Shown: positions 1 through 64,000 of the stretch, one piece after another | Layout: each line of letters opens with the position of its first letter | How positions within the stretch are numbered: the stretch's first letter is position 1 | Source of the DNA: Kiritimatiellia bacterium | GTDB lineage: Bacteria; Verrucomicrobiota; Kiritimatiellia; B70-G9 | Direction of reading: 5' to 3' | Length of the DNA stretch: 64,000 nucleotides | Assembly (NCBI GenBank): GCA_029934055.1 | Contig: JAOZMZ010000002.1 | Span: 14,489-78,488 of the forward strand | The notes under the pieces: generated by a model | Told to the model about the DNA's origin: nothing | The model's database searches: none | What the model saw: only the letters and a program-made list of their open reading frames with translations | Made by a program: the position numbers and the translations under genes

Positions 1-418
1 CTTCCGTGACCGCGATCACGAATCCTGAACCCATCAGACGTATGAGCACCCGCGGCGCAATGGCCGACACACCATGGTACCCGCTCCATTCGTTCGCTGA
101 TCCTTTCGCGCCGAAGACCAAGAACGTTTCGTAGAAGCGGGCGACCGCCGGGAAACGCGCCCCGAGCCATTCCGGACAAACCCATACCAGAAAAACCAAA
201 ACCCCAAGCAGGCAAGCCCGCACCGCGTATTTTCCACGAAATCTTCCATACCAACGCCACGGACGGGTCATCAAAAGTACCAGCAGTGTCGCTCCGCTAC
301 GCAGCCCGTACGACCATGCCGACTTCGGCAGTACCAGCATGAGTACGATCCACACTGCAAAGGGCGCCACATGCGCCACCGTCGCTTCATCGGGCCTTCC
401 TATCGAAACACTCCTCAT
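1..418 (-). CDS. Partial CDS running off the left edge; N-terminal part of a multi-TM protein, possibly a CPBP-family (CAAX-protease-like) intramembrane metalloprotease
   Basis: My own translation of the minus strand gives an ATG at 418-416, then MRSVSIGRPDEATVAHVAPFAVWIVLMLVLPKSAWSYGLRSGATLLVLLMTRPWRWYGRFRGKYAVRACLLGVLVFLVWVCPEWLGARF...GFVIAVTE. The frame stays open to position 1. The protein is hydrophobic and helix-rich, and the final TEE sits where the CPBP EExxxR motif would begin. It is absent from the ORF track, presumably because no stop codon lies in the window. Confidence 0.35.
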   Translation of the reverse strand, partial: MRSVSIGRPDEATVAHVAPFAVWIVLMLVLPKSAWSYGLRSGATLLVLLMTRPWRWYGRFRGKYAVRACLLGVLVFLVWVCPEWLGARFPAVARFYETFLVFGAKGSANEWSGYHGVSAIAPRVLIRLMGSGFVIAVTE

Positions 419-628
419 ACATGCCCACCGTACTGGTGCCGCAGATTAACACGGCCGCGGCTTTCGACAAAAGCCTTTCAGCACTCCTCACCCAGCCGGA
501 CCCCCGCCGACAGCACCATCCGGCCGCACCTTCCTCACACACCGGCAGCGCCTCGGGAAAACGCCCGATCCAATGTACATGCTTTTGGCTTGCCTCACTT
601 ATCGATCAGGATAGTCTTATGCCACGGC

Positions 629-706
629 GGTGGGCGTAGCTCAGCTGGTTAGAGCGACAGGTTGTGGCCCTGTAGGTCGCGGGTTCGAATCCCGTCGCTC
701 ACCCCA
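629..706 (+). tRNA. tRNA-His (anticodon GTG), with an encoded G-1 and an encoded 3' CCA
   Basis: I folded this by hand. Acceptor stem GTGGGCG/CGCTCAC (one G-T wobble). D-arm GCTCAGCTGGTTAGAGC. Anticodon stem ACAGG/CCTGT with loop TTGTGGC (U33, anticodon GTG). T-arm GCGGG-TTCGAAT-CCCGT. Discriminator C, then CCA. The extra 5' G at 629 pairs with the discriminator, which is the hallmark of tRNA-His. Confidence 0.85.
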
Positions 707-736
707 AATTTTCACGAACAGAGCGGAACCGGGAAT

Positions 737-1136
737 CATGCGTCACCCTAAAGCGGAAAAATTTGAACTCCGCCTGAAGAAAATCTTCGACGAAATCGAC
801 GCCCACCTCGAAAAAAAATACGGTGGCCGTTTTCCCCTCCATCCCGCCCGGGCCGCTCCCGGGACGACAGCCAATCCTGAAAGCGACGGGCTTTTCGACA
901 TAGGCGCGGTCTTTTCCCCGGGGTTCGGCTCACGCACCGGACCGGGCTATGTGGTCGATATCAACATGGTAACCCTCGCCCACATTCCCCAATCGGTCCG
1001 GGAAGAGATCGCCCGCGAAGTCGAACACTACCTGCGAAAGGAATTGCCCCGCGTGTTTCCGGACCGTAAACTCAACGTCGTACGCGAAGGGCGCCGCTTC
1101 CGCATCAGCGGCGATCTTTCCCTCGGCACGCTCTAA
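737..1136 (+). CDS. Hypothetical protein (133 aa)
   Basis: An ORF beginning MRHPKAEKFELRLKKIFDEIDAHLEKKY... with plausible, non-repetitive composition. The longer ORF-track version (630..1136) overlaps the tRNA, so I chose the internal ATG at 737. I recognise no family. Confidence 0.35.
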
Positions 1137-1176
1137 CTGAATCCGCCGGCAGACAACTTTCCTCGCCGAAACCGGG

Positions 1177-3405
1177 TCACGTCTGCGTGGCTTCCGCCGA
1201 AGGCCGGTTCACCGCCGCCCGCCGGGCTCGAACAATGGATTCCAATACTTCCATGGCGTCCGCCCCCGCCGCCAGGGAAATCACGCCCGGTTCGGCCGTC
1301 AACTCGCTGTTTTCAGCCCCCAATACCACTATGCCGCTGCCGGGACGCAACTTGATGATCGCCCGCAACAGCCCGGCCGGGTCGGACCCGAGAAATCCCC
1401 GATCGAAAACAATCCCCTCCAGCGGGCTGTCGCTGTCCACTTGTCCCAGGGCCGCAACTACATCATCTGCGGCCGTCACCTCGGCACCCGCCTTCTCCAG
1501 TTGTGCCGACAACGACCCGCGATATTCATCGGCGGGCATCGCCAACAAGACGTGTCGTTCCTTTATCAAGGCGCTCGCTTCCTCGCCGGGCAGTGCCCGC
1601 GAGGCAGACTCCCCCGAAATTTTGAACTCGGGAAGGTTCACCCGATAGGCACGCACGGCACCCCGGCGCCGCAGTATTTCCAGCGTCCCGCCCACCTCTT
1701 CGATCATAGTCCGCACCACCGACTGGATGACTCCGACATCCTCGGTCGAGGTCTGGATCGTCGTCTCGGCAGCCCCGAGCGGCGCGGCCGTCTCGGCCTC
1801 CGTGGCGGTTATGAATATCTGCACACCCCCCTCGGGCCCGCTCTGAACATTGAGCCGTAACCTGCCGGGACGACCGAATTCATCGATGAGCACCAGCCCG
1901 AGGTTGACCACCGCCTCTTCGACCTGCGCGCAACCCAAAGGAACGGCCGGCAATCCCCGCCCACATTCCACCTCCATATCCCATAAAGGTGGCACACCAA
2001 CCTTCAACAGATCCGCCGCCCTTTGAACGTGTTCTTCAACGCGGTCACAGGGCGCCTCACTCTCCCGGGACCGACTGAGAGACAGCAAGTGCAGCGAAAG
2101 TTCCGCCCCTCGTTCGGCCTCTCTGATGATGGCTTCCAGCGAAGCACGGTCTTCCGGCTTCTCCATTCCCGTCGCCTTGATCAGCTCTGCATGACCGGAA
2201 ATCGCACAAAGGATATTGTTGAAATCATGCGCCACCCCGCGCGCAATGCGACCGACCACCTGCAAGGCCGCCATCTGTCGGCGCCGCAACTCGACGGTCT
2301 TCTCGTCAGTAACGTCACTGACCAAGATCAGGTCCATGTCCTCCGAGGGCTGGCTGCGAAAACGCCAAACGCGTAGCACACCGGTGTCGCCTCTTACCTT
2401 TTCGATCTCCCGCGGGCGATCCGCATCCAGCAGGAAGGTCACGTCGGCCTCTCCCAGCATGGGAAAAAGGCTTCTGAGGTCCCGTCCTTTTTCATATTCT
2501 CCCGGCGCCATCTGTCGGCCGGCCGGATTACAGCCGGTCACGCGCCGGTGCTTATCGAGCGCCACCAACCCGTCACTGAGGTAATCCATGCTGTCGACAA
2601 ACCGTCCCACGCGCCGCAGGCTCTCGGCGTAGGTCGTAGAACGCACCGCCCACAACCCCATCGCACCCGTCAAAAGAATCAGCCCGATAATCAAGACATT
2701 GAAAGTCAGGGTGACCTCGCGCACCATGGGCTGAATTTCATCCGCATTGTATCCCACCTGCGCATATGCCAATACCATCCCCTGTGGATCGGTAAGTGGA
2801 ATCAGCAGTTCGTCCGCGGAAGGAACCTTTTCGGTATCGAGTGTAAGACCGGTAAAATACGGCATGCGTTTGCGCACCTTCTGGATGTAACGCGGTCCGA
2901 GAACCCGCAGCAGCACCACCAGCGCTTCGCGCCCGCCGCGCGCCGCCGCCAACTCAGCACATGCCGCGGCTGCAAGATGTTCGCCGGCCTTGACAAACAT
3001 CCCATGCCGCCCATCCGCTGTCCCCCCACTTCGCCATGCCCGCCAAACCTCCGGCAGCATGCCACGCGCCTCGTCCGAACCGCGGAAAAGCAGTACGTGC
3101 CCATCTCCATCCAGTACCGCCGCCGCATCCAGTTCTTCTTTCTCCAAAAATTCAGGAGCACAGATTCTATCGACCGCCGCCGCCTGCCCCCCTGCCACCA
3201 CCGCGACCGCCGCCACCAAGTCGCCCAAATGCCGCCGCTCATCCTCCATCCAGTACAACAGCCTGCGGGCTGCGGCCCTGCTTTGCAGGGATACGATAAG
3301 TTCCTGCACGTAGTTGGTCGTATAAACCGCCGCCCGAGTCGCGATCATCAGCAGAAGGATGATCAAGACCGCATAGCGCCACTCCCCTGGACTTATCCTT
3401 TTCAT
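1177..3405 (-). CDS. Hybrid sensor histidine kinase/response regulator: two N-terminal TM helices, a PAS-like region, HisKA, HATPase_c, and a C-terminal receiver
   Basis: The H-box VAHDFNNILCAISGHAELI marks a HisKA domain. A downstream ATPase region carries G-rich boxes. The C-terminal segment ERHVLLAMPADEYRGSLSAQLEKAGAEV...IVVLGAENSE is a REC-like fold. Hydrophobic stretches after the start and near residue 230 bracket a periplasmic loop. Confidence 0.85.
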   Translation of the reverse strand: MKRISPGEWRYAVLIILLLMIATRAAVYTTNYVQELIVSLQSRAAARRLLYWMEDERRHLGDLVAAVAVVAGGQAAAVDRICAPEFLEKEELDAAAVLDGDGHVLLFRGSDEARGMLPEVWRAWRSGGTADGRHGMFVKAGEHLAAAACAELAAARGGREALVVLLRVLGPRYIQKVRKRMPYFTGLTLDTEKVPSADELLIPLTDPQGMVLAYAQVGYNADEIQPMVREVTLTFNVLIIGLILLTGAMGLWAVRSTTYAESLRRVGRFVDSMDYLSDGLVALDKHRRVTGCNPAGRQMAPGEYEKGRDLRSLFPMLGEADVTFLLDADRPREIEKVRGDTGVLRVWRFRSQPSEDMDLILVSDVTDEKTVELRRRQMAALQVVGRIARGVAHDFNNILCAISGHAELIKATGMEKPEDRASLEAIIREAERGAELSLHLLSLSRSRESEAPCDRVEEHVQRAADLLKVGVPPLWDMEVECGRGLPAVPLGCAQVEEAVVNLGLVLIDEFGRPGRLRLNVQSGPEGGVQIFITATEAETAAPLGAAETTIQTSTEDVGVIQSVVRTMIEEVGGTLEILRRRGAVRAYRVNLPEFKISGESASRALPGEEASALIKERHVLLAMPADEYRGSLSAQLEKAGAEVTAADDVVAALGQVDSDSPLEGIVFDRGFLGSDPAGLLRAIIKLRPGSGIVVLGAENSELTAEPGVISLAAGADAMEVLESIVRARRAAVNRPSAEATQT

Positions 3406-3452
3406 CGTTCAGCGGACCTGATCACCCCCCTGCCATATCCCCCGGTGATCTC

Positions 3453-5498
3453 TCACTGTTGCGCCTGCAACGCCTCCCTGGCAAGATGCTCGTGGATCAA
3501 CTTGCCGCCCGATGGAACCCCGGAAATATCCGTCAAATCTTTGGGCTCCGCCAGCCCGACGGTCACAAAAATTATGACTTCGTCCTGCTCGGCGGCCGTG
3601 TGCGTGTGGCGGAAAAGATACTTTCCGATAATCGGAATATCCCCCAACAGAGGAACCTTTGTGACCTCCTGACGATCCGCCGTCTGCGTCAACCCCCCGA
3701 TCGCAACCGTACGCCCGCTCGCGAGATTGAATTCGGTCTCGATCTTACGCGTCTGAATCCGCGGAAACTCCACTCCAACCTGCTCGACTTTCGCCGGTGT
3801 CAGCAGGCGGCTGAGCTCGGGGGTTATCTTGACGGAGATCCGATCCTTGGTGTTTACCGTCGGCGTTACGGCCAACATGACCCCCACGTCGAAAAACTGC
3901 TGGGCGCTGTCGAGGCCGTAGACATACGTGTTGCCGCTGTCGCCCTGCGGCTTGGCCTGGATATTGGGCTCCCTGACTCCTACGTGAATCGTCGCCGTCT
4001 CCCCGCTGGCCACAATAATCCGCGGGTTGGAAACGATATCAACCCCGCTGTGCTGCTTGAGCGCGCTCAGCGTAATCGCAAAATCGTCCGCCGTCAGAAT
4101 TGCGGAAAGCAACTCTTCGGTGGTGGTCAATACATCATCAGAGACCGCACGGCGATTCTCACTGGCATGCGTGTTGTAGTTCTCGTCCACCCGCGATATT
4201 TCACGCGTGTGATCGCGGGCGGGAACCATGGTTATGGTCCCCTTGCTGGCATCGAACTCGGAGATGTTGTGCCCGCTGACATCGGCATTGAATGTCCCAC
4301 TCTGATACAGCATCGTCGGCACGCCGTTCAGAAGTGCAAAGGCGCTGCTGCCGTACGCCGAATCTATGGAGGCGTCCTGGTACAAGTCTTCGCGCTTGTC
4401 GATATCGCTGTCGGTATAATGCGTTCCCGCCCCCTCCGTATTCACCCGCGTTGAAGTCTCTTGGGTTCCCTTCTTCGAAGTACGCCCGCGTGCATAACCG
4501 TACCGCAAGCCGCGCACACCGATCGTGTAGCCGCTAAGCACCTGCCAGTTGATTCCCAAGTCCTTGATGGCCTGATCATTCAACTCCACGAACTTGGCCT
4601 CTATGAAAACCTGGGGGCGCGGCACGTCCAGCTTGGCGATCGTCTCCTTGATGCGCCCCAGGCGGTTGGCCGTCTCCTGAATCACCAGGGAATTGGCCGA
4701 CGGAAAACCGGCTACGGAAGCATTCGTCGAAACCAGCATGCGGCGCACGATCGGCAAAATATTCGACACCGTCGTATACTTCAGAAAAACCGTATCAACG
4801 GTGACCGGCTCCGACGCCAAATCATCCTTGGACATAATCACGTATATCCCCGGAGCCTTTTCCACCATGGCCATGTCCACCGAATCGAGAATGACCCGCA
4901 GGGCGGGCTCCCACTCCACGTCCTGCAGACTGACCGTAACCTTGCCCTGCAGGTTGGTCCCCGCCACAATGTTGGCGCCGGAAATACGCGTGAACATCCT
5001 CACCACATCCTGCAGCGGCACGTTGTCGAGCGATATGGTGATGAGATCCTTGCGCTCCACCGAAGTCGCCAGCTCTGCTCCGGCGGGCCTACCCTTTTCG
5101 ACCTGTAGCTCTATCAGCTCCTCACCGGAGGATGCCGCCTCTTCCGCAGGAGGCAGACCACCTTCGGCCTGGGCTGCGGCCGCAGTCGATTCAGCCTCGC
5201 CCGCCTCCCCGGAAGTCGCCTCCCCCACCTCTTGCCCCTTCAAAGCTGCTTCCGGCGGACTCTCCTCTCCGCCGACGGCCACACCGGCGAGTCCGTTGGT
5301 CGCCGCTACCTGCCCACCCGAACTTTCCGCAGGTTCCGCCTGCCGGGATTCCATGGAGGTGACCCCCTGCGGCGCGGATGGACTCTGCCCGGGCTGAACA
5401 TTCTCCCCGGCGACCGCCGTCCACGCCACCGCCAAAACCATGGAAAGCATCAAGCCTAAACCAGTATGCTGTGGGTTTTTCATGATGCCCTCCTGCAT
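3453..5498 (-). CDS. pilQ: Type IV pilus / T2SS-family secretin (PilQ/GspD-like)
   Basis: A signal peptide is followed by a long Ala/Glu/Gly-rich low-complexity linker. A secretin-N-type domain follows (NVPLQDVVRMFTRISGANIVAGTNLQGKVTVSLQDVEWEPALRVILDS). The C-terminal secretin signature is present (SNPRIIVASGETATIHVG ... VPLLGDIPIIGKYLFRHTHT...VIIFVT). The gene lies directly downstream of pilMNO-like genes. Confidence 0.85.
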   Translation of the reverse strand: MQEGIMKNPQHTGLGLMLSMVLAVAWTAVAGENVQPGQSPSAPQGVTSMESRQAEPAESSGGQVAATNGLAGVAVGGEESPPEAALKGQEVGEATSGEAGEAESTAAAAQAEGGLPPAEEAASSGEELIELQVEKGRPAGAELATSVERKDLITISLDNVPLQDVVRMFTRISGANIVAGTNLQGKVTVSLQDVEWEPALRVILDSVDMAMVEKAPGIYVIMSKDDLASEPVTVDTVFLKYTTVSNILPIVRRMLVSTNASVAGFPSANSLVIQETANRLGRIKETIAKLDVPRPQVFIEAKFVELNDQAIKDLGINWQVLSGYTIGVRGLRYGYARGRTSKKGTQETSTRVNTEGAGTHYTDSDIDKREDLYQDASIDSAYGSSAFALLNGVPTMLYQSGTFNADVSGHNISEFDASKGTITMVPARDHTREISRVDENYNTHASENRRAVSDDVLTTTEELLSAILTADDFAITLSALKQHSGVDIVSNPRIIVASGETATIHVGVREPNIQAKPQGDSGNTYVYGLDSAQQFFDVGVMLAVTPTVNTKDRISVKITPELSRLLTPAKVEQVGVEFPRIQTRKIETEFNLASGRTVAIGGLTQTADRQEVTKVPLLGDIPIIGKYLFRHTHTAAEQDEVIIFVTVGLAEPKDLTDISGVPSGGKLIHEHLAREALQAQQ

Positions 5499-5591
5499 AT
5501 TGGAGCAACTTTATTCATGATGCGCCTGCCGCCTTTCTTTACTATCCCAACCATTAACACTACCTGTAACACCTCGATTTCTGCCAACCAC

Positions 5592-6263
5592 TCACGTCAT
5601 CTTGCGCGTCCGTACCCGCTTACCCGGAACACCGCTCCCTCCCTGCGACTGCGGCCGCTTGATGATCTGCGGGCCCAAACCCCGCTTCCAGATCGGCCAC
5701 TCCACCGTACAGGCTATGCGGTGCACCTCGGGTTTCGCCGGCTGTCCCGAAATCTCGAAGGCCGCTATCGAAAGATAAGGATTCCTTTCCTCCAGCGTTC
5801 TCACAAAACGCAGGAAATCAAAAAATGTGCACTCGGTAACCAGCCGCACCGTGTAGGGCACGAACTTGCGGTCTATCTTCTCCGAACGCTCCCACGGCAC
5901 CACCCCGGGGCTGACCTCCAGTACGGACTCGATATCAATGCCGACTTCACGCCCTGTGCGGTAAATGTATTCCGTACACCATGTCAGCGGATTCTCGCGG
6001 GATGGTATCAATTCGCGGCTCCAGCGCAAAAGCGCGTCCGAAGTCGCCTTGAATTCGGCCTTAAGCTTGGATTCGCCGATGATCGCCAGCTTGGCCTTCC
6101 GCATCTTGGCCTGCAACTCGCCCAGATCCGTGCGCGCTTCACGAAACGTGGCCAGTGACGGCGTCAACACGAACCGAAACAAGCCGTACAGAATGCCGAA
6201 CGCCAACAGCACCGAAAGAACGATCACCTGTTTCTTTTCCCTGCTGAGGTCCGACCAGTTCAT
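5592..6263 (-). CDS. pilO: PilO-like inner-membrane pilus assembly protein
   Basis: A single N-terminal TM helix (VIVLSVLLAFGILYGLFRFVL) is followed by a coiled-coil stretch and then an alpha/beta domain. A 4-nt overlap with the upstream pilN-like gene suggests translational coupling. Position between pilN and pilQ supports the call. Confidence 0.5.
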   Translation of the reverse strand: MNWSDLSREKKQVIVLSVLLAFGILYGLFRFVLTPSLATFREARTDLGELQAKMRKAKLAIIGESKLKAEFKATSDALLRWSRELIPSRENPLTWCTEYIYRTGREVGIDIESVLEVSPGVVPWERSEKIDRKFVPYTVRLVTECTFFDFLRFVRTLEERNPYLSIAAFEISGQPAKPEVHRIACTVEWPIWKRGLGPQIIKRPQSQGGSGVPGKRVRTRKMT

Positions 6264-6847
6264 TCCATCTTCCTCGGCACCGAGGCCACTTCAACCGCAA
6301 ACACCCGCCCCTCCTGCCCGGGCGGCAGTCCCGGGGCCCTCTGCAAACGCTGCAACTTGACGGTGTCCAGAAACTCCTTGAAGGCCTCGCCGGTCCGCAA
6401 AGTCCGAATAAAACTTACCACGATGGCATCCGCCATGTCACCTCGCACACGCCCTCCCAGCCCCATTTTATATAACCTCGCCGGAGTCGGGGGAAGGTCC
6501 TTTTGCCACTTCGGCGGCGGAATCATTATGAACGTCTCACGAACATTTATCCTATCGATCTGCATCTGGGCCGGCACCACGCGGGCGAATTGCAACAACA
6601 CCTCGTGCCAGGAAACCCGCGAGTTCTGCCACGTCTTCAACTCCTCAATGAGTTTCTTGTTGTCCGCCAACGCCTCCTGCATCGCCCGTACATCCTGATA
6701 ATGCGGATCAATCCTGTGATACGCCGCCCGCGTCCGTTTCAGAGCGACCTTCATCGCCCGTACGTGCAGCACCATGCCCGCCAGTGAAAGCACGACGATC
6801 GCAATGATCGCCAGCCCGATCGCCCGGAAAAGAAACAACTGCGTCAT
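6260..6847 (-). CDS. pilN: PilN-like inner-membrane pilus assembly protein
   Basis: The internal start MTQLFLFRAIGLAIIAIVVLSLAGMVLHV gives a single TM helix followed by a periplasmic domain. The ORF-track version extends 87 aa further upstream into a Gly-rich, improbable region. Position between pilM and pilO supports the call. Confidence 0.5.
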   Translation of the reverse strand: MTQLFLFRAIGLAIIAIVVLSLAGMVLHVRAMKVALKRTRAAYHRIDPHYQDVRAMQEALADNKKLIEELKTWQNSRVSWHEVLLQFARVVPAQMQIDRINVRETFIMIPPPKWQKDLPPTPARLYKMGLGGRVRGDMADAIVVSFIRTLRTGEAFKEFLDTVKLQRLQRAPGLPPGQEGRVFAVEVASVPRKME

Positions 6848-6900
6848 CCGCCCCGGATAACGGCGCTCACTTTCCTCCAGGAACTCTACCCTCAGCTTAC

Positions 6901-7986
6901 TCACGTTTCCAGCACCCCCATGGCCGCACCAACCGCCGCTGCAAAACGCGCCTCCTGCCCCTGCAGCTTCTCGGGAAGCGCGGTCGCACCGATGCACTCC
7001 AGCGGGTTCCACACAATCACCTCTCCGGCCACCGCCGAACGAACACAGTCCACCCAGTAGGACGACATCGCCATCCCTCCGCAGAGATAAAAACGGGTGA
7101 CATGACATTCTTCCCGGCGCTCGACGAAATCCCGTGAAATTGACAGCTGCTGCAAGAACTGCTGAGCGGCCTGTGTCACAAACTGCGAAATATCGAAGGA
7201 ACCCTCCTGAATCACTCGCAATGCCACATCTCGGGTAACCCGCATCTTTTTCTCGAAGAGTTCCGCCACCCGATCACCACCAAGAGGAAACTGCCTCGCC
7301 AGAGCCAATTCCCCACCGTTGAAAAATGCCAGCAGAGTGCCCCGCGCCTCACATGCAATGTAGCCGATCGCACCCTCGTCCTTGGAAGGCGGCCCCCACG
7401 TCGCAAACGCATCCAGACCCGCCAGCGATGCAATCTGTACCGATGCCGCCGCCGGTATCCCCGATTCGACAAGCGATAAAACCCCCGCCACCTCAGCTTC
7501 CGGCAGGGCCGCCGCCAGTATTCTGACCTCACCCTCCCGGCGGCTCCCCGCCCCCATACGCACAAAGCCGAGCCGGTATTCCTTCTCCAGCCCCAGATGC
7601 TCCCGGAGACGGCCCTCCAACCCCTTGGCATCAGCCGCCTTCCCCGTCAGGCTCAAGAAACGCACCACGGCCTCCGGACTCGATACCGCCATGCCGGCAT
7701 ATGTCACCCGCCACTCCCGCGGCAACGGCAAAACCGGCCCGCCCGCCTTCCGGTCTTCCTCTTTTTCCGAAGCCAACTCCAATTTCAATGGCGGCAGCAC
7801 ATCGGCATTGACCAGCGTATACCCCTCCTTGCCCCGCCGAATCCATATGAGCTTGAGGCCCGAAGACCCAAGATCCACCCCCAGTGCCTCACTGACCACC
7901 GGCTCCCTGACTACACCTTTAAGGCTGAAGTCCACCACGGCTCCACAAACCTCCTGCCGCGTCGCCCGGGTCGCGTATCTCCGCAA
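6901..7986 (-). CDS. pilM: PilM, the actin-like ATPase-fold pilus assembly protein
   Basis: The N-terminal phosphate-1-like motif EALGVDLGSSGLKLIWI matches the GxDxGS signature of PilM/FtsA. Its length (about 360 aa) fits. It is the first gene of the pilMNOQ arrangement. Confidence 0.75.
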   Translation of the reverse strand: MRRYATRATRQEVCGAVVDFSLKGVVREPVVSEALGVDLGSSGLKLIWIRRGKEGYTLVNADVLPPLKLELASEKEEDRKAGGPVLPLPREWRVTYAGMAVSSPEAVVRFLSLTGKAADAKGLEGRLREHLGLEKEYRLGFVRMGAGSRREGEVRILAAALPEAEVAGVLSLVESGIPAAASVQIASLAGLDAFATWGPPSKDEGAIGYIACEARGTLLAFFNGGELALARQFPLGGDRVAELFEKKMRVTRDVALRVIQEGSFDISQFVTQAAQQFLQQLSISRDFVERREECHVTRFYLCGGMAMSSYWVDCVRSAVAGEVIVWNPLECIGATALPEKLQGQEARFAAAVGAAMGVLET

Positions 7987-8697
7987 CCCGCGCTCTCACG
8001 AAAGCAGATTCCATGCCCGGAATCCATCTACGGCCTCTCGGCAGGGCCGCCCAACACCGCCGACCGACAGGAAGCGGACACCCATCCACGTATCCCGGCT
8101 GCAGCCCGGCCCGTCCGTGTACGCCTATGGTCCACATCTGCAAAGATTAGGCCAAAAACTTTCACAATGTAAGTAATTTCTCACCTTTCTTCCTCAAGAT
8201 GGGCGTTGCTTTTTCTCATTCGCGCAAATTCGCGGCCGCGTCATGACAGAACGGTTCCTTGGAAAAACATGCCACCGGAAACTCTTTCACCGTGAACCCG
8301 CCTCACAAGACAGCACGTCCGCACGCTTTCCAACACACTATGTGCAGGGTATCTCTCTCTTTTGAAGAAATGCGGGCGGACGCGTCATCCACGCGGCAGC
8401 ATGCACTCAAGACGGCGCGTCTAAGGCCAGGTTATTGTTTGATTTGACACTTGCAGCACCATAAACTGTTGACTGTCGTCACAATAAACAGCGCCTAACG
8501 TGCAACAGCGGCCTACAATCAACGCCGTCGGAGAACACATCGTTCCACCGGCGCATGGCGCAGGGACCCTGCCGCCAACACGCGGCGACGCCCCAAACCG
8601 ACCTGTTTTCCTAAGCGCTGGTATCAAAATTGCTGGTCATAACCCATTGGTACCTTTTGAGAAAAATGATCGTTCCGAAACAGTCTGACAACATCTT

Positions 8698-8704
8698 AAG
8701 GAGG
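8698..8704 (+). promoter_or_regulatory. Shine-Dalgarno sequence (AAGGAGG) for the giant subtilase gene, 5 nt upstream of the GTG start
   Basis: AAGGAGG at 8698-8704, then ATATC, then GTG at 8710. Confidence 0.5.
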
Positions 8705-8709
8705 ATATC

Positions 8710-11700
8710 GTGAAATCGATGGTGGCCGGTTGTTGGGCGTTTCTAGCATTCTGGGGTTCAGCCACGGCGCTTTTCGGAGCCCTGCCGGACAATCCATCCG
8801 GCAATCCAAATCCAGCCGTGCCCGACTATGTACTTACCGTCAGCAGCAGCAACCTCTATAGTCTCCATGCCGCCGGCGCCCCGGTGCAGGCAATTCTGCG
8901 CGACATCGCCCGCGCATCAGGGATAAAAATCCATGTCGCCCCCGACCTCAACACCAAGATAAACGCCGACCTGCGCGACTTGCCCCTGGACAAGCTCCTC
9001 GCTCAACTGGCCGAAAGCCATGCCTTTGTCTACGTCTCTGAAGAAGACGGCATCCATCTGGTCGGCGCCCAAGTAACCTCGCGCAGCAACGAGAAACACT
9101 TATCGCAGGTCGCCACAGTACAGACCGGCAAGACCAAAGCGCGCAGAACAACTTTCATCACCAACTCGGATTCCGATCCGGCACAGCTCCTGCGCGATCC
9201 CGACACCCTCCTGCTGCGAAACGCCTTCATCGATACGCGCGCCGCCGTCGAGGAAGGCGTGCGCCTGTCTGTGCCGCCGGATCTGTCGGCAGCGGAAAAC
9301 AACCCTTACTTTCTCGTGCAGTTCGATCATCCCGTCGGCTCCGCCGATCGTGAACTTCTCAGCGGTGTCGGAGCCGAAGTTCTAAACTATGTTCCCCATC
9401 GCGCCTATCTGGTCCGCATCGCCCCGCAACTTCGCAGCCGGCTCGCCGAAGTACAGGGCGTTCGTTACGTTACCCCCTACCATCCATACTTCAAACTCGC
9501 CCCGCCGCTCCTCGCGTCTCTCATAGGGGTCCCCGACCAGGCCGCCACGGCACAGGTCCGCCGCGGCAAGTTCAACGTGATGATATTTCCGGGGGCTCCC
9601 GATTGGAAAAAGGAACTATCTGCCATCGGCGTCTCTGTGGGCACGGTGGTAACGGCCGGCGGCCGTACGTTCGCCACCGTCCACTGTCCGCCGGAAAAAA
9701 TCCGCGCCCTGGCCGGATGCGCCGCCGTGCAGTGGATCGAACCCTTCGCGCCGCCGACCCTTCTCAACGATATAGGCAACAGGTACACCCACGCCACCCG
9801 CCTGCGTCTCTCTCATCCTTCGCTCGACGGACAGGGCGTCATCATCGGCGTGATGGACACGGGCATTGATTTCAATCACCGGACCTTCGCCGAGGATCCC
9901 TCCCTCCCCACCACGACGGGTCAAAACACCCGCATAGTATATTACGAAACGCGTCCCAATCCCGAAAGCGACGGCATCCCCGGCGACAATGTCGGCCACG
10001 GCACCCATGTCTCGGGCACGATTCTCGGGAATGGAGCCTTGTCGGAAACGGTCGTCAAAGCCCCGGGGTCCGGGGCCGGCCCCTACGCAACCAATGCCTT
10101 CGCCGGAGTGGCCCCCGCCGCGCGACTCGTCATGCTCGAAGGATTCGCCGTCGAGGGATACGGCTACACGGCCACCGAGGCCGCCGAACTAGAATATTCC
10201 CATGGCGCACGTATTTCCGCGAATAGTTGGGGTAATCCCGAGCTTTTCGAATACGGTACGGAAAGTGCCGTGTGGGACGCACTGGTGCGCGATGCCGATA
10301 CCAACAGTTCCGGAAACCAGCAGCTCATCGTATTCTTCGCCGCCGGCAACGACAGCTACGGCAACGTGGATGGAACCGGAGGAACCGCCTCGCGGATCCG
10401 CGAACAGGCGGCCGCCAAGAACGTCATCTCGGTCGGCGCTCTGGAAACCCCCCGCTACGCAACCAACCTGCCGGAATATGCCTCGCTGTGGGAGTCCGAC
10501 TCCGACTGGCAGGTGGCCTGGTTCAGCTCCCGCGGTCCCGTCTCTTCAACCGACCTGCGCGTCAAGCCCGACATCGTCGCCCCCGGATCATTCATTCTTT
10601 CGGCCCAGTCGAAGGATACCAACCCCGATGAAGTCGAAAATCCGCCCCTGCCGAACCGCGACTATCGGCACGGCAACGTGGATTCGGGAACCAATTACGC
10701 TTTCATGAGCGGCACCTCCATGGCCACCCCCATCGCCGCCGGCGCCGGCGCTCTGGTCTACCAGTATTATACCAACACTTATGAAACCACCCCCAGCCCG
10801 GCCATGATGAAAGCCATCCTCGTCAATGGCGCACGCATGGTCAACCGGGTGCTCTATTCCTATCCCGCTTACGGCACCGCGTCCACCAACATCGCCCAAG
10901 GCTGGGGCATGGTGGACGTCTCCCGCGCCGTGGACGGCCCCGGATTGCATGACTCCGACGACGTGGTATGGCTCGACGAAGATCAGACCGCCACGCTCCA
11001 GACGGGCGAAGAATATTCCTACCAGTACTCCGTGGCCGAGGGCGAAGGCGGACTCAAAATCACTCTGGCATGGACCGACGACCCCGGAACACCCGGAAAC
11101 GCCGTCCAGCTCGTCAACGACCTCGATCTGATCGTTATCGCCCCCGATGGGCGCGGTTATGTCGGCAACTACTTCGACTCCGACGGCTGGTCCTCCGCCA
11201 TTGTCGCCGATCCCACCAACAGCGTCTACGGCGATCGCTACAACAACGTCGAGCAGGTCGTGATACCGGAGCCGGACGCCGGAACCTATTATATCCGCGT
11301 CATCGGCCATGAAGTCCCCGGATCCGGCCAGAATTTCGCCTTGGCTATCATGAAAGGAATCTCGCCGGTCCCCGCCCATACTCAGGGCGGCCACCCGGCC
11401 ATGGTCCTCGACAGCAACCAGTATCCGATCGTCGCCTGGTCAGGCGACGACGGCGGCGGCCATGATCAGATCTTCGTGAAGCGCTGGCAGGGAGCCACCG
11501 GCGACCAATCCGATATCGGGCACTGGAAACGCCTCGACGAACGCTGGACCGACATGAATGACTCCGCCAGGATCACAGGAATAAGCAAGACCCTCGAAGA
11601 TTCCGAAGACCCCTGTATCGCTGTCTACGGCGAGCTGATCTACGTCGCCTGGAAAGAAGAAGCTCCCCTTTCGGGACCTGCCCATATTCACCTGCGCTGC

Positions 11701-14700
11701 TGGAACGGGACCAACTGGATAGAATTGGGCCAGTCCGCCCACGACACCGGACTCAGCGGCGAAAATTCCTACAGTGCCTCCGATCCATCCATCTCCCTGA
11801 CCTCCAACGGTCTGCCGATAGTTGCCTGGAGACAGCCCGTCCTCAACGGTACCGAGTACAACGAGCAGATCCGTGTCGTCCGCTGGGACGGCACCAACTG
11901 GCTGGGCTATGCCGGTTCGGATTCGAACGGCATTCCGGGAACCGGACAGTCGACAATTACGCCTACGATGATCAGCGACGCCGCCGGCCGCCCCGTCATC
12001 GCCTGGTACGGCCTGCCCTCCGGCGGCGGCAGCCCGGGCATACACGTCTATCGCTGGGATGGAAGCGCATGGGTGAGCATCGGGAGCCCCGTCTCGGCAA
12101 CCGGCGTCCAGGAACCCTCCCTGGCCCTCGCCCCCAACGGGGATATCTATCTGACGTGGGTCCAGTTCGGCTCCGGAATCGACGAACCCAACACCCAGAT
12201 CTACGCGGCCCACTATTCAGGGGGGGGCTGGCATGAATTCGGCGGATCAATGACCTACCCCGGCATCAGCTCCTCAAGCAATACCGTCACCGATCCCGCC
12301 GGCCCGGCCATCTCCATCGCCCCCGACGGCACGGTCTATGTAGCCTGGCAGGCCGGCAATAACGATCCGAATTCGCTTTTCCTGAAAAAATACTCCGGCG
12401 GCGCATGGGTCGGTATACTTCAGAGCGATGAACCCCCCGGGATCGCCCGCAGTGGCGGAATCGCCACGAACACCGTCCTCTTGGCGGACGGCTACGGCCT
12501 GCCGGTGGTCTCGTATTCGGCCATCGTCAGCGGGGACAAACAAATCTTCACCTACCGCCTGGTCACCGATGAGCTTCCCCCGGCCTTCACGGGGCTGAAG
12601 GACGCCGCCGGAGGCACCAACAGCAATGTGTCTCTTTCCTGGGATCAGGCCGTGGATACCTCCACCACCATCTACTATCACATCTATCAAAGCACAAACT
12701 TCTGGCTCTGCGGGCAACAGCCCTCCTGTGACGCCGATGACGTTTTCAATCACGAAATCGCCGTTGTCACCAATACCACCTCCTACGAAGTCACCGGTCT
12801 GCAAAACGACCGGCTGTGGTGCTTCGGCGTGCGCGCCGAAGACACCAACGGCCTCCTCGACGCCAACACCGTCATGCACTCCGCCGGACCAATCGCCGGC
12901 GGCGGCGATACCGATGGTGACTGCCTCGAAAATTCGCTCGAATTCGCCGCCGGTACCGAGCCCTGCCTGCAGGATACCGACGGAGACGGAATGTGGGACG
13001 GCTGGGAATGGACCTATTCCACCAACAACCCTGCACATACCAACACCTTCTCCCTGGATCCCCTCGACAACGGCAACGACCGCGTCCGCACCGCCGAACC
13101 CGATGACGGCGACCCCGACCAGCTCCCGGATGCCGACCTCGACAACGACGGCGCTTCCACCCTTGAGGAATTCGAGTGGTGGTACACCAATACATACCTG
13201 AGCACCGGCTGCGACGCCACCGGACCCACCAACCGCAGCGGCCCCGACCCCACCAACCCCGACAGCGACGGCGACGGCATGAACGACGGCTGGGAAATTT
13301 TCAACGACCTCAATCCGGGGGATCCTTCCGACGGCGCCGTTGACGCCGACGGAGACGGTGTCGCCAACAGTAATGAGTTCGCCTACGGCATCGACCCCAC
13401 CAACCCCGACAGCGATTCCGACGGCATAACCGATGGAGACGAAATTCAAACCTATGGAACCGACCCGTCTCTGCCGGATACCGACCGCGACGGGCTCGAT
13501 GACGGGTTTGAACTCCAGATAGGCTCCGATCCTCTCGACGCCGACAGCAACGACAGCGGCGTGAGTGACGGTGATACTTTCCAACTCGGCTGGGACGATC
13601 CTACCCTGCCGATCACCAACTTCAACCTGCTCCTCTCCGAAAACTTTGAACCCTCGTCACCCACCCGCAACCAGTGGACTCACTACTGGACCGACGGGAA
13701 TTATCCCTACGACTTCTGGCATTTTTCCACCGCCGAGCCCGCCCCGAAAACAAACACGGTCGTCTACATCACGGATCACTCCACCAGCACGGTCTACCGC
13801 ATGGCCGCCGACCCCAGCGGCACCAACGTGGATGCGACTTACAGTACCGGCAGCATCGTTCAATGCGCCCTTGAGAGTCCCGCCATCGACGCTTCCGCAG
13901 TTGAAAACCTGTTCGTCTCCTGGAACGAATTCTACGCCACCGAACCGCAATGGGATATCATGGAACTCCAGGCCCGTGCCGGAAGCGACAGTAACTGGTT
14001 CGTCGTCAGCGATACACGCTCGGGCTTCAGCTATGGATGGACCAATCGCGTTGCGGACCTCACCCGCTTCGCCGGCATGACCAATGTCCATCTGCGTTTC
14101 TTCTTCGCCGCCCAAAACTCTAACAACAACGCCTACGCCGGCTGGTTCGTCGACGACGTGCGCGTTTACGAAGGTGTAACCATCACCGGCTGGGTGCGCG
14201 ATATCAACGGGCGCCCGATCGCCGGCGCTGAAGTCATGGCCATCGGCCGCGGACAGGTGACCAATGCCGTCCACGGACATCGCTACGTCCTGCCCGGTAA
14301 AGTGTTCGGCACACGTACCACCACCGCTGACGGTTCTTACCAAATCGCCGGCCTGCCCCAGGGGCACTATTACGTCAAGGCGTCTCAAGCCGGCTATGTG
14401 GATGAATTCTACAATGGCCCGCTCTTCTCCGGCCAGTACGGCTTCGGAAACCTGCTCAATCCCGGCGTCCCCGACAGGGATCAGGTCACCTCCGCGGGCT
14501 GGGTCAACCTTACCGGCACCGGCCAGCGCGTTGAGTGTGATTTCGAGCTCGAAAAAGGCAGCGGCCGCGGCTACCTGGGAGTGATGCTCGCCAACGGTGC
14601 CGGATCCTCCTACGAAGTGTTCCTCAACGGCCTCTCGGTAGAAATCTGGAACGGCGTCACCAATTCCGATACGAACGCCCCGCCGGTGGCCGACCTCGAA

Positions 14701-17700
14701 CCCTACCGATCATCTACCAATACGACGCTCTGGAATAACCATCCCGACTGGATCACCAACCCGGTCGAGCCCCTCCTCATCGCCGACATCGCCCCCGGCA
14801 GTCACCTGGTGAGCGCCGGAACGAATCTGACGCTCTATCCCCCGGCCGAAGTGCTCGTACGCGAGGGAGAAATAAGCCTGGTGAACATCTTCACCAACCA
14901 GGGCGAAGGCCGTCTCTACGTCACCGCCGATGACGACGGCGCCTATCCCGTCTGGCTGGACGGACGCGATACCGGAGAGCTGACCCCGGTCCTGCTGGCC
15001 GTTAAAGCCGGAGAGCACACCATATGCATTATTCCCACCAATTCACTTCGCGTCGCCCCCCAAACCGCCGATGTACCGCTCGGCGTCCGCGTAAAGGTCG
15101 CCTTTTCCACCAACGATATCAGCGGCAACCCCGGTTCTCTCTTGATTCAGACCGTCGACGTCAACGGCAATGCCGTCACCGGCGCCGCGGTCTACGTCGA
15201 TGAACGCCGCGTCGAGCCCGATGAGGTCTCCCAGGGATACACCAACCTGACCCCCACGATCGTCAACAACCTTCTGCCCGGCAGTCACCTCGTGACCGTC
15301 TCCAAGGACGGTTACGCCGCCGCCGAACTGCGCCCCATCGCCATCGGTCAAGGTATCCAAAGCGAGATCACCTTCGTCCTGCATGAAGCCGATAGCGACT
15401 ACGACGGCGTGGGCGACTGGACGGAAATCAGCGGCTACACCAACCGCTTCCTCTACGCCCGGGACGACGACCCCGATAACGACGGGCTCAACAACCTCTT
15501 CGAGTTCGACCAGTACCGCCTCTTCGATGTGCGCCTCAATATCTTCAACGCCGACAGCGACGGCGACGGCATGCCCGACGGCGATGAGCTCGGCTACGAC
15601 GGCATCACCAACCGCCTCGCCCTTTCCAGCCTGAGCACCAACGCCGTCCAGGGCACGGATACCGTCCGGGCATATTTCGTCGGCCGCTACCTCGAAGGTA
15701 TCGACAACTTCGGTCAGGACCATGTCAACCCGGCCGTCGAGTGCGACCGCTTCGAGGCCAGCACGGTCTCTCATCCGATGATCCCCGTCCCCGCCGTCGA
15801 TCCCGCGCTTACCGTCTTCGGAGGAATACCGCCCACGGTCTCCGAACGCGCCGTGGACGTGGGCCATAATCCGGGCGCCGTACTCCTCGCCGATGCCCTT
15901 CCCGACCAGCAGGATACCGACGGCGATACACTCTGGGACGGCTTCGAGTTCCAGTTCGGCCGCGATACCGTCGCCGGCCTTGATCCCACGGAATGTTCCG
16001 ACCCCAACGCCGACCCGGACTACGACGGCGCCTCCAACTACCGTGAATTCCTCGGCGCCGACGGCCTGGCCAATACGAACGACTGGTCGGATCCCACCAA
16101 CCCCGACAGCGATGGCGACGGCATGCCCGATGGATGGGAATACGACCACTCTCTCGATCCGACCGATCCCTCCGACGCCGCCGAGGATTCCGATTCCGAC
16201 GGCCTGGCCAACAGCAATGAGTACGTTCATGGCACCAATCCTCAACTCCCCGACACCGATAAAGACTACCTGCCCGACGGCCCGGAAGTGTTGCAGTACC
16301 AATCCAACCCGCTCAAAACCGACACCGACGGAGACCACCTCATTGACGGACGCGAGGTTTGGGATTGGAACACCAACGGCGTCTTCGACGGGGGCTTCTT
16401 CCACTTCCCAAGCAACCACATCCCCGGTGACCTGGACGGCGACGGCATGCTCGACGGTCCGTCCGACTGGGATACCGACGGCGACGGTATGCCCGACGGT
16501 TTCGAAGTCATTGACGCCTTCGGCAACGTCCGCAGCCCGGCCCTGGATCCCTACAACCCCAACGACGGTGACGAAGACTACGATGGCGACGGGCTTAATA
16601 ACCTTGAAGAATATCTCGTGTGGAACGCACAATACGGCAATCCGCCCGGATCCTTCGATACCAACTACGGATATGTCGTCTGGGATTACTCCACCGACCC
16701 GTTCAACCCCGACAGCGACGGCGACGGCATGCCCGATGGTTGGGAAGTCATCTACGGCCTCCATCCCATGGATCCCATCCCCGTGGACGGCGTCCTCCAG
16801 GTCCGCTATCCCGAGCTCGGCGCCGATGGTGATGTTGATCATGACGGACTCTTCAACGAACGTGAATATTCGGTGCGCTTCCTGATCAATCCCGGCGCCG
16901 ACAGCAATTCGATCACCGAGGCCAGTACCAGTCCCTGGAATCCCGACAGTGACGGCGACGGGCTCGGCGACGGCGAAGAAGACCGTTCCTTCCGCTGCAG
17001 CCCCGTCGTCCAGGACACCGACCGCGATGGACTCACCGACGGTGTATCGCTTACCGGTCACTGGGCCGAAGTTGAATCCGCCCCGCGCCTGGCGAACGGC
17101 GCCATGAGCGTCAGCAATCACTACGACCGTGCGCTGAACGACCTCTGGCGACTCGTCTGGCCTAAGTTCCAGGATCTGCCCAACTGGGAACAGGTGACGC
17201 CCAACACAAACAACCCCCTGCCGGAACCCCGCTGGGGCCCCGCCGCTACCTATATTCCGGTTTTCGAAATAAAAACCCGGGAAATAGACAGCGGTCTCAA
17301 GACGACGAATACCGTGCTGCTTGATAACCGCCAGATCGTGATCATCGGCGGGCGCGACGGCGTGGAACGGTTCACCAATATTTGGGAATTCGTCATCCGC
17401 TCGAATTCATGGGTGCTCAGTGATGCCACCCTCGACGACATAGGCCTCTCCGAAGGTCTCAGCGAGGTCAGCGCTGTCACCCTGCTGGGATATTTCAACA
17501 CCCGTGCCGACCAGTGCCCGTGCGATAATCAACCCTATTACTGCGATGGCACCTCTTTCGGCCTTCCCAAGAACCGTCCCTGGGACAACGGCTACGGCCG
17601 TTCCAGCTTCGACTGGACCTATATCCTCGGCGGCTGGGACGAAATCCACAACTATTACCAGCCCGTCCCCATGCCGTCCTACTACTACAAATCCACCGAC

Positions 17701-20700
17701 GACCAGGACCCGATCACCGAAGAGGATCCGGTCGGCGCCGAAGGGTACAACAGCGGGCCGGTTTCCGACGAAAGCCTCATACAAATCGGAACACTTACCG
17801 AAGGACAGCAGGCGAGCAACGAGTGGGCCGTCGGCGCCGAGGGCATCAACGACGGTGCTGTAACCAACGTTACACGCGTAGCGATCGGCTCCGGTGCCAC
17901 CAACGGTCTCTTCTTCGACGGTCTCAATATCCCCGCCGGCTCCACCATCATCTCCGCTAACATGGACTTGAACATCACCGCCTACGGCGCCTCTACCAAC
18001 AACCTGCACATCGTCGGCGAATTGCTTTCCAATGGTCAATCCGATAACGACTACACCAACGATCCACCCAGCTATCGCCGCGTCTTCAGCGCATTCATCA
18101 GCTCGACCCAGGATTTCACCATCTCGGCGGCCGACCTCAGCGCCTTCAAAACCAACATCGACATCACCGCGATCGTCACCGAAATGGTGGCCCGGCCGGA
18201 CTGGGCAGCCCAAAGCGCCGGCTTCCTGATCTATGGAGAAACGCTGGGCGCCTCGAACGAACTACGGGTCGGAGAATCGGTCTTGCACGTAGTCTATCGC
18301 CAGCCGGCGGCGGAATATGACTACAACGGCTTCTTCTTCGATGACGTCTACTTGCGCACGAACTGCGAGGATATCCTTTCCGCTGAACTTGTTCTCGACC
18401 TGACCTCCACCGGCATCTCGTCCAACGACCTGCACCTGCGCGGCGAATTGTGGCTCGACGGCAAGTCTTCCGTAGACTACACCGGCATCCCCGTCACAAA
18501 CCGCTTGACGATGTCTCAGTTCCTGAGTTCCGAACTCCAGTTCACCGTCGTGGTCACCGGCTACACCGTCGTGGCCCTCGACGTCACTCCCATCATCGCC
18601 GAAATGCTCGCACAGGATAACTGGGCGGCCGAAAGCGCCGGCTTCATCCTCTGGGGGGACACTCACGGATCCACCCTCTATGAATATGCCGGCAAAACAA
18701 CCCTGCGCGTCACCTATCGGCCGGGCTACAAGAAGAAAGCCTACTGGACCAGCGGTACCCACGTCCAGATATCCGGAGAAATGCCCGGCGTTCGCAAGTC
18801 CGTCGTCCAGGTCTACGATTACAAGCGCGACCGGATAGTGGCCTTCGGAGGAATCGGAGGGCGTACCGTCTACGCCGACACCTACGAAGGAACTCCCGTC
18901 TGGAACGATCTGGACGGAGAAGTGGTCTATGCCGACCCGCAATCAATCGGCGATCCCCACATGATACTTTGGACCAAGATCATTCCCGCCCACAGTCCGC
19001 CGGCACGCTGGGGACACTGTATGGTCTACGACCCGGTCGACGAATGCGTCCTCCTGTTCGGCGGTTTCGACGCCGACAACCGCCCGCTCAATGATCTCTG
19101 GAAATACAAAGACGGCGACTGGAGTCATATCACGGTCTTCGAGGATTCCCAGGTGCCGCCCCCGCGCGGTGGAGCCTCGATGATTTACTTCGGCGCCTTC
19201 ATGTACGATCGCGGTTACGCCGACTATTGCCTCTCTTGCGATCACCAAGCCCCGGTCCTCTTCGGAGGTACGGACGGGTCCCACTACTTCAACGACACGT
19301 GGGTCTATGACTTCGAGTCCGCACGCTGGATCATGGTCAACCCCGACGGCGAACAATCTCAGGGGCCCCAACCTCGCGCCTTCGCGGTATTCGTCTTCGC
19401 CCAAAACGCCGGCTGGTCGCCGGATCCCGAAGGCACCGCAACCTACGAGGATCTCGACCCCGCCGACCGTTGCGCAACACCCGCAGCCTATCTCTTCGGC
19501 GGCCGTTGCGGCACGCTGCCGACGTCCGCCGATACGGACTACGATTACGTCAGCGATGGAGAAGAACACGCCATCGGCGGCCCGGCCGCCGGGCACGACC
19601 CGCGCGTCAATGCCCTGATCCCCAACACCGATACCAACGAAAGTCTGCCGTTCTGCTTCCTCCAAATCGGTTCTCTCGTGGCCGATACCGGCAGCCGCGG
19701 CACCATCGCCAACCTGGAAGCCCTCTCCTATGAGGAAGGGGATGACTCCGGTGACTACGCTCCCGCCTTTGATCTTCCCTTCCAGGGATACCCACTACAG
19801 CCCAACAGCAATACCAATATCTTCGATTCGGGCGTAGACGCACGACTCCCTCAGTTTACAAACCTGTGGTACCACCGTGACGGCGGCGACGACCCCTTCG
19901 GCCCCGGCAACGCCTGGGAACTCGGCATCCCCAACCCGGACGCCGTGGGCACCGACGCCGCCCCCGATCACGCCCACAGCGGACGCTGGTGCTTCGGAAC
20001 CGACCTCGACGGGCGTTACCCGGACGATGCTATCTGTGAACTGTATTCCCCGCTTTTCAGCCTCACCCTGCCGCCCGCCGCCGCCACTTGCTCCAATAAC
20101 CCGAACAGCTTCTTCCTCGTCTTCTATGAATGGCTCGACCTCCACGACACCAACGATGCCGTGCGCCTCGACGTCATCTGTCCGCGCACCCCCGCCGACA
20201 TCCTCACTCGATCCGGCACCAACGTGGTCAACATACTCTCCGACCGCAACAGCAATTATAATACTGACGGCGCCTGGCGCCGCGTCGTCGTCTCCCTCGA
20301 TCCGGTTGCCAACGAAAGCAATCTGTACCTCCGCTTCACCCTGCAATCCGACAATGACGGGAATGCCGGTGGATGGTACATAGACGACATCAGCATTCTT
20401 CAGGGCGCGGAAATCAGCGGCATTCTCTCCAACTCCAGCGCGCCCTTCGCCTACGGCGATGTGGCGGTATTCGGCGGAGATAACTTGGCCGGAGCCATGG
20501 ACGTCACCAAGACCGACGCCAACGGCTACTTCGAATTCGGCCTTCTGCCCCTCGGCGTCTATCGCGTCGCCACCGTCGGCACCCTTTTCGATCCCATCGC
20601 GATGAGCAGCACCGGCTGGAATTACACCCTCGGCACGTCCAGTATTCCGCCCCTCGTGGTCAGCACGGTCACCCCCGGCAGCCCGACGGCTATCGCCTGG

Positions 20701-20868
20701 CCGGCCGTGCCCGGCATGAACTATCAACTCGAGTACACCACCAACATGATCACCTCGCCGTGGCAGATTCTGACCACCATTACGGCCTCCAGCACCAACG
20801 AAGAATATCTGGATTACTCCACAAACGGCCTGCGCTTCTACCGCGTACGCTTCACCGGTTCCCCTTGA
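8710..20868 (+). CDS. Giant secreted multidomain subtilisin-like serine peptidase (S8), 4052 aa. Domain order: signal peptide, STN/secretin-N-like domain, I9-like propeptide, S8 catalytic domain, proprotein-convertase P-domain, beta-propeller-like W-repeats, FN3, multiple TSP3 Ca-binding repeats, carboxypeptidase-regulatory-like domains, Kelch repeats, C-terminal FN3-like tail.
   Basis: - S8 catalytic triad motifs: GVIIGVMDTGIDFNH (Asp), HGTHVSGTILG (His), GTSMATPIAAGAGALV (Ser).
- P-domain: LKITLAWTDDPG...VNDLDLIVIAPDG.
- Six or more repeats of type PIVAWxG...W(D/N)G(T/S)(N/A)W.
- More than ten D-x-D-x-DG-x-x-DGWE TSP3-like repeats (e.g. NPDSDGDGMPDGWE).
- Kelch-like PARWGHCMVYD...LLFGG.
- GTG start with a strong SD. 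Confidence 0.9.
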   Translation: MKSMVAGCWAFLAFWGSATALFGALPDNPSGNPNPAVPDYVLTVSSSNLYSLHAAGAPVQAILRDIARASGIKIHVAPDLNTKINADLRDLPLDKLLAQLAESHAFVYVSEEDGIHLVGAQVTSRSNEKHLSQVATVQTGKTKARRTTFITNSDSDPAQLLRDPDTLLLRNAFIDTRAAVEEGVRLSVPPDLSAAENNPYFLVQFDHPVGSADRELLSGVGAEVLNYVPHRAYLVRIAPQLRSRLAEVQGVRYVTPYHPYFKLAPPLLASLIGVPDQAATAQVRRGKFNVMIFPGAPDWKKELSAIGVSVGTVVTAGGRTFATVHCPPEKIRALAGCAAVQWIEPFAPPTLLNDIGNRYTHATRLRLSHPSLDGQGVIIGVMDTGIDFNHRTFAEDPSLPTTTGQNTRIVYYETRPNPESDGIPGDNVGHGTHVSGTILGNGALSETVVKAPGSGAGPYATNAFAGVAPAARLVMLEGFAVEGYGYTATEAAELEYSHGARISANSWGNPELFEYGTESAVWDALVRDADTNSSGNQQLIVFFAAGNDSYGNVDGTGGTASRIREQAAAKNVISVGALETPRYATNLPEYASLWESDSDWQVAWFSSRGPVSSTDLRVKPDIVAPGSFILSAQSKDTNPDEVENPPLPNRDYRHGNVDSGTNYAFMSGTSMATPIAAGAGALVYQYYTNTYETTPSPAMMKAILVNGARMVNRVLYSYPAYGTASTNIAQGWGMVDVSRAVDGPGLHDSDDVVWLDEDQTATLQTGEEYSYQYSVAEGEGGLKITLAWTDDPGTPGNAVQLVNDLDLIVIAPDGRGYVGNYFDSDGWSSAIVADPTNSVYGDRYNNVEQVVIPEPDAGTYYIRVIGHEVPGSGQNFALAIMKGISPVPAHTQGGHPAMVLDSNQYPIVAWSGDDGGGHDQIFVKRWQGATGDQSDIGHWKRLDERWTDMNDSARITGISKTLEDSEDPCIAVYGELIYVAWKEEAPLSGPAHIHLRCWNGTNWIELGQSAHDTGLSGENSYSASDPSISLTSNGLPIVAWRQPVLNGTEYNEQIRVVRWDGTNWLGYAGSDSNGIPGTGQSTITPTMISDAAGRPVIAWYGLPSGGGSPGIHVYRWDGSAWVSIGSPVSATGVQEPSLALAPNGDIYLTWVQFGSGIDEPNTQIYAAHYSGGGWHEFGGSMTYPGISSSSNTVTDPAGPAISIAPDGTVYVAWQAGNNDPNSLFLKKYSGGAWVGILQSDEPPGIARSGGIATNTVLLADGYGLPVVSYSAIVSGDKQIFTYRLVTDELPPAFTGLKDAAGGTNSNVSLSWDQAVDTSTTIYYHIYQSTNFWLCGQQPSCDADDVFNHEIAVVTNTTSYEVTGLQNDRLWCFGVRAEDTNGLLDANTVMHSAGPIAGGGDTDGDCLENSLEFAAGTEPCLQDTDGDGMWDGWEWTYSTNNPAHTNTFSLDPLDNGNDRVRTAEPDDGDPDQLPDADLDNDGASTLEEFEWWYTNTYLSTGCDATGPTNRSGPDPTNPDSDGDGMNDGWEIFNDLNPGDPSDGAVDADGDGVANSNEFAYGIDPTNPDSDSDGITDGDEIQTYGTDPSLPDTDRDGLDDGFELQIGSDPLDADSNDSGVSDGDTFQLGWDDPTLPITNFNLLLSENFEPSSPTRNQWTHYWTDGNYPYDFWHFSTAEPAPKTNTVVYITDHSTSTVYRMAADPSGTNVDATYSTGSIVQCALESPAIDASAVENLFVSWNEFYATEPQWDIMELQARAGSDSNWFVVSDTRSGFSYGWTNRVADLTRFAGMTNVHLRFFFAAQNSNNNAYAGWFVDDVRVYEGVTITGWVRDINGRPIAGAEVMAIGRGQVTNAVHGHRYVLPGKVFGTRTTTADGSYQIAGLPQGHYYVKASQAGYVDEFYNGPLFSGQYGFGNLLNPGVPDRDQVTSAGWVNLTGTGQRVECDFELEKGSGRGYLGVMLANGAGSSYEVFLNGLSVEIWNGVTNSDTNAPPVADLEPYRSSTNTTLWNNHPDWITNPVEPLLIADIAPGSHLVSAGTNLTLYPPAEVLVREGEISLVNIFTNQGEGRLYVTADDDGAYPVWLDGRDTGELTPVLLAVKAGEHTICIIPTNSLRVAPQTADVPLGVRVKVAFSTNDISGNPGSLLIQTVDVNGNAVTGAAVYVDERRVEPDEVSQGYTNLTPTIVNNLLPGSHLVTVSKDGYAAAELRPIAIGQGIQSEITFVLHEADSDYDGVGDWTEISGYTNRFLYARDDDPDNDGLNNLFEFDQYRLFDVRLNIFNADSDGDGMPDGDELGYDGITNRLALSSLSTNAVQGTDTVRAYFVGRYLEGIDNFGQDHVNPAVECDRFEASTVSHPMIPVPAVDPALTVFGGIPPTVSERAVDVGHNPGAVLLADALPDQQDTDGDTLWDGFEFQFGRDTVAGLDPTECSDPNADPDYDGASNYREFLGADGLANTNDWSDPTNPDSDGDGMPDGWEYDHSLDPTDPSDAAEDSDSDGLANSNEYVHGTNPQLPDTDKDYLPDGPEVLQYQSNPLKTDTDGDHLIDGREVWDWNTNGVFDGGFFHFPSNHIPGDLDGDGMLDGPSDWDTDGDGMPDGFEVIDAFGNVRSPALDPYNPNDGDEDYDGDGLNNLEEYLVWNAQYGNPPGSFDTNYGYVVWDYSTDPFNPDSDGDGMPDGWEVIYGLHPMDPIPVDGVLQVRYPELGADGDVDHDGLFNEREYSVRFLINPGADSNSITEASTSPWNPDSDGDGLGDGEEDRSFRCSPVVQDTDRDGLTDGVSLTGHWAEVESAPRLANGAMSVSNHYDRALNDLWRLVWPKFQDLPNWEQVTPNTNNPLPEPRWGPAATYIPVFEIKTREIDSGLKTTNTVLLDNRQIVIIGGRDGVERFTNIWEFVIRSNSWVLSDATLDDIGLSEGLSEVSAVTLLGYFNTRADQCPCDNQPYYCDGTSFGLPKNRPWDNGYGRSSFDWTYILGGWDEIHNYYQPVPMPSYYYKSTDDQDPITEEDPVGAEGYNSGPVSDESLIQIGTLTEGQQASNEWAVGAEGINDGAVTNVTRVAIGSGATNGLFFDGLNIPAGSTIISANMDLNITAYGASTNNLHIVGELLSNGQSDNDYTNDPPSYRRVFSAFISSTQDFTISAADLSAFKTNIDITAIVTEMVARPDWAAQSAGFLIYGETLGASNELRVGESVLHVVYRQPAAEYDYNGFFFDDVYLRTNCEDILSAELVLDLTSTGISSNDLHLRGELWLDGKSSVDYTGIPVTNRLTMSQFLSSELQFTVVVTGYTVVALDVTPIIAEMLAQDNWAAESAGFILWGDTHGSTLYEYAGKTTLRVTYRPGYKKKAYWTSGTHVQISGEMPGVRKSVVQVYDYKRDRIVAFGGIGGRTVYADTYEGTPVWNDLDGEVVYADPQSIGDPHMILWTKIIPAHSPPARWGHCMVYDPVDECVLLFGGFDADNRPLNDLWKYKDGDWSHITVFEDSQVPPPRGGASMIYFGAFMYDRGYADYCLSCDHQAPVLFGGTDGSHYFNDTWVYDFESARWIMVNPDGEQSQGPQPRAFAVFVFAQNAGWSPDPEGTATYEDLDPADRCATPAAYLFGGRCGTLPTSADTDYDYVSDGEEHAIGGPAAGHDPRVNALIPNTDTNESLPFCFLQIGSLVADTGSRGTIANLEALSYEEGDDSGDYAPAFDLPFQGYPLQPNSNTNIFDSGVDARLPQFTNLWYHRDGGDDPFGPGNAWELGIPNPDAVGTDAAPDHAHSGRWCFGTDLDGRYPDDAICELYSPLFSLTLPPAAATCSNNPNSFFLVFYEWLDLHDTNDAVRLDVICPRTPADILTRSGTNVVNILSDRNSNYNTDGAWRRVVVSLDPVANESNLYLRFTLQSDNDGNAGGWYIDDISILQGAEISGILSNSSAPFAYGDVAVFGGDNLAGAMDVTKTDANGYFEFGLLPLGVYRVATVGTLFDPIAMSSTGWNYTLGTSSIPPLVVSTVTPGSPTAIAWPAVPGMNYQLEYTTNMITSPWQILTTITASSTNEEYLDYSTNGLRFYRVRFTGSP

Positions 20869-21088
20869 TATAAAAGGCCCCGGCCCACAATAAGTATACT
20901 CGGCGGGGGCAACGTCCCATATACCGTATCGGTGACCGCGTCTCCCATACCCTCCAGCCTGGCGCCGGACTTGCAAGCATCCCGCCTGAGGCGTAACTTT
21001 TGACAGCGCGGGTCGCGCTGCCTCGCGTCAGTACGCGTCGTATGACAAGCGGCCCTCCAGGGCTGGTCACGGAGGGTAAAGGAATCTC

Positions 21089-22066
21089 ATGACGGCGGTG
21101 CAATGCGGTTTGTGCCCCAAGGGCTGCATCATCCAGCCCGGGCAGAGCGGCGAATGCCGAATACGTGTAAACATCGATGGGCAGCTTCGGGCCGTGACCT
21201 ATGGATACCCATGCTCCGCCCATGTCGATCCGGTGGAAAAGAAACCTCTCTTTCACTTCCTGCCGGGAACCCCCATCCTCTCCATCGCCACCGTCGGATG
21301 CAACCTCCACTGTCGTAATTGCCAGAACTGGGAGATATCCCAGCAAAACCCGGAAGACTCCAGCTCCTTTCACCTGCCACCGGAGGCGGTTCCCGCCCTG
21401 GCCTCACGCTACGACTGCCTGTCGGTCGCCTATACCTATACCGAGCCGATCGTCTTCTACGAATACACACTCGACTGCAGCATACACGCCCGGGAAGCCG
21501 GCCTGAAAAATGTTCTTGTAACCGCCGGCTACATCAATCGTGCCCCCTGGCGTGAGCTCTGCCGCTACATCGACGCCGCCAATATCGACCTGAAAGCCTT
21601 CTCCGATCGGTTCTACCGCGACGTCTGTGATGGAACCCTCAAGCCCGTCCTCGATGCCATCGTCACCGCCCGCGACTCCGGCGTCCTGGTCGAACTCACA
21701 AACCTCGTGATCCCCACTCTCAACGACAGTGATGAAGATTTCTCACGTCTCAGCCGCTGGGTCGCATCCGAAATGGGGCCTGACACCCCCCTGCATTTCT
21801 CGCGCTTCTATCCCCACTACCGCATGCGTCACCTGCCCCCCACGCCCACCGACACGCTCCTGCGGGCCCGCGACATAGCCCGTGCACAGGGGCTGCATTT
21901 CGTCTATATCGGCAACATTCTCACCCCCGACGGCGAAAACACCTATTGCCCCGCCTGTGGGCGCCTGCTGATACGAAGACGCGGCTACGCCGTCCTCGAA
22001 AATCACGTCCGTGACGACGGACGCTGCAGCTATTGTAATGCGGAGATACACGGAATATGGAAATAA
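21089..22066 (+). CDS. amrS: AmmeMemoRadiSam-system radical SAM enzyme (PFL-activase-like)
   Basis: An N-terminal Cys cluster (CGLCPKGC...GECRIR) precedes the radical-SAM CxxxCxxC motif (GCNLHCRNCQNW). The C-terminal Cys pair CPACG...CSYC is present. Length is about 325 aa. Confidence 0.7.
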   Translation: MTAVQCGLCPKGCIIQPGQSGECRIRVNIDGQLRAVTYGYPCSAHVDPVEKKPLFHFLPGTPILSIATVGCNLHCRNCQNWEISQQNPEDSSSFHLPPEAVPALASRYDCLSVAYTYTEPIVFYEYTLDCSIHAREAGLKNVLVTAGYINRAPWRELCRYIDAANIDLKAFSDRFYRDVCDGTLKPVLDAIVTARDSGVLVELTNLVIPTLNDSDEDFSRLSRWVASEMGPDTPLHFSRFYPHYRMRHLPPTPTDTLLRARDIARAQGLHFVYIGNILTPDGENTYCPACGRLLIRRRGYAVLENHVRDDGRCSYCNAEIHGIWK

Positions 22067-22209
22067 CCCGGCGCAGATTTATTTTGCTCGTTCTCGGCAC
22101 CACCCTCGGGACGGCCGCCTTCGTCGGCGGCCTGCTGCGCCGTCTCACCCCGCGAGTGGTGACGGTCGCGCGCCGCGCAGCCCGCTTTCCGGGCCGCGTC
22201 ATCCCGATC

Positions 22210-23133
22210 TCATATTCCAGAATAAGGCGGCGTGCCCACTGGGCCGGCTGATCCATCGTCCGGCTCTGTCTTCACACCGCCCGTCGCCCGCTTCTCCTCC
22301 GTGATCTCCTCGTTCAGACTGCCGGTGCGGTAACCCTCCAGGTCGAGCGTGACGTATCGAAATCCATTCTCGCGTAACAGCTTCACGATCTTCAAACGTA
22401 CCGCATCGTCCGCGCCCCCGGCCACATTCTCCGGCGCAAGTTCGATCCTGGCGACCCCCCCGGCGTGAACCCGCACTCTTACCACGTCAAAACCCATCGC
22501 ACGAAGAGCCTCCTCCGAACGTTCAATCCTCCGCAGCAATTCCACCGTAAGGGGTATCCCGTACGCCACACGCGACGCCAAACATGCCGAAGAAGCCCGC
22601 CCGGCGGTCGGCAACCCCATCCGCCGGGACAAATTCCGGATTTCCTCTTTACCCAACCCCACCTCCGCCAAAGGACTACGGACCCCCGCCTCGCGCAAAG
22701 CCTGCGTCCCCGGCCGGTAATCCGCCGCATCATCCCGGTTGCTCCCGTCGAGCACACTCACAAAGCCCAACTCCGCTGCCGTCCGCAACAGAACCCGGCA
22801 CAACTCCCGTTTGCAGAAATAACAACGATCCGGGGAGTTTGCCCTGAAATGATCGTCATCCATCTCATGCGTCTCTACGAACCGGTGACGAATCCCTATT
22901 TGCCGCACGAGTTCCGTCGCCGAACGGCGTTCGCTCTCGGTATACGTGGGAGATACCGCCGTCACCGCCATGACCGCATTCCCCAGCACCCGAGCCGCCA
23001 CCGCCGCCAGAAAAGTACTGTCCACCCCGCCGCTGAAGGCAATTACCGCCGAGCCGACATCCCGTAACAGCTCCTCCAACGCCTCCATCCGCTCCTCTGT
23101 CACCCGCGGAATACCTGCATTTTTCATCCACAC
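22210..23133 (-). CDS. PP-loop ATP pyrophosphatase of the LarE / TIGR00268-like family (possible sulfur transferase)
   Basis: SGGVDS PP-loop at the N-terminus (AVIAFSGGVDSTFLAAVAA). A conserved Cys region follows (PDRCYFCKRELC). Length is about 300 aa. Confidence 0.7.
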   Translation of the reverse strand: MWMKNAGIPRVTEERMEALEELLRDVGSAVIAFSGGVDSTFLAAVAARVLGNAVMAVTAVSPTYTESERRSATELVRQIGIRHRFVETHEMDDDHFRANSPDRCYFCKRELCRVLLRTAAELGFVSVLDGSNRDDAADYRPGTQALREAGVRSPLAEVGLGKEEIRNLSRRMGLPTAGRASSACLASRVAYGIPLTVELLRRIERSEEALRAMGFDVVRVRVHAGGVARIELAPENVAGGADDAVRLKIVKLLRENGFRYVTLDLEGYRTGSLNEEITEEKRATGGVKTEPDDGSAGPVGTPPYSGI

Positions 23134-23134
23134 A

Positions 23135-24211
23135 CTATCCCTCTATCCACCCGCCGCCGAGAACTTCATCACCATCATACATCACCGCCGCCTGCCCCGG
23201 GGTCACTGCAAACTGTGGCTCGGCGAACTCTATTTCGGCCTCCCCTTCGGATGTCACCCGCACCCGCGCAGTCGCCGCCTCGTGACGGTGACGTATCTGG
23301 ACATGACACTCAAAATCCGTCGCCGGCGGTGCGCCGGCGATCCAGTGCACCTCCGCCACCCGGCACCCCTCCCGCATACATTCCGCGCGCGGGCCGACAA
23401 TGACGCGGTTCTCCCGCGTCTCGACGGCGAGAACATACATGGGCCTCCCCACCGCTATTCCCAACCCCGTCCTCTGTCCGACCGTATACCGGTGGCAACC
23501 CGCGTGCCGTCCCAGTACCCGGCCGGCACTGTCGCATATCTGCCCCTCGCGCTTCAACTCCGGGTGTTCCGCCTCCACCAATTCTGAATATTTCGAGCCT
23601 GCAACAAAACACAGATCCCGACTGGAGCGCTGCCCTCCTACCGGCAGGCCCCTTCGGTGCACTTCGGCGGCCGCCTCTTCCCTGGTCAAGTCGCCCAGCG
23701 GGAAAACCACCCGCATGAGCTGTGCGGCGTTCAGGCGATGCAGGAAATAAGACTGATCCCTCCGCCGATCCCTGGCCCGCAGAAGGCGCACTCCGCAGTC
23801 ACGGCGCTCCACGCGCGCGTAGTGACCGGTCGCAAAAAAATCGCAATCCCGCCGCAAGGCGTGCTCCATGACCAGCCCGAATTTCATCGCCGCATTACAT
23901 ATGATGCAGGGTGACGGTGTCCGCCCGACCGTGTATTCATCAATGAATCCCGCTACAACGGTCGTCTTGAACTGTTCTCCGATGTCGAGTCTTTCATGCG
24001 GGATGCCCAGCATGGTGGCGACCTTTTCGGCTCGTTCGGCCGCTATGGCTGGTTGCCCGCCCGCTGCACTCCACATCTCGGCGGTGATTCCCCGGACCTC
24101 ATGCCCGGCCTTGATCAACACGGCGGCCGCCGCCGAGCTGTCGAGCCCTCCACTCATACCCACGGCAACCCGCATAGGCCGCGGGCGGCTGCTGATCCTG
24201 CTCTTATTCAT
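23135..24211 (-). CDS. mnmA: tRNA-specific 2-thiouridylase MnmA
   Basis: PP-loop VAVGMSGGLDSSAAAAVL, then catalytic Cys motifs (SPCIICNAAMKFG; FFATGHYARV). The C-terminal beta-barrel region fits MnmA. Length is about 350 aa. Confidence 0.85.
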   Translation of the reverse strand: MNKSRISSRPRPMRVAVGMSGGLDSSAAAAVLIKAGHEVRGITAEMWSAAGGQPAIAAERAEKVATMLGIPHERLDIGEQFKTTVVAGFIDEYTVGRTPSPCIICNAAMKFGLVMEHALRRDCDFFATGHYARVERRDCGVRLLRARDRRRDQSYFLHRLNAAQLMRVVFPLGDLTREEAAAEVHRRGLPVGGQRSSRDLCFVAGSKYSELVEAEHPELKREGQICDSAGRVLGRHAGCHRYTVGQRTGLGIAVGRPMYVLAVETRENRVIVGPRAECMREGCRVAEVHWIAGAPPATDFECHVQIRHRHEAATARVRVTSEGEAEIEFAEPQFAVTPGQAAVMYDGDEVLGGGWIEG

Positions 24212-24364
24212 AACTTTCGAACCACCCCGCCGGAATCCCTGAGGGGCCTGTCACGAGGGAATATCCCCTTTCCCTCACGCGGATGCAAACTCTCCCGGGC
24301 TTGATCAACCGCCTTCTCAATCTGCTTGACAGTTACCCGTTTTCATGTTAACAAAAAAGTAACG

Positions 24365-27300
24365 ATGACTCGCCTGAGCTTCACGCTAATCTCACAAGGA
24401 GGAATTTTGAATAAATCAATTTTGAGAGCGCTTGCAATTATCGCGGCGGCTGTCGCCGTAACCCGGCAGATACCCGCGGAGACCCTGTCGAACGCCGGAT
24501 TCGAAACCGGCGACCTCTCAGGATGGTCAACCATCACCAATCAACTCTCCATCGCCACCGATACCAACAACACGTTCAATCAAAACTACGCCGCCCGCCT
24601 CCAGGGATCGTTCTGCGCCTCCTCACCCATCACCAATACCCTCTCCCAATCCATCAATGTCGCCGCTGGCGATCAACTCCACTTGCTGGGATTCGTTCAC
24701 TGGGCCACCAACTCCTATTCCTCATCCGCCGGGACGGGAACCGTCTGCGCCTCCCTGAGCGATACCTTCGGTGCTGTCACCAGCGCCACCTGGAACGCCG
24801 CTTTCGACGGCTGGCGCTTCTTCGACCTCCACCACGAACTCTTCGGCATCCACGACCGCGGATTCGAATCAGGCGGCCTCAGTGCCTGGGATACGGGCTG
24901 CGATGACCTCACCGCCTCGGTTCAGGCCGCCGTGGCCGATGTCGGCGATTATGCCCTCGAAATGGCCGGAACCTTCGACGGCTGGAGCTGGAACCAAGTC
25001 TACCAGCTGCTCACTCTCACCAACGGCGACGTCATTCACGCCCGCGCCCGTATCAATGTCGAGGAACTCAATACCACCGGATCATGGGTGGTCGCAGGCA
25101 TTAAACTGGAAAAGGACGGCGGTGGCTACGGAGTCGAAGACGTCATCCAGGCGAACACCAACTCCACCGGCTGGCAGGATCTCTCCTTCGTAAGCGCCCC
25201 AATCACCAACAGCGGACTCTATATCTTCCGCTGTATGATCTGCGGCTATGGGGCGGCCACCTGCACCGTCTATTTCGACGATATCCTCGTGTGGCGCGAG
25301 GAGGATTCCACCGACGGCCTCGCCACGGCGACGGTCTCCCTGTCCTTCGAGGGGTTCTCGGGAGGCGCTTCCGAAACCGGCACGGTGGATCTCTACTGGG
25401 ATTCCATCGCCCTGGACGGCTCGTCCGCCAATCCCCTCCCGGCCACGAATATCTATACAACCCTGCGCGCGGAAGCCGAAAGTATCGCCACCAACCCGGC
25501 CGCCGATATCCCGGCGATCAACTACCCGCCCCTGTACGTGTACGTCTTTCCGATCGGCGATTGGGGCGTCACCGATTACCCATCCTACGTGGAAGTGGGA
25601 TTCGCCAGCTGGACGAATGGCAGCGACCTGATATGCACCAACGTAATCATTCTCTACCGTCCCGACAATGACTCGACCGAAAGAGTGCTCGAATTCGACT
25701 CCTACGGTTACCTCGGGGCGATGGCGCACACCGAACGCGGCGAGGGGATATTGCTGGACACCAACTCTCCGCCCTATTTCATGCTGGGCAGCAAGGACGG
25801 CAGCAGTGCCGAATTCGGCACGGGGCCTTTCGCGGAAACCCACACCTACGTGATCGGCACGCCGCTGACGAATTTCCCCCGCAAAATGACCACGGCCTAC
25901 GGCGACGGCTGGCCCAGCCGGCTGGAAATAGTCTTTACGGAAAATGCCGGGGCCTGTACGAGTTCCCTGTGGACCAAGCACTTCATCCTCGCCAGTATCG
26001 TGACCAACTCGGATACCCATCCCGCCAAGGGCGTCAAGATCTGCCTCTACGCAACCACTTCCGGAACGTCCAACGACATTTCCTATACCAGCCAGGAAAT
26101 CCTGATGGGCGGCGCCACGGAACCCCAAATGTACGGTCGGGTAGATTACCCCAACGTCACCTATCAGGATCACAACGCCGTCTCCCTGCGCGCCCCCTGG
26201 CTTTACAATCTGCTCGACGACGGCACCGGCTGGTGGATGCAACAGCGCCCGCGCGGCAGCGCAACGATTGAACCGATGACCCTCTATGTTTGCAGGGACT
26301 GCAACTGGGTCGAACGTCCGTACGAAGAATACCTCTTCACGTGGTTCAACGCGGCCTCCGGCGTACGTTCCGTTTTCGAGGACGACTACGCCGATCGTAT
26401 TCCCGGACAGGCATCGTATCATGTCGGGTTCAAGATCGGACACATGTACGGAACCAACGAAGACGGCACGGCCCGCTATCCCGAGGTAATCAACATCCGC
26501 GGCAACGGCTACTTCCGCATGGCGGACTACGACGGCGTCATGGCCGGCAGCTTCCGCCCGTTGGCGGCCGATATCTTCGGCCTCTATCAGTTCAGCGAAG
26601 ACGCCCCTCTGATCCCCAAAGCCTATTCCCGCATGGTTCCCCGCACCACTCCCACCAACGGAACCGACGACAGTTACGCCCAGGTCTTCCTCTCGGCCCG
26701 CTCGAAAACCAACAATTGGTTCACCTCGGCCATGGAAATGGAGCTTCACCTGAGTCCCGACGAAGTGGTCTCCAACGGGTGTTTCTTCGATCTGGAACTC
26801 GACACCTATGCCAACCGCGCGGTAACGGTCACCAACGACGGGGCCCTGGCGGCGTTCGACCAGGTCTCAATGCACTGGCGCGGCGGCTCCACCAACATGG
26901 GAATCAACGACCACACCGAAGGCCATGATATCGACGTCGTCATCCTCAAGCGTTCCGACGGCGAATGGATCACCCACCAGGTGCTCAACCCGCCCACCAA
27001 CCTTTACCACCGCGTACTGGGCACATTCGCAAGCAACGACGTGGTCTATCTCATGCAGCAAGACCGTGCCCCATATTCATACGGCTTCTCCACGGAACAA
27101 CCATACCGCAAGGCGTGCTCCTTCGAAATCACCCTCCTCGATGACGCCGGACGTGACCTAACCCTCGACGTCTATGAACAAAACACGGCCAGCGAAATAT
27201 CCGACAACGTCAACATCGCCGCCAACTTCAGCGACGATCTCTCCAGCGGCGAACACCTCCACTACAAGTATCGCTATCGCTCGATCTACGCTCCCGGGGT

Positions 27301-29401
27301 CTACATCATCCACCCGAATCAGACCAGCGGCGGCGATAACTGGACGAACGGAGCCTACACCATCGAATTCTACGCAACCGACGGGGACGACGAACCGCTG
27401 CAGGCCGATATCTACTACGGGAACGGATGCGACGACGACTGGCACCTCATAAACACCAACCAAACCATCAACGTCGATACTTCGACACATTACGCCTCCT
27501 GGACCTGGGATCTCTCGGGAGTCGCCACGGGGGCTTATTACATCAAGGTCGTCGCCCGGCGCGGCGGCGGCGGAAAGCCGGGTTTCGACGTCTCCAACAG
27601 TCGCCTCATGGTGGAAGATACACTCGGATTCCCCCACAACGGACATACCAACGTAACCATCATCACCAACGACTGGGCACTGCTCGGCAACGATATGAGT
27701 TTCGAGTCCGGCAACAAATACGGCTGGGGCACCTCGCCGACCAACTGGAGTGAGGGCAACGACGACCTCGAAGTTCACATCACCTCGGACCGCTCCTGGG
27801 AAGGAGGTTACTCGGCCCGCATGCATGGCGGCGCCTGGACGGGATGGTCTTTCAACAACATCTATCAGCAGATCCCTTGTACCTCCGGAGAAGTCCTGTA
27901 TGTCACCGGCCGCGTCTATCTCGCCCAACTCGGCATCAACCCCGGAAGCACAAACTGGCTGAAGTGCGGAATCAAATTGGAGCCTACCAACGGCACCCCT
28001 TCAACCGCCGAAGACTGGCTCACCCCCGACGACGCCACCGCCTGCTGGCATACCCTGACCTTCTCATGCAACATAACCAACAGCGGCACCCGGAAACTCA
28101 TCCTCTACGTCATGGGATACGACGCTACCGGAGCCGACGTCTACTTCGACCGAATAGACGTTTTTTCCACAAATACCGGTACGATCGTTACCAATGAAAC
28201 ACGCACAAGCTATTGGCTCGGAGACCCCGACACCGACGTGTCCGATTACGATCTGCTGACTTTCTGGATAAGCGCCGCAAATCCGATCGACTACGCGGAA
28301 ATATGGGCCGCCGACTCCAGCGGCGTGACCAATACCGTGCCCCTTACCAATTTCCTCTCCCGCATCATATCACTGCAACGGCGCGTTGACGTTCCCTGGA
28401 CCAATTTCACCACCATCGACCGCACCCACTTGCATTCAATCGGCTTCAACAACTCAACCTCCAACAGCCTCTCGGTCGCCGATATGCGCTCACGCTCGAC
28501 ACCGATGCGGATATCCTCAAGCGTTCCGGCAACGGTCCGCCATGATCAGGACGGCCTGCCCCTCTTCAATCCCGGCGACGTCCTCACCAATATCATCAGC
28601 ATTCAAAACCTGAGCGGCAACACGCTTACCGGCCTGCGCATCCAGGTTGACCAGGAATACGCCGAAACCACCCTCTGGTGGGACTCCTCTCCGGGAGTAA
28701 GCCCCGTATGGAGCTGTCGCACCCGCAAAGGCGACCGCCTCTGTGGAGAATATGAACAGATTTGGACGAATATGAGCATCCCCGCCGGCTCGACGCTTGT
28801 CATCACGAACCTCTTCACGCTGCCATACGGCCAGCGAGTCGACCACACCCGCTATAAAACACAACCCGGTGAATACGACTGGTTCTTCGATCGTAACTAT
28901 GCCGGCCATGCCCGTAGCCATCTCGTGATCCGCCGCTCCAACGGTGACAACTTCTTCGCGGACGACCAGATTGTCTATTATTCCATGGATGACGATTTCG
29001 ATGTGGATAACGATGGATTGCCGGACTCATATGAATTGGAGCATTCCGGTTCATATACGGGCATGCAGGCGTCCGCCGACGACGACGGCGACGGTCGCAA
29101 CAATCTCCGGGAATTCGTAGCCGGCACCTGCCCCACCAATGCGGCCTCATTCCTCGACCTCGACCATATCGAATGCGAACCGGCCGCCGCCGTGGAACTG
29201 CAATTCGACACCGTCACCGGTCGGGTTTACTGGGCCGAGTGGTGCTCCAACCTGCTCGAACATGCCTGGTCGCCCGTGTCCACCAATCTGCTCGATGGTG
29301 ACGGTGGACTGAAAACCATTATCGACTACGAGAGCCTCTACGTCACCAGCCGCTATTACCGGATAGGCGTAAAACTGGGACAGGATTCCTGGCCACGCTG
29401 A
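24365..29401 (+). CDS. Large secreted protein (about 1680 aa) with three CBM4/9-like beta-sandwich modules, TSP3 Ca-binding repeats and the shared C-terminal FN3-like tail
   Basis: A signal peptide (LRALAIIAAAVAVT) is present. The motif N(A/G)xFE(T/S)Gx(L/K)xGW, typical of CBM_4_9, opens three modules near residues 55, 180 and 1130. A TSP3-like DDDFDVDNDGLPDSYE...DDDGDGRNNLREF is present. The C-terminus reads ...GRVYWAEW...SRYYRIGVKL. I chose the internal ATG at 24365 over 24326. Confidence 0.8.
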   Translation: MTRLSFTLISQGGILNKSILRALAIIAAAVAVTRQIPAETLSNAGFETGDLSGWSTITNQLSIATDTNNTFNQNYAARLQGSFCASSPITNTLSQSINVAAGDQLHLLGFVHWATNSYSSSAGTGTVCASLSDTFGAVTSATWNAAFDGWRFFDLHHELFGIHDRGFESGGLSAWDTGCDDLTASVQAAVADVGDYALEMAGTFDGWSWNQVYQLLTLTNGDVIHARARINVEELNTTGSWVVAGIKLEKDGGGYGVEDVIQANTNSTGWQDLSFVSAPITNSGLYIFRCMICGYGAATCTVYFDDILVWREEDSTDGLATATVSLSFEGFSGGASETGTVDLYWDSIALDGSSANPLPATNIYTTLRAEAESIATNPAADIPAINYPPLYVYVFPIGDWGVTDYPSYVEVGFASWTNGSDLICTNVIILYRPDNDSTERVLEFDSYGYLGAMAHTERGEGILLDTNSPPYFMLGSKDGSSAEFGTGPFAETHTYVIGTPLTNFPRKMTTAYGDGWPSRLEIVFTENAGACTSSLWTKHFILASIVTNSDTHPAKGVKICLYATTSGTSNDISYTSQEILMGGATEPQMYGRVDYPNVTYQDHNAVSLRAPWLYNLLDDGTGWWMQQRPRGSATIEPMTLYVCRDCNWVERPYEEYLFTWFNAASGVRSVFEDDYADRIPGQASYHVGFKIGHMYGTNEDGTARYPEVINIRGNGYFRMADYDGVMAGSFRPLAADIFGLYQFSEDAPLIPKAYSRMVPRTTPTNGTDDSYAQVFLSARSKTNNWFTSAMEMELHLSPDEVVSNGCFFDLELDTYANRAVTVTNDGALAAFDQVSMHWRGGSTNMGINDHTEGHDIDVVILKRSDGEWITHQVLNPPTNLYHRVLGTFASNDVVYLMQQDRAPYSYGFSTEQPYRKACSFEITLLDDAGRDLTLDVYEQNTASEISDNVNIAANFSDDLSSGEHLHYKYRYRSIYAPGVYIIHPNQTSGGDNWTNGAYTIEFYATDGDDEPLQADIYYGNGCDDDWHLINTNQTINVDTSTHYASWTWDLSGVATGAYYIKVVARRGGGGKPGFDVSNSRLMVEDTLGFPHNGHTNVTIITNDWALLGNDMSFESGNKYGWGTSPTNWSEGNDDLEVHITSDRSWEGGYSARMHGGAWTGWSFNNIYQQIPCTSGEVLYVTGRVYLAQLGINPGSTNWLKCGIKLEPTNGTPSTAEDWLTPDDATACWHTLTFSCNITNSGTRKLILYVMGYDATGADVYFDRIDVFSTNTGTIVTNETRTSYWLGDPDTDVSDYDLLTFWISAANPIDYAEIWAADSSGVTNTVPLTNFLSRIISLQRRVDVPWTNFTTIDRTHLHSIGFNNSTSNSLSVADMRSRSTPMRISSSVPATVRHDQDGLPLFNPGDVLTNIISIQNLSGNTLTGLRIQVDQEYAETTLWWDSSPGVSPVWSCRTRKGDRLCGEYEQIWTNMSIPAGSTLVITNLFTLPYGQRVDHTRYKTQPGEYDWFFDRNYAGHARSHLVIRRSNGDNFFADDQIVYYSMDDDFDVDNDGLPDSYELEHSGSYTGMQASADDDGDGRNNLREFVAGTCPTNAASFLDLDHIECEPAAAVELQFDTVTGRVYWAEWCSNLLEHAWSPVSTNLLDGDGGLKTIIDYESLYVTSRYYRIGVKLGQDSWPR

Positions 29402-29492
29402 TTATCCACATGAAAAGCTTGATCCCGCCCCGGGATGCAGCCCACTCTTTGTCTGTGTAATGTCACGACAAGGCAATGGGAGACAAACGCCT

Positions 29493-29987
29493 ATGGAAAC
29501 ATTTCAGGCAATCCGCGAACGCCATAGCACGCGCTCTTTCAGCAACCGGCCGCTGGAGAAAAAAGTCCTGGAATCACTAGTGGATGCCGGAAGGCTCGCC
29601 CCCTCCGGTCGCAACGAGCAGCCCTGGGAGTTCATAATCGTCACCCACCGCGGCACCCTGAAAATCATCGGCGGACTCGCCGATCACGGCGGCTTCATCG
29701 CCGACGCCGCGGCCTGCATCATCGTGCTTTGCCGCGACTCAAAGTACTATCTCGAGGACGGATCCGCAGCCACCCAAAACATCCTTCTGGCGGCGACCGA
29801 TCTCGGAATCCAATCTTGCTGGGTGGCCGGCGACAAGAAGGCCTACGCGGCCGAAATAGCGTCCCGTCTCGGCGTTCCGCAAGGCTACCGGCTGGTCTCT
29901 CTGATCGCCCTGGGATATGAAGATGAACCAACACCCCGCAAGAGCCATCGTCCGCTCAAAGAAGTTCTCCATTGGGAGCAATGGTAA
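29493..29987 (+). CDS. Nitroreductase-family protein
   Basis: The protein begins METFQAIRERHSTRSFSNRPLEKKVLESLVDAGRLAPSGRNEQPWEFIIV, a classic nitroreductase N-terminus (RxS(T)R...P...SxxNxQPW). Confidence 0.75.
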   Translation: METFQAIRERHSTRSFSNRPLEKKVLESLVDAGRLAPSGRNEQPWEFIIVTHRGTLKIIGGLADHGGFIADAAACIIVLCRDSKYYLEDGSAATQNILLAATDLGIQSCWVAGDKKAYAAEIASRLGVPQGYRLVSLIALGYEDEPTPRKSHRPLKEVLHWEQW

Positions 29988-30021
29988 TCCCCACGCATAC
30001 CTTCCGCACCCCCGATCACAT

Positions 30022-31392
30022 TCACCCACGGGGGCGCCGTGCCTCCAGGTATTTCAAGAGCCCGCGTGCCAAATCCGGCAAGCCGGGATCGCGTGCGCCC
30101 ATCACAAGCACCACGTCACCCTCACGCGCATCATCCACGAGTAATGCCGGAATTTTCCCCGCCTCCGCACAATAATGCGCGGTGATCCCCCGTGCGTTCA
30201 GAGCCTTCACGAGAGCCGGTGAATCCACGACTTTCTCCACGCTGCCCCCGGCATAGTATACCGGCAGCACCACCAACCTGTCCTCCCTGCGGACGACATC
30301 GGAAAAGGCCTCCACCAGATCGTCGAACATGAATGCCAGCGGCCGATATCCATGCGGCCTCCACACCCCCAGTACGCGGCCCATTTCGGCGGCCGTTTCC
30401 CAGGCGGACCGAATCTTTTGAGGATTGTGCGCGTAATCGTCGTAAACCCTCACTCCACCCGCCGCACCGATGGATTCCATGCGGCGGTGTACACCGGGAA
30501 AAGTCTCCAGCGCCTCTCTTATGATCTGCTCCCGGACACCGAAGGTGCGGCACATTAACGCCGCCAGCGCTGCATTTTCGGCATTGTGCCGCCCGGGCAT
30601 GCCGACGCACACTTCCCCTTCCCCGAAGGGAACCCGCCAAACTCCGTCTCGCTTCGATGCCGGTTCAACTTCATGAATAACCACTTCCGTGCCGCAGGCC
30701 TCGGCGACCAGCTCTGCAACCCCCGCCCCGGTGACCAGCACCCGTCGGATCCGTGCCCCAAATTCGCGGAAAATTTCCACCGTCTCTCCAAGTCCGAAAT
30801 GATCCCTGGCGATACTCGTAATAACCCCCCGCTGCGGATCGAGCCGTAAGAGAGAACGATCACTCTCATCCGCCTCTACGACCCAAATGCTTCCACTGCC
30901 CACCCGCATGTTGCCCGGCGCGGCATCGCCCATCCACGCGCTCACTTCCGCGCCCCCGAGCACCCACGGGTCCAGTCCCGCCCGTTCAAGAACGTATCCA
31001 ATCATCGTGGTCACCGTGCTCTTGCCGGAGGTACCGGCAACTGCCACCAGATCCTGTCCCCTGGTGAGTTCGGCAATCAAGTCCATGCGGTGCAGCACCG
31101 GTATCCCTTCCCTGTGCGCCGCCGCCAGGTCCGCGTTGTCCTGCTCGACGGCGCTTCCGGTGACAACAACATCCACCCCTTCACGCACCCCCGTCCCGTC
31201 CTGGGGATGAAAAGTTACGCCCGCCGCCTGCAAGCGTTCAAGACGCGAGGTCATCCGCCCTCTATCCAGCAGCCTGTCGGAGCCGCTCACCTCCGCCCCA
31301 CGCCGCCGCATCAAAGCCGCCAGCGCACTCATGCCTGAGCCGCCGACGCCGATAAAATGATATCTCCGCATCTCCGCAAACGACACCATCAC
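30022..31392 (-). CDS. murC: UDP-N-acetylmuramate--L-alanine ligase MurC
   Basis: YHFIGVGGSGMSALAAL is the N-terminal Mur ligase nucleotide-binding signature. AGTSGKSTVTTMI is the P-loop. Length is about 450 aa. Confidence 0.9.
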   Translation of the reverse strand: MMVSFAEMRRYHFIGVGGSGMSALAALMRRRGAEVSGSDRLLDRGRMTSRLERLQAAGVTFHPQDGTGVREGVDVVVTGSAVEQDNADLAAAHREGIPVLHRMDLIAELTRGQDLVAVAGTSGKSTVTTMIGYVLERAGLDPWVLGGAEVSAWMGDAAPGNMRVGSGSIWVVEADESDRSLLRLDPQRGVITSIARDHFGLGETVEIFREFGARIRRVLVTGAGVAELVAEACGTEVVIHEVEPASKRDGVWRVPFGEGEVCVGMPGRHNAENAALAALMCRTFGVREQIIREALETFPGVHRRMESIGAAGGVRVYDDYAHNPQKIRSAWETAAEMGRVLGVWRPHGYRPLAFMFDDLVEAFSDVVRREDRLVVLPVYYAGGSVEKVVDSPALVKALNARGITAHYCAEAGKIPALLVDDAREGDVVLVMGARDPGLPDLARGLLKYLEARRPRG

Positions 31393-31480
31393 AGCAGTCC
31401 CTTATCACCTCGCATCCATGGAAAAAAACAAGAGCATCTCCTGCCTCGCATACAAGTGGATTCCCCCGCGGCAGGCCGCA

Positions 31481-32287
31481 TTACCCGGATGGCGGTGTTC
31501 CCCGTAACCCACTCCGTCTCTTCCCTTTCCCGCCGGCATCCCCCTGACGGCGGCTACCCTTGCCTTCTCCCCTCTTCCGGACCACTTTGACTTTCGCCTT
31601 CAGCCCGCCCCCCTCTTCCACTATCAAGCGCGCCGCTTCCACTTCCCCCTGCAACAGCCCGCCGCAACGTATCCGCACCAGTCCCTCAACCTGAAATCGG
31701 CCCTTGAGAGAGCCGGCGACTTCAATGTTTTCAAAACTGCCGCGGCCGCGCAGCTTTACGTCCGCCCCGGGAGATATCTCCACGACACGCGCCGTGACCC
31801 GTCCTTCCGGAAACGCCGTTCCCGGGCGGATGAGCAGCCTGCGCGCCGCACGCAGGGATCCGCCGACAACACGCCCCTCCAAGATAATATCACCGGCTAC
31901 GAGCACCCCCTCTACGAGTACGGCCTCCCGCGTCAGCCGAATCGTGCCCGCCGTCTTGAGATCCTCGTTCCACTCCGTCTCAAGGGTATAATCCACCATG
32001 TCCAGCACCGTTCGGCAGCGCGGACAAAAGGAACGTTGAGCGCGGCCGCTCAGCCGGAATACATAGCCGCACTCATAACACACGATCTCGTGCGACTCCG
32101 GCCGTACCGTGCGCGCGATGTGAACCCCGGAACTTCTTTTCTCCGCCCCCGAGCGACCGGTGTCCGCCGTTCCTTCCGCGGCCTTCCGCGGCCGATCGTC
32201 CCCGTGCCCTTTACTACGGGCCGCCCGGCGGGCCGCCTTGAGCGCCGTGTATCCGTCAACCAGATTGGCCTTTTGCCGATCCAACAA
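31481..32287 (-). CDS. Bactofilin-domain protein with an N-terminal C4 zinc-ribbon and a Lys/Gly-rich C-terminal tail
   Basis: CYECGYVF...CPRC forms a Cys4 ribbon. It is followed by bactofilin-type beta-helix repeats (GDIILEGRVVGG, GADVKLRGRGSFENIEVAGSLKGRFQVEG). Confidence 0.6.
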   Translation of the reverse strand: MLDRQKANLVDGYTALKAARRAARSKGHGDDRPRKAAEGTADTGRSGAEKRSSGVHIARTVRPESHEIVCYECGYVFRLSGRAQRSFCPRCRTVLDMVDYTLETEWNEDLKTAGTIRLTREAVLVEGVLVAGDIILEGRVVGGSLRAARRLLIRPGTAFPEGRVTARVVEISPGADVKLRGRGSFENIEVAGSLKGRFQVEGLVRIRCGGLLQGEVEAARLIVEEGGGLKAKVKVVRKRGEGKGSRRQGDAGGKGKRRSGLRGTPPSG

Positions 32288-32452
32288 CCGCCACCCCCGC
32301 CCGAAGTTTCACGCCGTGCCGTGGCGGAAACCACAGACCGGTCCGATTTCACCCGGCCAGACATTTTCAACCACGCGCGGGCGTCGGGGAAAATTCCTCT
32401 CATCTCCCTTCTCAGGTCAATGATCGGACCGGACCATCCTGCATAGTTCGGG

Positions 32453-32908
32453 CTATACTTTCTTGTTGAAAAGTCCACCCTTGGATTCGGGCGTCTTCGA
32501 AGCTTCCGGCTGTCCCCCGGCACGCTTCTCGTCCGCGGTCCCGGCCCCCTCCATCCCGGACGGCGCGTTCGAGGGATTGACTTCGGATTTCCCTACGAAA
32601 GTGACTCCATCTTCCACGGCCAGACGCTTGGCCTTGATATCCCCGGTCACACGCGCGGTGGACTTCATCTCTATCCGATCCTTGGCGACAATGTTACCGT
32701 TGATCGTTCCGGCGATGGATACCGAAGTTACCGTCAAATTGCCACGAATCTGCGCACTCTTACCGATCGTCGCGTCACCGCCGCAATGCAGATCACCCTC
32801 CAGCTTTCCATCGAGACGCAGTGAACCGGCCGTCTTGACCGTCCCTACGATCTGCACCTGAGAATCAATCACCGACTGTGAACTGCCATCGTTGTTCATG
32901 GACTCCAT
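32453..32908 (-). CDS. Bactofilin (BacA-like polymer-forming cytoskeletal protein)
   Basis: Repeats IVGTVKTAGSLRLDGKLEGDLHCGGDATIGKSAQIRGNLTVTSVSIAGTINGNIVAKDRIEM match the DUF583/bactofilin pattern. The start is taken at MESMNND; the ORF track extends to 32956. Confidence 0.7.
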   Translation of the reverse strand: MESMNNDGSSQSVIDSQVQIVGTVKTAGSLRLDGKLEGDLHCGGDATIGKSAQIRGNLTVTSVSIAGTINGNIVAKDRIEMKSTARVTGDIKAKRLAVEDGVTFVGKSEVNPSNAPSGMEGAGTADEKRAGGQPEASKTPESKGGLFNKKV

Positions 32909-33016
32909 CTCCCTGATTACATTGTTACTGAAATATGCGGACCGCGAGTACCGCAACCGCCTGCGACCTTGTCAAAACACCGGTCAAATACAAGGCAAAA
33001 CTGGCAACGGTAATAT

Positions 33017-34075
33017 CTACGGATATTGCGACGGCCTGTCCAACCCGGCCGTCTCCGGCAAACCAAACAGCAGATTCATGTTCTGTAAGGCGTTGCCCGC
33101 CTGTCCCTTGACCAGATTGTCTATATAGGAAACCACTCGCAGCCGCCGCGTACGGGCGTCCACGTCCACCACCAAATTGCAGTAATTCGTGCCCCGCACG
33201 TGGATGCTGCCCACCGTAGCGTTGCGATCGAATACGCGCACGAACGGATTCTCCGCATGAAAGTCCCGATACGCCGCCAATACCCCGTCGGCATCCATCC
33301 CGGAAGCCAACGTCGCGTACAGGCACGACATGATCCCGCGGCAGGCCGGGACCACCTGGGCCGTAAACGTAACCCGCACCTCGCCACCCGCCAGCCGACC
33401 AAGTTCATGCTCTATCTCGCAAACATGCTGGTGCCCCGCAAGCCTGTAGGCGTTCATGTTGTCGTACCGCGCAGGATAATGAAAAGCCGCCGCCGCCTTC
33501 TTGCCGGCACCGGATACCCCCGTTTTGCAATCGCAGATTATTGATTCCGGATCAACCAGTCCACCCGCAACCGCCGGTGCCAAGCCCAGAATACAACTCA
33601 CCGCGAAACACCCCGGATTGCCCACCAGGCGGGTACTTTCCCCCAGCCGATCCCGATGCAGCTCGGCCAGTCCGTACACCGTATCACCCAGCAGATCCGG
33701 CGCGCCGTGTTCCGCCTCCCGGCCGAGACGCGTGGCATAATCCCGGTAAGCCTCGACAGTGTTGAAACGGAAATCACCACTGTAATCTATCACGCGCGCC
33801 CCTTTCTCGAGCTCCCCGCGCGCATGCTTCATGCCCACTCCGTCCGGCGTAGCAAAAAAAACCACGTCGTAGGATTCCTGAGCTACGGATGAATCCGGCG
33901 CGGAAATTTCCGTATCACAAAAACCCGCAAGATGTGGATAAAGATCACTCATGCGCCGCCCGACGTCGTTTACATCCACCAAACATGTCGGCTCGGCTTC
34001 CGGGTGTCCCAGCAATAATTCAGTTATGCCGACACCGCCGTACCCGCCCGCACCTACTACCTTAGCGCGTATCAT
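33017..34075 (-). CDS. argC: N-acetyl-gamma-glutamyl-phosphate reductase ArgC
   Basis: N-terminal Rossmann motif VVGAGGYGGVGITELL, active-site region GNPGCFAVSCILGL, and a length of about 350 aa. Confidence 0.9.
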   Translation of the reverse strand: MIRAKVVGAGGYGGVGITELLLGHPEAEPTCLVDVNDVGRRMSDLYPHLAGFCDTEISAPDSSVAQESYDVVFFATPDGVGMKHARGELEKGARVIDYSGDFRFNTVEAYRDYATRLGREAEHGAPDLLGDTVYGLAELHRDRLGESTRLVGNPGCFAVSCILGLAPAVAGGLVDPESIICDCKTGVSGAGKKAAAAFHYPARYDNMNAYRLAGHQHVCEIEHELGRLAGGEVRVTFTAQVVPACRGIMSCLYATLASGMDADGVLAAYRDFHAENPFVRVFDRNATVGSIHVRGTNYCNLVVDVDARTRRLRVVSYIDNLVKGQAGNALQNMNLLFGLPETAGLDRPSQYP

Positions 34076-35004
34076 CGTCTTTTCCTCTCCTTGCTGCTGT
34101 CAGAAGAATCCAGCCATTCAAACCGCGCGGCGGCTGCCGTGTCAAGCCGGTGCGTTCTCCGGCACCCTTTTTGGAGCCCGCCCTGGACGCCGACCGCGTT
34201 GAGCGCCTTCAACTTGTCAACTTTGATGATAATCCGACAACCGGTCTCCTCGTCATGGATGTCCAGCCTCCCGATCGTCCAACGCTCACCGAAACGCCGG
34301 AAACTCTTGACCTCGTAGCGACGCACCAGCGTGCCACCGCCGTCAAACGCGGCTGCATCCAGAAAGGTTCCTATCTCCGGATCAACCCAGAGCCTGATGG
34401 CTGCATATCCATGGAGAGCACCCCGCGGAGGGCGTACGTCTATCACCCGGCACAAGCGACCCCGCTTGCGCTGGAAGCCCACCAGCCGTCCTCGTTTCCA
34501 CCATAGAAACGGCAGCTCCAAATCCTCCCATGTCAGGGGCAAGTCCGCCACGTGCGCCTGCAGCGCCGGCGGCGGCGCCGGTGCAAAATCAGCCCCCCGA
34601 TAGTAACGCCGGCGGACGTTTCCGTCCGAAGAATACGATATCACCATCCTTTCTATGCCGCGCCCGAAAACGTCCCTCAAGGTCACCACCGCGCGCGCCG
34701 GATTCTCATGCGGATGAAAATCGAATTCAACCCGCCGCAGCTTGCCTCCTCTCCCGGTGGGTCGCAGCAGAATCCGCCCCTCAAGGTGTATCGCCTGCGA
34801 CCACAAAACGCTCCGCGCGCGTTCCAATAAATCCTCAACCGAATAGACGTCCGGTTTTGCGGCGGGCGGAGTGCCCGCCTTTACACACCACGCGCCCAGG
34901 GCAAACAACCATATTCCCGCCGCGACCGCTCTCCTGCAGCAATAGCTCATGGGGTTCACCCCGCACCCGGGATCATTCGTACCCGCACAAAGAGTACCCT
35001 GCAA
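34072..35004 (-). CDS. Hypothetical exported protein (possibly LolA-like fold)
   Basis: A signal-peptide-like AAGIWLFALGAWCVKAG follows an internal Met. No family is recognised with confidence. It sits in the gap between lon and argC with 4-nt overlaps on both sides. Confidence 0.4.
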   Translation of the reverse strand: MQGTLCAGTNDPGCGVNPMSYCCRRAVAAGIWLFALGAWCVKAGTPPAAKPDVYSVEDLLERARSVLWSQAIHLEGRILLRPTGRGGKLRRVEFDFHPHENPARAVVTLRDVFGRGIERMVISYSSDGNVRRRYYRGADFAPAPPPALQAHVADLPLTWEDLELPFLWWKRGRLVGFQRKRGRLCRVIDVRPPRGALHGYAAIRLWVDPEIGTFLDAAAFDGGGTLVRRYEVKSFRRFGERWTIGRLDIHDEETGCRIIIKVDKLKALNAVGVQGGLQKGCRRTHRLDTAAAARFEWLDSSDSSKERKRR

Positions 35005-35006
35005 CT

Positions 35007-37436
35007 CTACCGGCCACCGGCAGCCGCCTTCCCCCGAAAAGCGTAACGGATGGCCTCGTCCACCGTCTGCACGAATTTGAAAGTCATCTTGCGCCGAATG
35101 TCCTTGGGAATCTCGTCCAAATCATGCTGGTTGCGCCGTGGGAGTATTACCACCCGGATCCCCGCCCGCGCAGCGGCCAGAACCTTCTCCTTTATTCCTC
35201 CCACCGGCATGACTTTTCCACGCAAGGTTATCTCCCCGGTCATCGCCACATCAGGAGCCAGGGGACGCTCGCGAAGCAGCGAAACCAATGCCAGAATCAT
35301 CGCCAAACCGGCCGACGGACCGTCTTTCGGAATGGCGCCCGCCGGCACATGGATGTGAATATCCACCTTGTCATAGTCACTCCTCTTAACGCGCAAACGC
35401 TCAGCATTGGCCCTTACATAGCTCAGCGAAGCCCGCGCGGATTCTTTCATGATCTCCCCCAGGGACCCGGTAAGGATGAGCTGCCCTTTGCCGGGCATAA
35501 TGGTCACCTCGATGAAAAGTATCTCCCCGCCCGTCGGCGTCCAGGCCAGGCCCGTGGCCACACCCGGATCAATAGTCTGCTCGGCCACTTCGCACTCGAA
35601 CTTGCGCGGGCCCAACATGCGCCGCACCATGGCCTTGGTCACCTCCACCTTTCTGCGCCGTCCCTCGGCCACGCCGCGGGCGGTCTTCCGGCAAATATTG
35701 GCGATTTCCCGCTCCAGGTTGCGGACGCCGGCTTCTCGAGTGTATTCACTGATGATGGTCTCGATGGCCTCGCGCCTGAAACTGATTCCACTCCGCTTCA
35801 GTCCGTGCGCCTTGATCTGTTTCGGCACCAGAAAGCGTCTGGCAATGTGTGTTTTCTCCTGGAGAGTATATCCGGGAATCTCGATCACTTCCGTCCTGTC
35901 ACGCAAGGCCGGGGGAATCGTATCCAGGACGTTGGCCGTGGTGATAAACAGCACGTTGGAAAGGTCAAAAGGAACCTCCAGATAGTGATCGGAAAAACTC
36001 GAATTCTGTTCCGGATCGAGTACCTCCAGTAATGCCGAAGCCGGATCACCCCGGAAATCGGCCCCGATCTTGTCGATCTCGTCCAACATGAACACCGGAT
36101 TACGCGTGCCGACCCGCCGCAGGCTCTGTACGATTCGCCCCGGCAAGGCGCCGATATACGTGCGCCGGTGCCCCCTTATCTCGGCCTCGTCCCTGATCCC
36201 CCCCAACGACAACCGCACGAACTTGCGCCCCAACGCCCTCGCAATGGATTGGCCCAATGACGTCTTGCCGACGCCGGGAGGACCCACAAAACATAGAATC
36301 GGCCCCTTCAGATCACGTTTCAACTTGAGGACCGCCAGGAACTCCAGTATGCGGTCCTTGACTTTCTTGAGGTCGTAGTGGTCCTTGTCGAGAATCCGGC
36401 GCGCCGCCTCAATATCCAACCGATCCTCGGTCTGAACCGCCCACGGCAGATCCGTCAACCACTCCAGATAGGTACGCACCATGGCGTATTCCGGCGAAAC
36501 CGGGGGTATCGTCGCCAGGCGATCAACCTCCTTGCGCGCCGTTTTTTCCACCTCCGGCGGCATCTGCGCGGAATTGATCTTTTCTTCCAGCTCGCGAATC
36601 TCCGGCGGCCCCTGCTGGTCTTCCCCCAGTTCATGCTTGATGGCCTTGAGCTGTTCCCGCAGAAAAAACTCGCGCTGGTTCTGGGCCAGAGTCTCCGTGA
36701 CGCGGTTCTGTATCTCCGTCCCCAGGTGCAAAACCTCCAACTCGCGGGCGAGCAGTCCGGTCAACTTCTCCAGGCGCGATCGTGGACGGTAATCCTCCAG
36801 CAATTGCTGCCGCTCTTCCGGCGTCATGGTCAGGTGTACGGCTATCAGGTCCGCCAGCCGCCCGGCATCATCAATGTTCATCACCGCAATCTTGAGTTCA
36901 TCCGGCAGTGACGGCGAAAGGGAAACGACCTCTTGAAACCGCTGGGCGGCATTGCGCGCCAAGGCTTCAAGCTCGATAGAATGCTCGCGTTCCTCTTTGA
37001 GGATGCCGTAACGCGCCATCAGCGCCGCCCCGGGCTCGCGGGAGACGTAATGCGTTATCTTGCAGCGGGAAACTCCGTGGATCAGAATACGCGTGGTCTC
37101 ATCGGGAAATTTCAGCATCTTCACCAGCCGCGCCAGACAGCCATACCCGTACAGGTCTTCCGGCTTGACCTGATCATCGGGCATCTGCGGATCGCGCTGC
37201 AACACCGCCAACAGATACCGGTGCCCGGCGACCACCTCGTCCACCAGACGAATGGAACGCGGTGTATTCACAATCAAAGGCACGACCATGCCCGGAAACA
37301 ACACCACGTTTCCCAGCGGCAATACGGGCAACACCGGGGGGGGCTGCTCTCCCACTTGCCCCTGACCGGTATCCCCGGCAGCCGGCACCTCCGGCATGGA
37401 CTGCTCCTCGGGCTGCTTCTGCTTGCCCTCCGGCAT
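35007..37436 (-). CDS. lon: ATP-dependent protease La (Lon)
   Basis: The Lon N-domain is followed by the AAA+ Walker A (GPPGVGKTSLGQSIA). The proteolytic Ser region is PKDGPSAGLAMILALVSLL. Length is about 800 aa. Confidence 0.92.
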   Translation of the reverse strand: MPEGKQKQPEEQSMPEVPAAGDTGQGQVGEQPPPVLPVLPLGNVVLFPGMVVPLIVNTPRSIRLVDEVVAGHRYLLAVLQRDPQMPDDQVKPEDLYGYGCLARLVKMLKFPDETTRILIHGVSRCKITHYVSREPGAALMARYGILKEEREHSIELEALARNAAQRFQEVVSLSPSLPDELKIAVMNIDDAGRLADLIAVHLTMTPEERQQLLEDYRPRSRLEKLTGLLARELEVLHLGTEIQNRVTETLAQNQREFFLREQLKAIKHELGEDQQGPPEIRELEEKINSAQMPPEVEKTARKEVDRLATIPPVSPEYAMVRTYLEWLTDLPWAVQTEDRLDIEAARRILDKDHYDLKKVKDRILEFLAVLKLKRDLKGPILCFVGPPGVGKTSLGQSIARALGRKFVRLSLGGIRDEAEIRGHRRTYIGALPGRIVQSLRRVGTRNPVFMLDEIDKIGADFRGDPASALLEVLDPEQNSSFSDHYLEVPFDLSNVLFITTANVLDTIPPALRDRTEVIEIPGYTLQEKTHIARRFLVPKQIKAHGLKRSGISFRREAIETIISEYTREAGVRNLEREIANICRKTARGVAEGRRRKVEVTKAMVRRMLGPRKFECEVAEQTIDPGVATGLAWTPTGGEILFIEVTIMPGKGQLILTGSLGEIMKESARASLSYVRANAERLRVKRSDYDKVDIHIHVPAGAIPKDGPSAGLAMILALVSLLRERPLAPDVAMTGEITLRGKVMPVGGIKEKVLAAARAGIRVVILPRRNQHDLDEIPKDIRRKMTFKFVQTVDEAIRYAFRGKAAAGGR

Positions 37437-37439
37437 GGC

Positions 37440-37868
37440 TCAATTCTCCACGATCACGTTGATACTCGTTTGCCCCGATGACCGCATCCGCGGTAGACGT
37501 ATTTCCAGTATGCCGTCCCGCATGCGCGCCGTCGTCTTCTCGCTGTCAACCGGATACGGCAGGTGCAATACCCTCTCAAAGGGGCCGTACTGTATCTCAA
37601 GCTGGCGGAAACGATAGCCTGCCGCCGTCTCTTCCACAGCGGGATCGTCCCGGAACCCACGCACCACCAACACCTCCTCGTCAAGGGCGATCTCGAGATT
37701 CTCCAGCGGCACCCCGGCCAGTTCCATCCTCACGACCACCATCTCCGGCCCCTCGCAGATATCGGTGTTCGGCACCCAGGTCTGCGACACCGGCGACATG
37801 TGCCACTCGGAGTCCCCACCGTTGCGACGATGGAAATGATCCCAGTGAAGTATGATCTTTTTAGCCAT
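37440..37868 (-). CDS. Hsp20/alpha-crystallin family small heat-shock protein
   Basis: The alpha-crystallin domain ends in the typical DGILEIRLPR. Length is about 140 aa. It lies immediately upstream of lon. Confidence 0.85.
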   Translation of the reverse strand: MAKKIILHWDHFHRRNGGDSEWHMSPVSQTWVPNTDICEGPEMVVVRMELAGVPLENLEIALDEEVLVVRGFRDDPAVEETAAGYRFRQLEIQYGPFERVLHLPYPVDSEKTTARMRDGILEIRLPRMRSSGQTSINVIVEN

Positions 37869-38005
37869 AAGCGCCTCTTCCCGGACCGGCCGCCGCGCGG
37901 TTCATCGCCGTCCGCCTTCCACCGGCCTCAATACACGTGCCAAAGAATAACCCCCACGCGGCGATATTCCAAGCCTGTAAGGCGCCCCGCGCCCGGCCCA
38001 CCACC

Positions 38006-38572
38006 CTAAGCTTCCAGAAAAGAGCGCATTTCTCCAGGCGCCTTGCGGATCTTTTCCCGCGGCTGATACCCGGGCGGCGGGTAGCCGGCGCAAATCATCA
38101 TGTCCACCCTCTCGCGGCGGCCCAACCCCAGCACCCGCTTGACCCCGCGCTCGCTGAACCATCCCAGCCAGCACGTCCCGATCCCCTCTTCGGCCGCCTG
38201 CAAGACGAAATGCTCCACCGCAATCCCTATGTCCACCAAGCTGTATTCGATCCCGCGCAGAGTGCCTCCCAGTCGCGCCGCGTAGCGCGCGCGGTCACGT
38301 ACAACCGCCACCAAGACCGGCGCCTGCCTGGCAAAGGAATTCATCCTGTAGATGCCGCCGAAGGCCGCCTTCCCCAGTTGCTCCCTCAGCGGATCGCGGT
38401 CAACCACCAGGAAGCGCCATGGCTGGGAATTGCAGGCCGAAGGCGCCAGCCGCGCCGCCTCCAGACAACGTTCTAACGTCTCCCGCGGCACGGCTCTCCC
38501 CCGGTCGTAGCAGCGCAAACTGTACCGTCGCCCGGCAAGCTCCAGGAACCCCTCGGACCGCCGCTCATTCAT
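38006..38572 (-). CDS. Nitroreductase-family protein
   Basis: RYSLRCYD...LERCLEAARLAPSACNSQPWRFLVV is the nitroreductase signature. Confidence 0.75.
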   Translation of the reverse strand: MNERRSEGFLELAGRRYSLRCYDRGRAVPRETLERCLEAARLAPSACNSQPWRFLVVDRDPLREQLGKAAFGGIYRMNSFARQAPVLVAVVRDRARYAARLGGTLRGIEYSLVDIGIAVEHFVLQAAEEGIGTCWLGWFSERGVKRVLGLGRRERVDMMICAGYPPPGYQPREKIRKAPGEMRSFLEA

Positions 38573-38622
38573 GCCAACCGTCCTCTCTCAAGAAAGAAAA
38601 GCCGTCCATCCGCCGTCACTGT

Positions 38623-39831
38623 TCATCCATCCCGCAATCGGCCCCAAACCCATTCCAGCTCATCAGCAATATGCCGCTGGAGCGGTAGGTTCCGCAAATG
38701 CTCGGGTAGCACCGCAAACGTATACGTCTCTACTTCCAGATGCCTGCTCACCCCGCGGCGCAGTTCCTCCCAGAAACGCGGGCCCATGCTCCCCGGCAAG
38801 GTCGATCCCACCCCCTCGGAAGCCGACGGCGACCAGCCCAGGGGAACATGATAATGAACCCGCATGGTTCCGCCCTCAGCGGGCTCCCGCGCATCCCGCA
38901 GCACATCCGGCAAATCATCCCAGGCACGCCGCTCTTCTCCGCGAAGATATCGTACCTGATGCAGATACGTATCCTCCGCGAACGGCGCCAGCCGCTCACG
39001 CCAACCCGCATGCACATCAACCTCCAATCCGGCGCTGAGCTGGATCTTGGCGATCGCAATGCCCTTGCCCGTCAACAAGCGTATGCACTCCAGGGGATCC
39101 TCGAAGACAACCGCTGCATGACACGTATCCAGACACACGCCCACCCGGCGGCGCAGAATATCCTCTCCAGCCTCCCTGCGCATCCCGTAGCGCAACGCAA
39201 GCCGGCGCGCCGCCTGAGAAAAAAGCAGGTTCTCGAAAAACGCCGCGGTCTGCTCGCAGGACTCAAGCATGCAGCCCGGCTCCGGCTCGACCGCCAATAC
39301 TATCTCGCGCCCGCTGCTTTCGGCTATCCGTTCAAGTTCCCAGGCGGCTTGCGCATAGCCGTCGGCCACTGCCCGGACATGCTCGGCGCAACAGGCGTTG
39401 CGCCGCAGAGTTCCCGGCAGTGTGCTGATACTTGCCTGTCCCCCCTCCGGGAGCAGCCCCACCAGAATCCGCGCCAGACGTAGAGTGTATTCCACGCGCT
39501 CATCACTCCGCCAGTCGGGACTGTAAACCGAATACTTCACGTTCCCGCCATGGAAACGTCCCATCGGAAATCCGTTCAGGGTGAAAACGTAAAGGCCCCG
39601 CTCATGCAGGCCTGCCGCCAGATACGTGGTTTCCTCCTCCTTTTCCAGCTTGCGGGCGAGATCGTCCGGTATCCACAGCCCCAAGCCGACCGGTTCCCCT
39701 CTTGCAATTTCAGCTGCCGCCGGCAAGAAATACTCGTCCAATATCGCCAGCAGACCTGAAGAGTCGTCGGCCGCCGGGAGAACGTTGAGGCAATAGGTGA
39801 GTTCTATTTGTGGTTCACTGCTGACCAGCAT
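38623..39831 (-). CDS. TIM-barrel (xylose-isomerase-like) protein, candidate EboE-like
   Basis: About 400 aa. Its position directly after a DHQS-like gene and a UbiA/phosphodiesterase pair matches the ebo cluster content. The family call is by context plus composition and carries low certainty. Confidence 0.45.
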   Translation of the reverse strand: MLVSSEPQIELTYCLNVLPAADDSSGLLAILDEYFLPAAAEIARGEPVGLGLWIPDDLARKLEKEEETTYLAAGLHERGLYVFTLNGFPMGRFHGGNVKYSVYSPDWRSDERVEYTLRLARILVGLLPEGGQASISTLPGTLRRNACCAEHVRAVADGYAQAAWELERIAESSGREIVLAVEPEPGCMLESCEQTAAFFENLLFSQAARRLALRYGMRREAGEDILRRRVGVCLDTCHAAVVFEDPLECIRLLTGKGIAIAKIQLSAGLEVDVHAGWRERLAPFAEDTYLHQVRYLRGEERRAWDDLPDVLRDAREPAEGGTMRVHYHVPLGWSPSASEGVGSTLPGSMGPRFWEELRRGVSRHLEVETYTFAVLPEHLRNLPLQRHIADELEWVWGRLRDG

Positions 39832-39859
39832 CCATCAATCTCCCGCCAGCCGCCTGTAT

Positions 39860-41041
39860 TCAGCCCGGCACCCGTACTCCCGCAGCACGCCGCAGAACAG
39901 CCACGGCCTCTTCGACCAGGCCGGTCTCCAGCTGCGTTACTTCGGTCATCGAACCGAGACCGTCCGGGAAAACAAGCGTCAGCCGCCCCCCGATGTGTTC
40001 GCGAAACTCCTCCAGCCCATCCAGCAACACCAGGCGTCCATCCCCGTGGCGGAGTTCGAGTTTCTCATGGTACACCGGCAGCCCGCACCTGAGAAAGGCC
40101 TGCACCAAGTCATCAAAAACAGAGCGTTCCAGCATCCCCTCCCGCACCGCACACCAAGCGTCTATGGCAACACCGACGGCCACGGCCTGCCCGTGCCCCA
40201 GCCGGTAACTGCTCAGCGCCTCCAGCTTGTGTGCCGCCCAATGCCCGAAATCAAGCGGCCGCGCACGGCCGAATTCAAAAGGATCACCACCCCGCCGTAT
40301 GTGATCAAGATGCAATATCGCGCTGCGCCTGATTGTTTCCTCCATGGTTTCCATATCACGCGCGCGGAGGCGCTCCGCCGCACCGGTCAGGAATTCGAAA
40401 AAATCCGCGTCACGTATGAGCGCCACCTTGAACGCCTCCGCCACCCCCCCGATCCAGTGCTCGAACGGCAAGGAATCCAGCAAGGCAAAATCACTCAGTA
40501 CCGCCCAGGGAGCATTGAAGGTGCCGATGCTGTTCTTGACACCGTGCAGATTCATCCCCGTCTTCACCCCCACGCCGGAATCCGCCTGTGACAGCACCGT
40601 AGACGGCATGCGCACCGTCCGCAGGCCGCGGTGCGAAAGCGATGCGGCGAAGCCCACCGCGTCGAGCACCGCGCCGCCGCCGACCGCAAGAACGAACGAG
40701 TGCCGACACAAACGATACTCCAGGATAGTGTCCATAACCTCCATCAGCAGCCGATAATCATTTTTTATACCCTCACCCCCCGGAACCGTCCGCGGGGTCC
40801 GGACCAGATCAATGACGTCCGCGTTCGCGCGGCAATACTCCTCGACCACGGCCGCCAGCCCGGGACGCGCCGCGGCCAGTCCCCCATCCAGAAAACACAA
40901 CACTCGCCTGCGCCCGCCCTCCCCATCCTCGGTGAACACCTCCCGCAGGGTCCCATCCGCGGGATCGAACACGTTGCGCGCGAAGATCACCGGGTACCTG
41001 AATCTCACGGATATGTCTTGCCTGTATTCGCCCAATCTCAT
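39860..41041 (-). CDS. 3-dehydroquinate-synthase-like (sugar phosphate cyclase family) enzyme, EboD-like
   Basis: Gly-rich NAD-binding LAVGGGAVLDAVGFAA is present, along with metal-binding His/Asp regions typical of the DHQS superfamily. The start is taken at MRLGEYRQ (41041), which abuts the upstream gene with a 4-nt overlap. The ORF track extends to 41227. Confidence 0.7.
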   Translation of the reverse strand: MRLGEYRQDISVRFRYPVIFARNVFDPADGTLREVFTEDGEGGRRRVLCFLDGGLAAARPGLAAVVEEYCRANADVIDLVRTPRTVPGGEGIKNDYRLLMEVMDTILEYRLCRHSFVLAVGGGAVLDAVGFAASLSHRGLRTVRMPSTVLSQADSGVGVKTGMNLHGVKNSIGTFNAPWAVLSDFALLDSLPFEHWIGGVAEAFKVALIRDADFFEFLTGAAERLRARDMETMEETIRRSAILHLDHIRRGGDPFEFGRARPLDFGHWAAHKLEALSSYRLGHGQAVAVGVAIDAWCAVREGMLERSVFDDLVQAFLRCGLPVYHEKLELRHGDGRLVLLDGLEEFREHIGGRLTLVFPDGLGSMTEVTQLETGLVEEAVAVLRRAAGVRVPG

Positions 41042-42345
41042 TTTCCAAGCCCGCGGTCCAGCCTGTCGGCCACCGCCCGCGCCAGGGCGGTCAGCGAATC
41101 GGCCGAAACGTCTTCCAGCGACGTCGTCCAGGCCACTTCGGTTCCTTCGCCGTCCCGTCCATGCGATCCGCGCACGCGCGCAGGGTCGCTTCCCACCCGC
41201 ATCCAGGGCCCCAGGAAAAGCTCGCACGGGTCGTAACCCGGCTTGTTATGAATATCAACATGGGCGGCATAGTCGGGAGCCTCGCGCGCATCCTCCCACC
41301 AGGGATACGCGAACCAGTATCCCTTCGCCGCAACCAGTATCAGCTCGCCGCAGCGTGGATGGCGTATGCCCCGCTGCGCCTGCTCCTGCGGACCCAGCAC
41401 GGCTGCAATTTCCGGACGGTCACTGAAAAGTTCGCGCACCATCTCCAGGCGGTGCTCGTCACGGACATATATATGGGCAATCTGGTGATCCACCATCGCA
41501 AACGCCGGACTGCCGTAGAGGTCCGGATAGGTGCGCCGTCCCACGCGGCGCGCACTGAAAAAACCCGCCGCCCGCAGTATTCGGTTCGGATACAGCGGCC
41601 CGCCGGGAGTCTCTTCAATCGCATAATCTCCATAGAAAAGATAATCGTAGCCGGCCTCGCGCGCGACACGGGCAAGATCCTCAAGCCACCGGTACACCTT
41701 CTGCAGCGCGCGGCGGGCGTGCCGCCCGCCGGTACCGTGACGCTGCAGGTCATAATCAAGATGCGGAATGTAACCCAGGACCAGCTCCGGGGCATGCATG
41801 TCCCGCTCCAATAACAACGTGCTCAGCGCCTCCGTGATCCAGGCCGATGAACGCTGCGATGCCAGCGGCCCCCAGTAGTGCATCAGGTTGAAATCACGTC
41901 CGATCCGCCGGGCAAGTTCCCGGTACAAATGCGGCGGGCGACTGTAGAAGGACTGAATCATTCCGCCTTCATGTTTGTGAATCGGCGCCGGCGACAAGAC
42001 CAGGTCTACATCCTCACCGAGACTTTGTTGCCAGAACATCATTCCAACCCCGCCGCCGCCGCTGCGGAAACGCGACCAGATACGGGGCCCGTCAACCAGA
42101 AACGCCGATTGCTCCCAGAACATCGCCCGCCGTAACTCCCGCGAGTAGTAACCATTGGCCACCATGCCGTGGGCCCCCGGAGACGACGCCGTCCGAAACG
42201 AGGCCTGCACCGGACATGTCAGGGCCGGGAAGACCGTGGCCGCACGCCGAAAAACAAGTTCCTGCGATGACGGTGGATACTTCCGTACCAATTCCCACCC
42301 CAACGCCGCTACCTGGACCACCAGCAATTTTCCCTGTGCGTTCAT
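41038..42345 (-). CDS. Alkaline-phosphatase-superfamily enzyme (nucleotide pyrophosphatase/phosphodiesterase type), EboF-like
   Basis: About 435 aa with an alkaline-phosphatase/NPP-like core. It is flanked by UbiA-family and DHQS-like genes. Confidence 0.55.
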   Translation of the reverse strand: MNAQGKLLVVQVAALGWELVRKYPPSSQELVFRRAATVFPALTCPVQASFRTASSPGAHGMVANGYYSRELRRAMFWEQSAFLVDGPRIWSRFRSGGGGVGMMFWQQSLGEDVDLVLSPAPIHKHEGGMIQSFYSRPPHLYRELARRIGRDFNLMHYWGPLASQRSSAWITEALSTLLLERDMHAPELVLGYIPHLDYDLQRHGTGGRHARRALQKVYRWLEDLARVAREAGYDYLFYGDYAIEETPGGPLYPNRILRAAGFFSARRVGRRTYPDLYGSPAFAMVDHQIAHIYVRDEHRLEMVRELFSDRPEIAAVLGPQEQAQRGIRHPRCGELILVAAKGYWFAYPWWEDAREAPDYAAHVDIHNKPGYDPCELFLGPWMRVGSDPARVRGSHGRDGEGTEVAWTTSLEDVSADSLTALARAVADRLDRGLGK

Positions 42346-42369
42346 CGTCAGCCTGTGCCGCTTTCCTCT

Positions 42370-43272
42370 TTAACTGCCACTAATCCGACGGCCTGTCCAG
42401 CGGTTCAAAAACCATCCGACGACAAGAACCCCACATACACCCGCCGCCGCACCTCCCGAGTCTACCCATATGAAGGCACATTGCAACGGAATCAGCCCGC
42501 CCACCATCGCCCCGACGGCCGCCGGCCTGCCGGCCACCGGACCGACCAACTCCCGACTCGCAACGATCGCAATCCCCAGGGCCGCACCGGCGAAGAAGAG
42601 CCCCCCCGCCAACCCAACCCCGCCTGCCGTCGAAAGCACCCCCACTCCGGCAACCACTATCGCCGCGGGCACAAGCCATCTGACTCCCCGTAACTGCTCC
42701 TCACCGGTCTCGACACGCGCCACATACGTTACCGCGCCCACCACCACGGCCATCGCCCCGCAGACCGTCATCACCCGCGGACTCTTCCAGGCCACACCGG
42801 CAACCGATGCCCCCAACATCACGCTCAGCCCCCGGCAGATACCCATCATCACCGCCCCCCACAACCCACGTTCCTTGAGAAAGAAATCATACGCCAGAAT
42901 CGCCGCCAGCAACAACAGCCCCGTCACTGCCGTGGCCCATCCTGCCTGTATGCAAAAAATCAGCGCCAGAGCCGGCAGCCCGGACGCCGCCACCGCCACC
43001 CCCCCGGCATCAAGACGCCCCGAAGGCAGCGGACGCGAGGGACGGGACCGCCGATCTCTCTCAATGTCCGCCAGATCATTGAAGAGTAATCCCGCCGCAT
43101 ACAGAAACAGTGCCGCCGCCGCCACCGGCGCGACCGCGCGTAAGGTCCCCCGCCCCGCACTGGCCGCAAGATATCCTACTACCGGATCCCCCGGGACGGT
43201 AAACAGGTTCGGCAACCGCAATATCTCCAGCCACGCTTTCAGCCGCATTCCGAAGTTTCGCTTCACCGTCAC
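42370..43272 (-). CDS. UbiA-family aromatic prenyltransferase, EboC-like
   Basis: A multi-TM protein with the Asp-rich motif NDLADIERDRRSRPSRPLPSG (NDxxDxxxD). Length is about 300 aa. Confidence 0.75.
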   Translation of the reverse strand: MTVKRNFGMRLKAWLEILRLPNLFTVPGDPVVGYLAASAGRGTLRAVAPVAAAALFLYAAGLLFNDLADIERDRRSRPSRPLPSGRLDAGGVAVAASGLPALALIFCIQAGWATAVTGLLLLAAILAYDFFLKERGLWGAVMMGICRGLSVMLGASVAGVAWKSPRVMTVCGAMAVVVGAVTYVARVETGEEQLRGVRWLVPAAIVVAGVGVLSTAGGVGLAGGLFFAGAALGIAIVASRELVGPVAGRPAAVGAMVGGLIPLQCAFIWVDSGGAAAGVCGVLVVGWFLNRWTGRRISGS

Positions 43273-43348
43273 TCACGCCCCCAAAAAAACGCCCTTCATA
43301 TGCCGACCCCCCCACCGCGCTTCAACGTCCCCTCTCCCGCCCGCGCCG

Positions 43349-45400
43349 TTACTGGTACAGCCACCACTCAAAGGCTGCGTGCTGGCCGACGATCTCGATC
43401 CAAGGATGATTCCCCTTCACTGCACGCGCCGGAATCCTCATCGCCGCTTCGGTAAAAAGGGATCCTTCCTTCAAACTGCAATCGCACTCGGTGGCCTTGA
43501 CCCCGTCCACGAGCACCTCCAGGTGCAACGGCGAAACAAAATCGAAACGCAAATTGCGCCGCAGACCGCGATGATACACCACCGGCGCCGTCACCGCCGC
43601 CGCCGTCCGCAGCACCAAGACGACTTCCCGTTCGGGCACGAGCGCCGCCCGGAACCTCTCGGAAGTCAGGAATACCCGCCCGACATCCACGAATTCCTCC
43701 CCGCCGCTGCGCCCCCTCATCACCACCGGTCCCAGTCGCAGAGGACCCGACCAGCCCTGCCCCGTGCATTCGTGTCGCTGCTCATCTTTGCGGTAGCCGA
43801 TATCAATCCCATCCACCAGCCGCCGGCCGCTCACGATCTGCAACACCTCCGGATCCTGCACTCCGCGCCCGCCGTCCAAAAGGGACCAGTCCGCCCTGAC
43901 CGCTTCCAGGCGCAATCCCTCCGGAAAAACCAGGCGTTCCCTGAGTATCTCAGGCCCCCTTACAAAGCGAACCAGCGCAGATACCTCTTCGCTGCGCGAA
44001 AAGACCAGCACGTCCGGGCGGGTCGCGGGTTCGCGGCGCAGAATCTCAATGTTGCAGGCGACATCCGCCCGCCCGGCAAAACGCGGCGATACGTATCCGC
44101 CGAGATGTACCAGCCGCCGCCCCGGCATGCAGAACGCCAGACCGGGATAATTCAACACTCCCACGCTGTCGCCCTGCGGGATTCCCGCATCCAGCGCCCG
44201 CGCGAACCTGCAGTGCAACGCCGTCGAATAGACCCCCTCGGCGTGTTCGGCGACGAAAAAGGGAAAAGTCACCAACTGATACCCGACCAGCATCGCTCCC
44301 ACCCCCATGCGTAGACGCCGGTCATGTACAAGAGACAAACCGCAGGCGGCCGCCGCCAGCCACCCGGGCCATAGCCACGCCAGATGGCGGTCGAATTGAT
44401 AACCCTGCCAGCCGCCCGCCGCATTCAACAACAGGGCCCCCGCCGCCGCGACCCCCCATATCGAAAACACGCGCCGACCGGCCGCGCTCCGAACAAGGAA
44501 AAGCCCTCCCAACGCCGCCGCACCCGTGACCAACGGTAGCGCATAGACCTCACGCCCGGACCCCAGGCCGAATATCATTCCCACTACCAGCCGGGCGAAA
44601 TCAACCGTACTCGCCGCAAGCGCGCCCGATACCGGCAGGTGTACGAAATATCCTTTCCGCAGCAGCGACTGGAACAACGGCGTGCCGGTCAGCACCCGAT
44701 TCCATCCCGCAACCGCCGCAACATTCAACAGCCCGAAAATTCCCGCCGCCAACCAGCGGCGCTCATGCCGCAATACGGCGACTATACTCACCGCCAACCC
44801 AAGCAGCAGACCTTCCGGCCGCGACCACGCCGCCAGCCCAAGCAGAATCCCCCCCGCGAACGCCCGATCCCATACGGCCGCCACCAAAAGCGCCGTCACC
44901 ACGAAGGTGAAAAGCCCCATGTCGGTCCGTCCCAAAAGCGCATAGGCCAGCACCCCGCTGCTCAATGCCAGGATCCCCCCCCAGCCTGCCGCCGCCCGTT
45001 CCACCCGCACGGCGATCAGCCAAACACCGGCCACGACCAGCAGGTAAAAGACGGCATTGAGAATGAAATCCGCGATCCCGAGCGCGAGCGCATCGCCGTG
45101 CAACAGGGCACACACCGCCAGTAACACCGGATAGAGATGGCTGCTGCTGCCCGTGCTCACACCGGCCCCGGGAGTGAATTCGTAGGCATGCCCCCCCGCC
45201 GCCGCCCTGGCATACTCCAGAAACATCAGCGTGTCCGGCTGGGGCGCACCCGGCGGACCGTTCATTTCCCCACACGACATTTCAACCGCCAGGAAAATCG
45301 AAACCACCAGTGTCCCGGCCGAAAGGAGCAGCAGGAACGCTTCCCTGGCCCGCGGTCCACCCGCAGCACTACTCCGCCTTGACTGTTGTGCGGACATCAC
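43349..45400 (-). CDS. Polytopic membrane protein with a large C-terminal soluble domain, possibly a GT-C-fold glycosyltransferase
   Basis: About 10 predicted TM helices occupy the first ~400 aa, including conserved Arg/Asp residues in loops. The C-terminal ~280 aa are soluble. No confident family assignment. Confidence 0.4.
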   Translation of the reverse strand: MMSAQQSRRSSAAGGPRAREAFLLLLSAGTLVVSIFLAVEMSCGEMNGPPGAPQPDTLMFLEYARAAAGGHAYEFTPGAGVSTGSSSHLYPVLLAVCALLHGDALALGIADFILNAVFYLLVVAGVWLIAVRVERAAAGWGGILALSSGVLAYALLGRTDMGLFTFVVTALLVAAVWDRAFAGGILLGLAAWSRPEGLLLGLAVSIVAVLRHERRWLAAGIFGLLNVAAVAGWNRVLTGTPLFQSLLRKGYFVHLPVSGALAASTVDFARLVVGMIFGLGSGREVYALPLVTGAAALGGLFLVRSAAGRRVFSIWGVAAAGALLLNAAGGWQGYQFDRHLAWLWPGWLAAAACGLSLVHDRRLRMGVGAMLVGYQLVTFPFFVAEHAEGVYSTALHCRFARALDAGIPQGDSVGVLNYPGLAFCMPGRRLVHLGGYVSPRFAGRADVACNIEILRREPATRPDVLVFSRSEEVSALVRFVRGPEILRERLVFPEGLRLEAVRADWSLLDGGRGVQDPEVLQIVSGRRLVDGIDIGYRKDEQRHECTGQGWSGPLRLGPVVMRGRSGGEEFVDVGRVFLTSERFRAALVPEREVVLVLRTAAAVTAPVVYHRGLRRNLRFDFVSPLHLEVLVDGVKATECDCSLKEGSLFTEAAMRIPARAVKGNHPWIEIVGQHAAFEWWLYQ

Positions 45401-45486
45401 CGGCCATATTTTCCCCCAAGGCGGGGGATGTCAAGAAGCCGCAATTCGGCTATCCTGCCCCGCCGCAACAGTGTACATTGTTATCC

Positions 45487-48204
45487 GTGAGTCGGATCGT
45501 CACAGGACTACTGCTTCTCGCAATTCTGGCTCTCTCCGCCTCCGCCGGCGGCGGACCCGAAAACGTCCTCATCGTCGTCAACGACAACAGCAGCCGTTCG
45601 CTCGAAATCGGCCAGTACTATCAGGATGCCCGCGGAATCCCCGAACGGAATATATGTCACCTGAACACCACCACGAACTATTCGATCGACACCGCCGCCT
45701 TCACCAACCAGATCCGCCGGCCGATCTTCGATTACATCGCCCAGGCCGGTCTCAGCGGGCAGGTGGACTACATAGTCTTCTCCGTCGACTTTCCTTACCG
45801 GGTGTATCTCACCGGCTCGAGCTACAACACCAACAGCCTCACCGGGGCGATGTTCTACGATTACAAGAACTCGCCCCCGCCATGCTCACTGCCCCCTGCG
45901 GCGCTGAGCAGCTATTATGAAGCCGAAGAGGCTTTCTCCCATACCGGAACCACCGGCAACGGCTCCCTCTATATCAGCTCCATGCTCACCGCCTGGGACC
46001 TGGACCAGGCCCGCCGGCTCGTGGATCGCGCCGCCTCTGCAGACGCTGCCTGCCCCACGGGAACCACCTACTACCTGCGCCCCCCGGACAACGACCGCAA
46101 CGTCCGCTGGCACCAGTTCGAAGGCGCAATGTATCCGGTGCGTTTCCTCGCCGTCCCGCGCAGCAGTCAATACCTGGCCGCCTGGTACATCCAGGGGAAG
46201 AACGACGTCATCGGTTACATGCTCGGACGCACCCAAACCGAGCACCTCGACGACAATGTCTTCCTTCCGGGCGCACTCGCGGATCTGCTCACATCCTACA
46301 GCGGGTATCTCTTCGACAACCCCTGGGGGGCCCCTTCCTCCTGCCTGGAATGGATCCGCGTCGGCTGCGCCGGCACCTACGGCACGGTCGTCGAACCCTG
46401 CAACTACACCAACAAGTTTCCCCAGGCCCGCCTCCATTACTGGTACGCGCGCGGCTTCAGCATGGGCGAAGCTTTCACCATGTCGGTCCAGGCTCCATAC
46501 CAGGGCATCCTTGTCGGCGACCCCCTCTGCCAGCCGTATTCGCGCGGCCCGCTGGTGACGGTGGACGGACTGACGGACGGCCAAACGGTAACCGGCAGCG
46601 TGTCGGTCACAGTCACCAGCTTGTGCGCAACCGCCCAAGGTTCCATCAGCCGGATAGACCTCTTCCTGGACGGCCTGCGCATCGCCGTGCTCACGAATGT
46701 CGCCGTGACCCCCCTCAACGTCGTCACGGCCACTATCAACGGGCAGGACTGTACCTACCTCGTCCAGTCCGGCGACCGCCTCCCCGACGTGGCTTCCGGC
46801 CTGGCTTCCGCCATCAATAACAACGCCACCGGCGTGACCGCCCGCTCCTCCGGAGACCGCGTCGAAATCGTCCAGGACGCCCTGGGCGTCTCCGGAACCG
46901 GCATGACCTACAGCGCGACCACCTCCACCAACAGTTTCCTCGGCGGGGATTTGACGACCTTCGCCTGGACACCCGGCACGAACTTCGCCGAGACCACCTT
47001 TTTCGCCCGCCAGCGTATCGTCATCCACGGGGCGGTGGAATCCGGCGACATTGTCCGCGCCGTCATAACGCGCCTCGACGGCGCCGTCTTCACCAACGAA
47101 GCCGTCGCCGACGCCGACGACTCCAGCCGTGACCTGATGGAAAAACTCCACGTTGCCATCAATAACGACACCAACCTCCAAGGCACCGGGGGAGCATGGA
47201 TGCGCTACGTCGGCACCAACAAGGCCAGCAGCGACGTCGAGGCATACATCGAGGCGCGCACAAACACGTGGGACTCCTACAACATCTATCTCGATTACCA
47301 GGTCATCGGCCCGGACGGATCAAACTACAGCGGCCGACTGACCAGCAACGCCGACGTCATGGGCGCCCGCGCGGAAATTATGCTCACCGAGGGACGCACC
47401 CAGCTCGTCGCCGGTTACGTGCTCGATACCACGACTTATCCGGACGGGCCGCATACGCTGGCGGCGGTCGCCTATGACGGCTCGGCGGTGCGCGCCCAGG
47501 GACGGCGGGATATCTCCTTCAGCATAAGCAACAGCTCCCTCTCCTGCTGGATCGAAGAACCAACCCGCGGAAAACTCTTCGACTGGGGCGCAATGGTCAC
47601 GGTCTCGGTCAATGCCGCCGGCGGCACGGTCACCGGCATCACGCTCTTCGTGGAAGGCAAGCAATACGCCCTCACCAATACCCTCCCGGCCGTTTTCATC
47701 TGGGACACCTCGCAGTTCGGCCCCGGGCTGGTGGGGATCCAGGCGCGCGCCTGGCCCCCCTCCGGACCCGGCGCCCTCAGCGATGAAAAGCTCGTCCGCG
47801 TTCAAATTGACCGGGACGCGGACGACCTGCCCGACTGGTGGGAGTATGCCTGGTTCGGCGCGGCCACCACCACCACCGGATCCGCCGACGATGACGGCGA
47901 CGGCGCATCGAACCGCGCTGAATTCCTCGCCGATACACAGCCCACGAACACATCCCACTTCTTCGGCATCACCAATATCCTCCGCCGGGGTACCGGGGAC
48001 TCCACACGCATAACCTTCATCAGCAGCACCCAGCGGCTCTACAACATCTTCCTCAAGGACGCCCAGTTGTGCTCCACCCAGAACTGGTACGCCGCCGAAA
48101 CGAATTCCTTCTGGGGGGAGGAAGCGGATACGACCTGGTCGGATGACAGTGCTGACCCGACCGGCGGCCTGCGCTTCTACCGCGTCCGAGCCGAACTGCC
48201 GTAA
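45487..48204 (+). CDS. Secreted protein (about 905 aa) with Ig/FN3-like modules, a TSP3 repeat and the shared C-terminal FN3-like tail
   Basis: GTG start at 45487 gives the signal peptide VSRIVTGLLLLAILALSASA. The N-terminal block ENVLIVVNDNSSRSLEIGQYYQDARGIP resembles an uncharacterised family I have seen in PVC genomes. TSP3: DDDGDGASNRAEF. C-terminus: ...GGLRFYRVRAELP. Confidence 0.7.
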   Translation: MSRIVTGLLLLAILALSASAGGGPENVLIVVNDNSSRSLEIGQYYQDARGIPERNICHLNTTTNYSIDTAAFTNQIRRPIFDYIAQAGLSGQVDYIVFSVDFPYRVYLTGSSYNTNSLTGAMFYDYKNSPPPCSLPPAALSSYYEAEEAFSHTGTTGNGSLYISSMLTAWDLDQARRLVDRAASADAACPTGTTYYLRPPDNDRNVRWHQFEGAMYPVRFLAVPRSSQYLAAWYIQGKNDVIGYMLGRTQTEHLDDNVFLPGALADLLTSYSGYLFDNPWGAPSSCLEWIRVGCAGTYGTVVEPCNYTNKFPQARLHYWYARGFSMGEAFTMSVQAPYQGILVGDPLCQPYSRGPLVTVDGLTDGQTVTGSVSVTVTSLCATAQGSISRIDLFLDGLRIAVLTNVAVTPLNVVTATINGQDCTYLVQSGDRLPDVASGLASAINNNATGVTARSSGDRVEIVQDALGVSGTGMTYSATTSTNSFLGGDLTTFAWTPGTNFAETTFFARQRIVIHGAVESGDIVRAVITRLDGAVFTNEAVADADDSSRDLMEKLHVAINNDTNLQGTGGAWMRYVGTNKASSDVEAYIEARTNTWDSYNIYLDYQVIGPDGSNYSGRLTSNADVMGARAEIMLTEGRTQLVAGYVLDTTTYPDGPHTLAAVAYDGSAVRAQGRRDISFSISNSSLSCWIEEPTRGKLFDWGAMVTVSVNAAGGTVTGITLFVEGKQYALTNTLPAVFIWDTSQFGPGLVGIQARAWPPSGPGALSDEKLVRVQIDRDADDLPDWWEYAWFGAATTTTGSADDDGDGASNRAEFLADTQPTNTSHFFGITNILRRGTGDSTRITFISSTQRLYNIFLKDAQLCSTQNWYAAETNSFWGEEADTTWSDDSADPTGGLRFYRVRAELP

Positions 48205-48207
48205 ACC

Positions 48208-49335
48208 TCAGCCCGGCGCGGCACCGCCCGCGTCCCCGATCCTGCGGCGCAATTCGGCCAGCAGATCGGTGAGGCCGTCCCCGGTGGCCGCGGAAACCGG
48301 CAAAGGATTCTCGCCGGTCTCCTCCCGAAATACTTCCAGATTCGCCCGGGCTTCCGCCAGGTCCATCTTGTTCGCCGCCACCAGGTAAGGACGCCTCAAC
48401 AGATCCTCACGGTAGAGACCCAGCTCCTCACGAAGATGCCGATAGTCTTCCGCGGGATTCCTGCCGTCGCTACCGGCCAGATCTATCACGTACACCAAGA
48501 AGCGCGTCCTCTCGATGTGCCGGAGGAACTGATGTCCCAGGCCGACCCCGGCGTGGGCTCCCTCCACCAATCCCGGAATATCCGCCACCCGTAGCGAAAA
48601 AAAGTCGTCATACTTCACAGTGCCGACCACCGGATTGATCGTCGTGAAAGGATAGGCGGCTACCTTCGGATGCGCATGACTGATCCGCCGCAGCAAGGTC
48701 GACTTGCCGGCGTTGGGGTACCCCACCAGGCCCACCTCCGCCACCATTTTCAGTTCCAGGACCACTACCCGCTGCTCGCCGCGCTCCCCCGGAGTAAACT
48801 CCCGCGGGGCCCGGTGAGCAGGCGTCACGAAATGACAATTGCCGACCCCGCCCTTGCCCCCGCGCGCCAGCCGCAAGCGTTCACCCTCCTCCACGACCTC
48901 TCCGATGATCTCCCCGCTTTCGGCATCCGCCGCCACGGTCCCGCACGGCACCCGAATGACGAGATCCCGGCCGTTGCGCCCGTGCCGTTTTTTCGAGCTG
49001 CCGTGACCCCCATGTCCCGCTTTCTGATGGGGACGGTAATACAGATCAAGAAGCGAATCCGTGTTGCGCTCGGCCTCGATGTATACGTGGCCTCCACGCC
49101 CGCCGTCACCCCCGTCGGGACCGCCCCGCGGAACAAACTTCTCCCGGCGAAAAGACGCGCACCCGTCACCACCGTTGCCGGCCGTGACGTATATCTTCAC
49201 CCGATCCTTAAACGCCGGTGCTCTCACGCTGACCCTCTGCCACTCACATCTATCACAAACTCGACACCCCGCGCCAGCCGCGACTCCCCGTCCCCGGCCG
49301 GCCGTTGCCCCGGCTCCCGCGCATGACACGAACAC
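48208..49335 (-). CDS. obg: GTPase Obg/CgtA
   Basis: The Obg N-terminal Gly-rich fold (GGDGGRGGHVY, GGKGGVGN) is followed by G-domain motifs (GYPNAGKST, DIPGLVEGA, NKMD). The true start is probably a GTG downstream of the ORF-track ATG. Confidence 0.9.
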   Translation of the reverse strand: MFVSCAGAGATAGRGRGVAAGAGCRVCDRCEWQRVSVRAPAFKDRVKIYVTAGNGGDGCASFRREKFVPRGGPDGGDGGRGGHVYIEAERNTDSLLDLYYRPHQKAGHGGHGSSKKRHGRNGRDLVIRVPCGTVAADAESGEIIGEVVEEGERLRLARGGKGGVGNCHFVTPAHRAPREFTPGERGEQRVVVLELKMVAEVGLVGYPNAGKSTLLRRISHAHPKVAAYPFTTINPVVGTVKYDDFFSLRVADIPGLVEGAHAGVGLGHQFLRHIERTRFLVYVIDLAGSDGRNPAEDYRHLREELGLYREDLLRRPYLVAANKMDLAEARANLEVFREETGENPLPVSAATGDGLTDLLAELRRRIGDAGGAAPG

Positions 49336-49429
49336 CCGCCTTGTCGCCGACCGGCAAAAATGTTATTCTCTTGCCTTCGAAAGGCGGAGCGCCGAATTGG
49401 TCCGCAAATCTTGGAATAAGGAAGGGAAC

Positions 49430-49802
49430 AATGCGAAATCCACGGCTGGCATACAAGTACGCGCCGATGATCCTCGCGGCCGCAATCGCGGCTCTTCTCG
49501 CTGCAGGGTGCACCACGCGTATCGGCGAGTTCTCGATCGTCTCCACGAGTACACCCCAATACGCCAACATGTCCAAGGGCCGTATCGTCCAGGGCGTGCG
49601 CGGAGAAGATGGACGGGCCTGGTTCCTCTTCATTCCGCTGGATAAACACCCCAATATCCAGGAAGCCGCCGACGACTGCATGGATCACGGCCGCGGAGAT
49701 TATATCGAGCGCGCCCGCTTCTTCCATACCTGGTGGAGTATCATCCTGTTCAGCCACGACGGCTACTACGTCATCGGAGACGTCGGAAACTCCAAGGACT
49801 GA
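49430..49802 (+). CDS. Small lipoprotein (124 aa) of unknown function
   Basis: Signal peptide with lipobox LLAAGC. Plausible globular composition. It lies between rpmA and obg on the opposite strand. Confidence 0.5.
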
Positions 49803-49854
49803 CCCCGAACTTCGTCCCCGGTTATCGCTCCGACGGATCGCCGGCGCCGCGCCT

Positions 49855-50106
49855 TCAGGCGCTCAGCTCGCGCACGTTCACCCGCCGGCCGCCCTTGTCG
49901 AATTCCACCCGACCGTCCTTCAGCGCAAAGAGAGTGTAGTCACGCCCGATCCCCACGTTCCTGCCGGCATGGAAACGGGTGCCCACCTGCCGCACGAGAA
50001 TGCTTCCCGCCCTGACGAATTGACCGGCAAAACGCTTCACACCGCGGCGCTTACTCTGGCTGTCGCGCCCGTTCCTGGAACTGCTCTGACCCTTCTTGTG
50101 CGCCAT
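49855..50106 (-). CDS. rpmA: 50S ribosomal protein L27
   Basis: [40 protein letters not shown] is a near-canonical L27 N-terminus. Confidence 0.92.
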
Positions 50107-50126
50107 TGTCTCCGCTCCCGCGGCCT

Positions 50127-50447
50127 TCAGCCGACCTTCAACTCCCCTATCTCAACCCGCGTCAACTCCTGCCGGTGCCCCTTTTTCCTCTTGTAGCCCT
50201 TGCGCCTCTTCTTCTTGAAAACAACCACTTTGCGTCCCCGCACATGTCCGAGCACCTTGCCGGTCACGCGCGCCCCCTCTACCACCGGCTCGCCGATTTC
50301 CACCGCCGCGCCGTCCGAAACCGCCAGCACACGCTCGAAAGTCACATCCTGGCCCTCGTCCTGCGGCAGGCGCTCCACCACGACAACCGTTCCCGGCCGC
50401 ACCATGAATTGCTTCCCGCCGCTTTCTATGATCGCGTATTTTTCCAT
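50127..50447 (-). CDS. rplU: 50S ribosomal protein L21
   Basis: [27 protein letters not shown] is a canonical L21 start. The gene lies directly upstream of rpmA. Confidence 0.92.
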
Positions 50448-50571
50448 CTCCGGGCAACCCTCTCGGACTTATGTCTCAAGGCGGCGCAAAATACATGAGC
50501 CGCGCCCCGCTGTCAACACCCGTATTCCGGGGATTTTTCGGGACCCCCGCCGCCGGCCCGCACCCCCGCGT

Positions 50572-51705
50572 CTATTCCTCCCCCGCCAGGCACCGGCGGA
50601 TGCTTCGATCCAACCCCTCCAGGAAACTCCGCAGGCTGAATCTCAGTACGCTCGCCCGAATCTTTTCCCCGTCCCAACTGCGCCGCGCACATTCCTCCAC
50701 CGCCGATATCAGCGCATCCTCGCGCTGCTCATCGAAAAAAACCCCGCCGACGCCTTCCTCGACGGATTCGAGCACACCACCGGCCGCATACGCCACCACC
50801 GGCCGCCCGCACGCCTGCGCCTCAACCGGTACCAGCCCGAAATCCTCTTCCCCCGGAAAAACCAGACAGCGACACCCGCGGTACAACTCCCGCACGGCTT
50901 CGTCGGGCTGTCTCCCAAGAAAGGTGATGTTCTCCGCCGCCATTCTCCTGAGACGTTCGTATTCCGTCCCCGTGCCGACGATCACCAGCGGATACCCCGT
51001 CCGGCTGTAGGCCCGCACCGCCAGGTCAATGCGCTTGTACGGTACCAGCGCGGACACGATCAAATCATATTCGCCGCCCGTACCCGGCCCCGGAGTGAAC
51101 CACTCCAAATCCACCGGCGGATAGACCACGTCGGCCGGGCGCTGATAGCAGGACTCGATCCTGCGCTGCACGTTGCGGCTGATGGCGACGAAGCGGTCCA
51201 CCCGGCGCGACGAGCGCCGGTCCCACTCGCGCAGGCGCCCCAGCAACGGACTCAGCAGGCCCTGCTTGAGGCGGCTCTTTCCGAAATACTCCTCGTAGAA
51301 CACCCATACGTAACGCATCGGCGTAAAGCAGTAACATAGATGCCGCATTCCCGGCGGCGGCCTGATTCCCTTCGCCACGCAATGACTGGTGCTGATGAGT
51401 ATGTCCGCCTCCGGCGGCCGGAACCGCTCGACCAGATACGGCATCACCGGCAGAAACATCCGGTAGTGACGCCGCGCGCCCGGTACCTGTTGCAACAGGG
51501 ATGTGTGAACCGGGTGCCGATTGATCGTCCCGCTGACGGCGCCGGGATCGTGCAGCATGGTGAATATGGGCGCCCGTGGAAACGCCCGGCAAAGAATCTC
51601 CAGCACGCGCTCGCCCCCGCGCATCCCCGTCAGCCAGTCGTGGGAAAGCACCACCTCCAGCGACTCCCACGTGCGTGGATACAGATTCTCCTCTCCCGGA
51701 CTCAT
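50572..51705 (-). CDS. Glycosyltransferase family 4
   Basis: The C-terminal GT4 EX7E region is EDFGLVPVEAQACGRPVVAYAAGG. Confidence 0.8.
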   Translation of the reverse strand: MSPGEENLYPRTWESLEVVLSHDWLTGMRGGERVLEILCRAFPRAPIFTMLHDPGAVSGTINRHPVHTSLLQQVPGARRHYRMFLPVMPYLVERFRPPEADILISTSHCVAKGIRPPPGMRHLCYCFTPMRYVWVFYEEYFGKSRLKQGLLSPLLGRLREWDRRSSRRVDRFVAISRNVQRRIESCYQRPADVVYPPVDLEWFTPGPGTGGEYDLIVSALVPYKRIDLAVRAYSRTGYPLVIVGTGTEYERLRRMAAENITFLGRQPDEAVRELYRGCRCLVFPGEEDFGLVPVEAQACGRPVVAYAAGGVLESVEEGVGGVFFDEQREDALISAVEECARRSWDGEKIRASVLRFSLRSFLEGLDRSIRRCLAGEE

Positions 51706-52862
51706 GTCTCCTCCTCCCCGCGGGCGGCGCGGTAGACTTTCTCCGTCTCGCGGGCGGCGCGTTCCCAGGAAAATTGCGCCGCGCGCCGCAGACCCTTGCG
51801 CCGCAAATCCTCCGCCAGCCCCCTGTCAGTCAGCACCGCCGTGATGCCCGCAGCCAGGGCCTCCACGTCGTCCAGCTCCACGAACAAGGCGGCATCTCCG
51901 GCCACCTCGGGAAGCGAGCCCGCCCGCGTACACACAACCGGCGTGCCGCACGCCATGGCCTCCAGTACGGTCAGCCCGAAGCCCTCCGCCCGCGACGGCA
52001 ACACGTATACCGCAGCCGTCCGATAGGCTTCAACCAGCTCGTCGGTATCCAGATACCCGTCCCAACTGACGAACGCCCCCAGCCGCAATGCCTGCACCCG
52101 TTCCTCGGCCTCCGGATAACGCGCGTCGGCAGGACCCACTACCCGCAGGCGCACCCCGTCCACCTTCTGCCGGACCAATGCAAACGCCTCGACCAGCAAC
52201 GCCAGGTTCTTGTAAGGATCACGCCGGCCGACGTACAGAATCACCGCCTCCGGCCCGTCCCATCCCTCCCCGGTTCCGCCCGGGCTGAAACGGGGATCCA
52301 CCCCCTCCGGCACAACCCACACACTGCCCGCCCGCTCCGGCCCGATCTTCAGCTCCCTGAGCACGTCGGCCCGCGTCGCCCCGCTGGGACAAATTATGGC
52401 ATCCGCCCGCCGCCCCACCTCCCGCATGATCCAGCGGTAAAGCCAAAAAAAACGCCGCTTGCGCGCCCGCGGCGCATGATCCGGATATACCAGGGGAATC
52501 ACGTCATGCAGCGTCACCACGCAGGCCGTCCGCCCCCTGCGACCGGCCGGAAACGCCGCCAGTGGTATCATGTAGTTCGGCGCATGATAGACTTCCACCC
52601 CCTCGCGCCGCAACAACGCCGGCAGACTTACCTGGGCCCGCATGTCAAACGGCCCGTAGTCCACCAGCAAGGACTTCGCCCTTGCGGCCGCCGGCGGCCC
52701 GATGGCGTTCAGCGTCCGCCGCCGGACTTCGGGATCATCGAAGAGCAACAAATACTCGTTCTCCGCCCCCCCGCGAATCAGCGCCGCCGCCAGTTCGGCG
52801 GTGTACTGCCCGACTCCGCTCAACTCCCGGAATATCCAGCGACAATCCAGTAAGACCCTCAT
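51702..52862 (-). CDS. Glycosyltransferase family 4
   Basis: EGFGLTVLEAMACGTPVVCTRAGSLPEV is present. The start is taken at [10 protein letters not shown]. The ORF-track extension to 53015 is Gly-rich and improbable. Confidence 0.8.
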   Translation of the reverse strand: MRVLLDCRWIFRELSGVGQYTAELAAALIRGGAENEYLLLFDDPEVRRRTLNAIGPPAAARAKSLLVDYGPFDMRAQVSLPALLRREGVEVYHAPNYMIPLAAFPAGRRGRTACVVTLHDVIPLVYPDHAPRARKRRFFWLYRWIMREVGRRADAIICPSGATRADVLRELKIGPERAGSVWVVPEGVDPRFSPGGTGEGWDGPEAVILYVGRRDPYKNLALLVEAFALVRQKVDGVRLRVVGPADARYPEAEERVQALRLGAFVSWDGYLDTDELVEAYRTAAVYVLPSRAEGFGLTVLEAMACGTPVVCTRAGSLPEVAGDAALFVELDDVEALAAGITAVLTDRGLAEDLRRKGLRRAAQFSWERAARETEKVYRAARGEEET

Positions 52863-53989
52863 TCGCGCCTTTCCCTCAACACCGCCCGGTAAACCTCCAT
52901 CGTCCGCCGCGCCGTCTCCTCCCAGCGGTACCCCGCCGCCCGTCGCAGACCCCGCTCCTTCAGTCCCTCCCGATACGCGGAATCGCTCAACACCCGCCGC
53001 AGGTGAAGCGCCCATTCATCCGCATCGAACCCTTTCACCAGATCGGCACCGTCCCCCAATACCTCCGGCAGGGACCCGGTTGCCGCCGCCACCACCGGAG
53101 CCCCGCAGGCCATCGCCTCCAGCGGCGGCAGGCCGAACCCTTCATACAGCGACGGAAAGACGAACACGTCCGCGGCCGCATACAGGGCCCGCAGATCAGC
53201 ATCCGCCAATCCTTCCAGGTGCCTGATGGCGACCGCCCGCGGCGAACTGCGCATCCTCTCGAAAATCGGCCCGAATTTCCAGCCGCGCCTGCCCACCACG
53301 ACCAACTCGCCCCCATACTCCTCCAGACGCTCAAACACCTCGATCAGGAAAACGATGTTCTTGCGCGGCTCGATGGTCCCAACGGTCAATATGTACGGCC
53401 GCTCCAACCCCCGGCGCCGCCGCACCGCCGCCGTCTCGTCCGCGGACGGCGCCCGCATCGCCGGGTCCACTCCCAGATGAATCGGGTGCAGCTTCTCCCG
53501 CGCCACCCCCAGCAGATCATGAATCTCATCCGCCGAAAAACGCGAATCGGTTATGATCGCGTCCGCCCGCGCCGCCGTCGCCCCGATCCGCGCCCGCAGG
53601 TAGCGCAGATTGCCCCTCTCCGTGGTTTCCGGAAAACGCAGGAAAGAAACGTCGTGGATCGTCGCCACCGCCGCCGAATTTCCCAGCGGCGGCAGAATGA
53701 AATTCGGGAAATGATAGACGTCCGCCGCCCCCGCCAGCCGTTCGAACGCCGGCGGCAGCCCGTGTTTCCACAACCCCTGCACGACCCGCCCCGGTATCCA
53801 GCGAACCACCCGCTCGACCGTGCGCGCCGCCCGCAAGGCGCGCCCCCGCCGCCTGAAATCAAAATAGAACGCCACCAGCTCGTCCCCCCCGCCGAGGAAC
53901 AACGGCAGATACTCCACCAGCGAACGCGTGTAACGCCCGACACCCGCCCCTTGACTCACCGCAGCCTGGACATCAATACATATTCTCAT
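52859..53989 (-). CDS. Glycosyltransferase family 4
   Basis: [28 protein letters not shown] is present. The start is taken at MRICIDVQA. Confidence 0.8.
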
Positions 53990-54162
53990 CCCTGCCAGCT
54001 CCCGGCACCGACGCCGCCCACTCTCATCCCCTGCATTATGCACCATTCCGTCCCCCAGTCCACCCATCCACGCCCCCCCACAAGGGAGGATTCGACTTTC
54101 AACTCCTAGTCCGGCGCCCTAAAATAAGAACGCATACTAACCAGAACGGAGACTCTAGCAAC

Positions 54163-57003
<2,841 letters not shown>

Positions 57004-57095
57004 AATCGTTATTTTTTTCACTTTTCCCGCTTGACTCCCCGCCGATTTGGTAATATTTTCGTCACAAAAATCATACCGGTCACCGTACCAAAAAT

Positions 57096-57101
57096 AAGGA
57101 G
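57096..57101 (+). promoter_or_regulatory. Shine-Dalgarno sequence (AAGGAG) for the DUF4198 gene
   Basis: AAGGAG lies 8 nt upstream of ATG 57110. A weak sigma70-like TTGACT (57031) ... TAATAT (57051) pair with a short spacer lies further upstream; I consider it uncertain. Confidence 0.4.
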
Positions 57102-57109
57102 TACAAATC

Positions 57110-57883
57110 ATGACGTCGACATCCAGGCCCGCCGTTGCCGCCGCCGCCCTCCTGCTCCTCACCCTCACCGCCCAGGCCCACTTCCAGGTCATCCTCCCCG
57201 CAACCGATATCATCCCCGTCGAAGGACCCCTCCAAACCTCACTGCGATTGATCTTCACCCATCCCATGGAACAGGGACCGGTCATGAATATGAAATCACC
57301 CCGCGAATTCGGCGTCTTCTACAACGGCGCCAAACATGACCTGCTCAAAACCCTCACCCCCCAACCCCTCCACGGAAAAATGACCTATACCACCACCTTC
57401 AAGTTCCCCGCACCCGCCGACTACATCTTTTACCTCGCCCCCGCCCCCTACTGGGAACCCGCCGAAAACAAGATGATCATCCACTACACCAAGGTCATCG
57501 TGGACGTCGGCGACGCCCAGGAAGGCTGGGACGCCCTCGTCGGCCTCCCCGTGGAAATCGAACCGCTCGTCCGCCCCTACGGCCTCTGGACCGGAAATGT
57601 CTTCCGCGGAATCGTCCGTCATGACGGCAAACCGGTGCCCTTCGCCGAAATCGAAGTCGAGTACTGGAACGCCGCAAACAAAGTCCATCCCCCTGCACAA
57701 CCCTTCGTCACCCAGGTCATCAAGGCCGACTCCACCGGCGTCTTCTCCTACGCAATCCCCCGCGCCGGCTGGTGGGGATTCGCCGCCCTGATCGAAGGAC
57801 CCTCGATGAAAAACCCCGCCGGACGCAACGTCCCCTCGGAACTCGGCGGCCTGATCTGGATCCGTGCCGTGGACATGCACTGA
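57110..57883 (+). CDS. DUF4198-family periplasmic protein (NikK-like candidate Ni/Co-binding component)
   Basis: Signal peptide AAAALLLLTLTAQA is followed immediately by HFQVILP. The N-terminal His after cleavage is typical of this metal-uptake-associated family. Length is about 257 aa. It lies upstream of cbiMNQO. Confidence 0.65.
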   Translation: MTSTSRPAVAAAALLLLTLTAQAHFQVILPATDIIPVEGPLQTSLRLIFTHPMEQGPVMNMKSPREFGVFYNGAKHDLLKTLTPQPLHGKMTYTTTFKFPAPADYIFYLAPAPYWEPAENKMIIHYTKVIVDVGDAQEGWDALVGLPVEIEPLVRPYGLWTGNVFRGIVRHDGKPVPFAEIEVEYWNAANKVHPPAQPFVTQVIKADSTGVFSYAIPRAGWWGFAALIEGPSMKNPAGRNVPSELGGLIWIRAVDMH

Positions 57884-57928
57884 CCAAAATGAAACACCCC
57901 ACGAAAAAAACAACCGCCCCATCCCCTT

Positions 57929-58258
57929 TTTCCAATCATTGGAACTTTTCCACCCAAAACTTCCAAACATTGGAAGTTTCCACCTCAAAAACTTCCAAAC
58001 ATTGGAAAAATCGCCGCCAAAACTTCCAATCATTGGAAACTTTCCATCAAAAACTTCCAATCATTGGAAACCTCCCCCCTGAAAACTTCCAATCATTGGA
58101 AAAACCGCCGGCAAAACTTCCAATCATTGGAAACTTCCACCCTAAAAACTTCCAAACATTGGAAAAATCGGCGCCAAAACTTCCAATCATTGGAAAAACT
58201 TATAGAAAAACTTCCAAACATTGGAAACTTTGTGTGCACAAACTTCCAATCATTGGAA
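57929..58258. repeat. Tandem array of 11 phased copies of a 15-bp 7-1-7 inverted repeat, TTCCAA[T/A]CATTGGAA; most copies are preceded by AAAAC
   Basis: Copies begin at 57929, 57961, 57993, 58024, 58055, 58087, 58118, 58150, 58181, 58212 and 58244. Centre-to-centre spacing is 31-32 bp throughout. Spacers are 10-13 bp and are themselves semi-repetitive (ACTTTCCACC-like and AAATCGCCGCC-like). The region is locally AT-rich within a GC-rich genome. Confidence 0.9.
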
Positions 58259-58282
58259 GAATTTTGCAAATGAATCTCTCCT

Positions 58283-58410
58283 CTCCAACCAACAACCCAG
58301 CAACCCAACAACCCAACAACTCAGCAACCCAACAACCCAACAACTCAGCAACCCAACAACCCAACAACCCAACAACCAAACAACCCACAACCCGACAACC
58401 CTCAACCACT
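58283..58410. repeat. Simple-sequence repeat built on CAACCCAA / CAACAACT units (including two exact 24-bp copies, CAACCCAACAACCCAACAACTCAG)
   Basis: Direct reading gives ...caaccaacaacccag caacccaacaacccaacaactcag caacccaacaacccaacaactcag caacccaacaacccaacaacccaacaaccaaacaacccacaacccgacaaccc... Confidence 0.8.
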
Positions 58411-58552
58411 AACTCCCCGACCTCCGCCTTCCGTCTTCTGTCTTCCCCCCCATCAACCATCAACCAATACCCATTAACCATTGACCTCCCCGGCCGACGT
58501 AGCCTTGGCGTAGTCGGCCGACCTCCGCACCCCTCACCGGGAGACCGCTCTG

Positions 58553-59152
58553 ATGCATATCTCTGAAGGCATCCTCTCAGCTCCCGTCCTGGCCGGTGGA
58601 GGTCTCCTCACGGCCGTCGGAACCGCCCTGGGACTGCGCCGCCTCACCCCGGAACGCCTGCCCCGCGTCGCCGTCATGGGCGCCGCCTTCTTCGTGGCTT
58701 CCCTCGTCCATGTCCCCATCGGTCCCAGCAGCGCCCACCTCATCCTCAACGGCCTCTGCGGCCTGATTCTCGGCTGGAGTGCCTTTCCGGCACTGCTGGT
58801 ATCCCTCTTCCTGCAGGCACTGCTCTTCGGCTTCGGCGGCTTGACCACCCTCGGCGTCAACACCTTCGACATGGCCGCCCCGGCGGTCGCCTGCGCGTGG
58901 CTCTTCGGCAAGGCCTGCAACAATCCCGCGCGGCCGCGCCTGGTCTTCGCCGCCGGCGCCGCCGCCGGCGCCCTGGCGGTCGCCCTCGGATGCCTTGCGA
59001 CCGCCACGGCCCTTTTCCTTTCCGGCCGCGAATTCATCCCCGCCATCATCGCCCTGGCCGCAGCCCACATCCCCATCATGATCGCCGAAGGCCTCATAAC
59101 CGGCTGGGCCGCATGGTTCCTCGCCAAAATCAAACCGGAGTTGTTACGATGA
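58553..59152 (+). CDS. cbiM: ECF-type Ni/Co transporter substrate-capture component CbiM/NikM
   Basis: N-terminus MHISEGILS (the Met1-His2 metal-binding start of CbiM/NikM), multiple TM helices, and the SSAHLILNG motif. Confidence 0.85.
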   Translation: MHISEGILSAPVLAGGGLLTAVGTALGLRRLTPERLPRVAVMGAAFFVASLVHVPIGPSSAHLILNGLCGLILGWSAFPALLVSLFLQALLFGFGGLTTLGVNTFDMAAPAVACAWLFGKACNNPARPRLVFAAGAAAGALAVALGCLATATALFLSGREFIPAIIALAAAHIPIMIAEGLITGWAAWFLAKIKPELLR

Positions 59153-59715
59153 AAACGACAGCCACAACAACCCGCGCCCTTTTCCTGATCGCAGCCGTCC
59201 TCCTGGCCGCCCCCTCGGCCCGCGCCCACAAGTTGCTGCTCTTCGCCACGCACTCCGGCACGACCGTCACCGGCCGGGCATACTTCCCCGGCGGCATCCG
59301 TGCGCAGGGCATCCCGGTCACGCTCTCCGACTCTTCCGGACATGTTCTCGCCACCGCCTCCACCGATACCAACGGCGCTTTCCGCCTCCCCGCCCCCCGG
59401 CTCCCCGCCTGCACCCTCACCGCGGAGACCGTGGACGGCCACCGCGCCGTCTTTCATCTCGCCCTTGCGGCCGCCACGCCCGGCGACGCTGCCCCGCCTG
59501 CCGACTCACCAGCCCCGCACGCCTCGTCCCCGCCTCCCGCACCCGACAGCGAACTCGCCGCCCAAATCCAGGCCCTGCGCGATCACCTCTACCTGCACGA
59601 CATCCTCGGCGGCGTCGGCTACATTCTCGGCATCTGGGGAACGATCTGCTTCCTGCTCGCCCGCCGCCGTCAACCACCGCGCCCTGAAACCGGAAAAAAG
59701 GATCTCCGCCCATGA
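59149..59715 (+). CDS. Small two-TM accessory component of the Ni/Co ECF transporter (CbiN/NikN- or NikL-like) with an inserted periplasmic beta-sandwich
   Basis: ATGA overlap with the cbiM stop. N-terminal TM/signal sequence ALFLIAAVLLAAP. A periplasmic segment with a carboxypeptidase-regulatory-like pattern (TVTGRAYFPGG...SDSSGHVLATASTDTNGAFRL). C-terminal TM GGVGYILGIWGTICFLLARRRQ. Confidence 0.5.
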   Translation: MKTTATTTRALFLIAAVLLAAPSARAHKLLLFATHSGTTVTGRAYFPGGIRAQGIPVTLSDSSGHVLATASTDTNGAFRLPAPRLPACTLTAETVDGHRAVFHLALAAATPGDAAPPADSPAPHASSPPPAPDSELAAQIQALRDHLYLHDILGGVGYILGIWGTICFLLARRRQPPRPETGKKDLRP

Positions 59716-60464
59716 CCTGTCTCGCCGCCATAGGTTCCAACAGCGCCGTTTCCCGCATCGATCCGCGGGTGCGCTTCCTCACCGCCCTCTGGCTGGCCGC
59801 ATGTACCGCCGTCGTCCGCAATCCCCCGGCGGTCGGCTTCGCCCTCGCCGCCGGCCTGGCACTCGTCGCCGCCGCCCGAATTCCACCGCACCGCGTCATC
59901 CGCCGCCTCGTCCCCCTTAACATCTTCATGTTGCTGGTCCTCCTCACCCTCCCCTGGACCGTGCCCGGCCGCCCCCTCCTCAACATCGGCCCGGCGGTCC
60001 TCACCGCCGAGGGCCTGCAAAGGGCGCTGCTTTTGGCAGCCCGCGGCAACGCCCTCATGCTCATGATGATCGCGCTGCTCGGAACCATGGAAGTCACCGA
60101 TATCGCCCACGCCCTCTCGCGCCTGCACCTGCCCGCGCGCCTCGTGGGACTCTTCATCATTACCATCCGTTACATCGAAGTCCTTCACCACCACGAATTC
60201 GACCGCCTCGCGCGCGCCATGAAAAGCCGCTCGTTCCGCCCCCGCGCCGACCTGCACACCTACCGCTCCTACGGCTACCTGCTGGGCATGTTCATGGTCC
60301 GTAGTTTCGAACGTGCCGAACGCATCCTGCGCGCCATGAAAAGCCGGGGCTTCGATGGTCGCCTCCCCGCCCTCGAGGCTCCACCCCTGCGGCCGGCCGA
60401 TATCGCTTTCGCCGTCTCGACCGCCTTCGCCGGCATAATCATGCTCGGAGGGGTCCTCCCATGA
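59712..60464 (+). CDS. cbiQ: ECF transporter transmembrane T component CbiQ/NikQ
   Basis: Polytopic membrane protein of about 250 aa with R-rich cytoplasmic loops (RAMKSRSFRPR...RAMKSRGFDGR). ATGA overlaps on both sides. Confidence 0.75.
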   Translation: MTCLAAIGSNSAVSRIDPRVRFLTALWLAACTAVVRNPPAVGFALAAGLALVAAARIPPHRVIRRLVPLNIFMLLVLLTLPWTVPGRPLLNIGPAVLTAEGLQRALLLAARGNALMLMMIALLGTMEVTDIAHALSRLHLPARLVGLFIITIRYIEVLHHHEFDRLARAMKSRSFRPRADLHTYRSYGYLLGMFMVRSFERAERILRAMKSRGFDGRLPALEAPPLRPADIAFAVSTAFAGIIMLGGVLP

Positions 60465-61219
60465 GCAACGTCCTCTTCGAACTCCGCCGGATCGATTTCG
60501 CCTACGACGACACCCGTCCGGTCCTCCGCGGACTCGACTTCACCCTGCGCCGCGGCGAACGCGTCGCCCTCACCGGCCCCAACGGATGCGGCAAGAGCAC
60601 CCTCCTGCATATCATGACCGGACTCCTCAAGCCGTCCTCCGGCACCCTGGTGGCCTTCGGCCGCACCCGGCGCGAAGAAAAAGACTTCCACGAAGTGCGC
60701 CGCCGTACCGGGCTGCTCTTCCAGGACGTTGATGATCAGCTCTTCTGCCCGACCGTCATCGAAGACGTCGCCTTCGGCCCTCTCAATCTCGGCCTCGACC
60801 GTCACGCCGCCGTCCGGCGCGCCCGCGCCGTCCTCGGAACCCTCGGCCTCGATGACTTTGAAGACCGCATCACCTTCCGCCTCTCCGAAGGCGAAAAACG
60901 CCTGGTCGCCCTGGCCGGCGTCCTGGCCATGGAACCGGAAGTCATCCTCCTCGACGAACCCATGGCCGGGCTCGACGAAACCGCCGCCCGCCGCGTGGAG
61001 GAAATCATCCTCACCCTCCCCCAAACCCTGGTCATAATCGCCCACGATACGGACTTCCTCGCACGGCTTACCAGGCGCACTCTGCGCCTCCATGCCGGCC
61101 GCCTCCGGGAAGCACCGCCGGACCCTTTTCCTTCGCACGCCTCCCCCGCCGACGCGCCGGGAGGCGTACAGTCCATACGCACATCACAAGAAAGGAGCAA
61201 ACCATGCACAAAACCATGA
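60461..61219 (+). CDS. cbiO: ECF transporter ATPase component CbiO/NikO
   Basis: Walker A GPNGCGKSTLLHIM, ABC signature LSEGEKRLVALAG, Walker B ILLDEP. Confidence 0.85.
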   Translation: MSNVLFELRRIDFAYDDTRPVLRGLDFTLRRGERVALTGPNGCGKSTLLHIMTGLLKPSSGTLVAFGRTRREEKDFHEVRRRTGLLFQDVDDQLFCPTVIEDVAFGPLNLGLDRHAAVRRARAVLGTLGLDDFEDRITFRLSEGEKRLVALAGVLAMEPEVILLDEPMAGLDETAARRVEEIILTLPQTLVIIAHDTDFLARLTRRTLRLHAGRLREAPPDPFPSHASPADAPGGVQSIRTSQERSKPCTKP

Positions 61220-62430
61220 CCATCATCGCCCTCTTCTGCCTCGTTCCCGCGCTCATCACGACCGCGCAGACCAACCCGGTTTCCCGCGCGGAGTTCAAAT
61301 CCCTGGAGAACCGCCTGCATTCGTTGGAGAAACAACTCGCCGCCGAGCGCAACCCGCTCCCCGGCGCCCAGGGGCCGCTCCTCCTGGCAAAGGATATTTC
61401 CGCCTCCCTCGGGGCCACTTTCGTCCTCCAGGGAAGCTCCGGGACGACCAGCGACGTCACCGACGCCTCGGCTTCCTACGAGCTGGAGTTTCTCGCCTCC
61501 CCCATCCCCGCCGCTTCGATATATGCCCACATCGAAGCCGGCAACGGCGCCGGAATTGACGAGGATATCTCCTCGTTTTCAGGATTCAACGGCGACGCCG
61601 ACGACAGCAGCGTCGCCTTCACCGAGTTCTGGTATGCCCAGTCCTGGTTCGACGGACGCCTGGTCGTGGAAGCCGGCAAGATCTGTCTCGGCGGCCCCGG
61701 CGACAACGGCCCGGAAGAAGCCATCGCCTTCGACGCCAACCAATACGCCAACGACGAGCGCAGCCAGTTCCTTTCCCCCGCCTTCATCAACAACCTCGCC
61801 CTGGACCTTCCCGACAACGGACCGGCATTCCTCTTCCGCATCTCACCCGCCGAGCTGCTCGACCTCAATTTCGGCATCGCCGATGCCGACGCCGACATGA
61901 ACAACGTCTTCGACAACCTCTTCGCCATTGCCCAGGCCGACCTCAACCCCCATCCGCACGGCCGCGCCGGCACCTACCGCATCTACGCATGGTTCAACGG
62001 CGCCGATCACGAAAAATTCTCCGACCCCGAAAGCAAAACGGACAACTACGGTTTCGGCCTCTCCCTGGATCAGCCCCTCTCCCCCTCCCTCGGCATCTTT
62101 CTGCGCTACGGCCGTCAGCGCGCCGGCGTCGCCGCCGTCGAGCACGCCATCAGCACCGGATTCGAGCTTGCCGGCAACCCGTGGAACCGGCCCGACGATG
62201 CCTTCGGGCTCGCCGGCGGGATTCTCCTCATGAGCGACGACTGGGAAGACGCCCAGCGCGCCGCGGGCCTCGATCCCGCCCGCGAACAGCACATCGAGAC
62301 CTATTACAAGCTCCGTATCAACGACAACCTCAGTATCTCTCCGGACCTCCAGTGGATACATAACCCCGACGGCGACGCCGCCGCAGATGACGTCTGGAGC
62401 TTCGGTCTGCGCGCCCAGATGACGATTTGA
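61204..62430 (+). CDS. OprB-family (carbohydrate-selective-type) outer-membrane porin
   Basis: Signal peptide IIALFCLVPALITTAQT, then a coiled-coil N-segment, then a beta-barrel with the family C-terminus ...WSFGLRAQMTI (terminal aromatic). Confidence 0.65.
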   Translation: MHKTMTIIALFCLVPALITTAQTNPVSRAEFKSLENRLHSLEKQLAAERNPLPGAQGPLLLAKDISASLGATFVLQGSSGTTSDVTDASASYELEFLASPIPAASIYAHIEAGNGAGIDEDISSFSGFNGDADDSSVAFTEFWYAQSWFDGRLVVEAGKICLGGPGDNGPEEAIAFDANQYANDERSQFLSPAFINNLALDLPDNGPAFLFRISPAELLDLNFGIADADADMNNVFDNLFAIAQADLNPHPHGRAGTYRIYAWFNGADHEKFSDPESKTDNYGFGLSLDQPLSPSLGIFLRYGRQRAGVAAVEHAISTGFELAGNPWNRPDDAFGLAGGILLMSDDWEDAQRAAGLDPAREQHIETYYKLRINDNLSISPDLQWIHNPDGDAAADDVWSFGLRAQMTI

Positions 62431-62461
62431 TGCGCCGCCTCCCCGCAGCCGGCAACACCCT

Positions 62462-63355
62462 TCACCTCAGCATCAGCCCGGCGCGGACGAACCATGTATC
62501 GTCCGCGTCGGAGTCCACCACCTTGTTCCCGTTGCGCCGCACCTCGTAGTGCCGGTCATACGCCGCCCCTGCCGCCACCTGCAGCCATGTGTGCGGCGCC
62601 ACCAGGTACTCCACCCCCACCGCCGACCGCAATCCCTCGATCTTCAGGTCGTATTCCCCCCCGCTGTCGGCGTCACGTACGTTCCAGACGTCTCCCGCCG
62701 GCTGCGTGTCGGCGAAGACCAGCACCCCGTGCACCGGCGCCCACGTGATCCGCGGCCGCGGGAAAACCAGATTCAACCGCAAATCGTCTTTCGGCCGCCA
62801 GTCCACCCCGCCCAGCGGATAAAAATTGTCCTCACCGAAATAGCTGTCGTACGCCAGCCCCAGCCCAACCTGCACGTTCGTCCGTATCGCGTACATCGCC
62901 AGGCCCATCCCCGCCGTCCGGTAGTCGTCACCCGTAAGATGTTCGAAATCGCTGTGCAGTCCCGGGCTCAGCTCCGCCCACAGTGTCCAGCGTTCCACCG
63001 TGTGCACCACGTCCAGCGGAAGCGTAACCGTGTAGAGGTCCATATCCTCTACGTCCGTATCCGAAAAATCCAACCCGTTCCACCGGAATCCGAAACCGAC
63101 CGATGCCTCCCACCCCGGCTTGCGCATGTAGATCGGCAAGACCAGCAGATCCACCTCCTGCAACGTCACCTCCCCACTGCCGCCCGTTTCGAGATCGAGG
63201 CCGACCCGGTCCTCGTAGGTATAGGTCACCCACGAAAACTCGTCTTCCGGCATCATCTCCGCGTCTTCCCGCGCCGTCCCCGCGCCGGCCGCCGCGGCCG
63301 CCCCGCCAAAAGACGCTGCCATCACCAGGCCCACCACAAAACTCATTGCCCTCAT
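62462..63355 (-). CDS. Putative outer-membrane beta-barrel protein (hypothetical)
   Basis: Signal peptide SFVVGLVMAASFGGAAAAAG. Alternating amphipathic beta-strand pattern rich in Tyr/Gly/Asp. Terminal ...WFVRAGLMLR with a near-terminal aromatic. Confidence 0.45.
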   Translation of the reverse strand: MRAMSFVVGLVMAASFGGAAAAAGAGTAREDAEMMPEDEFSWVTYTYEDRVGLDLETGGSGEVTLQEVDLLVLPIYMRKPGWEASVGFGFRWNGLDFSDTDVEDMDLYTVTLPLDVVHTVERWTLWAELSPGLHSDFEHLTGDDYRTAGMGLAMYAIRTNVQVGLGLAYDSYFGEDNFYPLGGVDWRPKDDLRLNLVFPRPRITWAPVHGVLVFADTQPAGDVWNVRDADSGGEYDLKIEGLRSAVGVEYLVAPHTWLQVAAGAAYDRHYEVRRNGNKVVDSDADDTWFVRAGLMLR

Positions 63356-63594
63356 CGCCGTTTTTTCTCCTGTCCCCTCCTGCTCATGGACGCCCGGCGG
63401 GCGTCAGAACTCCATCCCCCGCAGTTTATCCCCCCTCTCATCCGCCGACAACGCCGATCTTTCCCCTGTGTGTCCGGGCTGCGTCCCCCTTTCCGTCCGC
63501 CGGGATCAAGCCCCGCCCCCTCAGAATCTTGCCGCTTGCCCGCGGGCCTGCTACCATCATCCCGTACCGGTCGCTGTTATTGAGAGCCCTGCTG

Positions 63595-63876
63595 ATGGTC
63601 GTTGGAATTCTTCAGGCTAGCCTCAGTATTCCGGAAGCCCGTTCCCTCAAGGACAAGCGGGCCGTTCTCCGGAGCCTCAAGGACCGCATCAAGAACCGCA
63701 TGAACGTCAGTGTCGCCGAAACCGGCGCCCACGATGCCTGGAAATCCGCCGAGCTGGCCTTTGTCACTGTCGCCGCCGACCACAAGACCGTTCAGAAACG
63801 GCTCTCCTCCCTTTCCTCCCTCCTCCACTCCGATCCCCGTTACGTCCTCGTCCACCTCCGGACCGAACTCCTCTGA
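63595..63876 (+). CDS. DUF503-family protein (YlxP-like)
   Basis: MVVGILQASLSIPEARSLKDKRAVLRSLKDRIKNRMNVSVAE matches the DUF503 N-terminus. Length is 93 aa. Confidence 0.7.
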   Translation: MVVGILQASLSIPEARSLKDKRAVLRSLKDRIKNRMNVSVAETGAHDAWKSAELAFVTVAADHKTVQKRLSSLSSLLHSDPRYVLVHLRTELL

Positions 63877-63889
63877 GCCGCCCGCCCCC

Positions 63890-64000
63890 TCAACCGGCCT
63901 CCTCGTCTCCAGCAAGATCTTTCAGCCACAGGTAGATGATTCCGCCCTCTTCCACCCTGTACTTCCCGCCCTGCCACTTTTTTACCGCTACCTCGATCTT
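63890..64000 (-). CDS. C-terminal fragment of a gene entering from the right edge (unknown product)
   Basis: The minus-strand frame is open from the window edge and reads ...KIEVAVKKWQGGKYRVEEGGIIYLWLKDLAGDEEAG, stopping at 63892-63890. Confidence 0.3.
   Translation of the reverse strand, partial: KIEVAVKKWQGGKYRVEEGGIIYLWLKDLAGDEEAG

Follow-up and report, generated by a model that had tools for sequence, protein, structure and literature searches.

The open reading frame (ORF) at positions 8710..20868 on the forward strand of the 64-kb window (that is, the whole stretch of DNA that was analysed) encodes a real, intact secreted serine protease, which is conserved in a small group of Kiritimatiellia and which we call the giant subtilase. 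The reading frame, the catalytic residues, the identities of the domains and the conservation of the orthologs come directly from computation. What we infer beyond this is the export route, autoprocessing, binding of calcium and glycans, and the substrate: somewhat better than even chances can be given to a protein that is exported by the Sec route as a zymogen and becomes a calcium-loaded extracellular subtilase targeted to glycans or matrix.

The gene reads from a GTG start codon, likewise used by the ortholog P0167 (start 'VKS'), to a TGA stop codon. Its product of 4052 aa (438 kDa) is extremely acidic, with a pI of 4.2 and a net charge of -351 from the computed composition. The original prediction of a single 12.2-kb ORF had named a stop codon or a frameshift as the finding that would overturn it. 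Neither is seen in an independent JGI metagenome contig, where a 4048-aa copy with 99.8% identity is intact. Note that exact-sequence look-ups with the 4052-aa and 4049-aa versions and with P0166 returned no contig; it was the near-identical P0017 that led to one. Could the ORF nevertheless stem from misassembly, be a GC-rich frame that is open by chance, or belong to a pseudogene in decay? The L006 ortholog, which is split into ORFs of 800 aa and 854 aa, might suggest so, but everything else makes this hardly credible, and we regard it as effectively refuted already. The gene is intact in two assemblies, and between the two strain-level copies there are 17 synonymous substitutions, 8 nonsynonymous ones and one indel; the substitutions are thus mostly synonymous and the sole indel is in frame. 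Full-length collinear orthologs of 3700-3900 aa with 45-48% identity are found in other Kiritimatiellia, and the many Pfam domains all lie within the single frame of the giant ORF. The GC content at the three codon positions of the sense frame (0.61/0.47/0.76) is the normal pattern of the genome, as in real genes. The long antisense ORFs across the gene, on the other hand, all share one relative frame with a GC1 of about 0.77, and they had rightly been taken for GC shadows. Scans of both gene flanks found no promoter or terminator, and an Rfam scan gave only a tRNA-His far upstream of the gene.

Conservation among the orthologs is fairly even, with 26-63% identity per 100 aa if a variable insert is excepted. 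Size and architecture had been described as rare, which needs qualifying: within one clade of Kiritimatiellia, which falls into at least 8 clusters when grouped at 50% identity, the architecture is kept from end to end. A literature search for a giant subtilase in Kiritimatiellae found nothing relevant.

Features of the giant subtilase gene and of the divergent gene cluster next to it (positions in the window; aa, residues of the protein).
Feature	Positions	Strand	Residues	Evidence
PilM-like gene, two small unassigned genes in PilN/PilO positions, secretin	3453..7986	-		Divergent; Pfam Secretin, Secretin_N, PilM_2
Shine-Dalgarno AAGGAGG	8698-8704	+		5 nt 5' of the GTG start; read from sequence
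Sec-type signal peptide	8710..8781	+	1-24 approx.	Sole strongly hydrophobic N-terminal segment; equivalents in orthologs
Secretin-type N0/STN domain	8827..9075	+	~40-122	NCBIfam, phmmer, hhalign, AF2
Two tandem ferredoxin-like pro-domains (candidate I9-type)	9301..9747	+	~198-346	AF2, Foldseek, conservation
Peptidase S8 catalytic domain	9829..10908	+	374-733	Pfam PF00082, E 4e-43
Predicted catalytic D383	9856-9858	+	383	DTG motif; codon checked
Predicted catalytic H430	9997-9999	+	430	HGTH motif; codon checked
Predicted oxyanion-hole N547	10348-10350	+	547	AAGN motif; codon checked
Predicted catalytic S670	10717-10719	+	670	GTSMA motif; codon checked
KP-43-type C-terminal beta-barrel / PPC-like domain	10987..11349	+	~760-880	phmmer against PDB; weak Pfam PPC at 771-864
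Seven-bladed beta-propeller, sialidase/BNR_4-like	11386..12564	+	~893-1285	AF2, Foldseek, Pfam, internal repeats
FN3-like domain	12595..12879	+	~1296-1390	Pfam fn3 PF00041, 21 bits (cut-off 25)
TSP3 repeat array 1 (predicted Ca binding)	12901..13605	+	~1398-1632	Pfam TSP3_bac, motif count, self-similarity
MAM-like beta-sandwich 1	13627..14175	+	~1640-1822	Orthologous segments match; paralogous to aa 3842-3906
CarboxypepD_reg/PEGA beta-sandwich series	14179..15384	+	~1824-2225	Pfam CarboxypepD_reg 57 bits, PEGA 38.7 bits
TSP3 repeat array 2 (predicted Ca binding)	15391..17052	+	~2228-2781	Partial NCBIfam CglD match, motifs, repeats
Kelch-type blades, N-terminal part	17107..17589	+	~2800-2960	aa 2806-2903 similar to 3457-3542; weak Kelch matches, segment alone
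Inserted module, copy 1	17812..18300	+	~3035-3197	NCBIfam DNRLRE_dom NF033679, weak
Inserted module, copy 2	18301..18744	+	~3198-3345	40% identical to copy 1
Kelch propeller blades, C-terminal part	18811..19659	+	~3368-3650	Pfam Kelch families
MAM-like/choice-of-anchor-J-like beta-sandwich 2	19852..20403	+	~3715-3898	Paralogous to aa 1765-1854
CarboxypepD_reg-like domain	20407..20589	+	~3900-3960	Pfam E 3e-4, segment scanned alone; paralogous to aa 1824-1889
C-terminal FN3-like module, ends ...GLRFYRVRFTGSP then TGA	20632..20868	+		Conserved in P0167

A secreted S8 subtilase with its catalytic triad near the N-terminus is indeed what we find. The signal peptide is present, and D383, H430, S670 and the oxyanion-hole residue N547 do not vary among the 7 sequences aligned, so that the protease looks active as far as its sequence goes. 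The PF00082 profile matches over positions 1-288 of 288 with 148 bits (cut-off 21.8), which places the protein in peptidase family S8. In a phmmer comparison against the PDB, aa 368-880 align to residues 15-432 of the KP-43 protease (1wmd, E 9e-47); given this alignment across the whole enzyme, the catalytic domain and the beta-barrel behind it are classed as KP-43-like.

The list of modules given in the original prediction was mostly right, but it missed what precedes the catalytic domain, namely an N-terminal N0/STN domain and two pro-domains. For the former, the N0 regions of the NCBIfam models SctC, EscC, PilQ and HofQ align to aa ~40-122 (E 1e-5 to 0.02). An exhaustive phmmer search with the region gave secretins bearing Pfam N0/STN domains as its top matches outside the family, and with hhalign the family profile matches secretin N0 domains with 98.8% probability (E 5e-17). 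Within the window, phmmer finds the N0 region of the neighbouring secretin (E 1.6e-4). AF2 models an alpha/beta fold here with a pLDDT of ~70-77; the Pfam STN profile reaches 13.5 bits (cut-off 28.4) and the FecR_C match is also weak. We assign the N-terminal ~85 aa to the secretin N0/STN superfamily on these comparisons. The giant subtilase itself is not a secretin, because neither Secretin (PF00263) nor Secretin_N is matched by Pfam anywhere in the 4052 aa. A literature search for the combination of an N0/STN domain with a subtilase found no description of it. STN-like domains are also seen fused to unrelated HEAT-repeat proteins.

The two pro-domains (ferredoxin-like domains at aa 200-256 and 287-345) are modelled by AF2 as beta-alpha-beta-beta-alpha-beta with a pLDDT of 80-93, and the region is kept in all S8 relatives aligned. 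A Foldseek search with the whole N-terminal model retrieved only tandem ferredoxin-like/ACT pairs and nothing on the N0 domain. The Inhibitor_I9 profile (PF05922) has no Pfam match here and a weak one in the relative P0123; the I9-type label is thus a candidate assignment from the fold and from this match. I9-type pro-peptides of subtilases are intramolecular chaperone-inhibitors, which are removed by autoprocessing.

More than 3000 aa of adhesion- and calcium-binding-type modules had been claimed, and beta-sandwich, propeller and TSP3 modules do take up more than 3000 aa. The propeller nearest to the protease had been seen as six W-rich propeller-like repeats. It is a propeller, but the count has to be corrected: the confident AF2 model (pLDDT 80, pTM 0.86) has 7 four-stranded blades and is sialidase/BNR_4-like. 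Its structural neighbours in a Foldseek search against the PDB are GH33 sialidases, GH145 BT3686, PL42 FoRham1 and PL24/25 ulvan lyases (E ~1e-9 to 1e-8), with only 10-16% identity and a TM of 0.45-0.57, and Pfam BNR_4 matches a short stretch of it (27.3 bits). No catalytic residues could be mapped on the propeller, and we assume that it may have a non-catalytic binding role. Searches by sequence profile, for the propeller as well as for the MAM-like domains, found no solved relatives. For the weaker modules it helps to look at the orthologs. For example, the FN3 segment of the L006 ortholog reaches 26 bits and so passes the Pfam cut-off of 25, and InhA-like_MAM (PF20773), which has no match here, matches the orthologous segments in P0102 and P0167 with 35 bits (cut-off 26.9). 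CarboxypepD_reg is found by Pfam in 3 stretches of the protein, and the second MAM-like beta-sandwich has weak matches to choice_anch_J (E 0.056) and Reelin_subrepeat-B.

The estimate of at least 10 TSP3-like repeats turned out to be too low. There are 16 strict DxDxDGxxDxxE motifs, and of the looser Asp/Asn-rich motifs ~26 lie inside the two TSP3 arrays and 30 in the whole protein. TSP3_bac (PF18884) matches with 38.4 bits (cut-off 25) in 5 stretches. By this match and its motifs the giant subtilase is classed as a bacterial TSP3 repeat protein; thrombospondin type 3 repeats bind calcium, and calcium binding is predicted here. The NCBIfam CglD equivalog model (NF033765) gives 100.5 bits against a cut-off of 400, and in the repeat region only; by this score the protein is not a CglD equivalog, which would have a full-length match above 400 bits.

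Kelch blades, too, were correctly foreseen: the families Kelch_KLHDC2_KLHL20_DRC7 (PF24681, 77 bits, cut-off 50), Kelch_3 (60.7 bits), Kelch_4 (54.3 bits) and Kelch_1 match, and in the Pfam scan of the whole protein they fall at aa 3421-3561. The blades flank a tandem insert on both sides. The two tandem copies of a ~140-aa module that had been noticed here are real, as aa 3065-3180 and 3206-3320 align with 40% identity (E 4e-23) and the module is ~145 aa long. That it was called unassigned can be refined in part: it is a lineage-specific insert in the Kelch region with a variable copy number (2 here, 1 in L004 and L005, 0 in P0167), with a weak likeness to DNRLRE/CBM96. Copy 1 matches DNRLRE_dom (NF033679) with E 5e-4 and 20 bits (cut-off 34). 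Copy 2 matches neither DNRLRE nor any other family, and the single copies of L004 and L005 have no DNRLRE match. The tandem module gave nothing in a word-indexed search for homologs, nor did a profile of four copies in the PDB. DNRLRE has a relative in CBM96, which binds alginate (PMC9971899).

The tail of the protein is of a type common to two other large proteins of the window and to a neighbour of the ortholog in L006. No family was matched by this C-terminal module in the Pfam and NCBIfam scans, and a profile of the four tails retrieved only four weak fragments.

Where does the protein reside? An extracellular, calcium-loaded protease with binding modules, close to what had been predicted, is the natural reading, given the S8 domain with its signal peptide, the TSP3, propeller and beta-sandwich modules and the acidity. 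That it is tethered, however, we could not confirm, as there is no valid lipobox, no transmembrane segment besides the signal peptide, no tail of the LPXTG or PEP-CTERM type and no autotransporter barrel. Pfam and NCBIfam matched no anchor module (LPXTG, lipoprotein, PEP-CTERM, autotransporter) in the 4052 aa, and apart from the signal peptide only one stretch, a beta-strand at aa 3278-3297, is hydrophobic. A lipoprotein signal at 'VAGC' (aa 5-8) was considered and rejected, as Cys8 precedes the hydrophobic core instead of following it.

The reading that we prefer can be spelled out as follows. The pro-region (the N0/STN domain, a linker and the two putative I9-type ferredoxin-like domains) would keep the KP-43-type domain folded and inactive on its way through the periplasm, after which the outer membrane would be crossed, probably by a type II-like pathway. 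Autocatalytic cleavage would then take off the pro-region, N0/STN domain included. The mature protein of ~3700 aa would be a long acidic chain with the protease at one end, and calcium on about two dozen TSP3 motifs could stiffen it. Along this chain there would be modules of glycan-binding type: the seven-bladed sialidase-like propeller, the MAM-like, CarboxypepD_reg and PEGA sandwiches, the Kelch propeller with its DNRLRE/CBM96-like inserts and the C-terminal FN3-like module. Their ligand binding is putative, by likeness to known families and folds. The modules might hold the enzyme on material rich in polysaccharide or glycoprotein, be it substrate particles or the cell's own envelope, and the protease held in this way might digest matrix-embedded proteins for a polymer-degrading Kiritimatiellia bacterium.

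Alternatively, the protein could be a structural surface fibre or adhesin for the cohesion of cells with each other or with a substrate, like CglD and MtsD, with the S8 domain serving self-maturation or the processing of surface proteins rather than nutrition. The non-catalytic part makes up more than 80% of the protein, and the CglD and MtsD models match its TSP3 region partially. Moreover, the orthologs adjoin a gene for a secreted WD40/DUF11/TSP3 protein and one for a small secreted coiled-coil protein, the coiled-coil gene lying upstream, which suggests a set of surface proteins; neither has a counterpart in the 64-kb window. The C-terminal FN3-like tail shared with other large secreted proteins would fit as well. 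Against these points stand the CglD score of 100 bits, which falls short of 400 and comes from the repeats only, and the search for an anchor, which identified none. The catalytic apparatus is strictly kept across 45% divergence, as would be expected of an enzyme in use. We find the adhesin rather improbable as the primary role; adhesin and protease roles are not mutually exclusive.

Potentially, the N0/STN domain could have a role of its own, by docking the protein through beta-strand augmentation on a secretin machine (the adjacent PilM/secretin system or a T2SS), so that the protease is piloted, gated or anchored there, or processes substrates. The N0 domains of secretins bind GspC/PilP, which would be the model for such docking. 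The domain is a genuine member of the secretin-type N0/STN class and detectably similar to the N0 region of the adjoining secretin, and the divergently adjacent PilM/secretin cluster is found in the same order in the strain copy (L007). However, this adjacency is absent from L001, L004-L006 and L008, where the gene instead adjoins LptD, an epimerase, a DinG helicase and the like. A functional coupling of the gene to the cluster was therefore downgraded, as the adjacency is missing from all orthologous loci. In L006 and L008, pseudopilin genes of the T2SS type are found within a few genes of the ortholog, but such genes are numerous in PVC genomes, just as STN-like domains are not confined to secretin-related proteins. 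The domain also lies upstream of the pro-domains and would therefore be lost on normal subtilase maturation. Docking on a secretin thus seems unlikely to us. We are equally doubtful of the wider idea that there is a targeting device, either the N0/STN domain, through which the 438-kDa zymogen would dock on a machine of secretin or pilus type to be exported or activated in a gated way, or the C-terminal FN3-like '...RFYRV' module acting as a sorting or surface-retention tag of Kiritimatiellia or the PVC group. Either device, if real, would add a new signal for secretion or anchoring in a phylum that has received little study.

The Kiritimatiellia, which degrade complex polymers anaerobically in marine and gut settings, have been little studied. 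A clade-conserved protease of ~4000 aa is a candidate for the attack on glycoproteins or matrix, because it joins a KP-43-type unit to sialidase-like, Kelch, MAM and CBM-like modules. It may also be a source of modular, calcium-stabilised enzymes. The N0/STN domain in the pro-region and the shared C-terminal module, for their part, could serve as handles on how very large proteins pass the outer membrane in diderm PVC bacteria. If none of these readings is true, we have an unusually large but conventional multi-domain subtilase.

How does the protein compare with known systems? It resembles the 'high-molecular-mass' subtilisins KP-43 and SubHal of Bacillus (1wmd, 5fax), in which the S8 domain is likewise followed directly by the beta-barrel and the D/H/S triad has the identical order; the whole 434-residue enzyme can be aligned. 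Mature KP-43, however, is a protein of ~43 kDa without additional modules, whereas ~3170 more residues follow here, the pro-region has an N0/STN domain and a duplicated pro-domain, and the host is a diderm PVC bacterium. The cell-envelope proteinases of Gram-positive cocci (lactococcal PrtP, streptococcal C5a peptidase ScpA and SpyCEP) are also large multi-domain S8 proteins, which present the protease on FN3-type spacers at the cell surface and have weak local S8 matches to the giant subtilase. At 1100-2000 aa they contain an inserted PA domain and are anchored to the wall by LPXTG, neither of which is found in the giant subtilase, and their non-catalytic modules differ. Long bacterial TSP3 arrays like those found here are known from the TSP3-rich surface and adhesion proteins CglD and MtsD of Myxococcus, a likeness also seen in the partial NCBIfam match, which covers aa 2458-2679 (E 6e-29); a protease domain is missing from CglD, and a lipoprotein signal from the giant subtilase. 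Among the sialidase-fold/BNR_4 propellers (GH33, GH145, PL42, PL24/25), to which the modelled propeller comes closest in structure, the GH33 enzymes have 6 blades instead of 7. Finally, the N0/STN superfamily is common to the N-terminus of the giant subtilase, to secretins (GspD, PilQ, SctC), to the signalling domains of TonB-dependent transducers and to the C-terminal domain of FecR; here the domain sits in the pro-region of a protease, an unusual start for such a protein, as the domain is otherwise typical of secretion pores in the outer membrane.

The giant subtilase gene (8710-20868 on the + strand) appears in the ORF listing as one ORF of 4052 aa with a GTG start and a TGA stop codon; AAGGAGG lies 5 bases before the start, at 8698-8704. 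Its GC content by codon position (0.61/0.47/0.76) follows the pattern of the other genes in the window, whereas all long antisense ORFs within it lie in a single relative frame with a GC1 of about 0.77 and are therefore shadows, as had been proposed from the sequence. The original prediction also took the ORF to be intact. In an exhaustive search of representatives we found P0017, a near-identical strain copy on a JGI metagenome contig (4048 aa, 99.8% identical over the full length), and the gene order on that contig is the order of the window. Between the two DNA copies there are 17 synonymous and 8 non-synonymous substitutions (25 in all) and a single 3-nt indel that keeps the frame, and the cluster of P0017 also includes a 4052-aa member on an 81-kb NCBI contig. 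The single ORF thus stands and the giant gene is not an assembly accident; that it is an artefact of any kind is extremely improbable. Across all 64 kb, each 2-kb bin has a strongly negative + strand GC skew (-0.11 to -0.34), regardless of gene orientation. With the 12-kb gene on the C-rich strand, its transcription probably meets replication head-on.

Features of the window, the giant protein and the related loci
Feature	Position	Strand	Remarks
tRNA-His	630-706	+	GTG anticodon; sole RNA gene detected in the window
Histidine-kinase-like gene	1177-3405	-	742-aa HisKA protein
Secretin	3453-5498	-	681 aa
Two small genes in PilN/PilO positions	between PilM-like gene and secretin	-	without family matches
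PilM-like gene	6901-7986	-	upstream of and divergent from the giant gene
N0/STN domain, secretin-type	aa ~40-122		profile, phmmer, hhalign and AF2
Propeller	aa ~893-1285		originally predicted as W-rich propeller
Tandem module	aa ~3035-3197 and ~3198-3345		40% identity, E 4e-23
Tail-bearing ORFs besides the giant gene	24326-29401; 45310-48204		tails at 29150-29401 and 47990-48204
Shared tail sites	20632-20865; 29150-29401; 47990-48204; L006 6781-9063; P0167 C-terminus
Coiled-coil gene of the ortholog loci	L001 1670-2095; L004 9396-9821; L005 9392-9790; L006 9264-9671; L008 9118-9969

Apart from a beta-strand stretch (3278-3297), the signal peptide is the only TM-like segment of the protein. When the first 147 aa were scanned alone, the SctC, EscC/YscC/HrcC, PilQ and HofQ models aligned their extreme N-terminal regions to the N0/STN site (E 1e-5 to 0.02), where Pfam STN and FecR_C match weakly. 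An exhaustive phmmer search with aa 30-135 against 1.84 billion representatives gave 159 hits; the best matches outside the family are secretins in which the domain recurs in tandem, in several copies labelled type_II_gspD_N0, STN and FecR_C by Pfam. Aligning nine family N-termini with six secretin N0 segments, including that of the neighbouring window secretin, hhalign returned a probability of 98.8% (E 5e-17, 73 columns), and AF2 predicts a two-helix alpha/beta unit (pLDDT ~70-77). A disordered linker separates this domain from two confidently predicted ferredoxin-like domains (aa 200-256 and 287-345, pLDDT 80-93), which are kept in all S8 relatives aligned and have tandem ferredoxin-like/ACT pairs as their nearest PDB folds. 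Inhibitor_I9 matches weakly in the relative P0123; from position and fold we infer that the two domains are a duplicated I9-type pro-peptide. No description of the N0/STN and pro-domain arrangement was found in open-access text.

The N0/STN domain also has a wider distribution. Three secretins of 1175-1354 aa (P0018, P0019, P0021) carry six to eight tandem copies before the pore domain, which makes their periplasmic array unusually long. HEAT-repeat proteins of 268-418 aa (P0113, P0114) have this STN-like domain at their N-terminus too, so that it is in use outside both secretins and proteases.

The predicted S8 protease domain is confirmed: aa 374-733 match Peptidase_S8 (E 4e-43), and the triad D383/H430/S670 together with N547 is invariant across the aligned relatives. 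The alignment of aa 368-880 takes in the entire Bacillus protease KP-43 (1wmd) and SubHal, C-terminal beta-barrel included (E 9e-47). By sequence, the catalytic unit belongs with this type of S8 enzymes. The region that follows was modelled by AF2 from six sequences as a propeller of seven four-stranded blades (pLDDT 80, pTM 0.86). Its top Foldseek neighbours in the PDB are GH33 sialidases, GH145 BT3686, PL42 FoRham1 and PL24/25 ulvan lyases (E ~1e-9 to 1e-8, TM 0.45-0.57, identity 10-16%), with which a short Pfam BNR_4 match is consistent; sequence profiles of the propeller gave no solved relative.

Most of the predicted modules were called correctly. The middle section consists of an FN3-like domain (below threshold in the window protein, above it in L006), the shorter of two TSP3 arrays, a MAM-like sandwich with an InhA-like_MAM match in orthologs, a CarboxypepD_reg/PEGA run and then the longer TSP3 array, which has a partial match to the CglD model. 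Together, the two arrays hold 16 strict and about 26 loose putative Ca-binding motifs. Kelch blades flank the tandem module on both sides (Pfam matches span 3421-3561; aa 2806-2903 resemble 3457-3542). The module itself is present in no copy in the ortholog P0167, in one in L004 and L005 and in two in the window protein, and is therefore a recent, copy-number-variable insert. Neither homolog searches nor PDB profile searches found homologs or solved relatives; NCBIfam DNRLRE, a domain type with a relationship to alginate-binding CBM96 (PMC9971899), matches copy 1 only, weakly (20 bits, cut-off 34). The C-terminal section repeats the MAM-like and CarboxypepD_reg cassette (aa 1765-1889 resemble 3842-3953), with weak choice-of-anchor-J and Reelin-subrepeat matches. 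The whole protein has 438 kDa, a pI of 4.2 and a net charge of -351.

It ends in an FN3-like module, '...GLRFYRVRFTGSP'. A similar end module of about 70 aa, with [FYW]YR[VIL] in the last 25 residues, is found on large secreted-looking proteins; among 213 ORFs of 200 aa or more, the motif occurs in only five, all of them tail-bearing large proteins. A profile search with the tail gave four weak fragments only. The module may serve in C-terminal sorting or retention. One of its bearers, ORF 24326-29401 (+, 1691 aa), has as its sole family match a weak MdoG-like one (periplasmic glucan biosynthesis) at aa 610-985.

A word-indexed search with aa 1-880 gave three close relatives and no more (48-57% identity); each is truncated by a contig end, and the named ones come from 'Lentisphaerae' or 'Kiritimatiellae' MAGs. 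With the N-terminal region as query, a scan of GTDB species genomes gave three loci, two in Kiritimatiellia/Kiritimatiellae MAGs and one in an unclassified MAG. Two of the three orthologs exceed 3700 aa, extend past the 21-kb locus examined and align collinearly to the window protein, first over aa 46-2793 (48% identity) and then over the Kelch part. The third (L006 9962-14879, Kiritimatiellae MAG) is broken into ORFs of 800 and 854 aa and also has a truncated N0 region; a frameshift, a misassembly or decay of the gene may lie behind this. P0167, on 11 contigs, is a complete ortholog of 3871 aa, with 45.5% identity over aa 40-2958 and 38.7% over aa 3368-4051. Identity per 100 aa is 26-63% and fairly even, the insert at aa 2960-3367 excepted, so the whole chain is under constraint. 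The more distant S8 relatives P0004-P0006, from Verrucomicrobiota and elsewhere, begin at the pro-domain, without the N-terminal domain. Within this window, the protein is the founding example of a Kiritimatiellia subtilase family of roughly 3900-4050 aa that is conserved in its clade and has a fixed architecture.

What computation shows is a protein that is exported, has a pro-region and a complete subtilase active site, and carries an acidic, repeat-rich body kept end to end. I9-type pro-domains of subtilases are intramolecular chaperone-inhibitors that are removed autocatalytically, and those of the giant subtilase would act in the same way. The N0/STN domain, upstream of them, would leave with them and so could not be the permanent anchor of the mature enzyme. 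Members of its superfamily (secretin N0, the signalling domain of TonB-dependent transducers, the FecR C-terminal domain) are periplasmic protein-protein docking modules, and by analogy a role at a periplasmic, pre-activation stage is plausible. Judging from domain types, the TSP3 arrays would load Ca and stiffen the chain, while the sialidase-like and Kelch propellers, the MAM-like and CarboxypepD_reg sandwiches and the DNRLRE-like inserts may bind glycans or matrix polymers; such modules would gather the protease on material rich in glycoprotein or polysaccharide. We lean, by a modest degree, towards an exported zymogen that becomes a Ca-loaded, glycan- or matrix-targeted protease.

The same long body would suit a protein whose main role is that of a surface fibre or adhesin, with the protease serving maturation, and this main rival is unlikely but deserves weight. 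The protein had been described as tethered, which is not established: we were not able to find a validly placed lipobox, a C-terminal TM segment, a sorting motif or an autotransporter barrel. A secretin-docked, machine-associated role, which the N0/STN domain and the neighbouring genes bring to mind, is doubtful to a greater degree. The P0017 strain copy has the secretin next door as well, but none of the orthologous loci does, so a link to the PilM/secretin cluster is unsupported by conservation, and we gave less weight to a coupling of the giant gene to it. The order in the ortholog loci is LptD, epimerase, inositol monophosphatase and, on the other strand, a T2SSG-type pseudopilin (L006, L008). 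After these come a zinc-finger protein of the DnaJ type (L004, L006), a helicase of the DinG type, a WD40/DUF11/TSP3 protein that is secreted (L001, L004-L006) and a small coiled-coil protein, likewise secreted, followed by the giant gene. This coiled-coil protein, directly upstream of every ortholog, is about 141 aa long, with 283 aa in L008. Its gene is absent from the window, where a 724-nt gap takes its place between the PilM/secretin cluster and the giant gene; no ORF, promoter consensus or Rfam family was detected in the gap. Downstream lie a radical-SAM gene and then housekeeping genes. The window secretin itself has a long Ala/Glu/Gly-rich low-complexity N-terminal region ahead of its N0 domain.

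Compared with the targeted zymogen that we prefer, the cell-envelope proteinases PrtP, ScpA and SpyCEP likewise carry a protease on a long multi-domain stalk. Their PA insert and LPXTG anchor are both absent from the giant subtilase, which therefore stands outside their group. It is not an equivalog of CglD (100 vs 400 bits), nor a secretin, being without the pore domain. Interest could rise through the putative role of a secretin-type domain in the pro-region, and likewise through that of the C-terminal '...RFYRV' module common to other large secreted proteins of these bacteria. The giant subtilase belongs among the multi-domain secreted S8 proteases and is not a new kind of system.

Follow-up and report, generated by a model that had tools for sequence, protein, structure and literature searches.

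The DNA analysed here, called the window below, is a stretch of 64,000 nucleotides from an uncultured Kiritimatiellia bacterium, and it carries on its plus strand an open reading frame of 4,052 amino acids (8710-20868) that codes for a protease precursor of about 440 kDa. This frame opens with a GTG codon, with AAGGAGG 8 nt ahead of it; the public copy of the protein (P0002) starts at ATG and has one serine fewer in an SSS run. The general layout is given in Table 1. The N-termini of the orthologues are comparably hydrophobic, which supports the putative signal peptide by sequence inspection only. A lipoprotein reading of the motif VAGC at residues 5-8 was rejected on inspection: the motif lies too near the start, and the signal peptides of the orthologues are of the ordinary kind. 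Behind the N-terminal domain that is the subject of this work comes a tail, kept in alignment A5, and a linker, the two together having A120, T123, N152, L169, N171, A172, I174 and D175 as invariant columns in alignment A3. The doubled prodomain that follows is recognised at the level of the family: among the 27 prodomains of alignment A4, Inhibitor_I9 is matched by 14 (best 3.3e-5) and the Fervidolysin_NPro-like model by 7 (best 1.2e-5), the window member matching neither, and the similarity of protein P0001 to the giant protease (query residues 1-370) is confined to this region. The pair N353-D354, directly behind the prodomain, is invariant. The catalytic domain matches Peptidase_S8 at 3.8e-43 (148 bits) and the KP-43 structure 1wmd at 2.1e-47; its Asp-His-Ser motifs (DTG, HGTH, GTSMATP) are intact by eye, and the enzyme looks active. 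In the long passenger region, Pfam recognises PPC, BNR-like and fn3 domains, TSP3 repeats, CarboxypepD_reg, PEGA, a Kelch propeller and a C-terminal Ig-like domain. Sequence inspection and the Pfam scan gave no recognisable C-terminal sorting signal, and the same scan of all 4,052 residues found no secretin beta-barrel (PF00263), no N1-type ring domain (PF03958) and no match to Plug or TonB_dep_Rec.

Table 1. Features of the protease gene and of its divergent neighbours (window positions).
Feature	Position	Strand	Basis
pilM, pilN-like, pilO-like, secretin operon, divergent from the protease gene	3453..7986	-	Pfam, NCBIfam
N0 of the neighbouring PilQ/GspD-like secretin, residues 146-224 of ORF 3453-5498	4827..5063	-	BLASTP, Pfam, profile A1
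Divergent intergenic region, 723 bp	7987..8709		Rfam, locus comparison
Putative Sec signal peptide, VKSMVAGCWAFLAFWGSATA, then LFG	8710..8769	+	direct sequence reading; cleavage site estimated
N0/STN-fold domain, residues 40-119	8827..9066	+	AF2 model, Foldseek, protease-only profile
Family-specific tail (A.VTS..) and linker with conserved N...LL.NA.IDT motif, residues 120-186	9067..9267	+	alignments A3, A5
Tandem subtilase prodomain (I9 / fervidolysin N-pro-like), residues 187-352	9268..9765	+	family-level Pfam matches
Peptidase S8 catalytic domain, KP-43-like, residues 374-733	9829..10908	+	Pfam, PDB
Passenger region, about 3,300 residues	10909..20868	+	Pfam scan

On the other side of the intergenic region lies a pil operon, in which neither Pfam nor NCBIfam showed a separate pilP. 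Its last member, about 3.8 kb from the N-terminal domain of the protease, is a PilQ-like secretin with the secretin barrel (PF00263) and N1-type domains (PF03958); its N0 gives weak matches to the Pfam N0 and STN models and is matched by profile A1 at 1.6e-17, in the near-identical copy of a same-strain contig (L001). The 723-bp region between the two genes holds no Rfam family, and that same contig is the only one of the fetched loci to resemble it. No FecR or ECF sigma gene was found in the neighbourhood within the window.

The segment 8824-9075 translates to DYVLTVSSSNLYSLHAAGAPVQAILRDIARASGIKIHVAPDLNTKINADLRDLPLDKLLAQLAESHAFVYVSEEDGIHLVGAQV, residues 39-122 of the giant protein, and it was compared with the STN / secretin N0 superfamily (Pfam PF07660, PF21305, PF16344). 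By BLASTP it aligns with residues 146-221 of the neighbouring secretin, the N0 region, at 24% identity (E=3e-6), and this secretin is the only non-self phmmer match among the six-frame reading frames of the window (E=2e-4). Taken alone, the window sequence meets Pfam STN at E=0.0014-0.013 (15.8-18.8 bits, under the cut-off of 28.4) and FecR_C at E=0.002-0.01 (16.3-18.5 bits, under the cut-off of 24.4), and Pfam gives it no match to the N1-type Secretin_N; it further has weak matches in the PDB (the N0s of PilQ, 4ar0, and EscC, 3gr5) and in NCBIfam (the N-terminal ends of the SctC, EscC and PilQ models), all on N0. Within the family the signal is clearer: Pfam STN is matched by eight of ten protease N0s (best 3.7e-7) and FecR_C by nine. 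A profile (A2) made of ten protease-family sequences and containing no secretin at all retrieves from the PDB the N0 of HofQ (2y3m, E=7.5e-6) and PilQ (3jc8, 1.4e-4; 4ar0, 5.8e-4). When residues 36-135 were searched by phmmer against 1.84 billion proteins, 153 matches were obtained at E<=1e-3, most of them secretins with two to eight tandem N0 copies, the best E-values against secretins reaching 5e-26; all ten secretin matches that were scanned exceed the curated cut-off of Pfam STN, and nine of them that of GspD_N0.

The AlphaFold2 model of the domain (pLDDT 84.8), with elements in the order E-E-H-E-E-H-E-E, contains the two beta-alpha-beta motifs of the N0 fold, its input alignment being rich in secretin N0 copies and so biased toward that fold; prediction from the single sequence was unusable (pLDDT 36.7). 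The order of secondary structure read from the single sequence and the protease-only profile lessen this concern without removing it. Foldseek against the PDB returns a probability of 1.00, with query TM-scores of 0.62-0.66 and rmsd of 1.7-2.2 Å over 71 residues (4m0n, InvG, 6ovk, 4jtm); its best matches are a FecR-like STN, the N0s of PilQ, XcpQ, InvG and EscC, and the STN of PupR, with the FecR-like anti-sigma factor 4m0n in first place and FpvA only at rank 41.

Residues ~40-119 of the giant protease are a secretin-type N0/STN domain. This is what the original prediction had proposed, and profile A2, phmmer and AlphaFold2 with Foldseek agree on it; the alignment with the neighbouring PilQ N0 and the superposition of the model on known N0/STN structures came out as it had anticipated. 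The extent that it gave holds for the fold, but the peptide it quoted is residues 50-118, not 40-120. The profile search it had suggested falls short for the window sequence on its own, and finds no Secretin_N, but recovers STN in eight of the ten family members scanned.

Related loci were found by an alignment-based genome scan, a single-sequence scan having given none. Of the 28 other loci that include the N-terminus of the protease, 26 have an N0 there, always together with the linker and the tandem prodomain; the two others (L022 and L028) have shortened N-termini with no detectable N0, which tells us that some lineages can do without the domain. All named sources are Kiritimatiellia or carry an allied MAG label, so that the succession of signal peptide, N0, linker, tandem prodomain, S8 domain and long tail defines a family so far limited to Kiritimatiellia and allied MAGs. 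Identity to the window member is 22-41% for the N0, similar to the 28-43% of the prodomain, and we can therefore understand the N0 as being under purifying selection. An N0 of this subtype, its ...LVSA.LTSQQ tail included, also heads two HEAT-repeat proteins with a Sec signal (P0144, P0090), and a third (P0095) joins N0 and HEAT repeats without this tail. None of these N0-headed HEAT-repeat proteins carries a prodomain, and the genomic context of one of them (L032) was uninformative. Public labels of the protease orthologues read "S8 peptidase", "S8 family serine peptidase" or "hypothetical", STN being absent both from their annotations and from their precomputed Pfam lists; our literature search found no paper pairing 'STN domain' with subtilisin, and nothing relevant on Kiritimatiellota giant proteins and secretins. 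The association of an N0 with a subtilase is thus as unusual as had been surmised: a known domain in a new architecture.

The original prediction also drew a functional argument from the divergent pilMNOQ neighbour, and this does not extend to the family. Among the 24 other related loci for which 2 kb or more could be read ahead of the protease gene, the arrangement occurs in two (L003 and L009, the closest relatives) and is missing in 22; besides the window it is thus found in these two and in the same-strain contig only. A small coiled-coil ORF precedes the protease in 15 of the 24, though not in the window. The divergent pil block of the window, L003 and L009 comes with a kinase: in L003 this is a conserved HisKA kinase, and in L009 a kinase fragment lies at the contig end; the kinase goes with the pil genes and is missing from most protease loci. 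Recent capture of the N0 from the adjacent pilQ was considered and rejected: the protease profile scores the organism's own PilQ N0 at about 25 bits and proteobacterial N0s at 25-29 bits, and the protease N0, being no closer to its own PilQ, was therefore not borrowed recently from the neighbour gene. The further suggestion of a module for peptidoglycan anchoring finds no echo, since Pfam scans of the giant protein and its neighbourhood gave no AMIN, LysM or OmpA-like domain, and N0/STN domains are not known to bind peptidoglycan.

It is worth placing the domain among its relatives. With the N0s of secretins (PilQ, HofQ: 4ar0, 2y3m, 3jc8; GspD/XcpQ, InvG, EscC) it shares the fold, with detectable homology, and an N-terminal position, periplasmic in secretins and predicted to be so in the protease; judged by sequence, it is closest to the N0s of PilQ and HofQ. 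In secretins, however, the N0 is followed by N1-N3 rings and a beta-barrel, where the protease has a subtilase prodomain and an enzyme, and the A.VTSQQ tail of the protease N0 is family-specific. The N0 of PilQ is bound by the HR domain of PilP and that of GspD by the HR domain of GspC, strands associating edge-on (PMC3441751; PMC3169554). The same fold is found in the STN of transducers (FecA, FpvA, PupB) and in the C-terminal STN of FecR/PupR (6ovk, 4m0n), which mediate heterodimeric periplasmic contacts, as in the complex of the PupR STN with the PupB NTSD (PMC7186176). Pfam STN and FecR_C are the best profile matches of the protease N0, as in that class; yet the giant protein has no plug, barrel, TonB box, anti-sigma domain or nearby ECF/FecR gene, and by sequence its N0 lies nearer the PilQ class. 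The N0 topology has been reported from outer-membrane transport proteins only, in the complexes of which this fold class forms or decorates rings (PMC3093366). Legionella DotD and Xanthomonas VirB7 (XAC2622) carry an N0 without being secretins and build peripheral layers of such complexes (PMC2951367, PMC3093366); they are small lipoprotein parts of machines, whereas the giant protease is an enzyme. As regards the catalytic half, the best solved relatives are KP-43-type subtilases (1wmd, 5fax), with a cleavable pre-pro region similar in its I9 / fervidolysin-like character, but with a C-terminal beta-barrel domain in place of an extension of ~3,300 residues. Mature KP-43 has about 430 residues, and we know of no N0 domain in it, in contrast with the N0 that the giant protease has ahead of its doubled prodomain.

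The reading that we favour, with a probability that we would put somewhat under one half (about 0.45), is that the N0 is a periplasmic docking module of the zymogen for parts of a secretin machine, shed with the prodomain. Once the precursor had been exported by Sec, the domain would work in the periplasm, on the zymogen, by protein-protein docking. Known N0/STN domains contact their partners through an edge strand or a helix, and components of a secretin-based envelope machine would therefore be the likeliest partners, be it an adaptor of the HR type or the N0 ring that the secretin itself has in the periplasm. Precedents for such contacts are the HR domain of GspC or PilP with the secretin N0, and FecR/PupR with the transducer STN. 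Docking of this kind, which we consider plausible, would bring the very long precursor into place for crossing the outer membrane, or keep it there; among the candidate partners is the pilMNOQ operon next door, which adjacency does not single out. Because it lies upstream of the prodomain, the N0 would be part of the precursor and probably not of the mature enzyme: it would act on the zymogen and probably be lost on activation, autoprocessing releasing it along with the prodomain, a tag that would serve for a time only, to target the precursor or to hold it. Prodomain cleavage is taken here from general subtilase biology, and some subtilases, such as CspB, retain their prodomain. A more daring version, which we regard as unlikely, would see in the N0 a cis-encoded, structurally defined tag mimicking the secretin N0, which in Kiritimatiellia binds the HR-type adaptor or the N0 ring of a secretin machine, routes the Sec-exported giants and the N0-HEAT cargo to or through the secretin and is then discarded along with the prodomain; if this is true, secretin-dependent protein export would have its first recognition domain that is both discrete and portable.

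Several other roles have to be weighed against docking. It is possible, if rather doubtful, that the domain is intrinsic to the zymogen, assisting folding, oligomerisation, inhibition or periplasmic chaperone binding with no link to a secretin. Its invariable company of linker and tandem prodomain and the lack of conserved pil linkage would suit this idea, and the frequent coiled-coil ORF hints at a dedicated small partner; yet the window keeps its N0 without a coiled-coil gene, the presence of the subtype on HEAT-repeat proteins indicates that it is not bound to subtilase maturation, and all characterised N0/STN domains serve envelope transport or signalling complexes. Nor do we think it likely that the N0 is an anchor which remains bound on the periplasmic side of a channel in the outer membrane, inserted into the N0 ring of a secretin or sitting under it, for instance, and tethers the protease to the cell surface. 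It would then work like the N-terminal retention module with which LapA-type giant adhesins plug their outer-membrane channel, but retention of this type belongs to type I secretion and is not known for a Sec route combined with a secretin. A passenger built from binding and repeat domains, as surface proteins typically are, the lack of a recognisable C-terminal sorting signal, and a location just after the signal peptide in a class of folds that form or decorate rings (PMC3093366) would all agree with an anchor; the prodomain, however, separates the N0 from the catalytic domain, and normal autoprocessing would cut the tether. It seems quite improbable that the STN serves signalling as in TonB-dependent transducers, contacting a FecR-like anti-sigma factor or the neighbouring sensor kinase and so informing the cytoplasm of the state of the substrate or of the protease: the Pfam matches, the first Foldseek rank, the kinase of L003 and the kinase fragment of L009 point that way, but FecR and ECF sigma genes are lacking near the protease in the window, the sequence is nearest PilQ/HofQ rather than transducer domains (with FpvA far down the Foldseek list), and the kinase follows the pil genes. 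Finally, a chance resemblance of some generic small alpha/beta domain, to which the sub-threshold Pfam scores of the window sequence and the poor single-sequence model might lend colour, has a negligible probability, being contradicted by the phmmer search with its E-values against secretins, by the protease-only profile and by the Foldseek probability; independent searches (BLASTP, phmmer within the window, profile A2, PDB, NCBIfam) converge on N0 only.

How secretin export systems recognise their substrates has long been open; to our knowledge no portable signal has been defined, and no sequence signature is known for the substrates of type II secretion. As far as we know, earlier descriptions of the N0 fold concern machine components, found in secretins, TonB-dependent transducers, anti-sigma regulators, DotD, VirB7 and phage/T6SS spikes, not in cargo enzymes. 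An N0 placed before the prodomain of a ~440-kDa protease is a concrete candidate for a docking tag. Were it to be an accessory module of the pro-region only, it would make a modest addition to the domain architectures of subtilases. An unannotated domain is also flagged in proteins labelled "S8 family serine peptidase" or "hypothetical". The N0-headed protease spans a whole class of little-studied PVC bacteria, the subtype being present also on unrelated HEAT-repeat proteins, and it may be relevant to the export of the many giant proteins that PVC bacteria have.

The peptide that the original prediction likened to an STN/secretin-N domain is the translation of window positions 8824-9075, residues 39-122 of the giant ORF, and the protease-only profile, BLASTP, HMMER and Foldseek agree in placing an STN/N0-type domain at the N-terminus of the giant protease. 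Taken alone, the window sequence stays under Pfam's curated cut-off, matching STN at E=0.0014-0.013 (15.8-18.8 bits, cut-off 28.4) and, also below threshold, FecR_C at E=0.002-0.01; Secretin_N, an N1-type domain, has no Pfam match in the window's N-terminal stretch, so that of the two families anticipated the first was recovered below threshold and the second not at all. Weak matches came likewise from the PDB (PilQ N0, 4ar0; EscC N0, 3gr5) and from the N-terminal ends of the NCBIfam models of SctC, EscC and PilQ, all of them pointing to this one fold. A HMMER scan with residues 36-135 through 1.84 billion representative proteins gave 153 matches at E<=1e-3, the majority being secretins bearing 2-8 tandem copies of the domain (STN passes Pfam's curated cut-off in all ten secretins scanned, GspD_N0 in nine). 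Other matches, forming a second group, carry the domain once, at residues ~40-130, immediately after a signal peptide, and the window layout of N0, prodomain and S8 domain is common to ten of these single-copy proteins.

The profile built from protease-family domains only (A2, 10 sequences, no secretins) has secretins, without exception, as its top 13 matches, and it matches the solved N0 domains of HofQ (2y3m, E=7.5e-6) and of the PilQ proteins of M. xanthus (3jc8, 1.4e-4) and N. meningitidis (4ar0, 5.8e-4); judged by sequence, the protease N0 is nearest to the PilQ/HofQ class. AlphaFold reached a pLDDT of 36.7 from the single sequence and of 84.8 (element order E-E-H-E-E-H-E-E) from a 57-sequence alignment, A1, whose secretin copies bias the model toward the N0 fold, the A2 result being the independent control. 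The structural superposition came out as foreseen: the top Foldseek matches of the A1 model in the PDB are solely of the N0/STN class (probability 1.00, TMq 0.62-0.66), among them the FecR-like anti-sigma factor 4m0n (rmsd 1.7 Å over 71 residues), the N0 domains of PilQ, XcpQ, InvG and EscC, and the STN domain of PupR (6ovk), with FpvA and phage baseplate proteins lower in the list. We regard the assignment to the STN/N0 superfamily, on profile homology and on fold, as settled.

The GTG start of the giant ORF has AAGGAGG eight bases before it; the public gene call (P0002) begins at ATG 8719, with a poorer ribosome-binding site. By inspection, the protein begins with an apparent Sec signal peptide (VKSMVAGCWAFLAFWGSATALFG...). 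The catalytic motifs DTG, HGTH and GTSMATP are all intact, the solved structures nearest to the catalytic region are the subtilases KP-43 and SubHal (2.1e-47), and the protein is an S8 subtilase of KP-43 type. Among 27 aligned members (A4), the prodomain region matches Inhibitor_I9 in 14 (best 3.3e-5), Fervidolysin_NPro-like in seven (best 1.2e-5) and CspB_prodomain in one; the window member's own residues 187-352 match no prodomain family in the Pfam-type scan. Ga0072683_111404, a JGI metagenome contig, matches the window (61.8% G+C) at 99.6% identity; its near-identical copy P0002 reads SS vs SSS here at residues 45-47 (8842-8850), a one-codon polymorphism in Ser-run length at the N-terminal edge of N0.

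Features of the window and domain order of the giant protease (nt, window positions; aa, residues of the protease)
Feature	Position	Strand	Basis or remark
HisKA sensor kinase, 742 aa (CHASE4-like, PAS, HisKA)	nt 1177-3405	-	directly after secretin gene
PilQ/GspD-like secretin	nt 3453-5498	-	Pfam/NCBIfam scans
PilN-like and PilO-like proteins (two genes)	PilO-like nt 5592-6263	-	Pfam/NCBIfam scans
PilM	nt 6901-7986	-	Pfam/NCBIfam scans
Giant protease ORF	nt 8710-20868	+	4,052 codons
N0 domain	aa 40-119		after probable signal peptide
A.VTSQQ tail	directly after N0		family-specific
Linker with N...LL.NA.IDT	between tail and prodomain		invariant motif
Tandem (doubled) subtilase prodomain	aa 187-352		
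S8 catalytic domain	after prodomain		then ~3,300 more residues
Peptidase_S8	aa 374-733		Pfam, 148 bits
PPC-like domain			Pfam
TSP3 repeats			Pfam
CarboxypepD_reg and PEGA domains			Pfam
Kelch propeller			Pfam

The family was assembled from GTDB species representatives, which, scanned with an alignment, gave 23 loci (L009-L031), and from exact look-ups, which added L002-L007. All scanned loci but one (22 of 23) are titled as Kiritimatiellia/Kiritimatiellae, Lentisphaerae or Verrucomicrobia MAGs, the exception, L023, being just an 'uncultured bacterium'. The giant ORFs, of at least 3,700 aa, extend beyond the ends of the fetched loci, with identities to the window protein of 55-57% (P0020, P0018) and 46-48% (P0084, P0140, P0099, P0042). 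By the A2 profile, N0 is present in 26 of the 28 other loci with an available N-terminus (L030, cut off by its contig end, is outside the count); L022 and L028 have shortened N-termini that this profile does not match. Identity to the window is 22-41% in N0 (A5, the N0 alignment) and 28-43% in the region that follows (A4), so that the two are conserved to much the same degree. In three loci the giant gene is split into several consecutive ORFs (L007:10001-21941, L025:9754-20945, L029:8207-9733), either because errors of assembly or sequencing introduced frameshifts or because the gene is truly decaying into a pseudogene; the break lies inside or just past N0 in L025 and L029.

The same N0 subtype, with its ...LVSA.LTSQQ tail, also heads the Sec-signal HEAT-repeat proteins P0144 and P0090, and P0095 is likewise N0 plus HEAT without that tail, so N0 acts as a portable N-terminal module. 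These three proteins (L008, L032:6691-7947) have ~270-420 aa; in P0144 and P0090 N0 ends in ...LVSA.LTSQQ/TSREQ before a charged linker. Two further single-N0 proteins, P0134 and P0117, have unrecognised C-terminal parts. The best matches of the N0 query, P0003 (1354 aa), P0004 (1348 aa) and P0006 (1175 aa), are multi-N0 secretins in which 4-6 N0/STN copies, each detected on its own, and up to 8 matched stretches stand in tandem before the N1 and secretin domains; to our knowledge, their periplasmic stalks far exceed the length of those of model secretins. A second very large ORF of the window (24326-29401, +, 1,691 aa), weakly MdoG-like (periplasmic glucan biosynthesis) at residues 610-985, contains no N0 by profile or phmmer.

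As had been supposed, the domain resembles that of the neighbouring PilQ: residues 146-221 of that secretin align with it (BLASTP E=3e-6), and the secretin is also the sole non-self match among the window's six-frame ORFs (E=2e-4). The A2 profile scores this N0 at ~25 bits, no better than proteobacterial N0 domains, and a recent copying from the adjacent gene is therefore rejected. The further argument from gene neighbourhood did not hold: besides L001, from the same strain, the divergent pil arrangement recurs in only two, L003 (a 55%-identical relative) and L009, of the 24 other loci whose upstream sequence extends for 2 kb or more, so that adjacency is a one-subclade feature and a specific tie of the protease to the pil operon is weak. 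The secretin itself scores much alike for PilQ (205 bits) and GspD (181 bits), under the NCBIfam cut-off in both cases, so that the block may serve either a pilus or a secretion system; its first ~145 residues are without any family match. Pfam and NCBIfam find no pilP in the divergent block, none standing between the secretin gene and the PilO-like gene. The kinase, for which no HATPase_c match is listed, keeps its position in L003, and a kinase fragment stands at the contig end of L009. Rfam finds nothing in the 723-bp pilM-protease intergenic region; only a tRNA gene (630-703, +) reaches its gathering threshold anywhere in the window.

Where N0/STN domains have been characterised, they mediate contacts between proteins in envelope complexes. 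[quoted passage not shown] By Pfam the giant protease has neither PF00263 nor PF03958 and so is no secretin; lacking plug and barrel, it is no TonB-dependent transducer either.

N0 precedes the prodomain, and subtilase autoprocessing, if it proceeds as in relatives, would remove both together, leaving the periplasmic precursor as the sole form on which N0 could act. By gapless extrapolation of the alignment, which gives no more than a lead, the invariant N353-D354 falls within one residue of the start of the KP-43 chain, which we take to begin with ND. We may then see N0 as a transient periplasmic docking tag on the zymogen, whose partner would be a component of a secretin system, either an HR-type adaptor or the N0 ring of the secretin, and whose docking would position this very long zymogen for passage through the outer membrane; to this whole chain we give a probability of about 0.45. 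An unlikely but serious alternative is a module of the pro-region, or a unit that binds a chaperone, independent of secretins and possibly partnered by the product of a small conserved ORF of 140-170 aa with signal peptide and coiled coil. In 15 of 24 related loci this ORF precedes the giant gene by 0-265 bp, on its strand, and it may encode a chaperone or other periplasmic partner dedicated to the protease. This ORF (L012:9396-9824, L013:9324-9839, L031:9316-9804 and 12 more loci) has ~110 aa of predicted coiled coil and a conserved E.EY.DPE...LR.E...LE.Q motif; it was not found in the window, whose subclade has the divergent pilM in its place, and a DinG-like helicase lies farther upstream in ten loci. 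A permanent retention anchor is rather improbable, as the domain would be lost with the prodomain, and a transducer-like signalling role is very improbable. That the likeness to N0 arose by chance is scarcely credible beside the protease-only profile.

N0, a known domain, here occurs in a new architectural context, ahead of the prodomain in a giant secreted protease. So far this architecture is limited to Kiritimatiellia-type bacteria and has gone unannotated: public records name the family "S8 family serine peptidase" or "hypothetical protein", STN is not in the precomputed Pfam lists of the orthologues, and our literature search found no publication pairing "STN domain" with subtilisin. The N0-headed protease offers a testable handle on how secretins recognise their substrates, the functional link being inferred.

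Follow-up and report, generated by a model that had tools for sequence, protein, structure and literature searches.

The T9SS C-terminal domain (CTD; Por_Secre_tail, PF18962 / TIGR04183), known from Bacteroidota, is an Ig-like sandwich of ~ 70-100 residues that occupies the extreme C-terminus of many unrelated signal-peptide proteins, with many instances per genome. We know of no T9SS in Verrucomicrobiota and Kiritimatiellia. In these same phyla many secreted proteins end in PEP-CTERM tags, handled by exosortase, or LPXTG tags, handled by sortase, which are signals of ~ 25 residues in which a motif is joined by a transmembrane helix and a basic end. FN3 domains (PF00041) are seven-strand sandwiches of ~ 90 residues, with A-B-E and C'-C-F-G sheets, and in bacteria are generally internal linkers. 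The PPC domain (PF04151), a small β-sandwich, occurs once or a few times at the C-terminal end of proteases that are secreted, S8 enzymes for example; it may help in secretion or binding and in many cases is subsequently removed. The degradative enzymes and giant surface proteins that Verrucomicrobiota and Kiritimatiellia export form very large sets, and how these are delivered to and retained at the surface is poorly understood.

In the 64 kb stretch of DNA analysed here (the window), three genes on the + strand end in a tail that the initial annotation had pointed out, and its coordinates and C-terminal sequences for the three + strand ORFs proved correct. Host gene 1 (8710-20868, +) encodes a 4052-residue S8-subtilase giant, for which an identical entry exists in a public protein collection. 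According to a Pfam scan it contains Peptidase_S8, bacterial TSP3 repeats, CarboxypepD_reg, PEGA and Kelch domains, and its N-terminus (MKSMVAGCWAFLAFWGSATA) is signal-peptide-like as judged by eye. Its tail, tail 1 (TSSIPPLVV...GLRFYRVRFTGSP), covers 20635-20865 (+) and is followed by the stop codon at 20866-20868. Host gene 2 (24326/24365-29401, +) encodes a ~ 1680-residue protein, of 1691 residues from the opening of the ORF at 24326 or 1678 residues from the first ATG at 24365; its N-terminus (...NKSILRALAIIAAAVAVTRQIPA) looks like a signal peptide, and further regions resemble NTTRR-F1 and, weakly, MdoG. Tail 2 (ECEPAAAVELQFDTVTGRVYW...SRYYRIGVKLGQDSWPR) is located at 29171-29398 (+), with the stop codon at 29399-29401. 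Host gene 3 (45487-48204, +) encodes a TIGR03790-family protein (E 9.5e-47) with a Big_7 domain and a signal peptide (MSRIVTGLLLLAILALSASA), the 905 residues being the length called in the public record (product P0284). Its tail, tail 3 (LRRGTGDSTRITFISS...GGLRFYRVRAELP), spans 47980-48201 (+) before the stop codon at 48202-48204. The final residues are ...RFYRVRFTGSP, ...RYYRIGVKLGQDSWPR and ...RFYRVRAELP respectively, and a hydrophobic stretch is absent.

A leave-out profile was built from 50 unrelated tails of metagenomic origin, all from outside the window, and run on the 844 six-frame segments. Tail 1 scored 44.3 bits (domain E 5.8e-13), tail 2 39.6 bits (1.7e-11) and tail 3 16.2 bits (3.5e-4), and beyond these no match with E < 4 was found across the six-frame translation of the window. 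Since an independent profile matches the three tails alone in the window, their similarity is one of homology and not of chance, and the shared tail proposed for three large secreted proteins is real. Each window protein carries a single copy, always terminal, and the match ends 3, 8 and 2 residues before the stop for tails 1, 2 and 3. In the case of tail 2 the domain envelope runs up to 29374 and an 8-residue extension precedes the stop; the metagenomic protein P0066 is extended at its end in the same way (...SRYYRIGLKFGSQAWPL). Likewise, the pattern [FYW][FYW]R[VILA] is found in the last 25 residues of three of the 375 stop-to-stop segments of at least 80 residues in six frames, and these are the three tails. 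Pairwise comparison is less sharp: by BLASTP proteins 2 and 3 match at E 6e-9, in a match that takes in an upstream DDGDGxxNxxEF motif, proteins 1 and 3 have only TxGLRFYRVR in common (E 2e-4) and proteins 1 and 2 reach E 0.3. A profile made from the three window tails alone gave 3 matches among 96 candidates, which were then used as seeds. One detail of the first reading has to be amended, as its "GGL(R/K)" element merges two distinct positions: in the alignment GDGGLKTIID of protein 2 pairs with the G-x-G...D strand, away from the position at which proteins 1 and 3 have GLRFYRV.

The family defined here by profile A3, the RFYRV-type C-terminal FN3-like domain, comprises 42,003 cluster representatives at E ≤ 1e-3 and 5,689 at E ≤ 1e-10 out of 1.84 billion. 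It is found mainly in Verrucomicrobiota and Kiritimatiellia, and its spread over both does not agree with the idea of a tail specific to one lineage. Chthoniobacter flavus Ellin428 is among the carriers. The signature of ~ 70 residues contains a conserved Trp, Tyr, Trp, G-x-G and Asp and a last strand R[FY]YR[VI]; in the alignment Y and R are invariant, and Y, W, D, R and F nearly invariant. The domains sharing proteins with the tail are diverse (S8, PKD, RCC1, LamG, Kelch, PASTA, HYR), and many homologues have signal peptides or N-terminal membrane anchors, a signal peptide being tallied in 38 of 78 by a crude heuristic that should not be over-read. Tandem arrays of 2 to 10 copies separated by proline-rich linkers are common, with a period of 78 residues (IQR 75-82) that includes the linkers.

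When the tails and all 53 profile members were scanned with Pfam and NCBIfam, scattered sub-threshold matches only were returned and no model covering the domain. On the same set, the NCBIfam sorting-signal models gave nothing above threshold, Por_Secre_tail / TIGR04183-type models no match (Pfam and NCBIfam scans, E ≤ 10, E ≤ 1) and the PPC HMM (PF04151) no match, while Pfam fn3 (PF00041) left the window tails unmatched at E ≤ 10 and hit one of the 53 members at E 0.026. A sequence search of the PDB found no solved structure covering the tail, the best match being a neuroglian FN3 pair at E 0.012, and literature searches found no published description of the domain.

That the tail comes last in proteins whose N-terminal parts are unrelated was first noticed in the window and turns out to be a strong rule well beyond it. 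Indeed, the final copy lies within 10 residues of the end in 145 of 149 multi-copy proteins, the envelope of short matches extends to the last residue in 105 of 131, and the tail is terminal in 85 of the 87 TIGR03790 homologues (30-62% identity) in which it was detected. At the genomic level, QRFYRVRV sites were found by a degenerate DNA pattern that did not include a stop codon. This pattern gave 91 loci, of which ~ 40% are chance matches judging by segments and which a lenient HMM pass failed to separate; a stricter profile scan confirmed 49 sites, and all 49 reach a stop within a few codons. The chain almost always ends 0 to 3 residues past the last strand of the tail, and in the TIGR03790 subfamily the last residue is strongly conserved (Pro in at least 90%). 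Internal matches, which the initial annotation had set down as refuting a sorting tag, do occur, in the upstream copies of C-terminal arrays and, in rare cases, ahead of other domains. Since a few proteins (P0155, P0175, P0377 and L035) carry the tail internally with other domains downstream, a free C-terminus is not obligatory.

The AlphaFold2 (AF2) model of tail 1 displays six strands with a pLDDT of 84.3, and that of tail 3, obtained from an orthologue alignment, shows the same strand order with a pLDDT of 82.5. Using Foldseek against the PDB, the best matches of tail 1 are FN3 domains (Tencon, monobodies, the 6th FN3 of fibronectin) at TM 0.5-0.64, with probabilities up to 1.0 yet weak E-values of 0.02-0.1, none ≤ 1e-3; tail 3 matches generic Ig/FN3-like sandwiches. 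Together with the array period, shorter than a seven-strand FN3, these models agree with the truncated FN3-like β-sandwich that the initial annotation had put forward. The tail is thus predicted to be a single copy of a folded FN3-like β-sandwich of ~ 70 residues with RFYRV on its last strand. From sequence landmarks, this strand would be the equivalent of FN3 strand F, and going by strand count and domain length only, no G strand would come after it. The profile alignment of hhalign with human 10Fn3 places RFYRVR on RYYRITY of strand C, with a probability of just 4%, and is uninformative as to the strand mapping.

The suggestion that the tail is a peptide tag of the PEP-CTERM or LPXTG kind has to be abandoned. 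Indeed, the tail has neither hydrophobic helix nor basic tail, it forms arrays of 2 to 10 copies, and RFYRV, being the last structural strand of the domain, is equally kept internally (81% of internal array copies vs 85% of terminal copies).

A TSP3-like acidic motif is located shortly upstream of tail 2 (DDGDGRNNLREFVAGTCPTNA, 29081-29143, +) and of tail 3 (DDGDGASNRAEFLADTQPTNT, 47890-47952, +), and the two align with each other. A weak Amuc_1099-family match covers the motif before tail 2, and the one before tail 3 forms a short helix in the AF2 model. As a constant calcium-binding partner of the tail the motif was rejected, given that it is conserved in the TIGR03790 subfamily (63 of 87 homologues) but rare in the remainder of the family (5 of 119). 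A T1SS-like arrangement of acidic calcium-binding repeats and a C-terminal signal was likewise rejected, the proteins having N-terminal Sec signal peptides.

Considering these features, our first choice, held tentatively and with somewhat less than even confidence, is that the tail is a folded C-terminal module for non-covalent binding or retention. The domain is portable: single or arrayed, it sits at the C-terminus of numerous extracellular enzymes and adhesin-like proteins that are otherwise unrelated. After Sec export it may keep the protein bound to a polymer of the cell envelope or of the extracellular space. Additional copies would add avidity, as in SLH, GW, choline-binding or PPC/CBM-type C-terminal modules. 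Since residues alternate along a strand, the arginines conserved in RFYRVR would all point to the same side of the last, edge strand; there they may touch an anionic ligand or just shield the open sheet edge. The tail would then be no linear signal, and no sortase-like enzyme would cleave it. We favour a role in addressing or binding over one as a spacer because nothing comes after the tail, not even a PEP-CTERM-like ending in any of the 149 multi-copy proteins. However, there are giant S8 homologues whose N-terminal membrane anchors look uncleaved; they argue against retention, a second anchor being needless in them.

The spacer role belongs to a rather unlikely but credible alternative, in which the tail serves purely as an ordinary FN3/Ig-like building block, a cap or stalk that lends stability, and neither addresses the protein nor binds a ligand; the accompanying proposal, that the C-terminal bias comes from gene growth by 3'-end duplication and recombination, is similarly on the unlikely side. 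Internal and terminal copies look alike and proline-linked arrays are stalk-like, as this alternative would have it, and clusters of short ORFs with near-identical tails (L086 and L012) suggest 3'-end recombination. In close TIGR03790 homologues the tail evolves about as fast as the rest of the protein (printed tails vs 62% overall identity), which also speaks for a structural module. However, spacers normally join two parts, whereas nothing follows the tail in > 95% of proteins, and generic bacterial FN3 modules are mostly internal. The constancy of the terminal position in 85 of 87 TIGR03790 homologues at 30-62% identity, together with the conserved last residue, counts against it as well.

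That same near-absolute C-terminal position on many unrelated signal-peptide proteins is what would be expected of a folded export or attachment domain like the T9SS CTD, which we consider unlikely. Here an outer-membrane machinery specific to Verrucomicrobiota and Kiritimatiellia would recognise the tail, move or fix the protein and possibly remove the tail, a scheme that we hold to be just as unlikely. The size and fold class of the tail resemble those of the T9SS CTD, there are many copies per genome region (three in the 64 kb of the window and several tail loci per MAG), and the conserved final Pro of the TIGR03790 subfamily would fit as well. Two tail-bearing S8 giants moreover adjoin secretin/PilM genes or pseudopilin genes, but in the window secretion-type genes lie close to just one of the three tail genes. 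A candidate machinery did not emerge, and Por_Secre_tail, TIGR04183 and other sorting-domain models are unmatched. Arrays of up to 10 copies whose internal members keep the motif intact also count against such an export domain, as do the rare internal placements; to our knowledge, tandem arrays with motif-keeping internal copies are not seen in known export tags.

A bolder variant, to which we give a distinctly low probability, is that the tail is the recognition domain of a new outer-membrane export or surface-attachment pathway of Verrucomicrobiota and Kiritimatiellia, matching in function the T9SS CTD of Bacteroidota, and that it is a sandwich without its final strand and with an open, arginine-lined edge. 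It is comparably doubtful that a partner strand or an anionic envelope polymer completes or occupies this edge; if it did, the occupied edge would require the chain to stop at the tail. Finally, that the resemblance is due to chance or composition, with a short basic/aromatic motif at three ORF ends, can be dismissed with near certainty by the leave-out result, since the non-significant BLASTP of tails 1 and 2, the mere 10-residue match of tails 1 and 3 and the chance occurrence of QRFYRVRV by itself in unrelated Proteobacterial proteins are outweighed by profile matches at exactly three sites (E 6e-13, 2e-11 and 3.5e-4), with none elsewhere in the window, and by predicted folds that agree between tails.

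One uncharacterised domain thus ends tens of thousands of protein clusters and clearly suggests itself for a domain-family entry of its own. It offers a practical starting point for work on surface display or secretion by Verrucomicrobiota and Kiritimatiellia; if it is merely structural, annotating it still clears much "hypothetical" sequence and marks true 3' gene ends.

Compared with the described systems, the tail shares with the T9SS CTD its predicted sandwich fold, its size, its extreme C-terminal position and its occurrence on many unrelated signal-peptide proteins with many instances per genome, but it has six predicted strands rather than seven, and the family forms arrays of 2 to 10 copies, unlike the single terminal copy of the T9SS CTD, although the window proteins have one each. 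PEP-CTERM and LPXTG tags likewise sit at the C-terminus of numerous secreted proteins from these phyla; the tail, in contrast, is a globular domain without a hydrophobic helix. By sequence reading it has the FN3 landmarks, with a Trp in strand B and a Tyr in both strand C and the last strand, but is ~ 70 residues long, has no predicted strand past RFYRV and is almost always terminal. The PPC domain is close in being a small C-terminal β-sandwich of secreted proteases, while the hosts of the tail go far beyond peptidases and its arrays are longer. Finally, although their folds and sequences are unrelated to the tail and their ligands are Gram-positive wall polymers, SLH domains, GW modules and choline-binding repeats resemble it in being C-terminal and tandem on diverse enzymes, where the copies add avidity.

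In the window, three long forward-strand ORFs end in the tail, an FN3-like domain of approximately 70 aa: protein 1, the S8 peptidase giant of 4052 aa (8710-20868), protein 2 (24326-29401, first ATG at 24365) and protein 3, a TIGR03790 family member (45310-48204, publicly called as 905 aa from 45487). When the six frames were read from stop to stop, the motif [FYW][FYW]R[VILA] was found within the last 25 residues in 3 of 375 segments of at least 80 aa, namely proteins 1-3. Since BLASTP between these proteins, pair by pair, gave weak matches, homology was tested with an independent profile. The three tails used as first query retrieved three short metagenomic proteins ending in RFYRVR, and the profile enlarged by these gave 424 hits, from which a 53-sequence family alignment (A3) was derived. 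With the window sequences left out, the A3 profile scores tails 1, 2 and 3 at 44.3, 39.6 and 16.2 bits (E-values of 5.8e-13, 1.7e-11 and 3.5e-4 against 844 six-frame segments), and none of the other segments is observed at E<4. These values exclude a chance resemblance and confirm the common C-terminal tail proposed in the initial annotation, in a single terminal copy per protein. The shared GGL(R/K) element described there does not hold, as the GGLK of protein 2 corresponds to the G-x-G...D strand rather than to the GLR found before FYRV in proteins 1 and 3. Tail 2 also carries an 8-aa extension past the domain (29375-29398; KLGQDSWPR), and an unrelated metagenomic protein, P0066, shows a matching one (KFGSQAWPL), which suggests a putative subfamily with a conserved G-x-x-x-W-P ending.

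When 1.84 billion cluster representatives were searched exhaustively by hmmsearch with A3, 42,003 proteins passed E<=1e-3, of which 5,689 also passed E<=1e-10 and 65 reached E<=1e-30. Scanned at permissive cut-offs with the models of Pfam-A and NCBIfam, the 53 A3 members, the tails of the window and three canonical tails gave only scattered sub-threshold matches (among the A3 members, fn3 in 1/53, E 0.026, and Tissue_fac in 3/53). Moreover, most short hits consisting solely of the tail domain have no precomputed Pfam domain, and a description of it was not found in the literature searched. The available source names are Verrucomicrobia subdivision 3, Limisphaerales, Verrucomicrobiia and Verrucomicrobiota, and the named homologues of protein 3 come from Kiritimatiellia/Kiritimatiellae, hence a Kiritimatiellota MAG is the probable source of the window. 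Genomes, one per species, were also scanned for QRFYRVRV by means of a degenerate DNA pattern without a stop codon in it. Approximately 55 of the 91 loci obtained are true domain instances as judged from their segments, 49 being confirmed by a stricter profile scan, and the remaining ones are chance matches that lie in unrelated frames or proteins. Nearly all of the genuine loci belong to Verrucomicrobiota, with Limisphaera, Opitutales and the cultured Chthoniobacter flavus Ellin428 among them; further loci come from one Kiritimatiellae MAG, one Acidoferrum MAG and two MAGs that carry the label Bifidobacteriaceae and that we suspect to be mis-binned. At eight loci (L019, L030, L037, L056, L067, L071, L081 and L088), QRFYRVRV lies in Proteobacterial and Desulfuromonadales proteins, continues with VGP and is followed by the protein end about 30 aa on, presumably as in the SPOR-domain motif; the eight-residue motif by itself is thus not specific to the tail family.

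The position of the tail follows a consistent rule. Among short hits, the match envelope extends to the last residue in 105 of 131, and the last copy lies at most 10 aa from the C-terminus, usually 0-3 aa, in 145 of the 149 best representatives, a set that contains multi-copy proteins by the way it was chosen (2-10 copies each). A stop codon occurs within a few codons after QRFYRVRV in 49/49 profile-confirmed sites, and bystander copies at the same loci are terminal in 6/9. Furthermore, a tail is detectable in 87 of the 120 listed TIGR03790 homologues (30-62% identity) and ends no more than 6 aa from the terminus in 85 of these. The final Pro of protein 3 (48199-48201; column 106 of A5, the alignment of these homologues) is conserved in at least 90% of these sequences, above most tail columns; in the tail family as a whole, Pro is the last residue of about half of the terminal copies, and E, Q or R that of most others. 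This terminal Pro looks like the first residue of a proline-rich linker. Internal tails with other domains downstream are rare (P0155, P0175, P0377 and a + strand frame 1 segment of L035) and are followed by an SGNH-hydrolase-like region, beta-propeller-like repeats or an unknown region of ~330 aa, hence a free C-terminus is not strictly obligatory.

Modelled by AlphaFold2 with A3, tail 1 displays six strands (pLDDT 84.3). The tail 3 model, built with its upstream acidic motif on an alignment of orthologue C-termini, shows a short helix and then the same strand order (pLDDT 82.5). On Foldseek against the PDB, tail 1 matches FN3 domains best (Tencon, monobodies and the 6th FN3 of fibronectin; TM 0.5-0.64, E only ~0.02), and the matches of tail 3 are generic Ig/FN3-like sandwiches. 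Searched by profile, the PDB sequences gave no significant match (top, neuroglian FN3, E 0.012), and hhalign against 10Fn3 set RFYRVR against RYYRITY of strand C with a probability of 4%. Tandem arrays repeat every 78 aa (IQR 75-82), proline-rich linkers counted in, compared to ~90 aa for a canonical FN3, and the tail domain is therefore shorter. From the positions of the conserved Trp, Tyr and RFYRV, we infer that it would comprise FN3 strands A to F and end without the G strand. The aromatic-aromatic-Arg-aliphatic motif is present in 81% of internal array copies compared to 85% of terminal ones, and a proline-rich linker comes next in the internal copies. Accordingly, RFYRV forms the final structural strand of the domain and is not a cleavage or recognition peptide restricted to the terminus.

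The N-termini of all three window proteins are signal-peptide-like, and a crude heuristic assigns signal peptides or N-terminal membrane anchors to many homologues. The tail is combined with a variety of partner domains (S8 peptidases, PKD, RCC1, LamG, Kelch, PASTA, HYR and Ig). Tails 2 and 3 are preceded at a short distance by an acidic TSP3-like motif that is typical of the TIGR03790 subfamily only (63/87 versus 5/119 elsewhere in the tail family). Adjacent to and divergent from the protein 1 gene is a reverse-strand type IV pilus/T2SS-like cluster (3453-7986) with a secretin (PF00263), a weak GspM-like ORF, an unknown ORF and a PilM-like ORF. In a 10.5-Mb genome (L002, 1-16985), an S8 giant with seven tail copies, P0135, is 31-33% identical to protein 1, and immediately upstream of its gene, in the same orientation, are three prepilin-type (N_methyl) genes and three unknown ones. 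There may be a recurrent link of giant subtilases with pilus or secretion genes. In the 126-aa metagenomic P0112, a prepilin-type N-terminus (PF07963; GFSLLE motif) is joined without interruption to the C-terminal half of the tail domain; this could be a genuine fusion of pseudopilin and tail, or an artefact of assembly or of a frameshift. Two Verrucomicrobiota MAG loci (L086, 8-4909, and L012, 5122-7180) contain three or four short ORFs within 8 kb, each ending in a near-identical tail (...DGTVKVLTD...QRFYRVRVE), interspersed in L086 with ORFs that by eye are toxin-antitoxin-like. These short ORFs may be remnants or recombination cassettes of gene 3' ends. Elsewhere in the window, a reverse-strand ebo-type cluster (38623-43272) places EboE (NF035939, E 5e-105), a 3-dehydroquinate-synthase-like protein, a type I phosphodiesterase and a UbiA prenyltransferase side by side.

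The tail domain is a folded, portable, C-terminal module, and we tentatively favour the reading that it would serve in surface display, by non-covalent binding or retention. Three observations argue for more than a spacer: nothing lies downstream of the tail, the 149 best representatives show no further C-terminal anchor beyond it, and the terminal place is kept in nearly all tail-bearing TIGR03790 homologues. A plain structural role, with a terminal bias that would come from gene growth at the 3' end, is less favoured but also plausible. An export or attachment domain resembling the T9SS CTD seems less probable still. Avidity-type binding accounts better than a one-shot export signal for the tandem arrays and for the motif in internal copies. 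A peptide-type sorting tag like PEP-CTERM or LPXTG, considered in the initial annotation, is rejected, as the window proteins have no hydrophobic helix or basic cluster after the tail and internal copies carry the motif like terminal ones.

The tail is best regarded as defining an FN3-like family of very large size, without a curated model and with an unusually strict C-terminal rule. It offers a testable handle on protein display or secretion in Verrucomicrobiota and Kiritimatiellia. In its way of working, it would be closest to known C-terminal beta-sandwich accessory domains (T9SS CTD, PPC and FN3/CBM modules); however, the tail fails their sequence-model tests and differs from them in strand number, in array formation and in lineage.

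Follow-up and report, generated by a model that had tools for sequence, protein, structure and literature searches.

The ebo genes (reviewed in PMC12904256) are known in their canonical order, eboABCDEF, from Bacteroidota, Cyanobacteria and eustigmatophyte plastids (PMC5133447, PMC6282210). UbiA-297/EboC farnesylates 8-hydroxyquinoline-2-carboxylate (8-HQA) (PMC9235831), and a non-peer-reviewed preprint of May 2026 (10.64898/2026.05.21.724671) assigns ebo to the biosynthesis of thallusin, an algal morphogen, and saccharoquinoline. According to this preprint, Verrucomicrobiota and Planctomycetota are among the ebo-carrying phyla, eboA is not identifiable in most Planctomycetota, and the tested producers included no Verrucomicrobiota strain. 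Moreover, EboC homologues from three phyla were reported there to farnesylate quinolines instead of using a polyprenyl phosphate as substrate, and deletion of eboB, eboC, eboE or eboF in Stieleria maiorica abolishes thallusin. Other described arrangements are the scattered ebo genes of S. maiorica Mal15 (same preprint), the Actinomycetota type, which lacks eboD and uses inositol genes (ino1-3) together with an SCO3242-family prenyltransferase (NF045897), and the EDB cluster of Pseudomonas fluorescens NZI7, linked to nematode repellence (PMC12904256).

We compared these systems with a locus in a 64-kb stretch of DNA (the window, meaning the whole stretch analysed), in which six co-directional genes lie on the minus strand:

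43349-45400 (GTG start; ATG at 45397), minus strand: predicted GT-C-fold membrane protein, 682-683 aa, no Pfam or NCBIfam match
42370-43272, minus strand: eboC-like UbiA prenyltransferase, 300 aa (Pfam PF01040, 9e-20)
41038-42345, minus strand: eboF-like NPP/alkaline-phosphatase-superfamily phosphodiesterase, 435 aa (PF01663, 3e-32)
39860-41041, minus strand: eboD-like DHQS-superfamily sugar-phosphate cyclase, 393 aa (PF01761 and PF24621)
38623-39831, minus strand: eboE, xylose-isomerase-like TIM barrel, 402 aa (NCBIfam TIM_EboE, 5e-105)
38006-38572, minus strand: nitroreductase-family flavoprotein, 188 aa (PF00881, 1e-33)

Open reading frames and family profiles agreed with an earlier note on this DNA, which had read the minus-strand run 43272-38623 as a UbiA prenyltransferase, an NPP enzyme, a DHQS-like cyclase and a TIM barrel, with a polytopic membrane protein upstream and a nitroreductase downstream. 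Its description of the genes as abutting or overlapping by 4 nt held for the NPP/DHQS pair only, where the overlap is the ATGA at 41041-41038 and requires the DHQS gene to start at ATG 41041, not at the first GTG, 41227. The other junctions are gaps of 24-76 nt, namely 76 nt between the membrane protein and UbiA, 24 nt between UbiA and NPP, 28 nt between DHQS and EboE, and 50 nt between EboE and the nitroreductase. The UbiA start was placed at GTG 43272 (300 aa), as opposed to ATG 43248 (292 aa) in the NCBI call.

Judging from the sequences, it is probable that the genes at 43272-38623 are eboC-eboF-eboD-eboE, a compact ebo set in the order of the PVC superphylum. The HMM E-values of these four consecutive ebo-family genes range from 1e-30 to 1e-146, which puts the run far beyond chance. 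As these four genes adjoin one another, the locus also counts as an ebo cluster under the definition used in the preprint (at least four of nine target proteins, with neighbouring matches at most six ORFs apart). The ebo reading put forward in the earlier note was borne out, for EboE and the EboD-type cyclase by scores above the NCBIfam curated cut-offs, and for the NPP and UbiA proteins by their homology to the PVC type; the affinity of the cyclase and the TIM barrel to aro, val or inositol families, which had been named as refuting it, did not materialise in the profile-HMM check.

The cyclase scored 488 bits on NF004852 (cut-off 333) and 204 bits on the aroB model TIGR01357 (cut-off 305), and it retains 84 of 87 conserved positions. 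Since four ebo-embedded cyclases from four phyla gave 504-578 bits on NF004852 while remaining under the aroB cut-off, NF004852 is in practice a model of EboD, and its label, '3-dehydroquinate synthase', is wrong. We therefore take the protein to be a DHQS-superfamily member of the ebo clade, not AroB, with a predicted activity. The NPP protein shares 47-56% identity (370-520 bits) with the NPP whose gene immediately precedes EboD-EboE in over 25 loci of the PVC group, and is about 35% identical (about 240 bits) to EboF of the proteobacterial type; it retains 68 of 70 conserved positions. NCBIfam holds no curated EboF model, and the EboF call is based on PF01663 and on identity to the PVC-group loci.

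EboE reached 351 bits on NF035939 (TIM_EboE; cut-off 250) in an alignment that spans positions 1-378 of the 379 in the model, whereas reference EboE proteins score 422-432 bits. Its 2060 homologues include several called EboE by their sources. Of 85 near-invariant positions, 12 are altered in the window protein (H10E, H18L, G21A, E22D, W24S, R53W, H229R and five more), and it alone lacks the H-P-G-E-x-W motif, R53 and H229, each of which is found in at least 38 of the 40 homologues compared. The EboE DNA is identical in an independent assembly. The conserved acidic and His positions, which we take to be putative metal ligands, are intact. A natural variant lacking HPGE-x-W could help to work out the reaction of EboE.

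The assignment of the UbiA protein required comparison with relatives. Its top two NCBIfam models were the SCO3242 family (123 bits, full-length match) and EboC (NF035940; 105 bits, cut-off 250), both under cut-off, and the EboC match ends at profile position 210 of 292. The same two models came first, with 97-158 bits, for the UbiA proteins of seven other ebo clusters (PVC, proteobacterial and deinococcal), all of which fail the EboC cut-off as well (97-141 bits). Because every tested UbiA from non-canonical ebo clusters fails too, the cut-off of NF035940 is probably tuned to the canonical type and would not discriminate outside it. The closest non-self homologue of the window UbiA (43% identity) lies within a TatD-UbiA-NPP-(methyltransferase)-DHQS-TIM cluster, and scores were 86-153 bits against UbiA of PVC-group clusters and 32-59 bits against the proteobacterial type. 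With its closest relatives embedded in ebo clusters, the protein is predicted to be EboC by orthology. Of the 21 positions with at least 95% conservation it retains 19, among them N65, D66, D69 and D73 in the first Asp-rich motif. Automated annotation will be misleading for loci of this kind, because the EboC cut-off misses all the non-canonical EboC proteins tested and the NF004852 label is wrong.

Gene order was then considered in a sample of 80 EboE loci from GTDB genomes, among which eight were B-C-F-D-E, four C-F-D-E, twelve F-D-E, one B-F-D-E and one C-B-F-D-E. The hosts of these F-D-E-type orders are mostly Chthoniobacteraceae, Kiritimatiellae, Victivallales, Lentisphaerota, Planctomycetaceae and Phycisphaerae, with single loci in Fibrobacteria and Desulfatiglandales; in Proteobacteria, Myxococcota and Deinococcaceae the order is D-E-C with inverted F and B, or else F-B-D-E-C. 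The order C-F-D-E, called non-canonical in the earlier note, is so only in relation to eboABCDEF, as (B)-C-F-D-E or F-D-E is standard in Verrucomicrobiota, Kiritimatiellae, Lentisphaerota and Planctomycetota. The window shares with the PVC-group loci the order and orientation of all four genes and the apparent lack of eboA, and in those loci too eboB is sometimes unlinked; and its proteins are 47-56% (NPP), 45-55% (cyclase), 37-45% (EboE) and 35-47% (UbiA) identical to theirs. It differs from them in its flanking genes, in an EboE without the N-terminal HPGE-x-W, and in that eboB adjoins the cluster in 8 of 12 C-F-D-E carriers but not here.

Resemblance to the other described systems is more partial. 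EboC, EboD, EboE and EboF are homologous to those of canonical eboABCDEF clusters; in contrast, the window has the order C-F-D-E, no evident eboA or eboG, no eboB within its bounds and a UbiA far under the EboC cut-off. S. maiorica Mal15 likewise belongs to the PVC superphylum, with no eboA evident and an unlinked eboB, but its genes are scattered, whereas the window keeps four clustered, one pair overlapping by 4 nt. As for the Actinomycetota type, the window UbiA scores higher on the SCO3242-family model than on the EboC model, although still far under its cut-off of 260, and the window has eboD and no ino genes. The EDB cluster of strain NZI7 has six ebo homologues, a cyclase and a prenyltransferase among them, but also three extra genes and a proteobacterial-type order. 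Against proteobacterial-type members the window proteins reach about half of the scores that they reach against PVC-type ones, the NPP and UbiA proteins scoring two to three times higher on the PVC type. The best identities found for the four proteins are at most 45-56% to anything else. The locus is real but ordinary, one more copy of a widespread bacterial ebo cluster, and a rather divergent PVC-lineage addition to the thousands of catalogued genomes with ebo genes.

The earlier note had seen no TatD-like EboB, and this was confirmed across the 64-kb window: three EboB proteins of the PVC group (mutual identity across PVC loci 65-77%) returned nothing as tblastn queries (best E-value 0.5), and none of the 31 window ORFs compared with Pfam or NCBIfam showed a TatD domain. 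Gaps inside the cluster, at most 76 nt, leave no room for a small EboA or EboG gene, and eboA was not seen in the B-C-F-D-E loci either. Because eboB is essential in S. maiorica, it would sit outside the window, as in other Verrucomicrobiota F-D-E and C-F-D-E loci, or else the pathway would be incomplete. C-F-D-E without eboB in the 5-6 kb upstream also occurs in two further Verrucomicrobiota loci (L037 and L046).

Regarding the product, the earlier note had regarded it as unknown and had proposed a prenylated cyclitol or membrane-anchored small molecule. Neither statement can be kept as it was: the preprint ties ebo to thallusin and saccharoquinoline, so that the expected product becomes a farnesylated, cyclitol-derived quinoline in place of a prenylated cyclitol lipid. 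By analogy with the literature, the cluster is likely to be part of a cyclitol-plus-aspartate, farnesylated quinoline pathway of the saccharoquinoline/thallusin kind. The proposed role of the cyclase is to turn mannose-6-phosphate into DEI. A cyclitol and L-aspartate would yield a hydroxylated quinaldic acid; EboB, EboE and EboF are each needed for thallusin. The membrane prenyltransferase EboC would then attach a farnesyl chain to the quinoline, perhaps cyclising that chain as well, and the farnesylated quinoline would proceed to saccharoquinoline and on to thallusin, or to a closely related compound. Should the link between ebo and thallusin prove right, this organism would be a candidate source of an algal morphogen or of a similar farnesylated quinoline.

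The GT-C-like character ascribed to the upstream membrane protein was supported by an AlphaFold2 model (pLDDT 92.7, pTM 0.92) with a GT-C fold and by its Foldseek matches, headed by ArnT (5f15), AglB (3wak), ALG12 (9s6t), EmbC (7bve) and PglB. All 27 PDB matches at E <=1e-3 are GT-C enzymes (ArnT, AglB, PglB, STT3, ALG9, ALG12, Emb and DPY19), and the C-terminal part matches CBM6/CBM35. The model thus points to a membrane glycosyltransferase of GT-C fold whose C-terminal domain is a beta-sandwich in the periplasm. Like ArnT, PglB/AglB, ALG9/ALG12 and EmbA-C, it combines a polytopic N-terminal module with a C-terminal periplasmic one (TM-scores 0.4-0.56 at a Foldseek probability of 1.0) and has an invariant Asp after the first TM helix; unlike them, it has a CBM6/35-like C-terminal domain, and sequence identity is 11-15%. 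The Asp, D55, follows TM helix 1 (residues 15-42), does not vary among 53 family members and, as an acidic residue of the first extracytoplasmic loop, has a putative catalytic role. The family comprises 409 representatives at 50% clustering, i.e., about 400 clusters of an uncharacterised family without a Pfam or NCBIfam model match. Small prepilin-like genes are found near some of its members.

The six co-directional genes might form a lineage-specific operon for something other than thallusin, e.g., a polyprenyl-phosphate-linked cyclitol or sugar donor passed by the GT-C protein to an acceptor in the envelope. An analogy for this is found in mycobacteria, with their UbiA-family DPPR synthase, phosphatase and Emb GT-C enzymes. 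All six genes lie on one strand, the flanking ones separated from the ebo set by 76 and 50 nt, a search between them yielded no convincing terminator, GT-C enzymes, which the fold matches, use lipid-phosphate-linked donors, and eboB is not in the window. In addition, the changes at near-invariant EboE residues (H10, H18 and R53 lost, H229 replaced by Arg) could mean a changed substrate, and the arrangement is kept in a sister-strain contig (L148), although this is only about 1% divergent. Nevertheless, homologues of the GT-C protein and of the nitroreductase are missing from all 80 EboE loci, and there is no ebo gene in 62 loci of GT-C homologues (58 metagenomic, 507 kb, and 4 looked up singly), which include the closest homologue, at 45% identity; in some of them prepilin-like genes lie nearby instead. 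EboC homologues from three phyla, moreover, farnesylate quinolines (the preprint). Such an operon is thus unlikely, the inclusion of the two flanking genes in the earlier note was not supported by the survey, and their adjacency is probably an accident of genome layout, outside the ebo system. A bolder version would be a long shot: that a deep-branching PVC lineage has rewired ebo without EboB and with a remodelled EboE pocket (H10E, H18L, E22D, W24S, R53W, H229R), co-transcribed with the GT-C and nitroreductase genes, towards a different cyclitol-derived prenylated product, perhaps one linked to a lipid that the GT-C protein transfers, or glycosylates, at the envelope.

The absence of eboB from the window and the residues lost from EboE could also be signs of a decaying, non-functional remnant whose genes have drifted since eboB was lost. 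Comparison with L148 (0.4-1.9% nucleotide divergence) adds to this an EboE dN/dS of 0.84, obtained from just 7 substitutions (5 non-synonymous, 2 synonymous), and a 1-nt insertion that frameshifts eboC in L148 and may reflect either a true loss or a mistake in assembly. However, all four ebo ORFs are full length and without stop codons, the cyclase, NPP and UbiA proteins keep 90-97% of near-invariant residues, and the putative metal-ligand positions of EboE are intact. The dN/dS values for NPP and DHQS are 0.18 and 0.14, and the pooled value of the four genes is roughly 0.2, with UbiA counted by eye after removal of the 1-nt indel. Moreover, an unlinked eboB is normal in the PVC group, both in the 80-locus survey and in the preprint, and decay therefore seems improbable. 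A role of the cyclase and the TIM barrel in primary shikimate, inositol or valiolone-type metabolism, beside an unrelated UbiA, was rejected as scarcely credible: the depositor label of NF004852 would suit it, as would the best PDB sequence matches of the cyclase, which are DHQS at only ~1e-36, but the cyclase is under the aroB cut-off and well above that of the ebo-type model, the TIM barrel is an EboE equivalog, and synteny of the four genes is seen again in dozens of genomes.

The nitroreductase itself matched PF00881 with 117 bits (cut-off 23.5) and reached no NCBIfam equivalog (BluB, 66 bits against a cut-off of 150). A paralogue is encoded on the plus strand at 29460-29987.

The locus examined here is an ebo locus, correctly spotted in the earlier note, and it is of the ordinary PVC type; ebo clusters have already been counted 3,403 times in 3,304 genomes, with Verrucomicrobiota among the carrying phyla (preprint 10.64898/2026.05.21.724671). 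The tight minus-strand run of open reading frames described in that note was confirmed in its coordinates and families:

43349-45400, minus strand, membrane protein (GT-C), 682-683 aa
42370-43272, minus strand, UbiA (eboC), 300 aa, family confirmed by Pfam and NCBIfam
41038-42345, minus strand, NPP/alkaline-phosphatase family (eboF), 435 aa, family confirmed by Pfam and NCBIfam
39860-41041, minus strand, DHQS-like cyclase (eboD), 393 aa, family confirmed by Pfam and NCBIfam
38623-39831, minus strand, TIM barrel (eboE), 402 aa, family confirmed by Pfam and NCBIfam
38006-38572, minus strand, nitroreductase, 188 aa, family confirmed by Pfam and NCBIfam

Hsp20 and Lon are encoded downstream of the nitroreductase gene. 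The genes had been said to abut or overlap by 4 nt, which holds for the NPP/DHQS junction, provided that the DHQS-like gene starts at ATG 41041, the point where homologue alignments start, but not for the remaining junctions, which are gaps of 24-76 nt. A promoter and terminator scan returned no sigma-70-like sites, and terminator-like matches at about the level of shuffled sequence, and was uninformative on operon boundaries.

Judged by sequence, the assignment of the four genes to ebo stands. The TIM barrel protein scored 351 bits against the curated EboE equivalog (cut-off 250), and the cyclase scored 488 bits on NF004852 (cut-off 333) and stayed below the aroB cut-off (204 versus 305), so that the affinity found is to ebo families, and not to aro, val or inositol pathways. 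Cyclases embedded in other ebo clusters, taken from a PVC-type MAG of unassigned phylum, Hyphomicrobiales, Deinococcaceae and Desulfatiglandales, gave 504-578 bits on NF004852, all of them below the aroB cut-off. No curated ebo model exists for the NPP protein (EboF), which is 47-56% identical to the product of the NPP gene immediately upstream of EboD-EboE in PVC-group genomes. The UbiA protein fell below the EboC cut-off (105 versus 250 bits) and also below that of its top model, the SCO3242 family (123 versus 260), a family name that points to the actinomycete ebo type. Seven UbiA genes of other ebo clusters likewise had these two models as their best matches (97-158 bits), so this failure indicates a narrowly trained model. 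Moreover, the nearest non-self UbiA homologue (43% identity) lies within a TatD-UbiA-NPP-(methyltransferase)-DHQS-TIM cluster. We also observed that the EboC model (NF035940, cut-off 250 bits) was missed by all eight UbiA genes tested from PVC, proteobacterial and deinococcal ebo clusters (97-141 bits), and that NF004852 (PRK06203) is labelled "3-dehydroquinate synthase", yet is the model matched by EboD cyclases; automatic annotation of ebo loci will therefore mislead. Sequence searches of the PDB yielded no solved relatives for EboE or EboF, and for UbiA a match to DGGGP synthase only (7e-13).

Gene order was compared across 80 EboE loci retrieved from GTDB species representatives by an alignment-based scan; the open reading frames of these loci were queried with the window proteins and with one EboB protein taken from among them. 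The source genome itself does not belong to the GTDB representatives, and an exact-peptide search for close EboE relatives in their contigs found none. PVC-type orders were F-D-E (12 loci), B-C-F-D-E (8), C-F-D-E (4), B-F-D-E (1) and C-B-F-D-E (1), mostly in Chthoniobacteraceae, Kiritimatiellae, Victivallales, Lentisphaerota, Planctomycetaceae and Phycisphaerae, with one locus each from Fibrobacteria and Desulfatiglandales. The proteobacterial type, found in Proteobacteria, Myxococcota and Deinococcaceae, reads D-E-C with F and B inverted, or F-B-D-E-C. The window NPP protein scored 370-520 bits against the PVC type and about 240 against the proteobacterial type, and UbiA 86-153 and 32-59 bits, respectively. 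The loci with the best hits suggest a PVC-superphylum affinity for the source genome. Together with the orders surveyed, these scores make C-F-D-E, which had been regarded as non-canonical, the normal order of the PVC group and no oddity.

Of the two genes noted as not evident, EboA and a TatD-like EboB, no eboA is apparent in the cluster, as is reported for most Planctomycetota (10.64898/2026.05.21.724671), and no trace of eboB was found anywhere in the 64-kb window, although EboB is highly conserved among PVC loci (65-77% identity). In this group eboB and eboC are often unlinked; UbiA stands alone in Chthoniobacter flavus, one surveyed locus (L007) holds D-E only, and in two others (L037 and L046) no B was seen ahead of C-F-D-E. 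An O-methyltransferase was considered as a regular PVC ebo accessory and rejected, since it occurs in only 4 of the 80 loci and is missing from the window.

At positions conserved in at least 95% of 35-40 homologues, the cyclase keeps 84 of 87 residues, NPP 68 of 70, UbiA 19 of 21, with its NDxxDxxxD motif intact, and EboE 73 of 85. The family motif H-LTYCLN(I/V)-HPGE-x-W reads E-LTYCLNV-LPAADDSS in the window EboE, which alone among 41 compared lacks HPGE-x-W (H18L, G21A, E22D, W24S) and carries the further replacements H10E, R53W and H229R. A frameshift or assembly error behind this N-terminus was ruled out, since the motif appears in none of the other reading frames and the DNA was recovered unchanged in an independent Logan assembly. 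Putative metal ligands, at conserved acidic and histidine positions (E182, E184, D235, H238, H291, H326, H328, E366 and E368), are retained in EboE, and the motif loss may mark an altered substrate pocket. Relative to the sister strain, from which the genes diverge by 0.4-1.9%, so that each dN/dS value derives from very few substitutions, EboE above all, dN/dS was 0.18 for NPP, 0.14 for the cyclase, approximately 0.2 for UbiA (hand count, indel removed) and 0.84 for EboE, the last resting on 7 substitutions only. In the sister-strain JGI contig (L148:12010-12903, at about window position 42583), eboC carries a 1-nt insertion and an adjacent substitution that shift the frame after about residue 230, which may reflect misassembly or true inactivation of the gene in the sister strain.

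EboC/UbiA-297 farnesylates 8-hydroxyquinoline-2-carboxylate (8-HQA) and trihydroxyquinaldic acid (PMC9235831; 10.64898/2026.05.21.724671), L-aspartate is built into the quinoline ring, and in the planctomycete Stieleria maiorica thallusin, which the preprint detected as a derivatised ion at m/z 500.26, was abolished on deleting eboB, C, E or F (10.64898/2026.05.21.724671). Earlier proposals for ebo were export of the scytonemin monomer in Nostoc (PMC6282210) and nematode repellence (EDB cluster). The four window genes would provide cyclitol supply, two tailoring steps and prenylation in a saccharoquinoline/thallusin-type pathway, with eboB presumably acting in trans.

That the GT-C gene, the ebo genes and the nitroreductase gene form one unit, with EboE remodelled and EboB absent, is very improbable, as the comparative data count against it. 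The GT-C and nitroreductase genes had been noted as flanking the cluster, an association that proved not to be conserved: neither has a homologue in any of the 80 ebo loci, and no ebo gene occurs in 58 metagenomic loci (507 kb) holding GT-C family members, nor in four singly inspected GT-C contexts. Two independent surveys and the four single contexts thus reject the GT-C protein, both as a conserved partner of ebo and as a stand-in for EboB, and the survey of ebo loci rejects the nitroreductase as a partner. The same arrangement was seen elsewhere only in the sister-strain contig, which is about 99% identical and thus no independent evidence. A second nitroreductase-family gene fits a common paralogous family without ebo specificity. 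This gene and further features of the window are:

630-703, plus strand, tRNA gene, the sole Rfam match at gathering threshold in 64 kb
8710-20868, plus strand, giant ORF, 4052 aa
24326-29401, plus strand, giant ORF, 1691 aa, with an MdoG-like periplasmic glucan biosynthesis domain
29460-29987, plus strand, second nitroreductase-family gene, 175 aa, some 8 kb away from that next to eboE
45310-48204, plus strand, secreted protein, 964 aa, TIGR03790 family (160 bits) with a bacterial Ig domain, divergent from the GT-C gene
50572-54067, minus strand, row of three GT4-family glycosyltransferase genes, some 5 kb away from the GT-C gene
54163-57003, plus strand, aldehyde-oxidase/xanthine-dehydrogenase-type molybdoenzyme gene, adjoining the GT4 genes

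The upstream membrane protein had been rightly called GT-C-like. It matched nothing in Pfam or NCBIfam, and its family, made up of proteins of about 680 aa, comprises 409 clusters at 50% identity. An AlphaFold2 model (53-sequence alignment; pLDDT 92.7, pTM 0.92) returned, as top Foldseek matches in the PDB, exclusively GT-C glycosyltransferases (ArnT, AglB, PglB, STT3, ALG9, ALG12, Emb and DPY19); its C-terminal beta-sandwich matched CBM6/CBM35 modules, and D55, a residue that directly follows the first TM helix, does not vary across the family. NCBI and JGI call a 643-aa protein starting 39 residues downstream of ATG 45397; since homologue alignments begin at about residue 18-25 and AlphaFold places a confident first TM helix at residues 15-42, the deposited annotation probably truncates TM1. 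As listed from their first starts, this ORF and that of the 964-aa secreted protein overlap, so the true starts of both are probably internal.

Small ORFs recur at loci of GT-C family homologues (L089, L095, L104, L133, L139, L140, L141 and others): a family of them detected by blastp is found in 17 of the 58 metagenomic loci, and in 13 loci the GT-C gene has, no more than about 2.5 kb away, an ORF whose N-terminus is of prepilin type (GFTLVE motif), which hints at pilin or pseudopilin glycosylation. Prepilin-type genes abound in PVC genomes, a single study contributed many of the loci, and the window holds no prepilin-type ORF of this kind. The 964-aa secreted protein weakly matches a family of the Akkermansia Amuc_1099 pilus-like system, and the nearby GT4 trio suggests an envelope polysaccharide neighbourhood.
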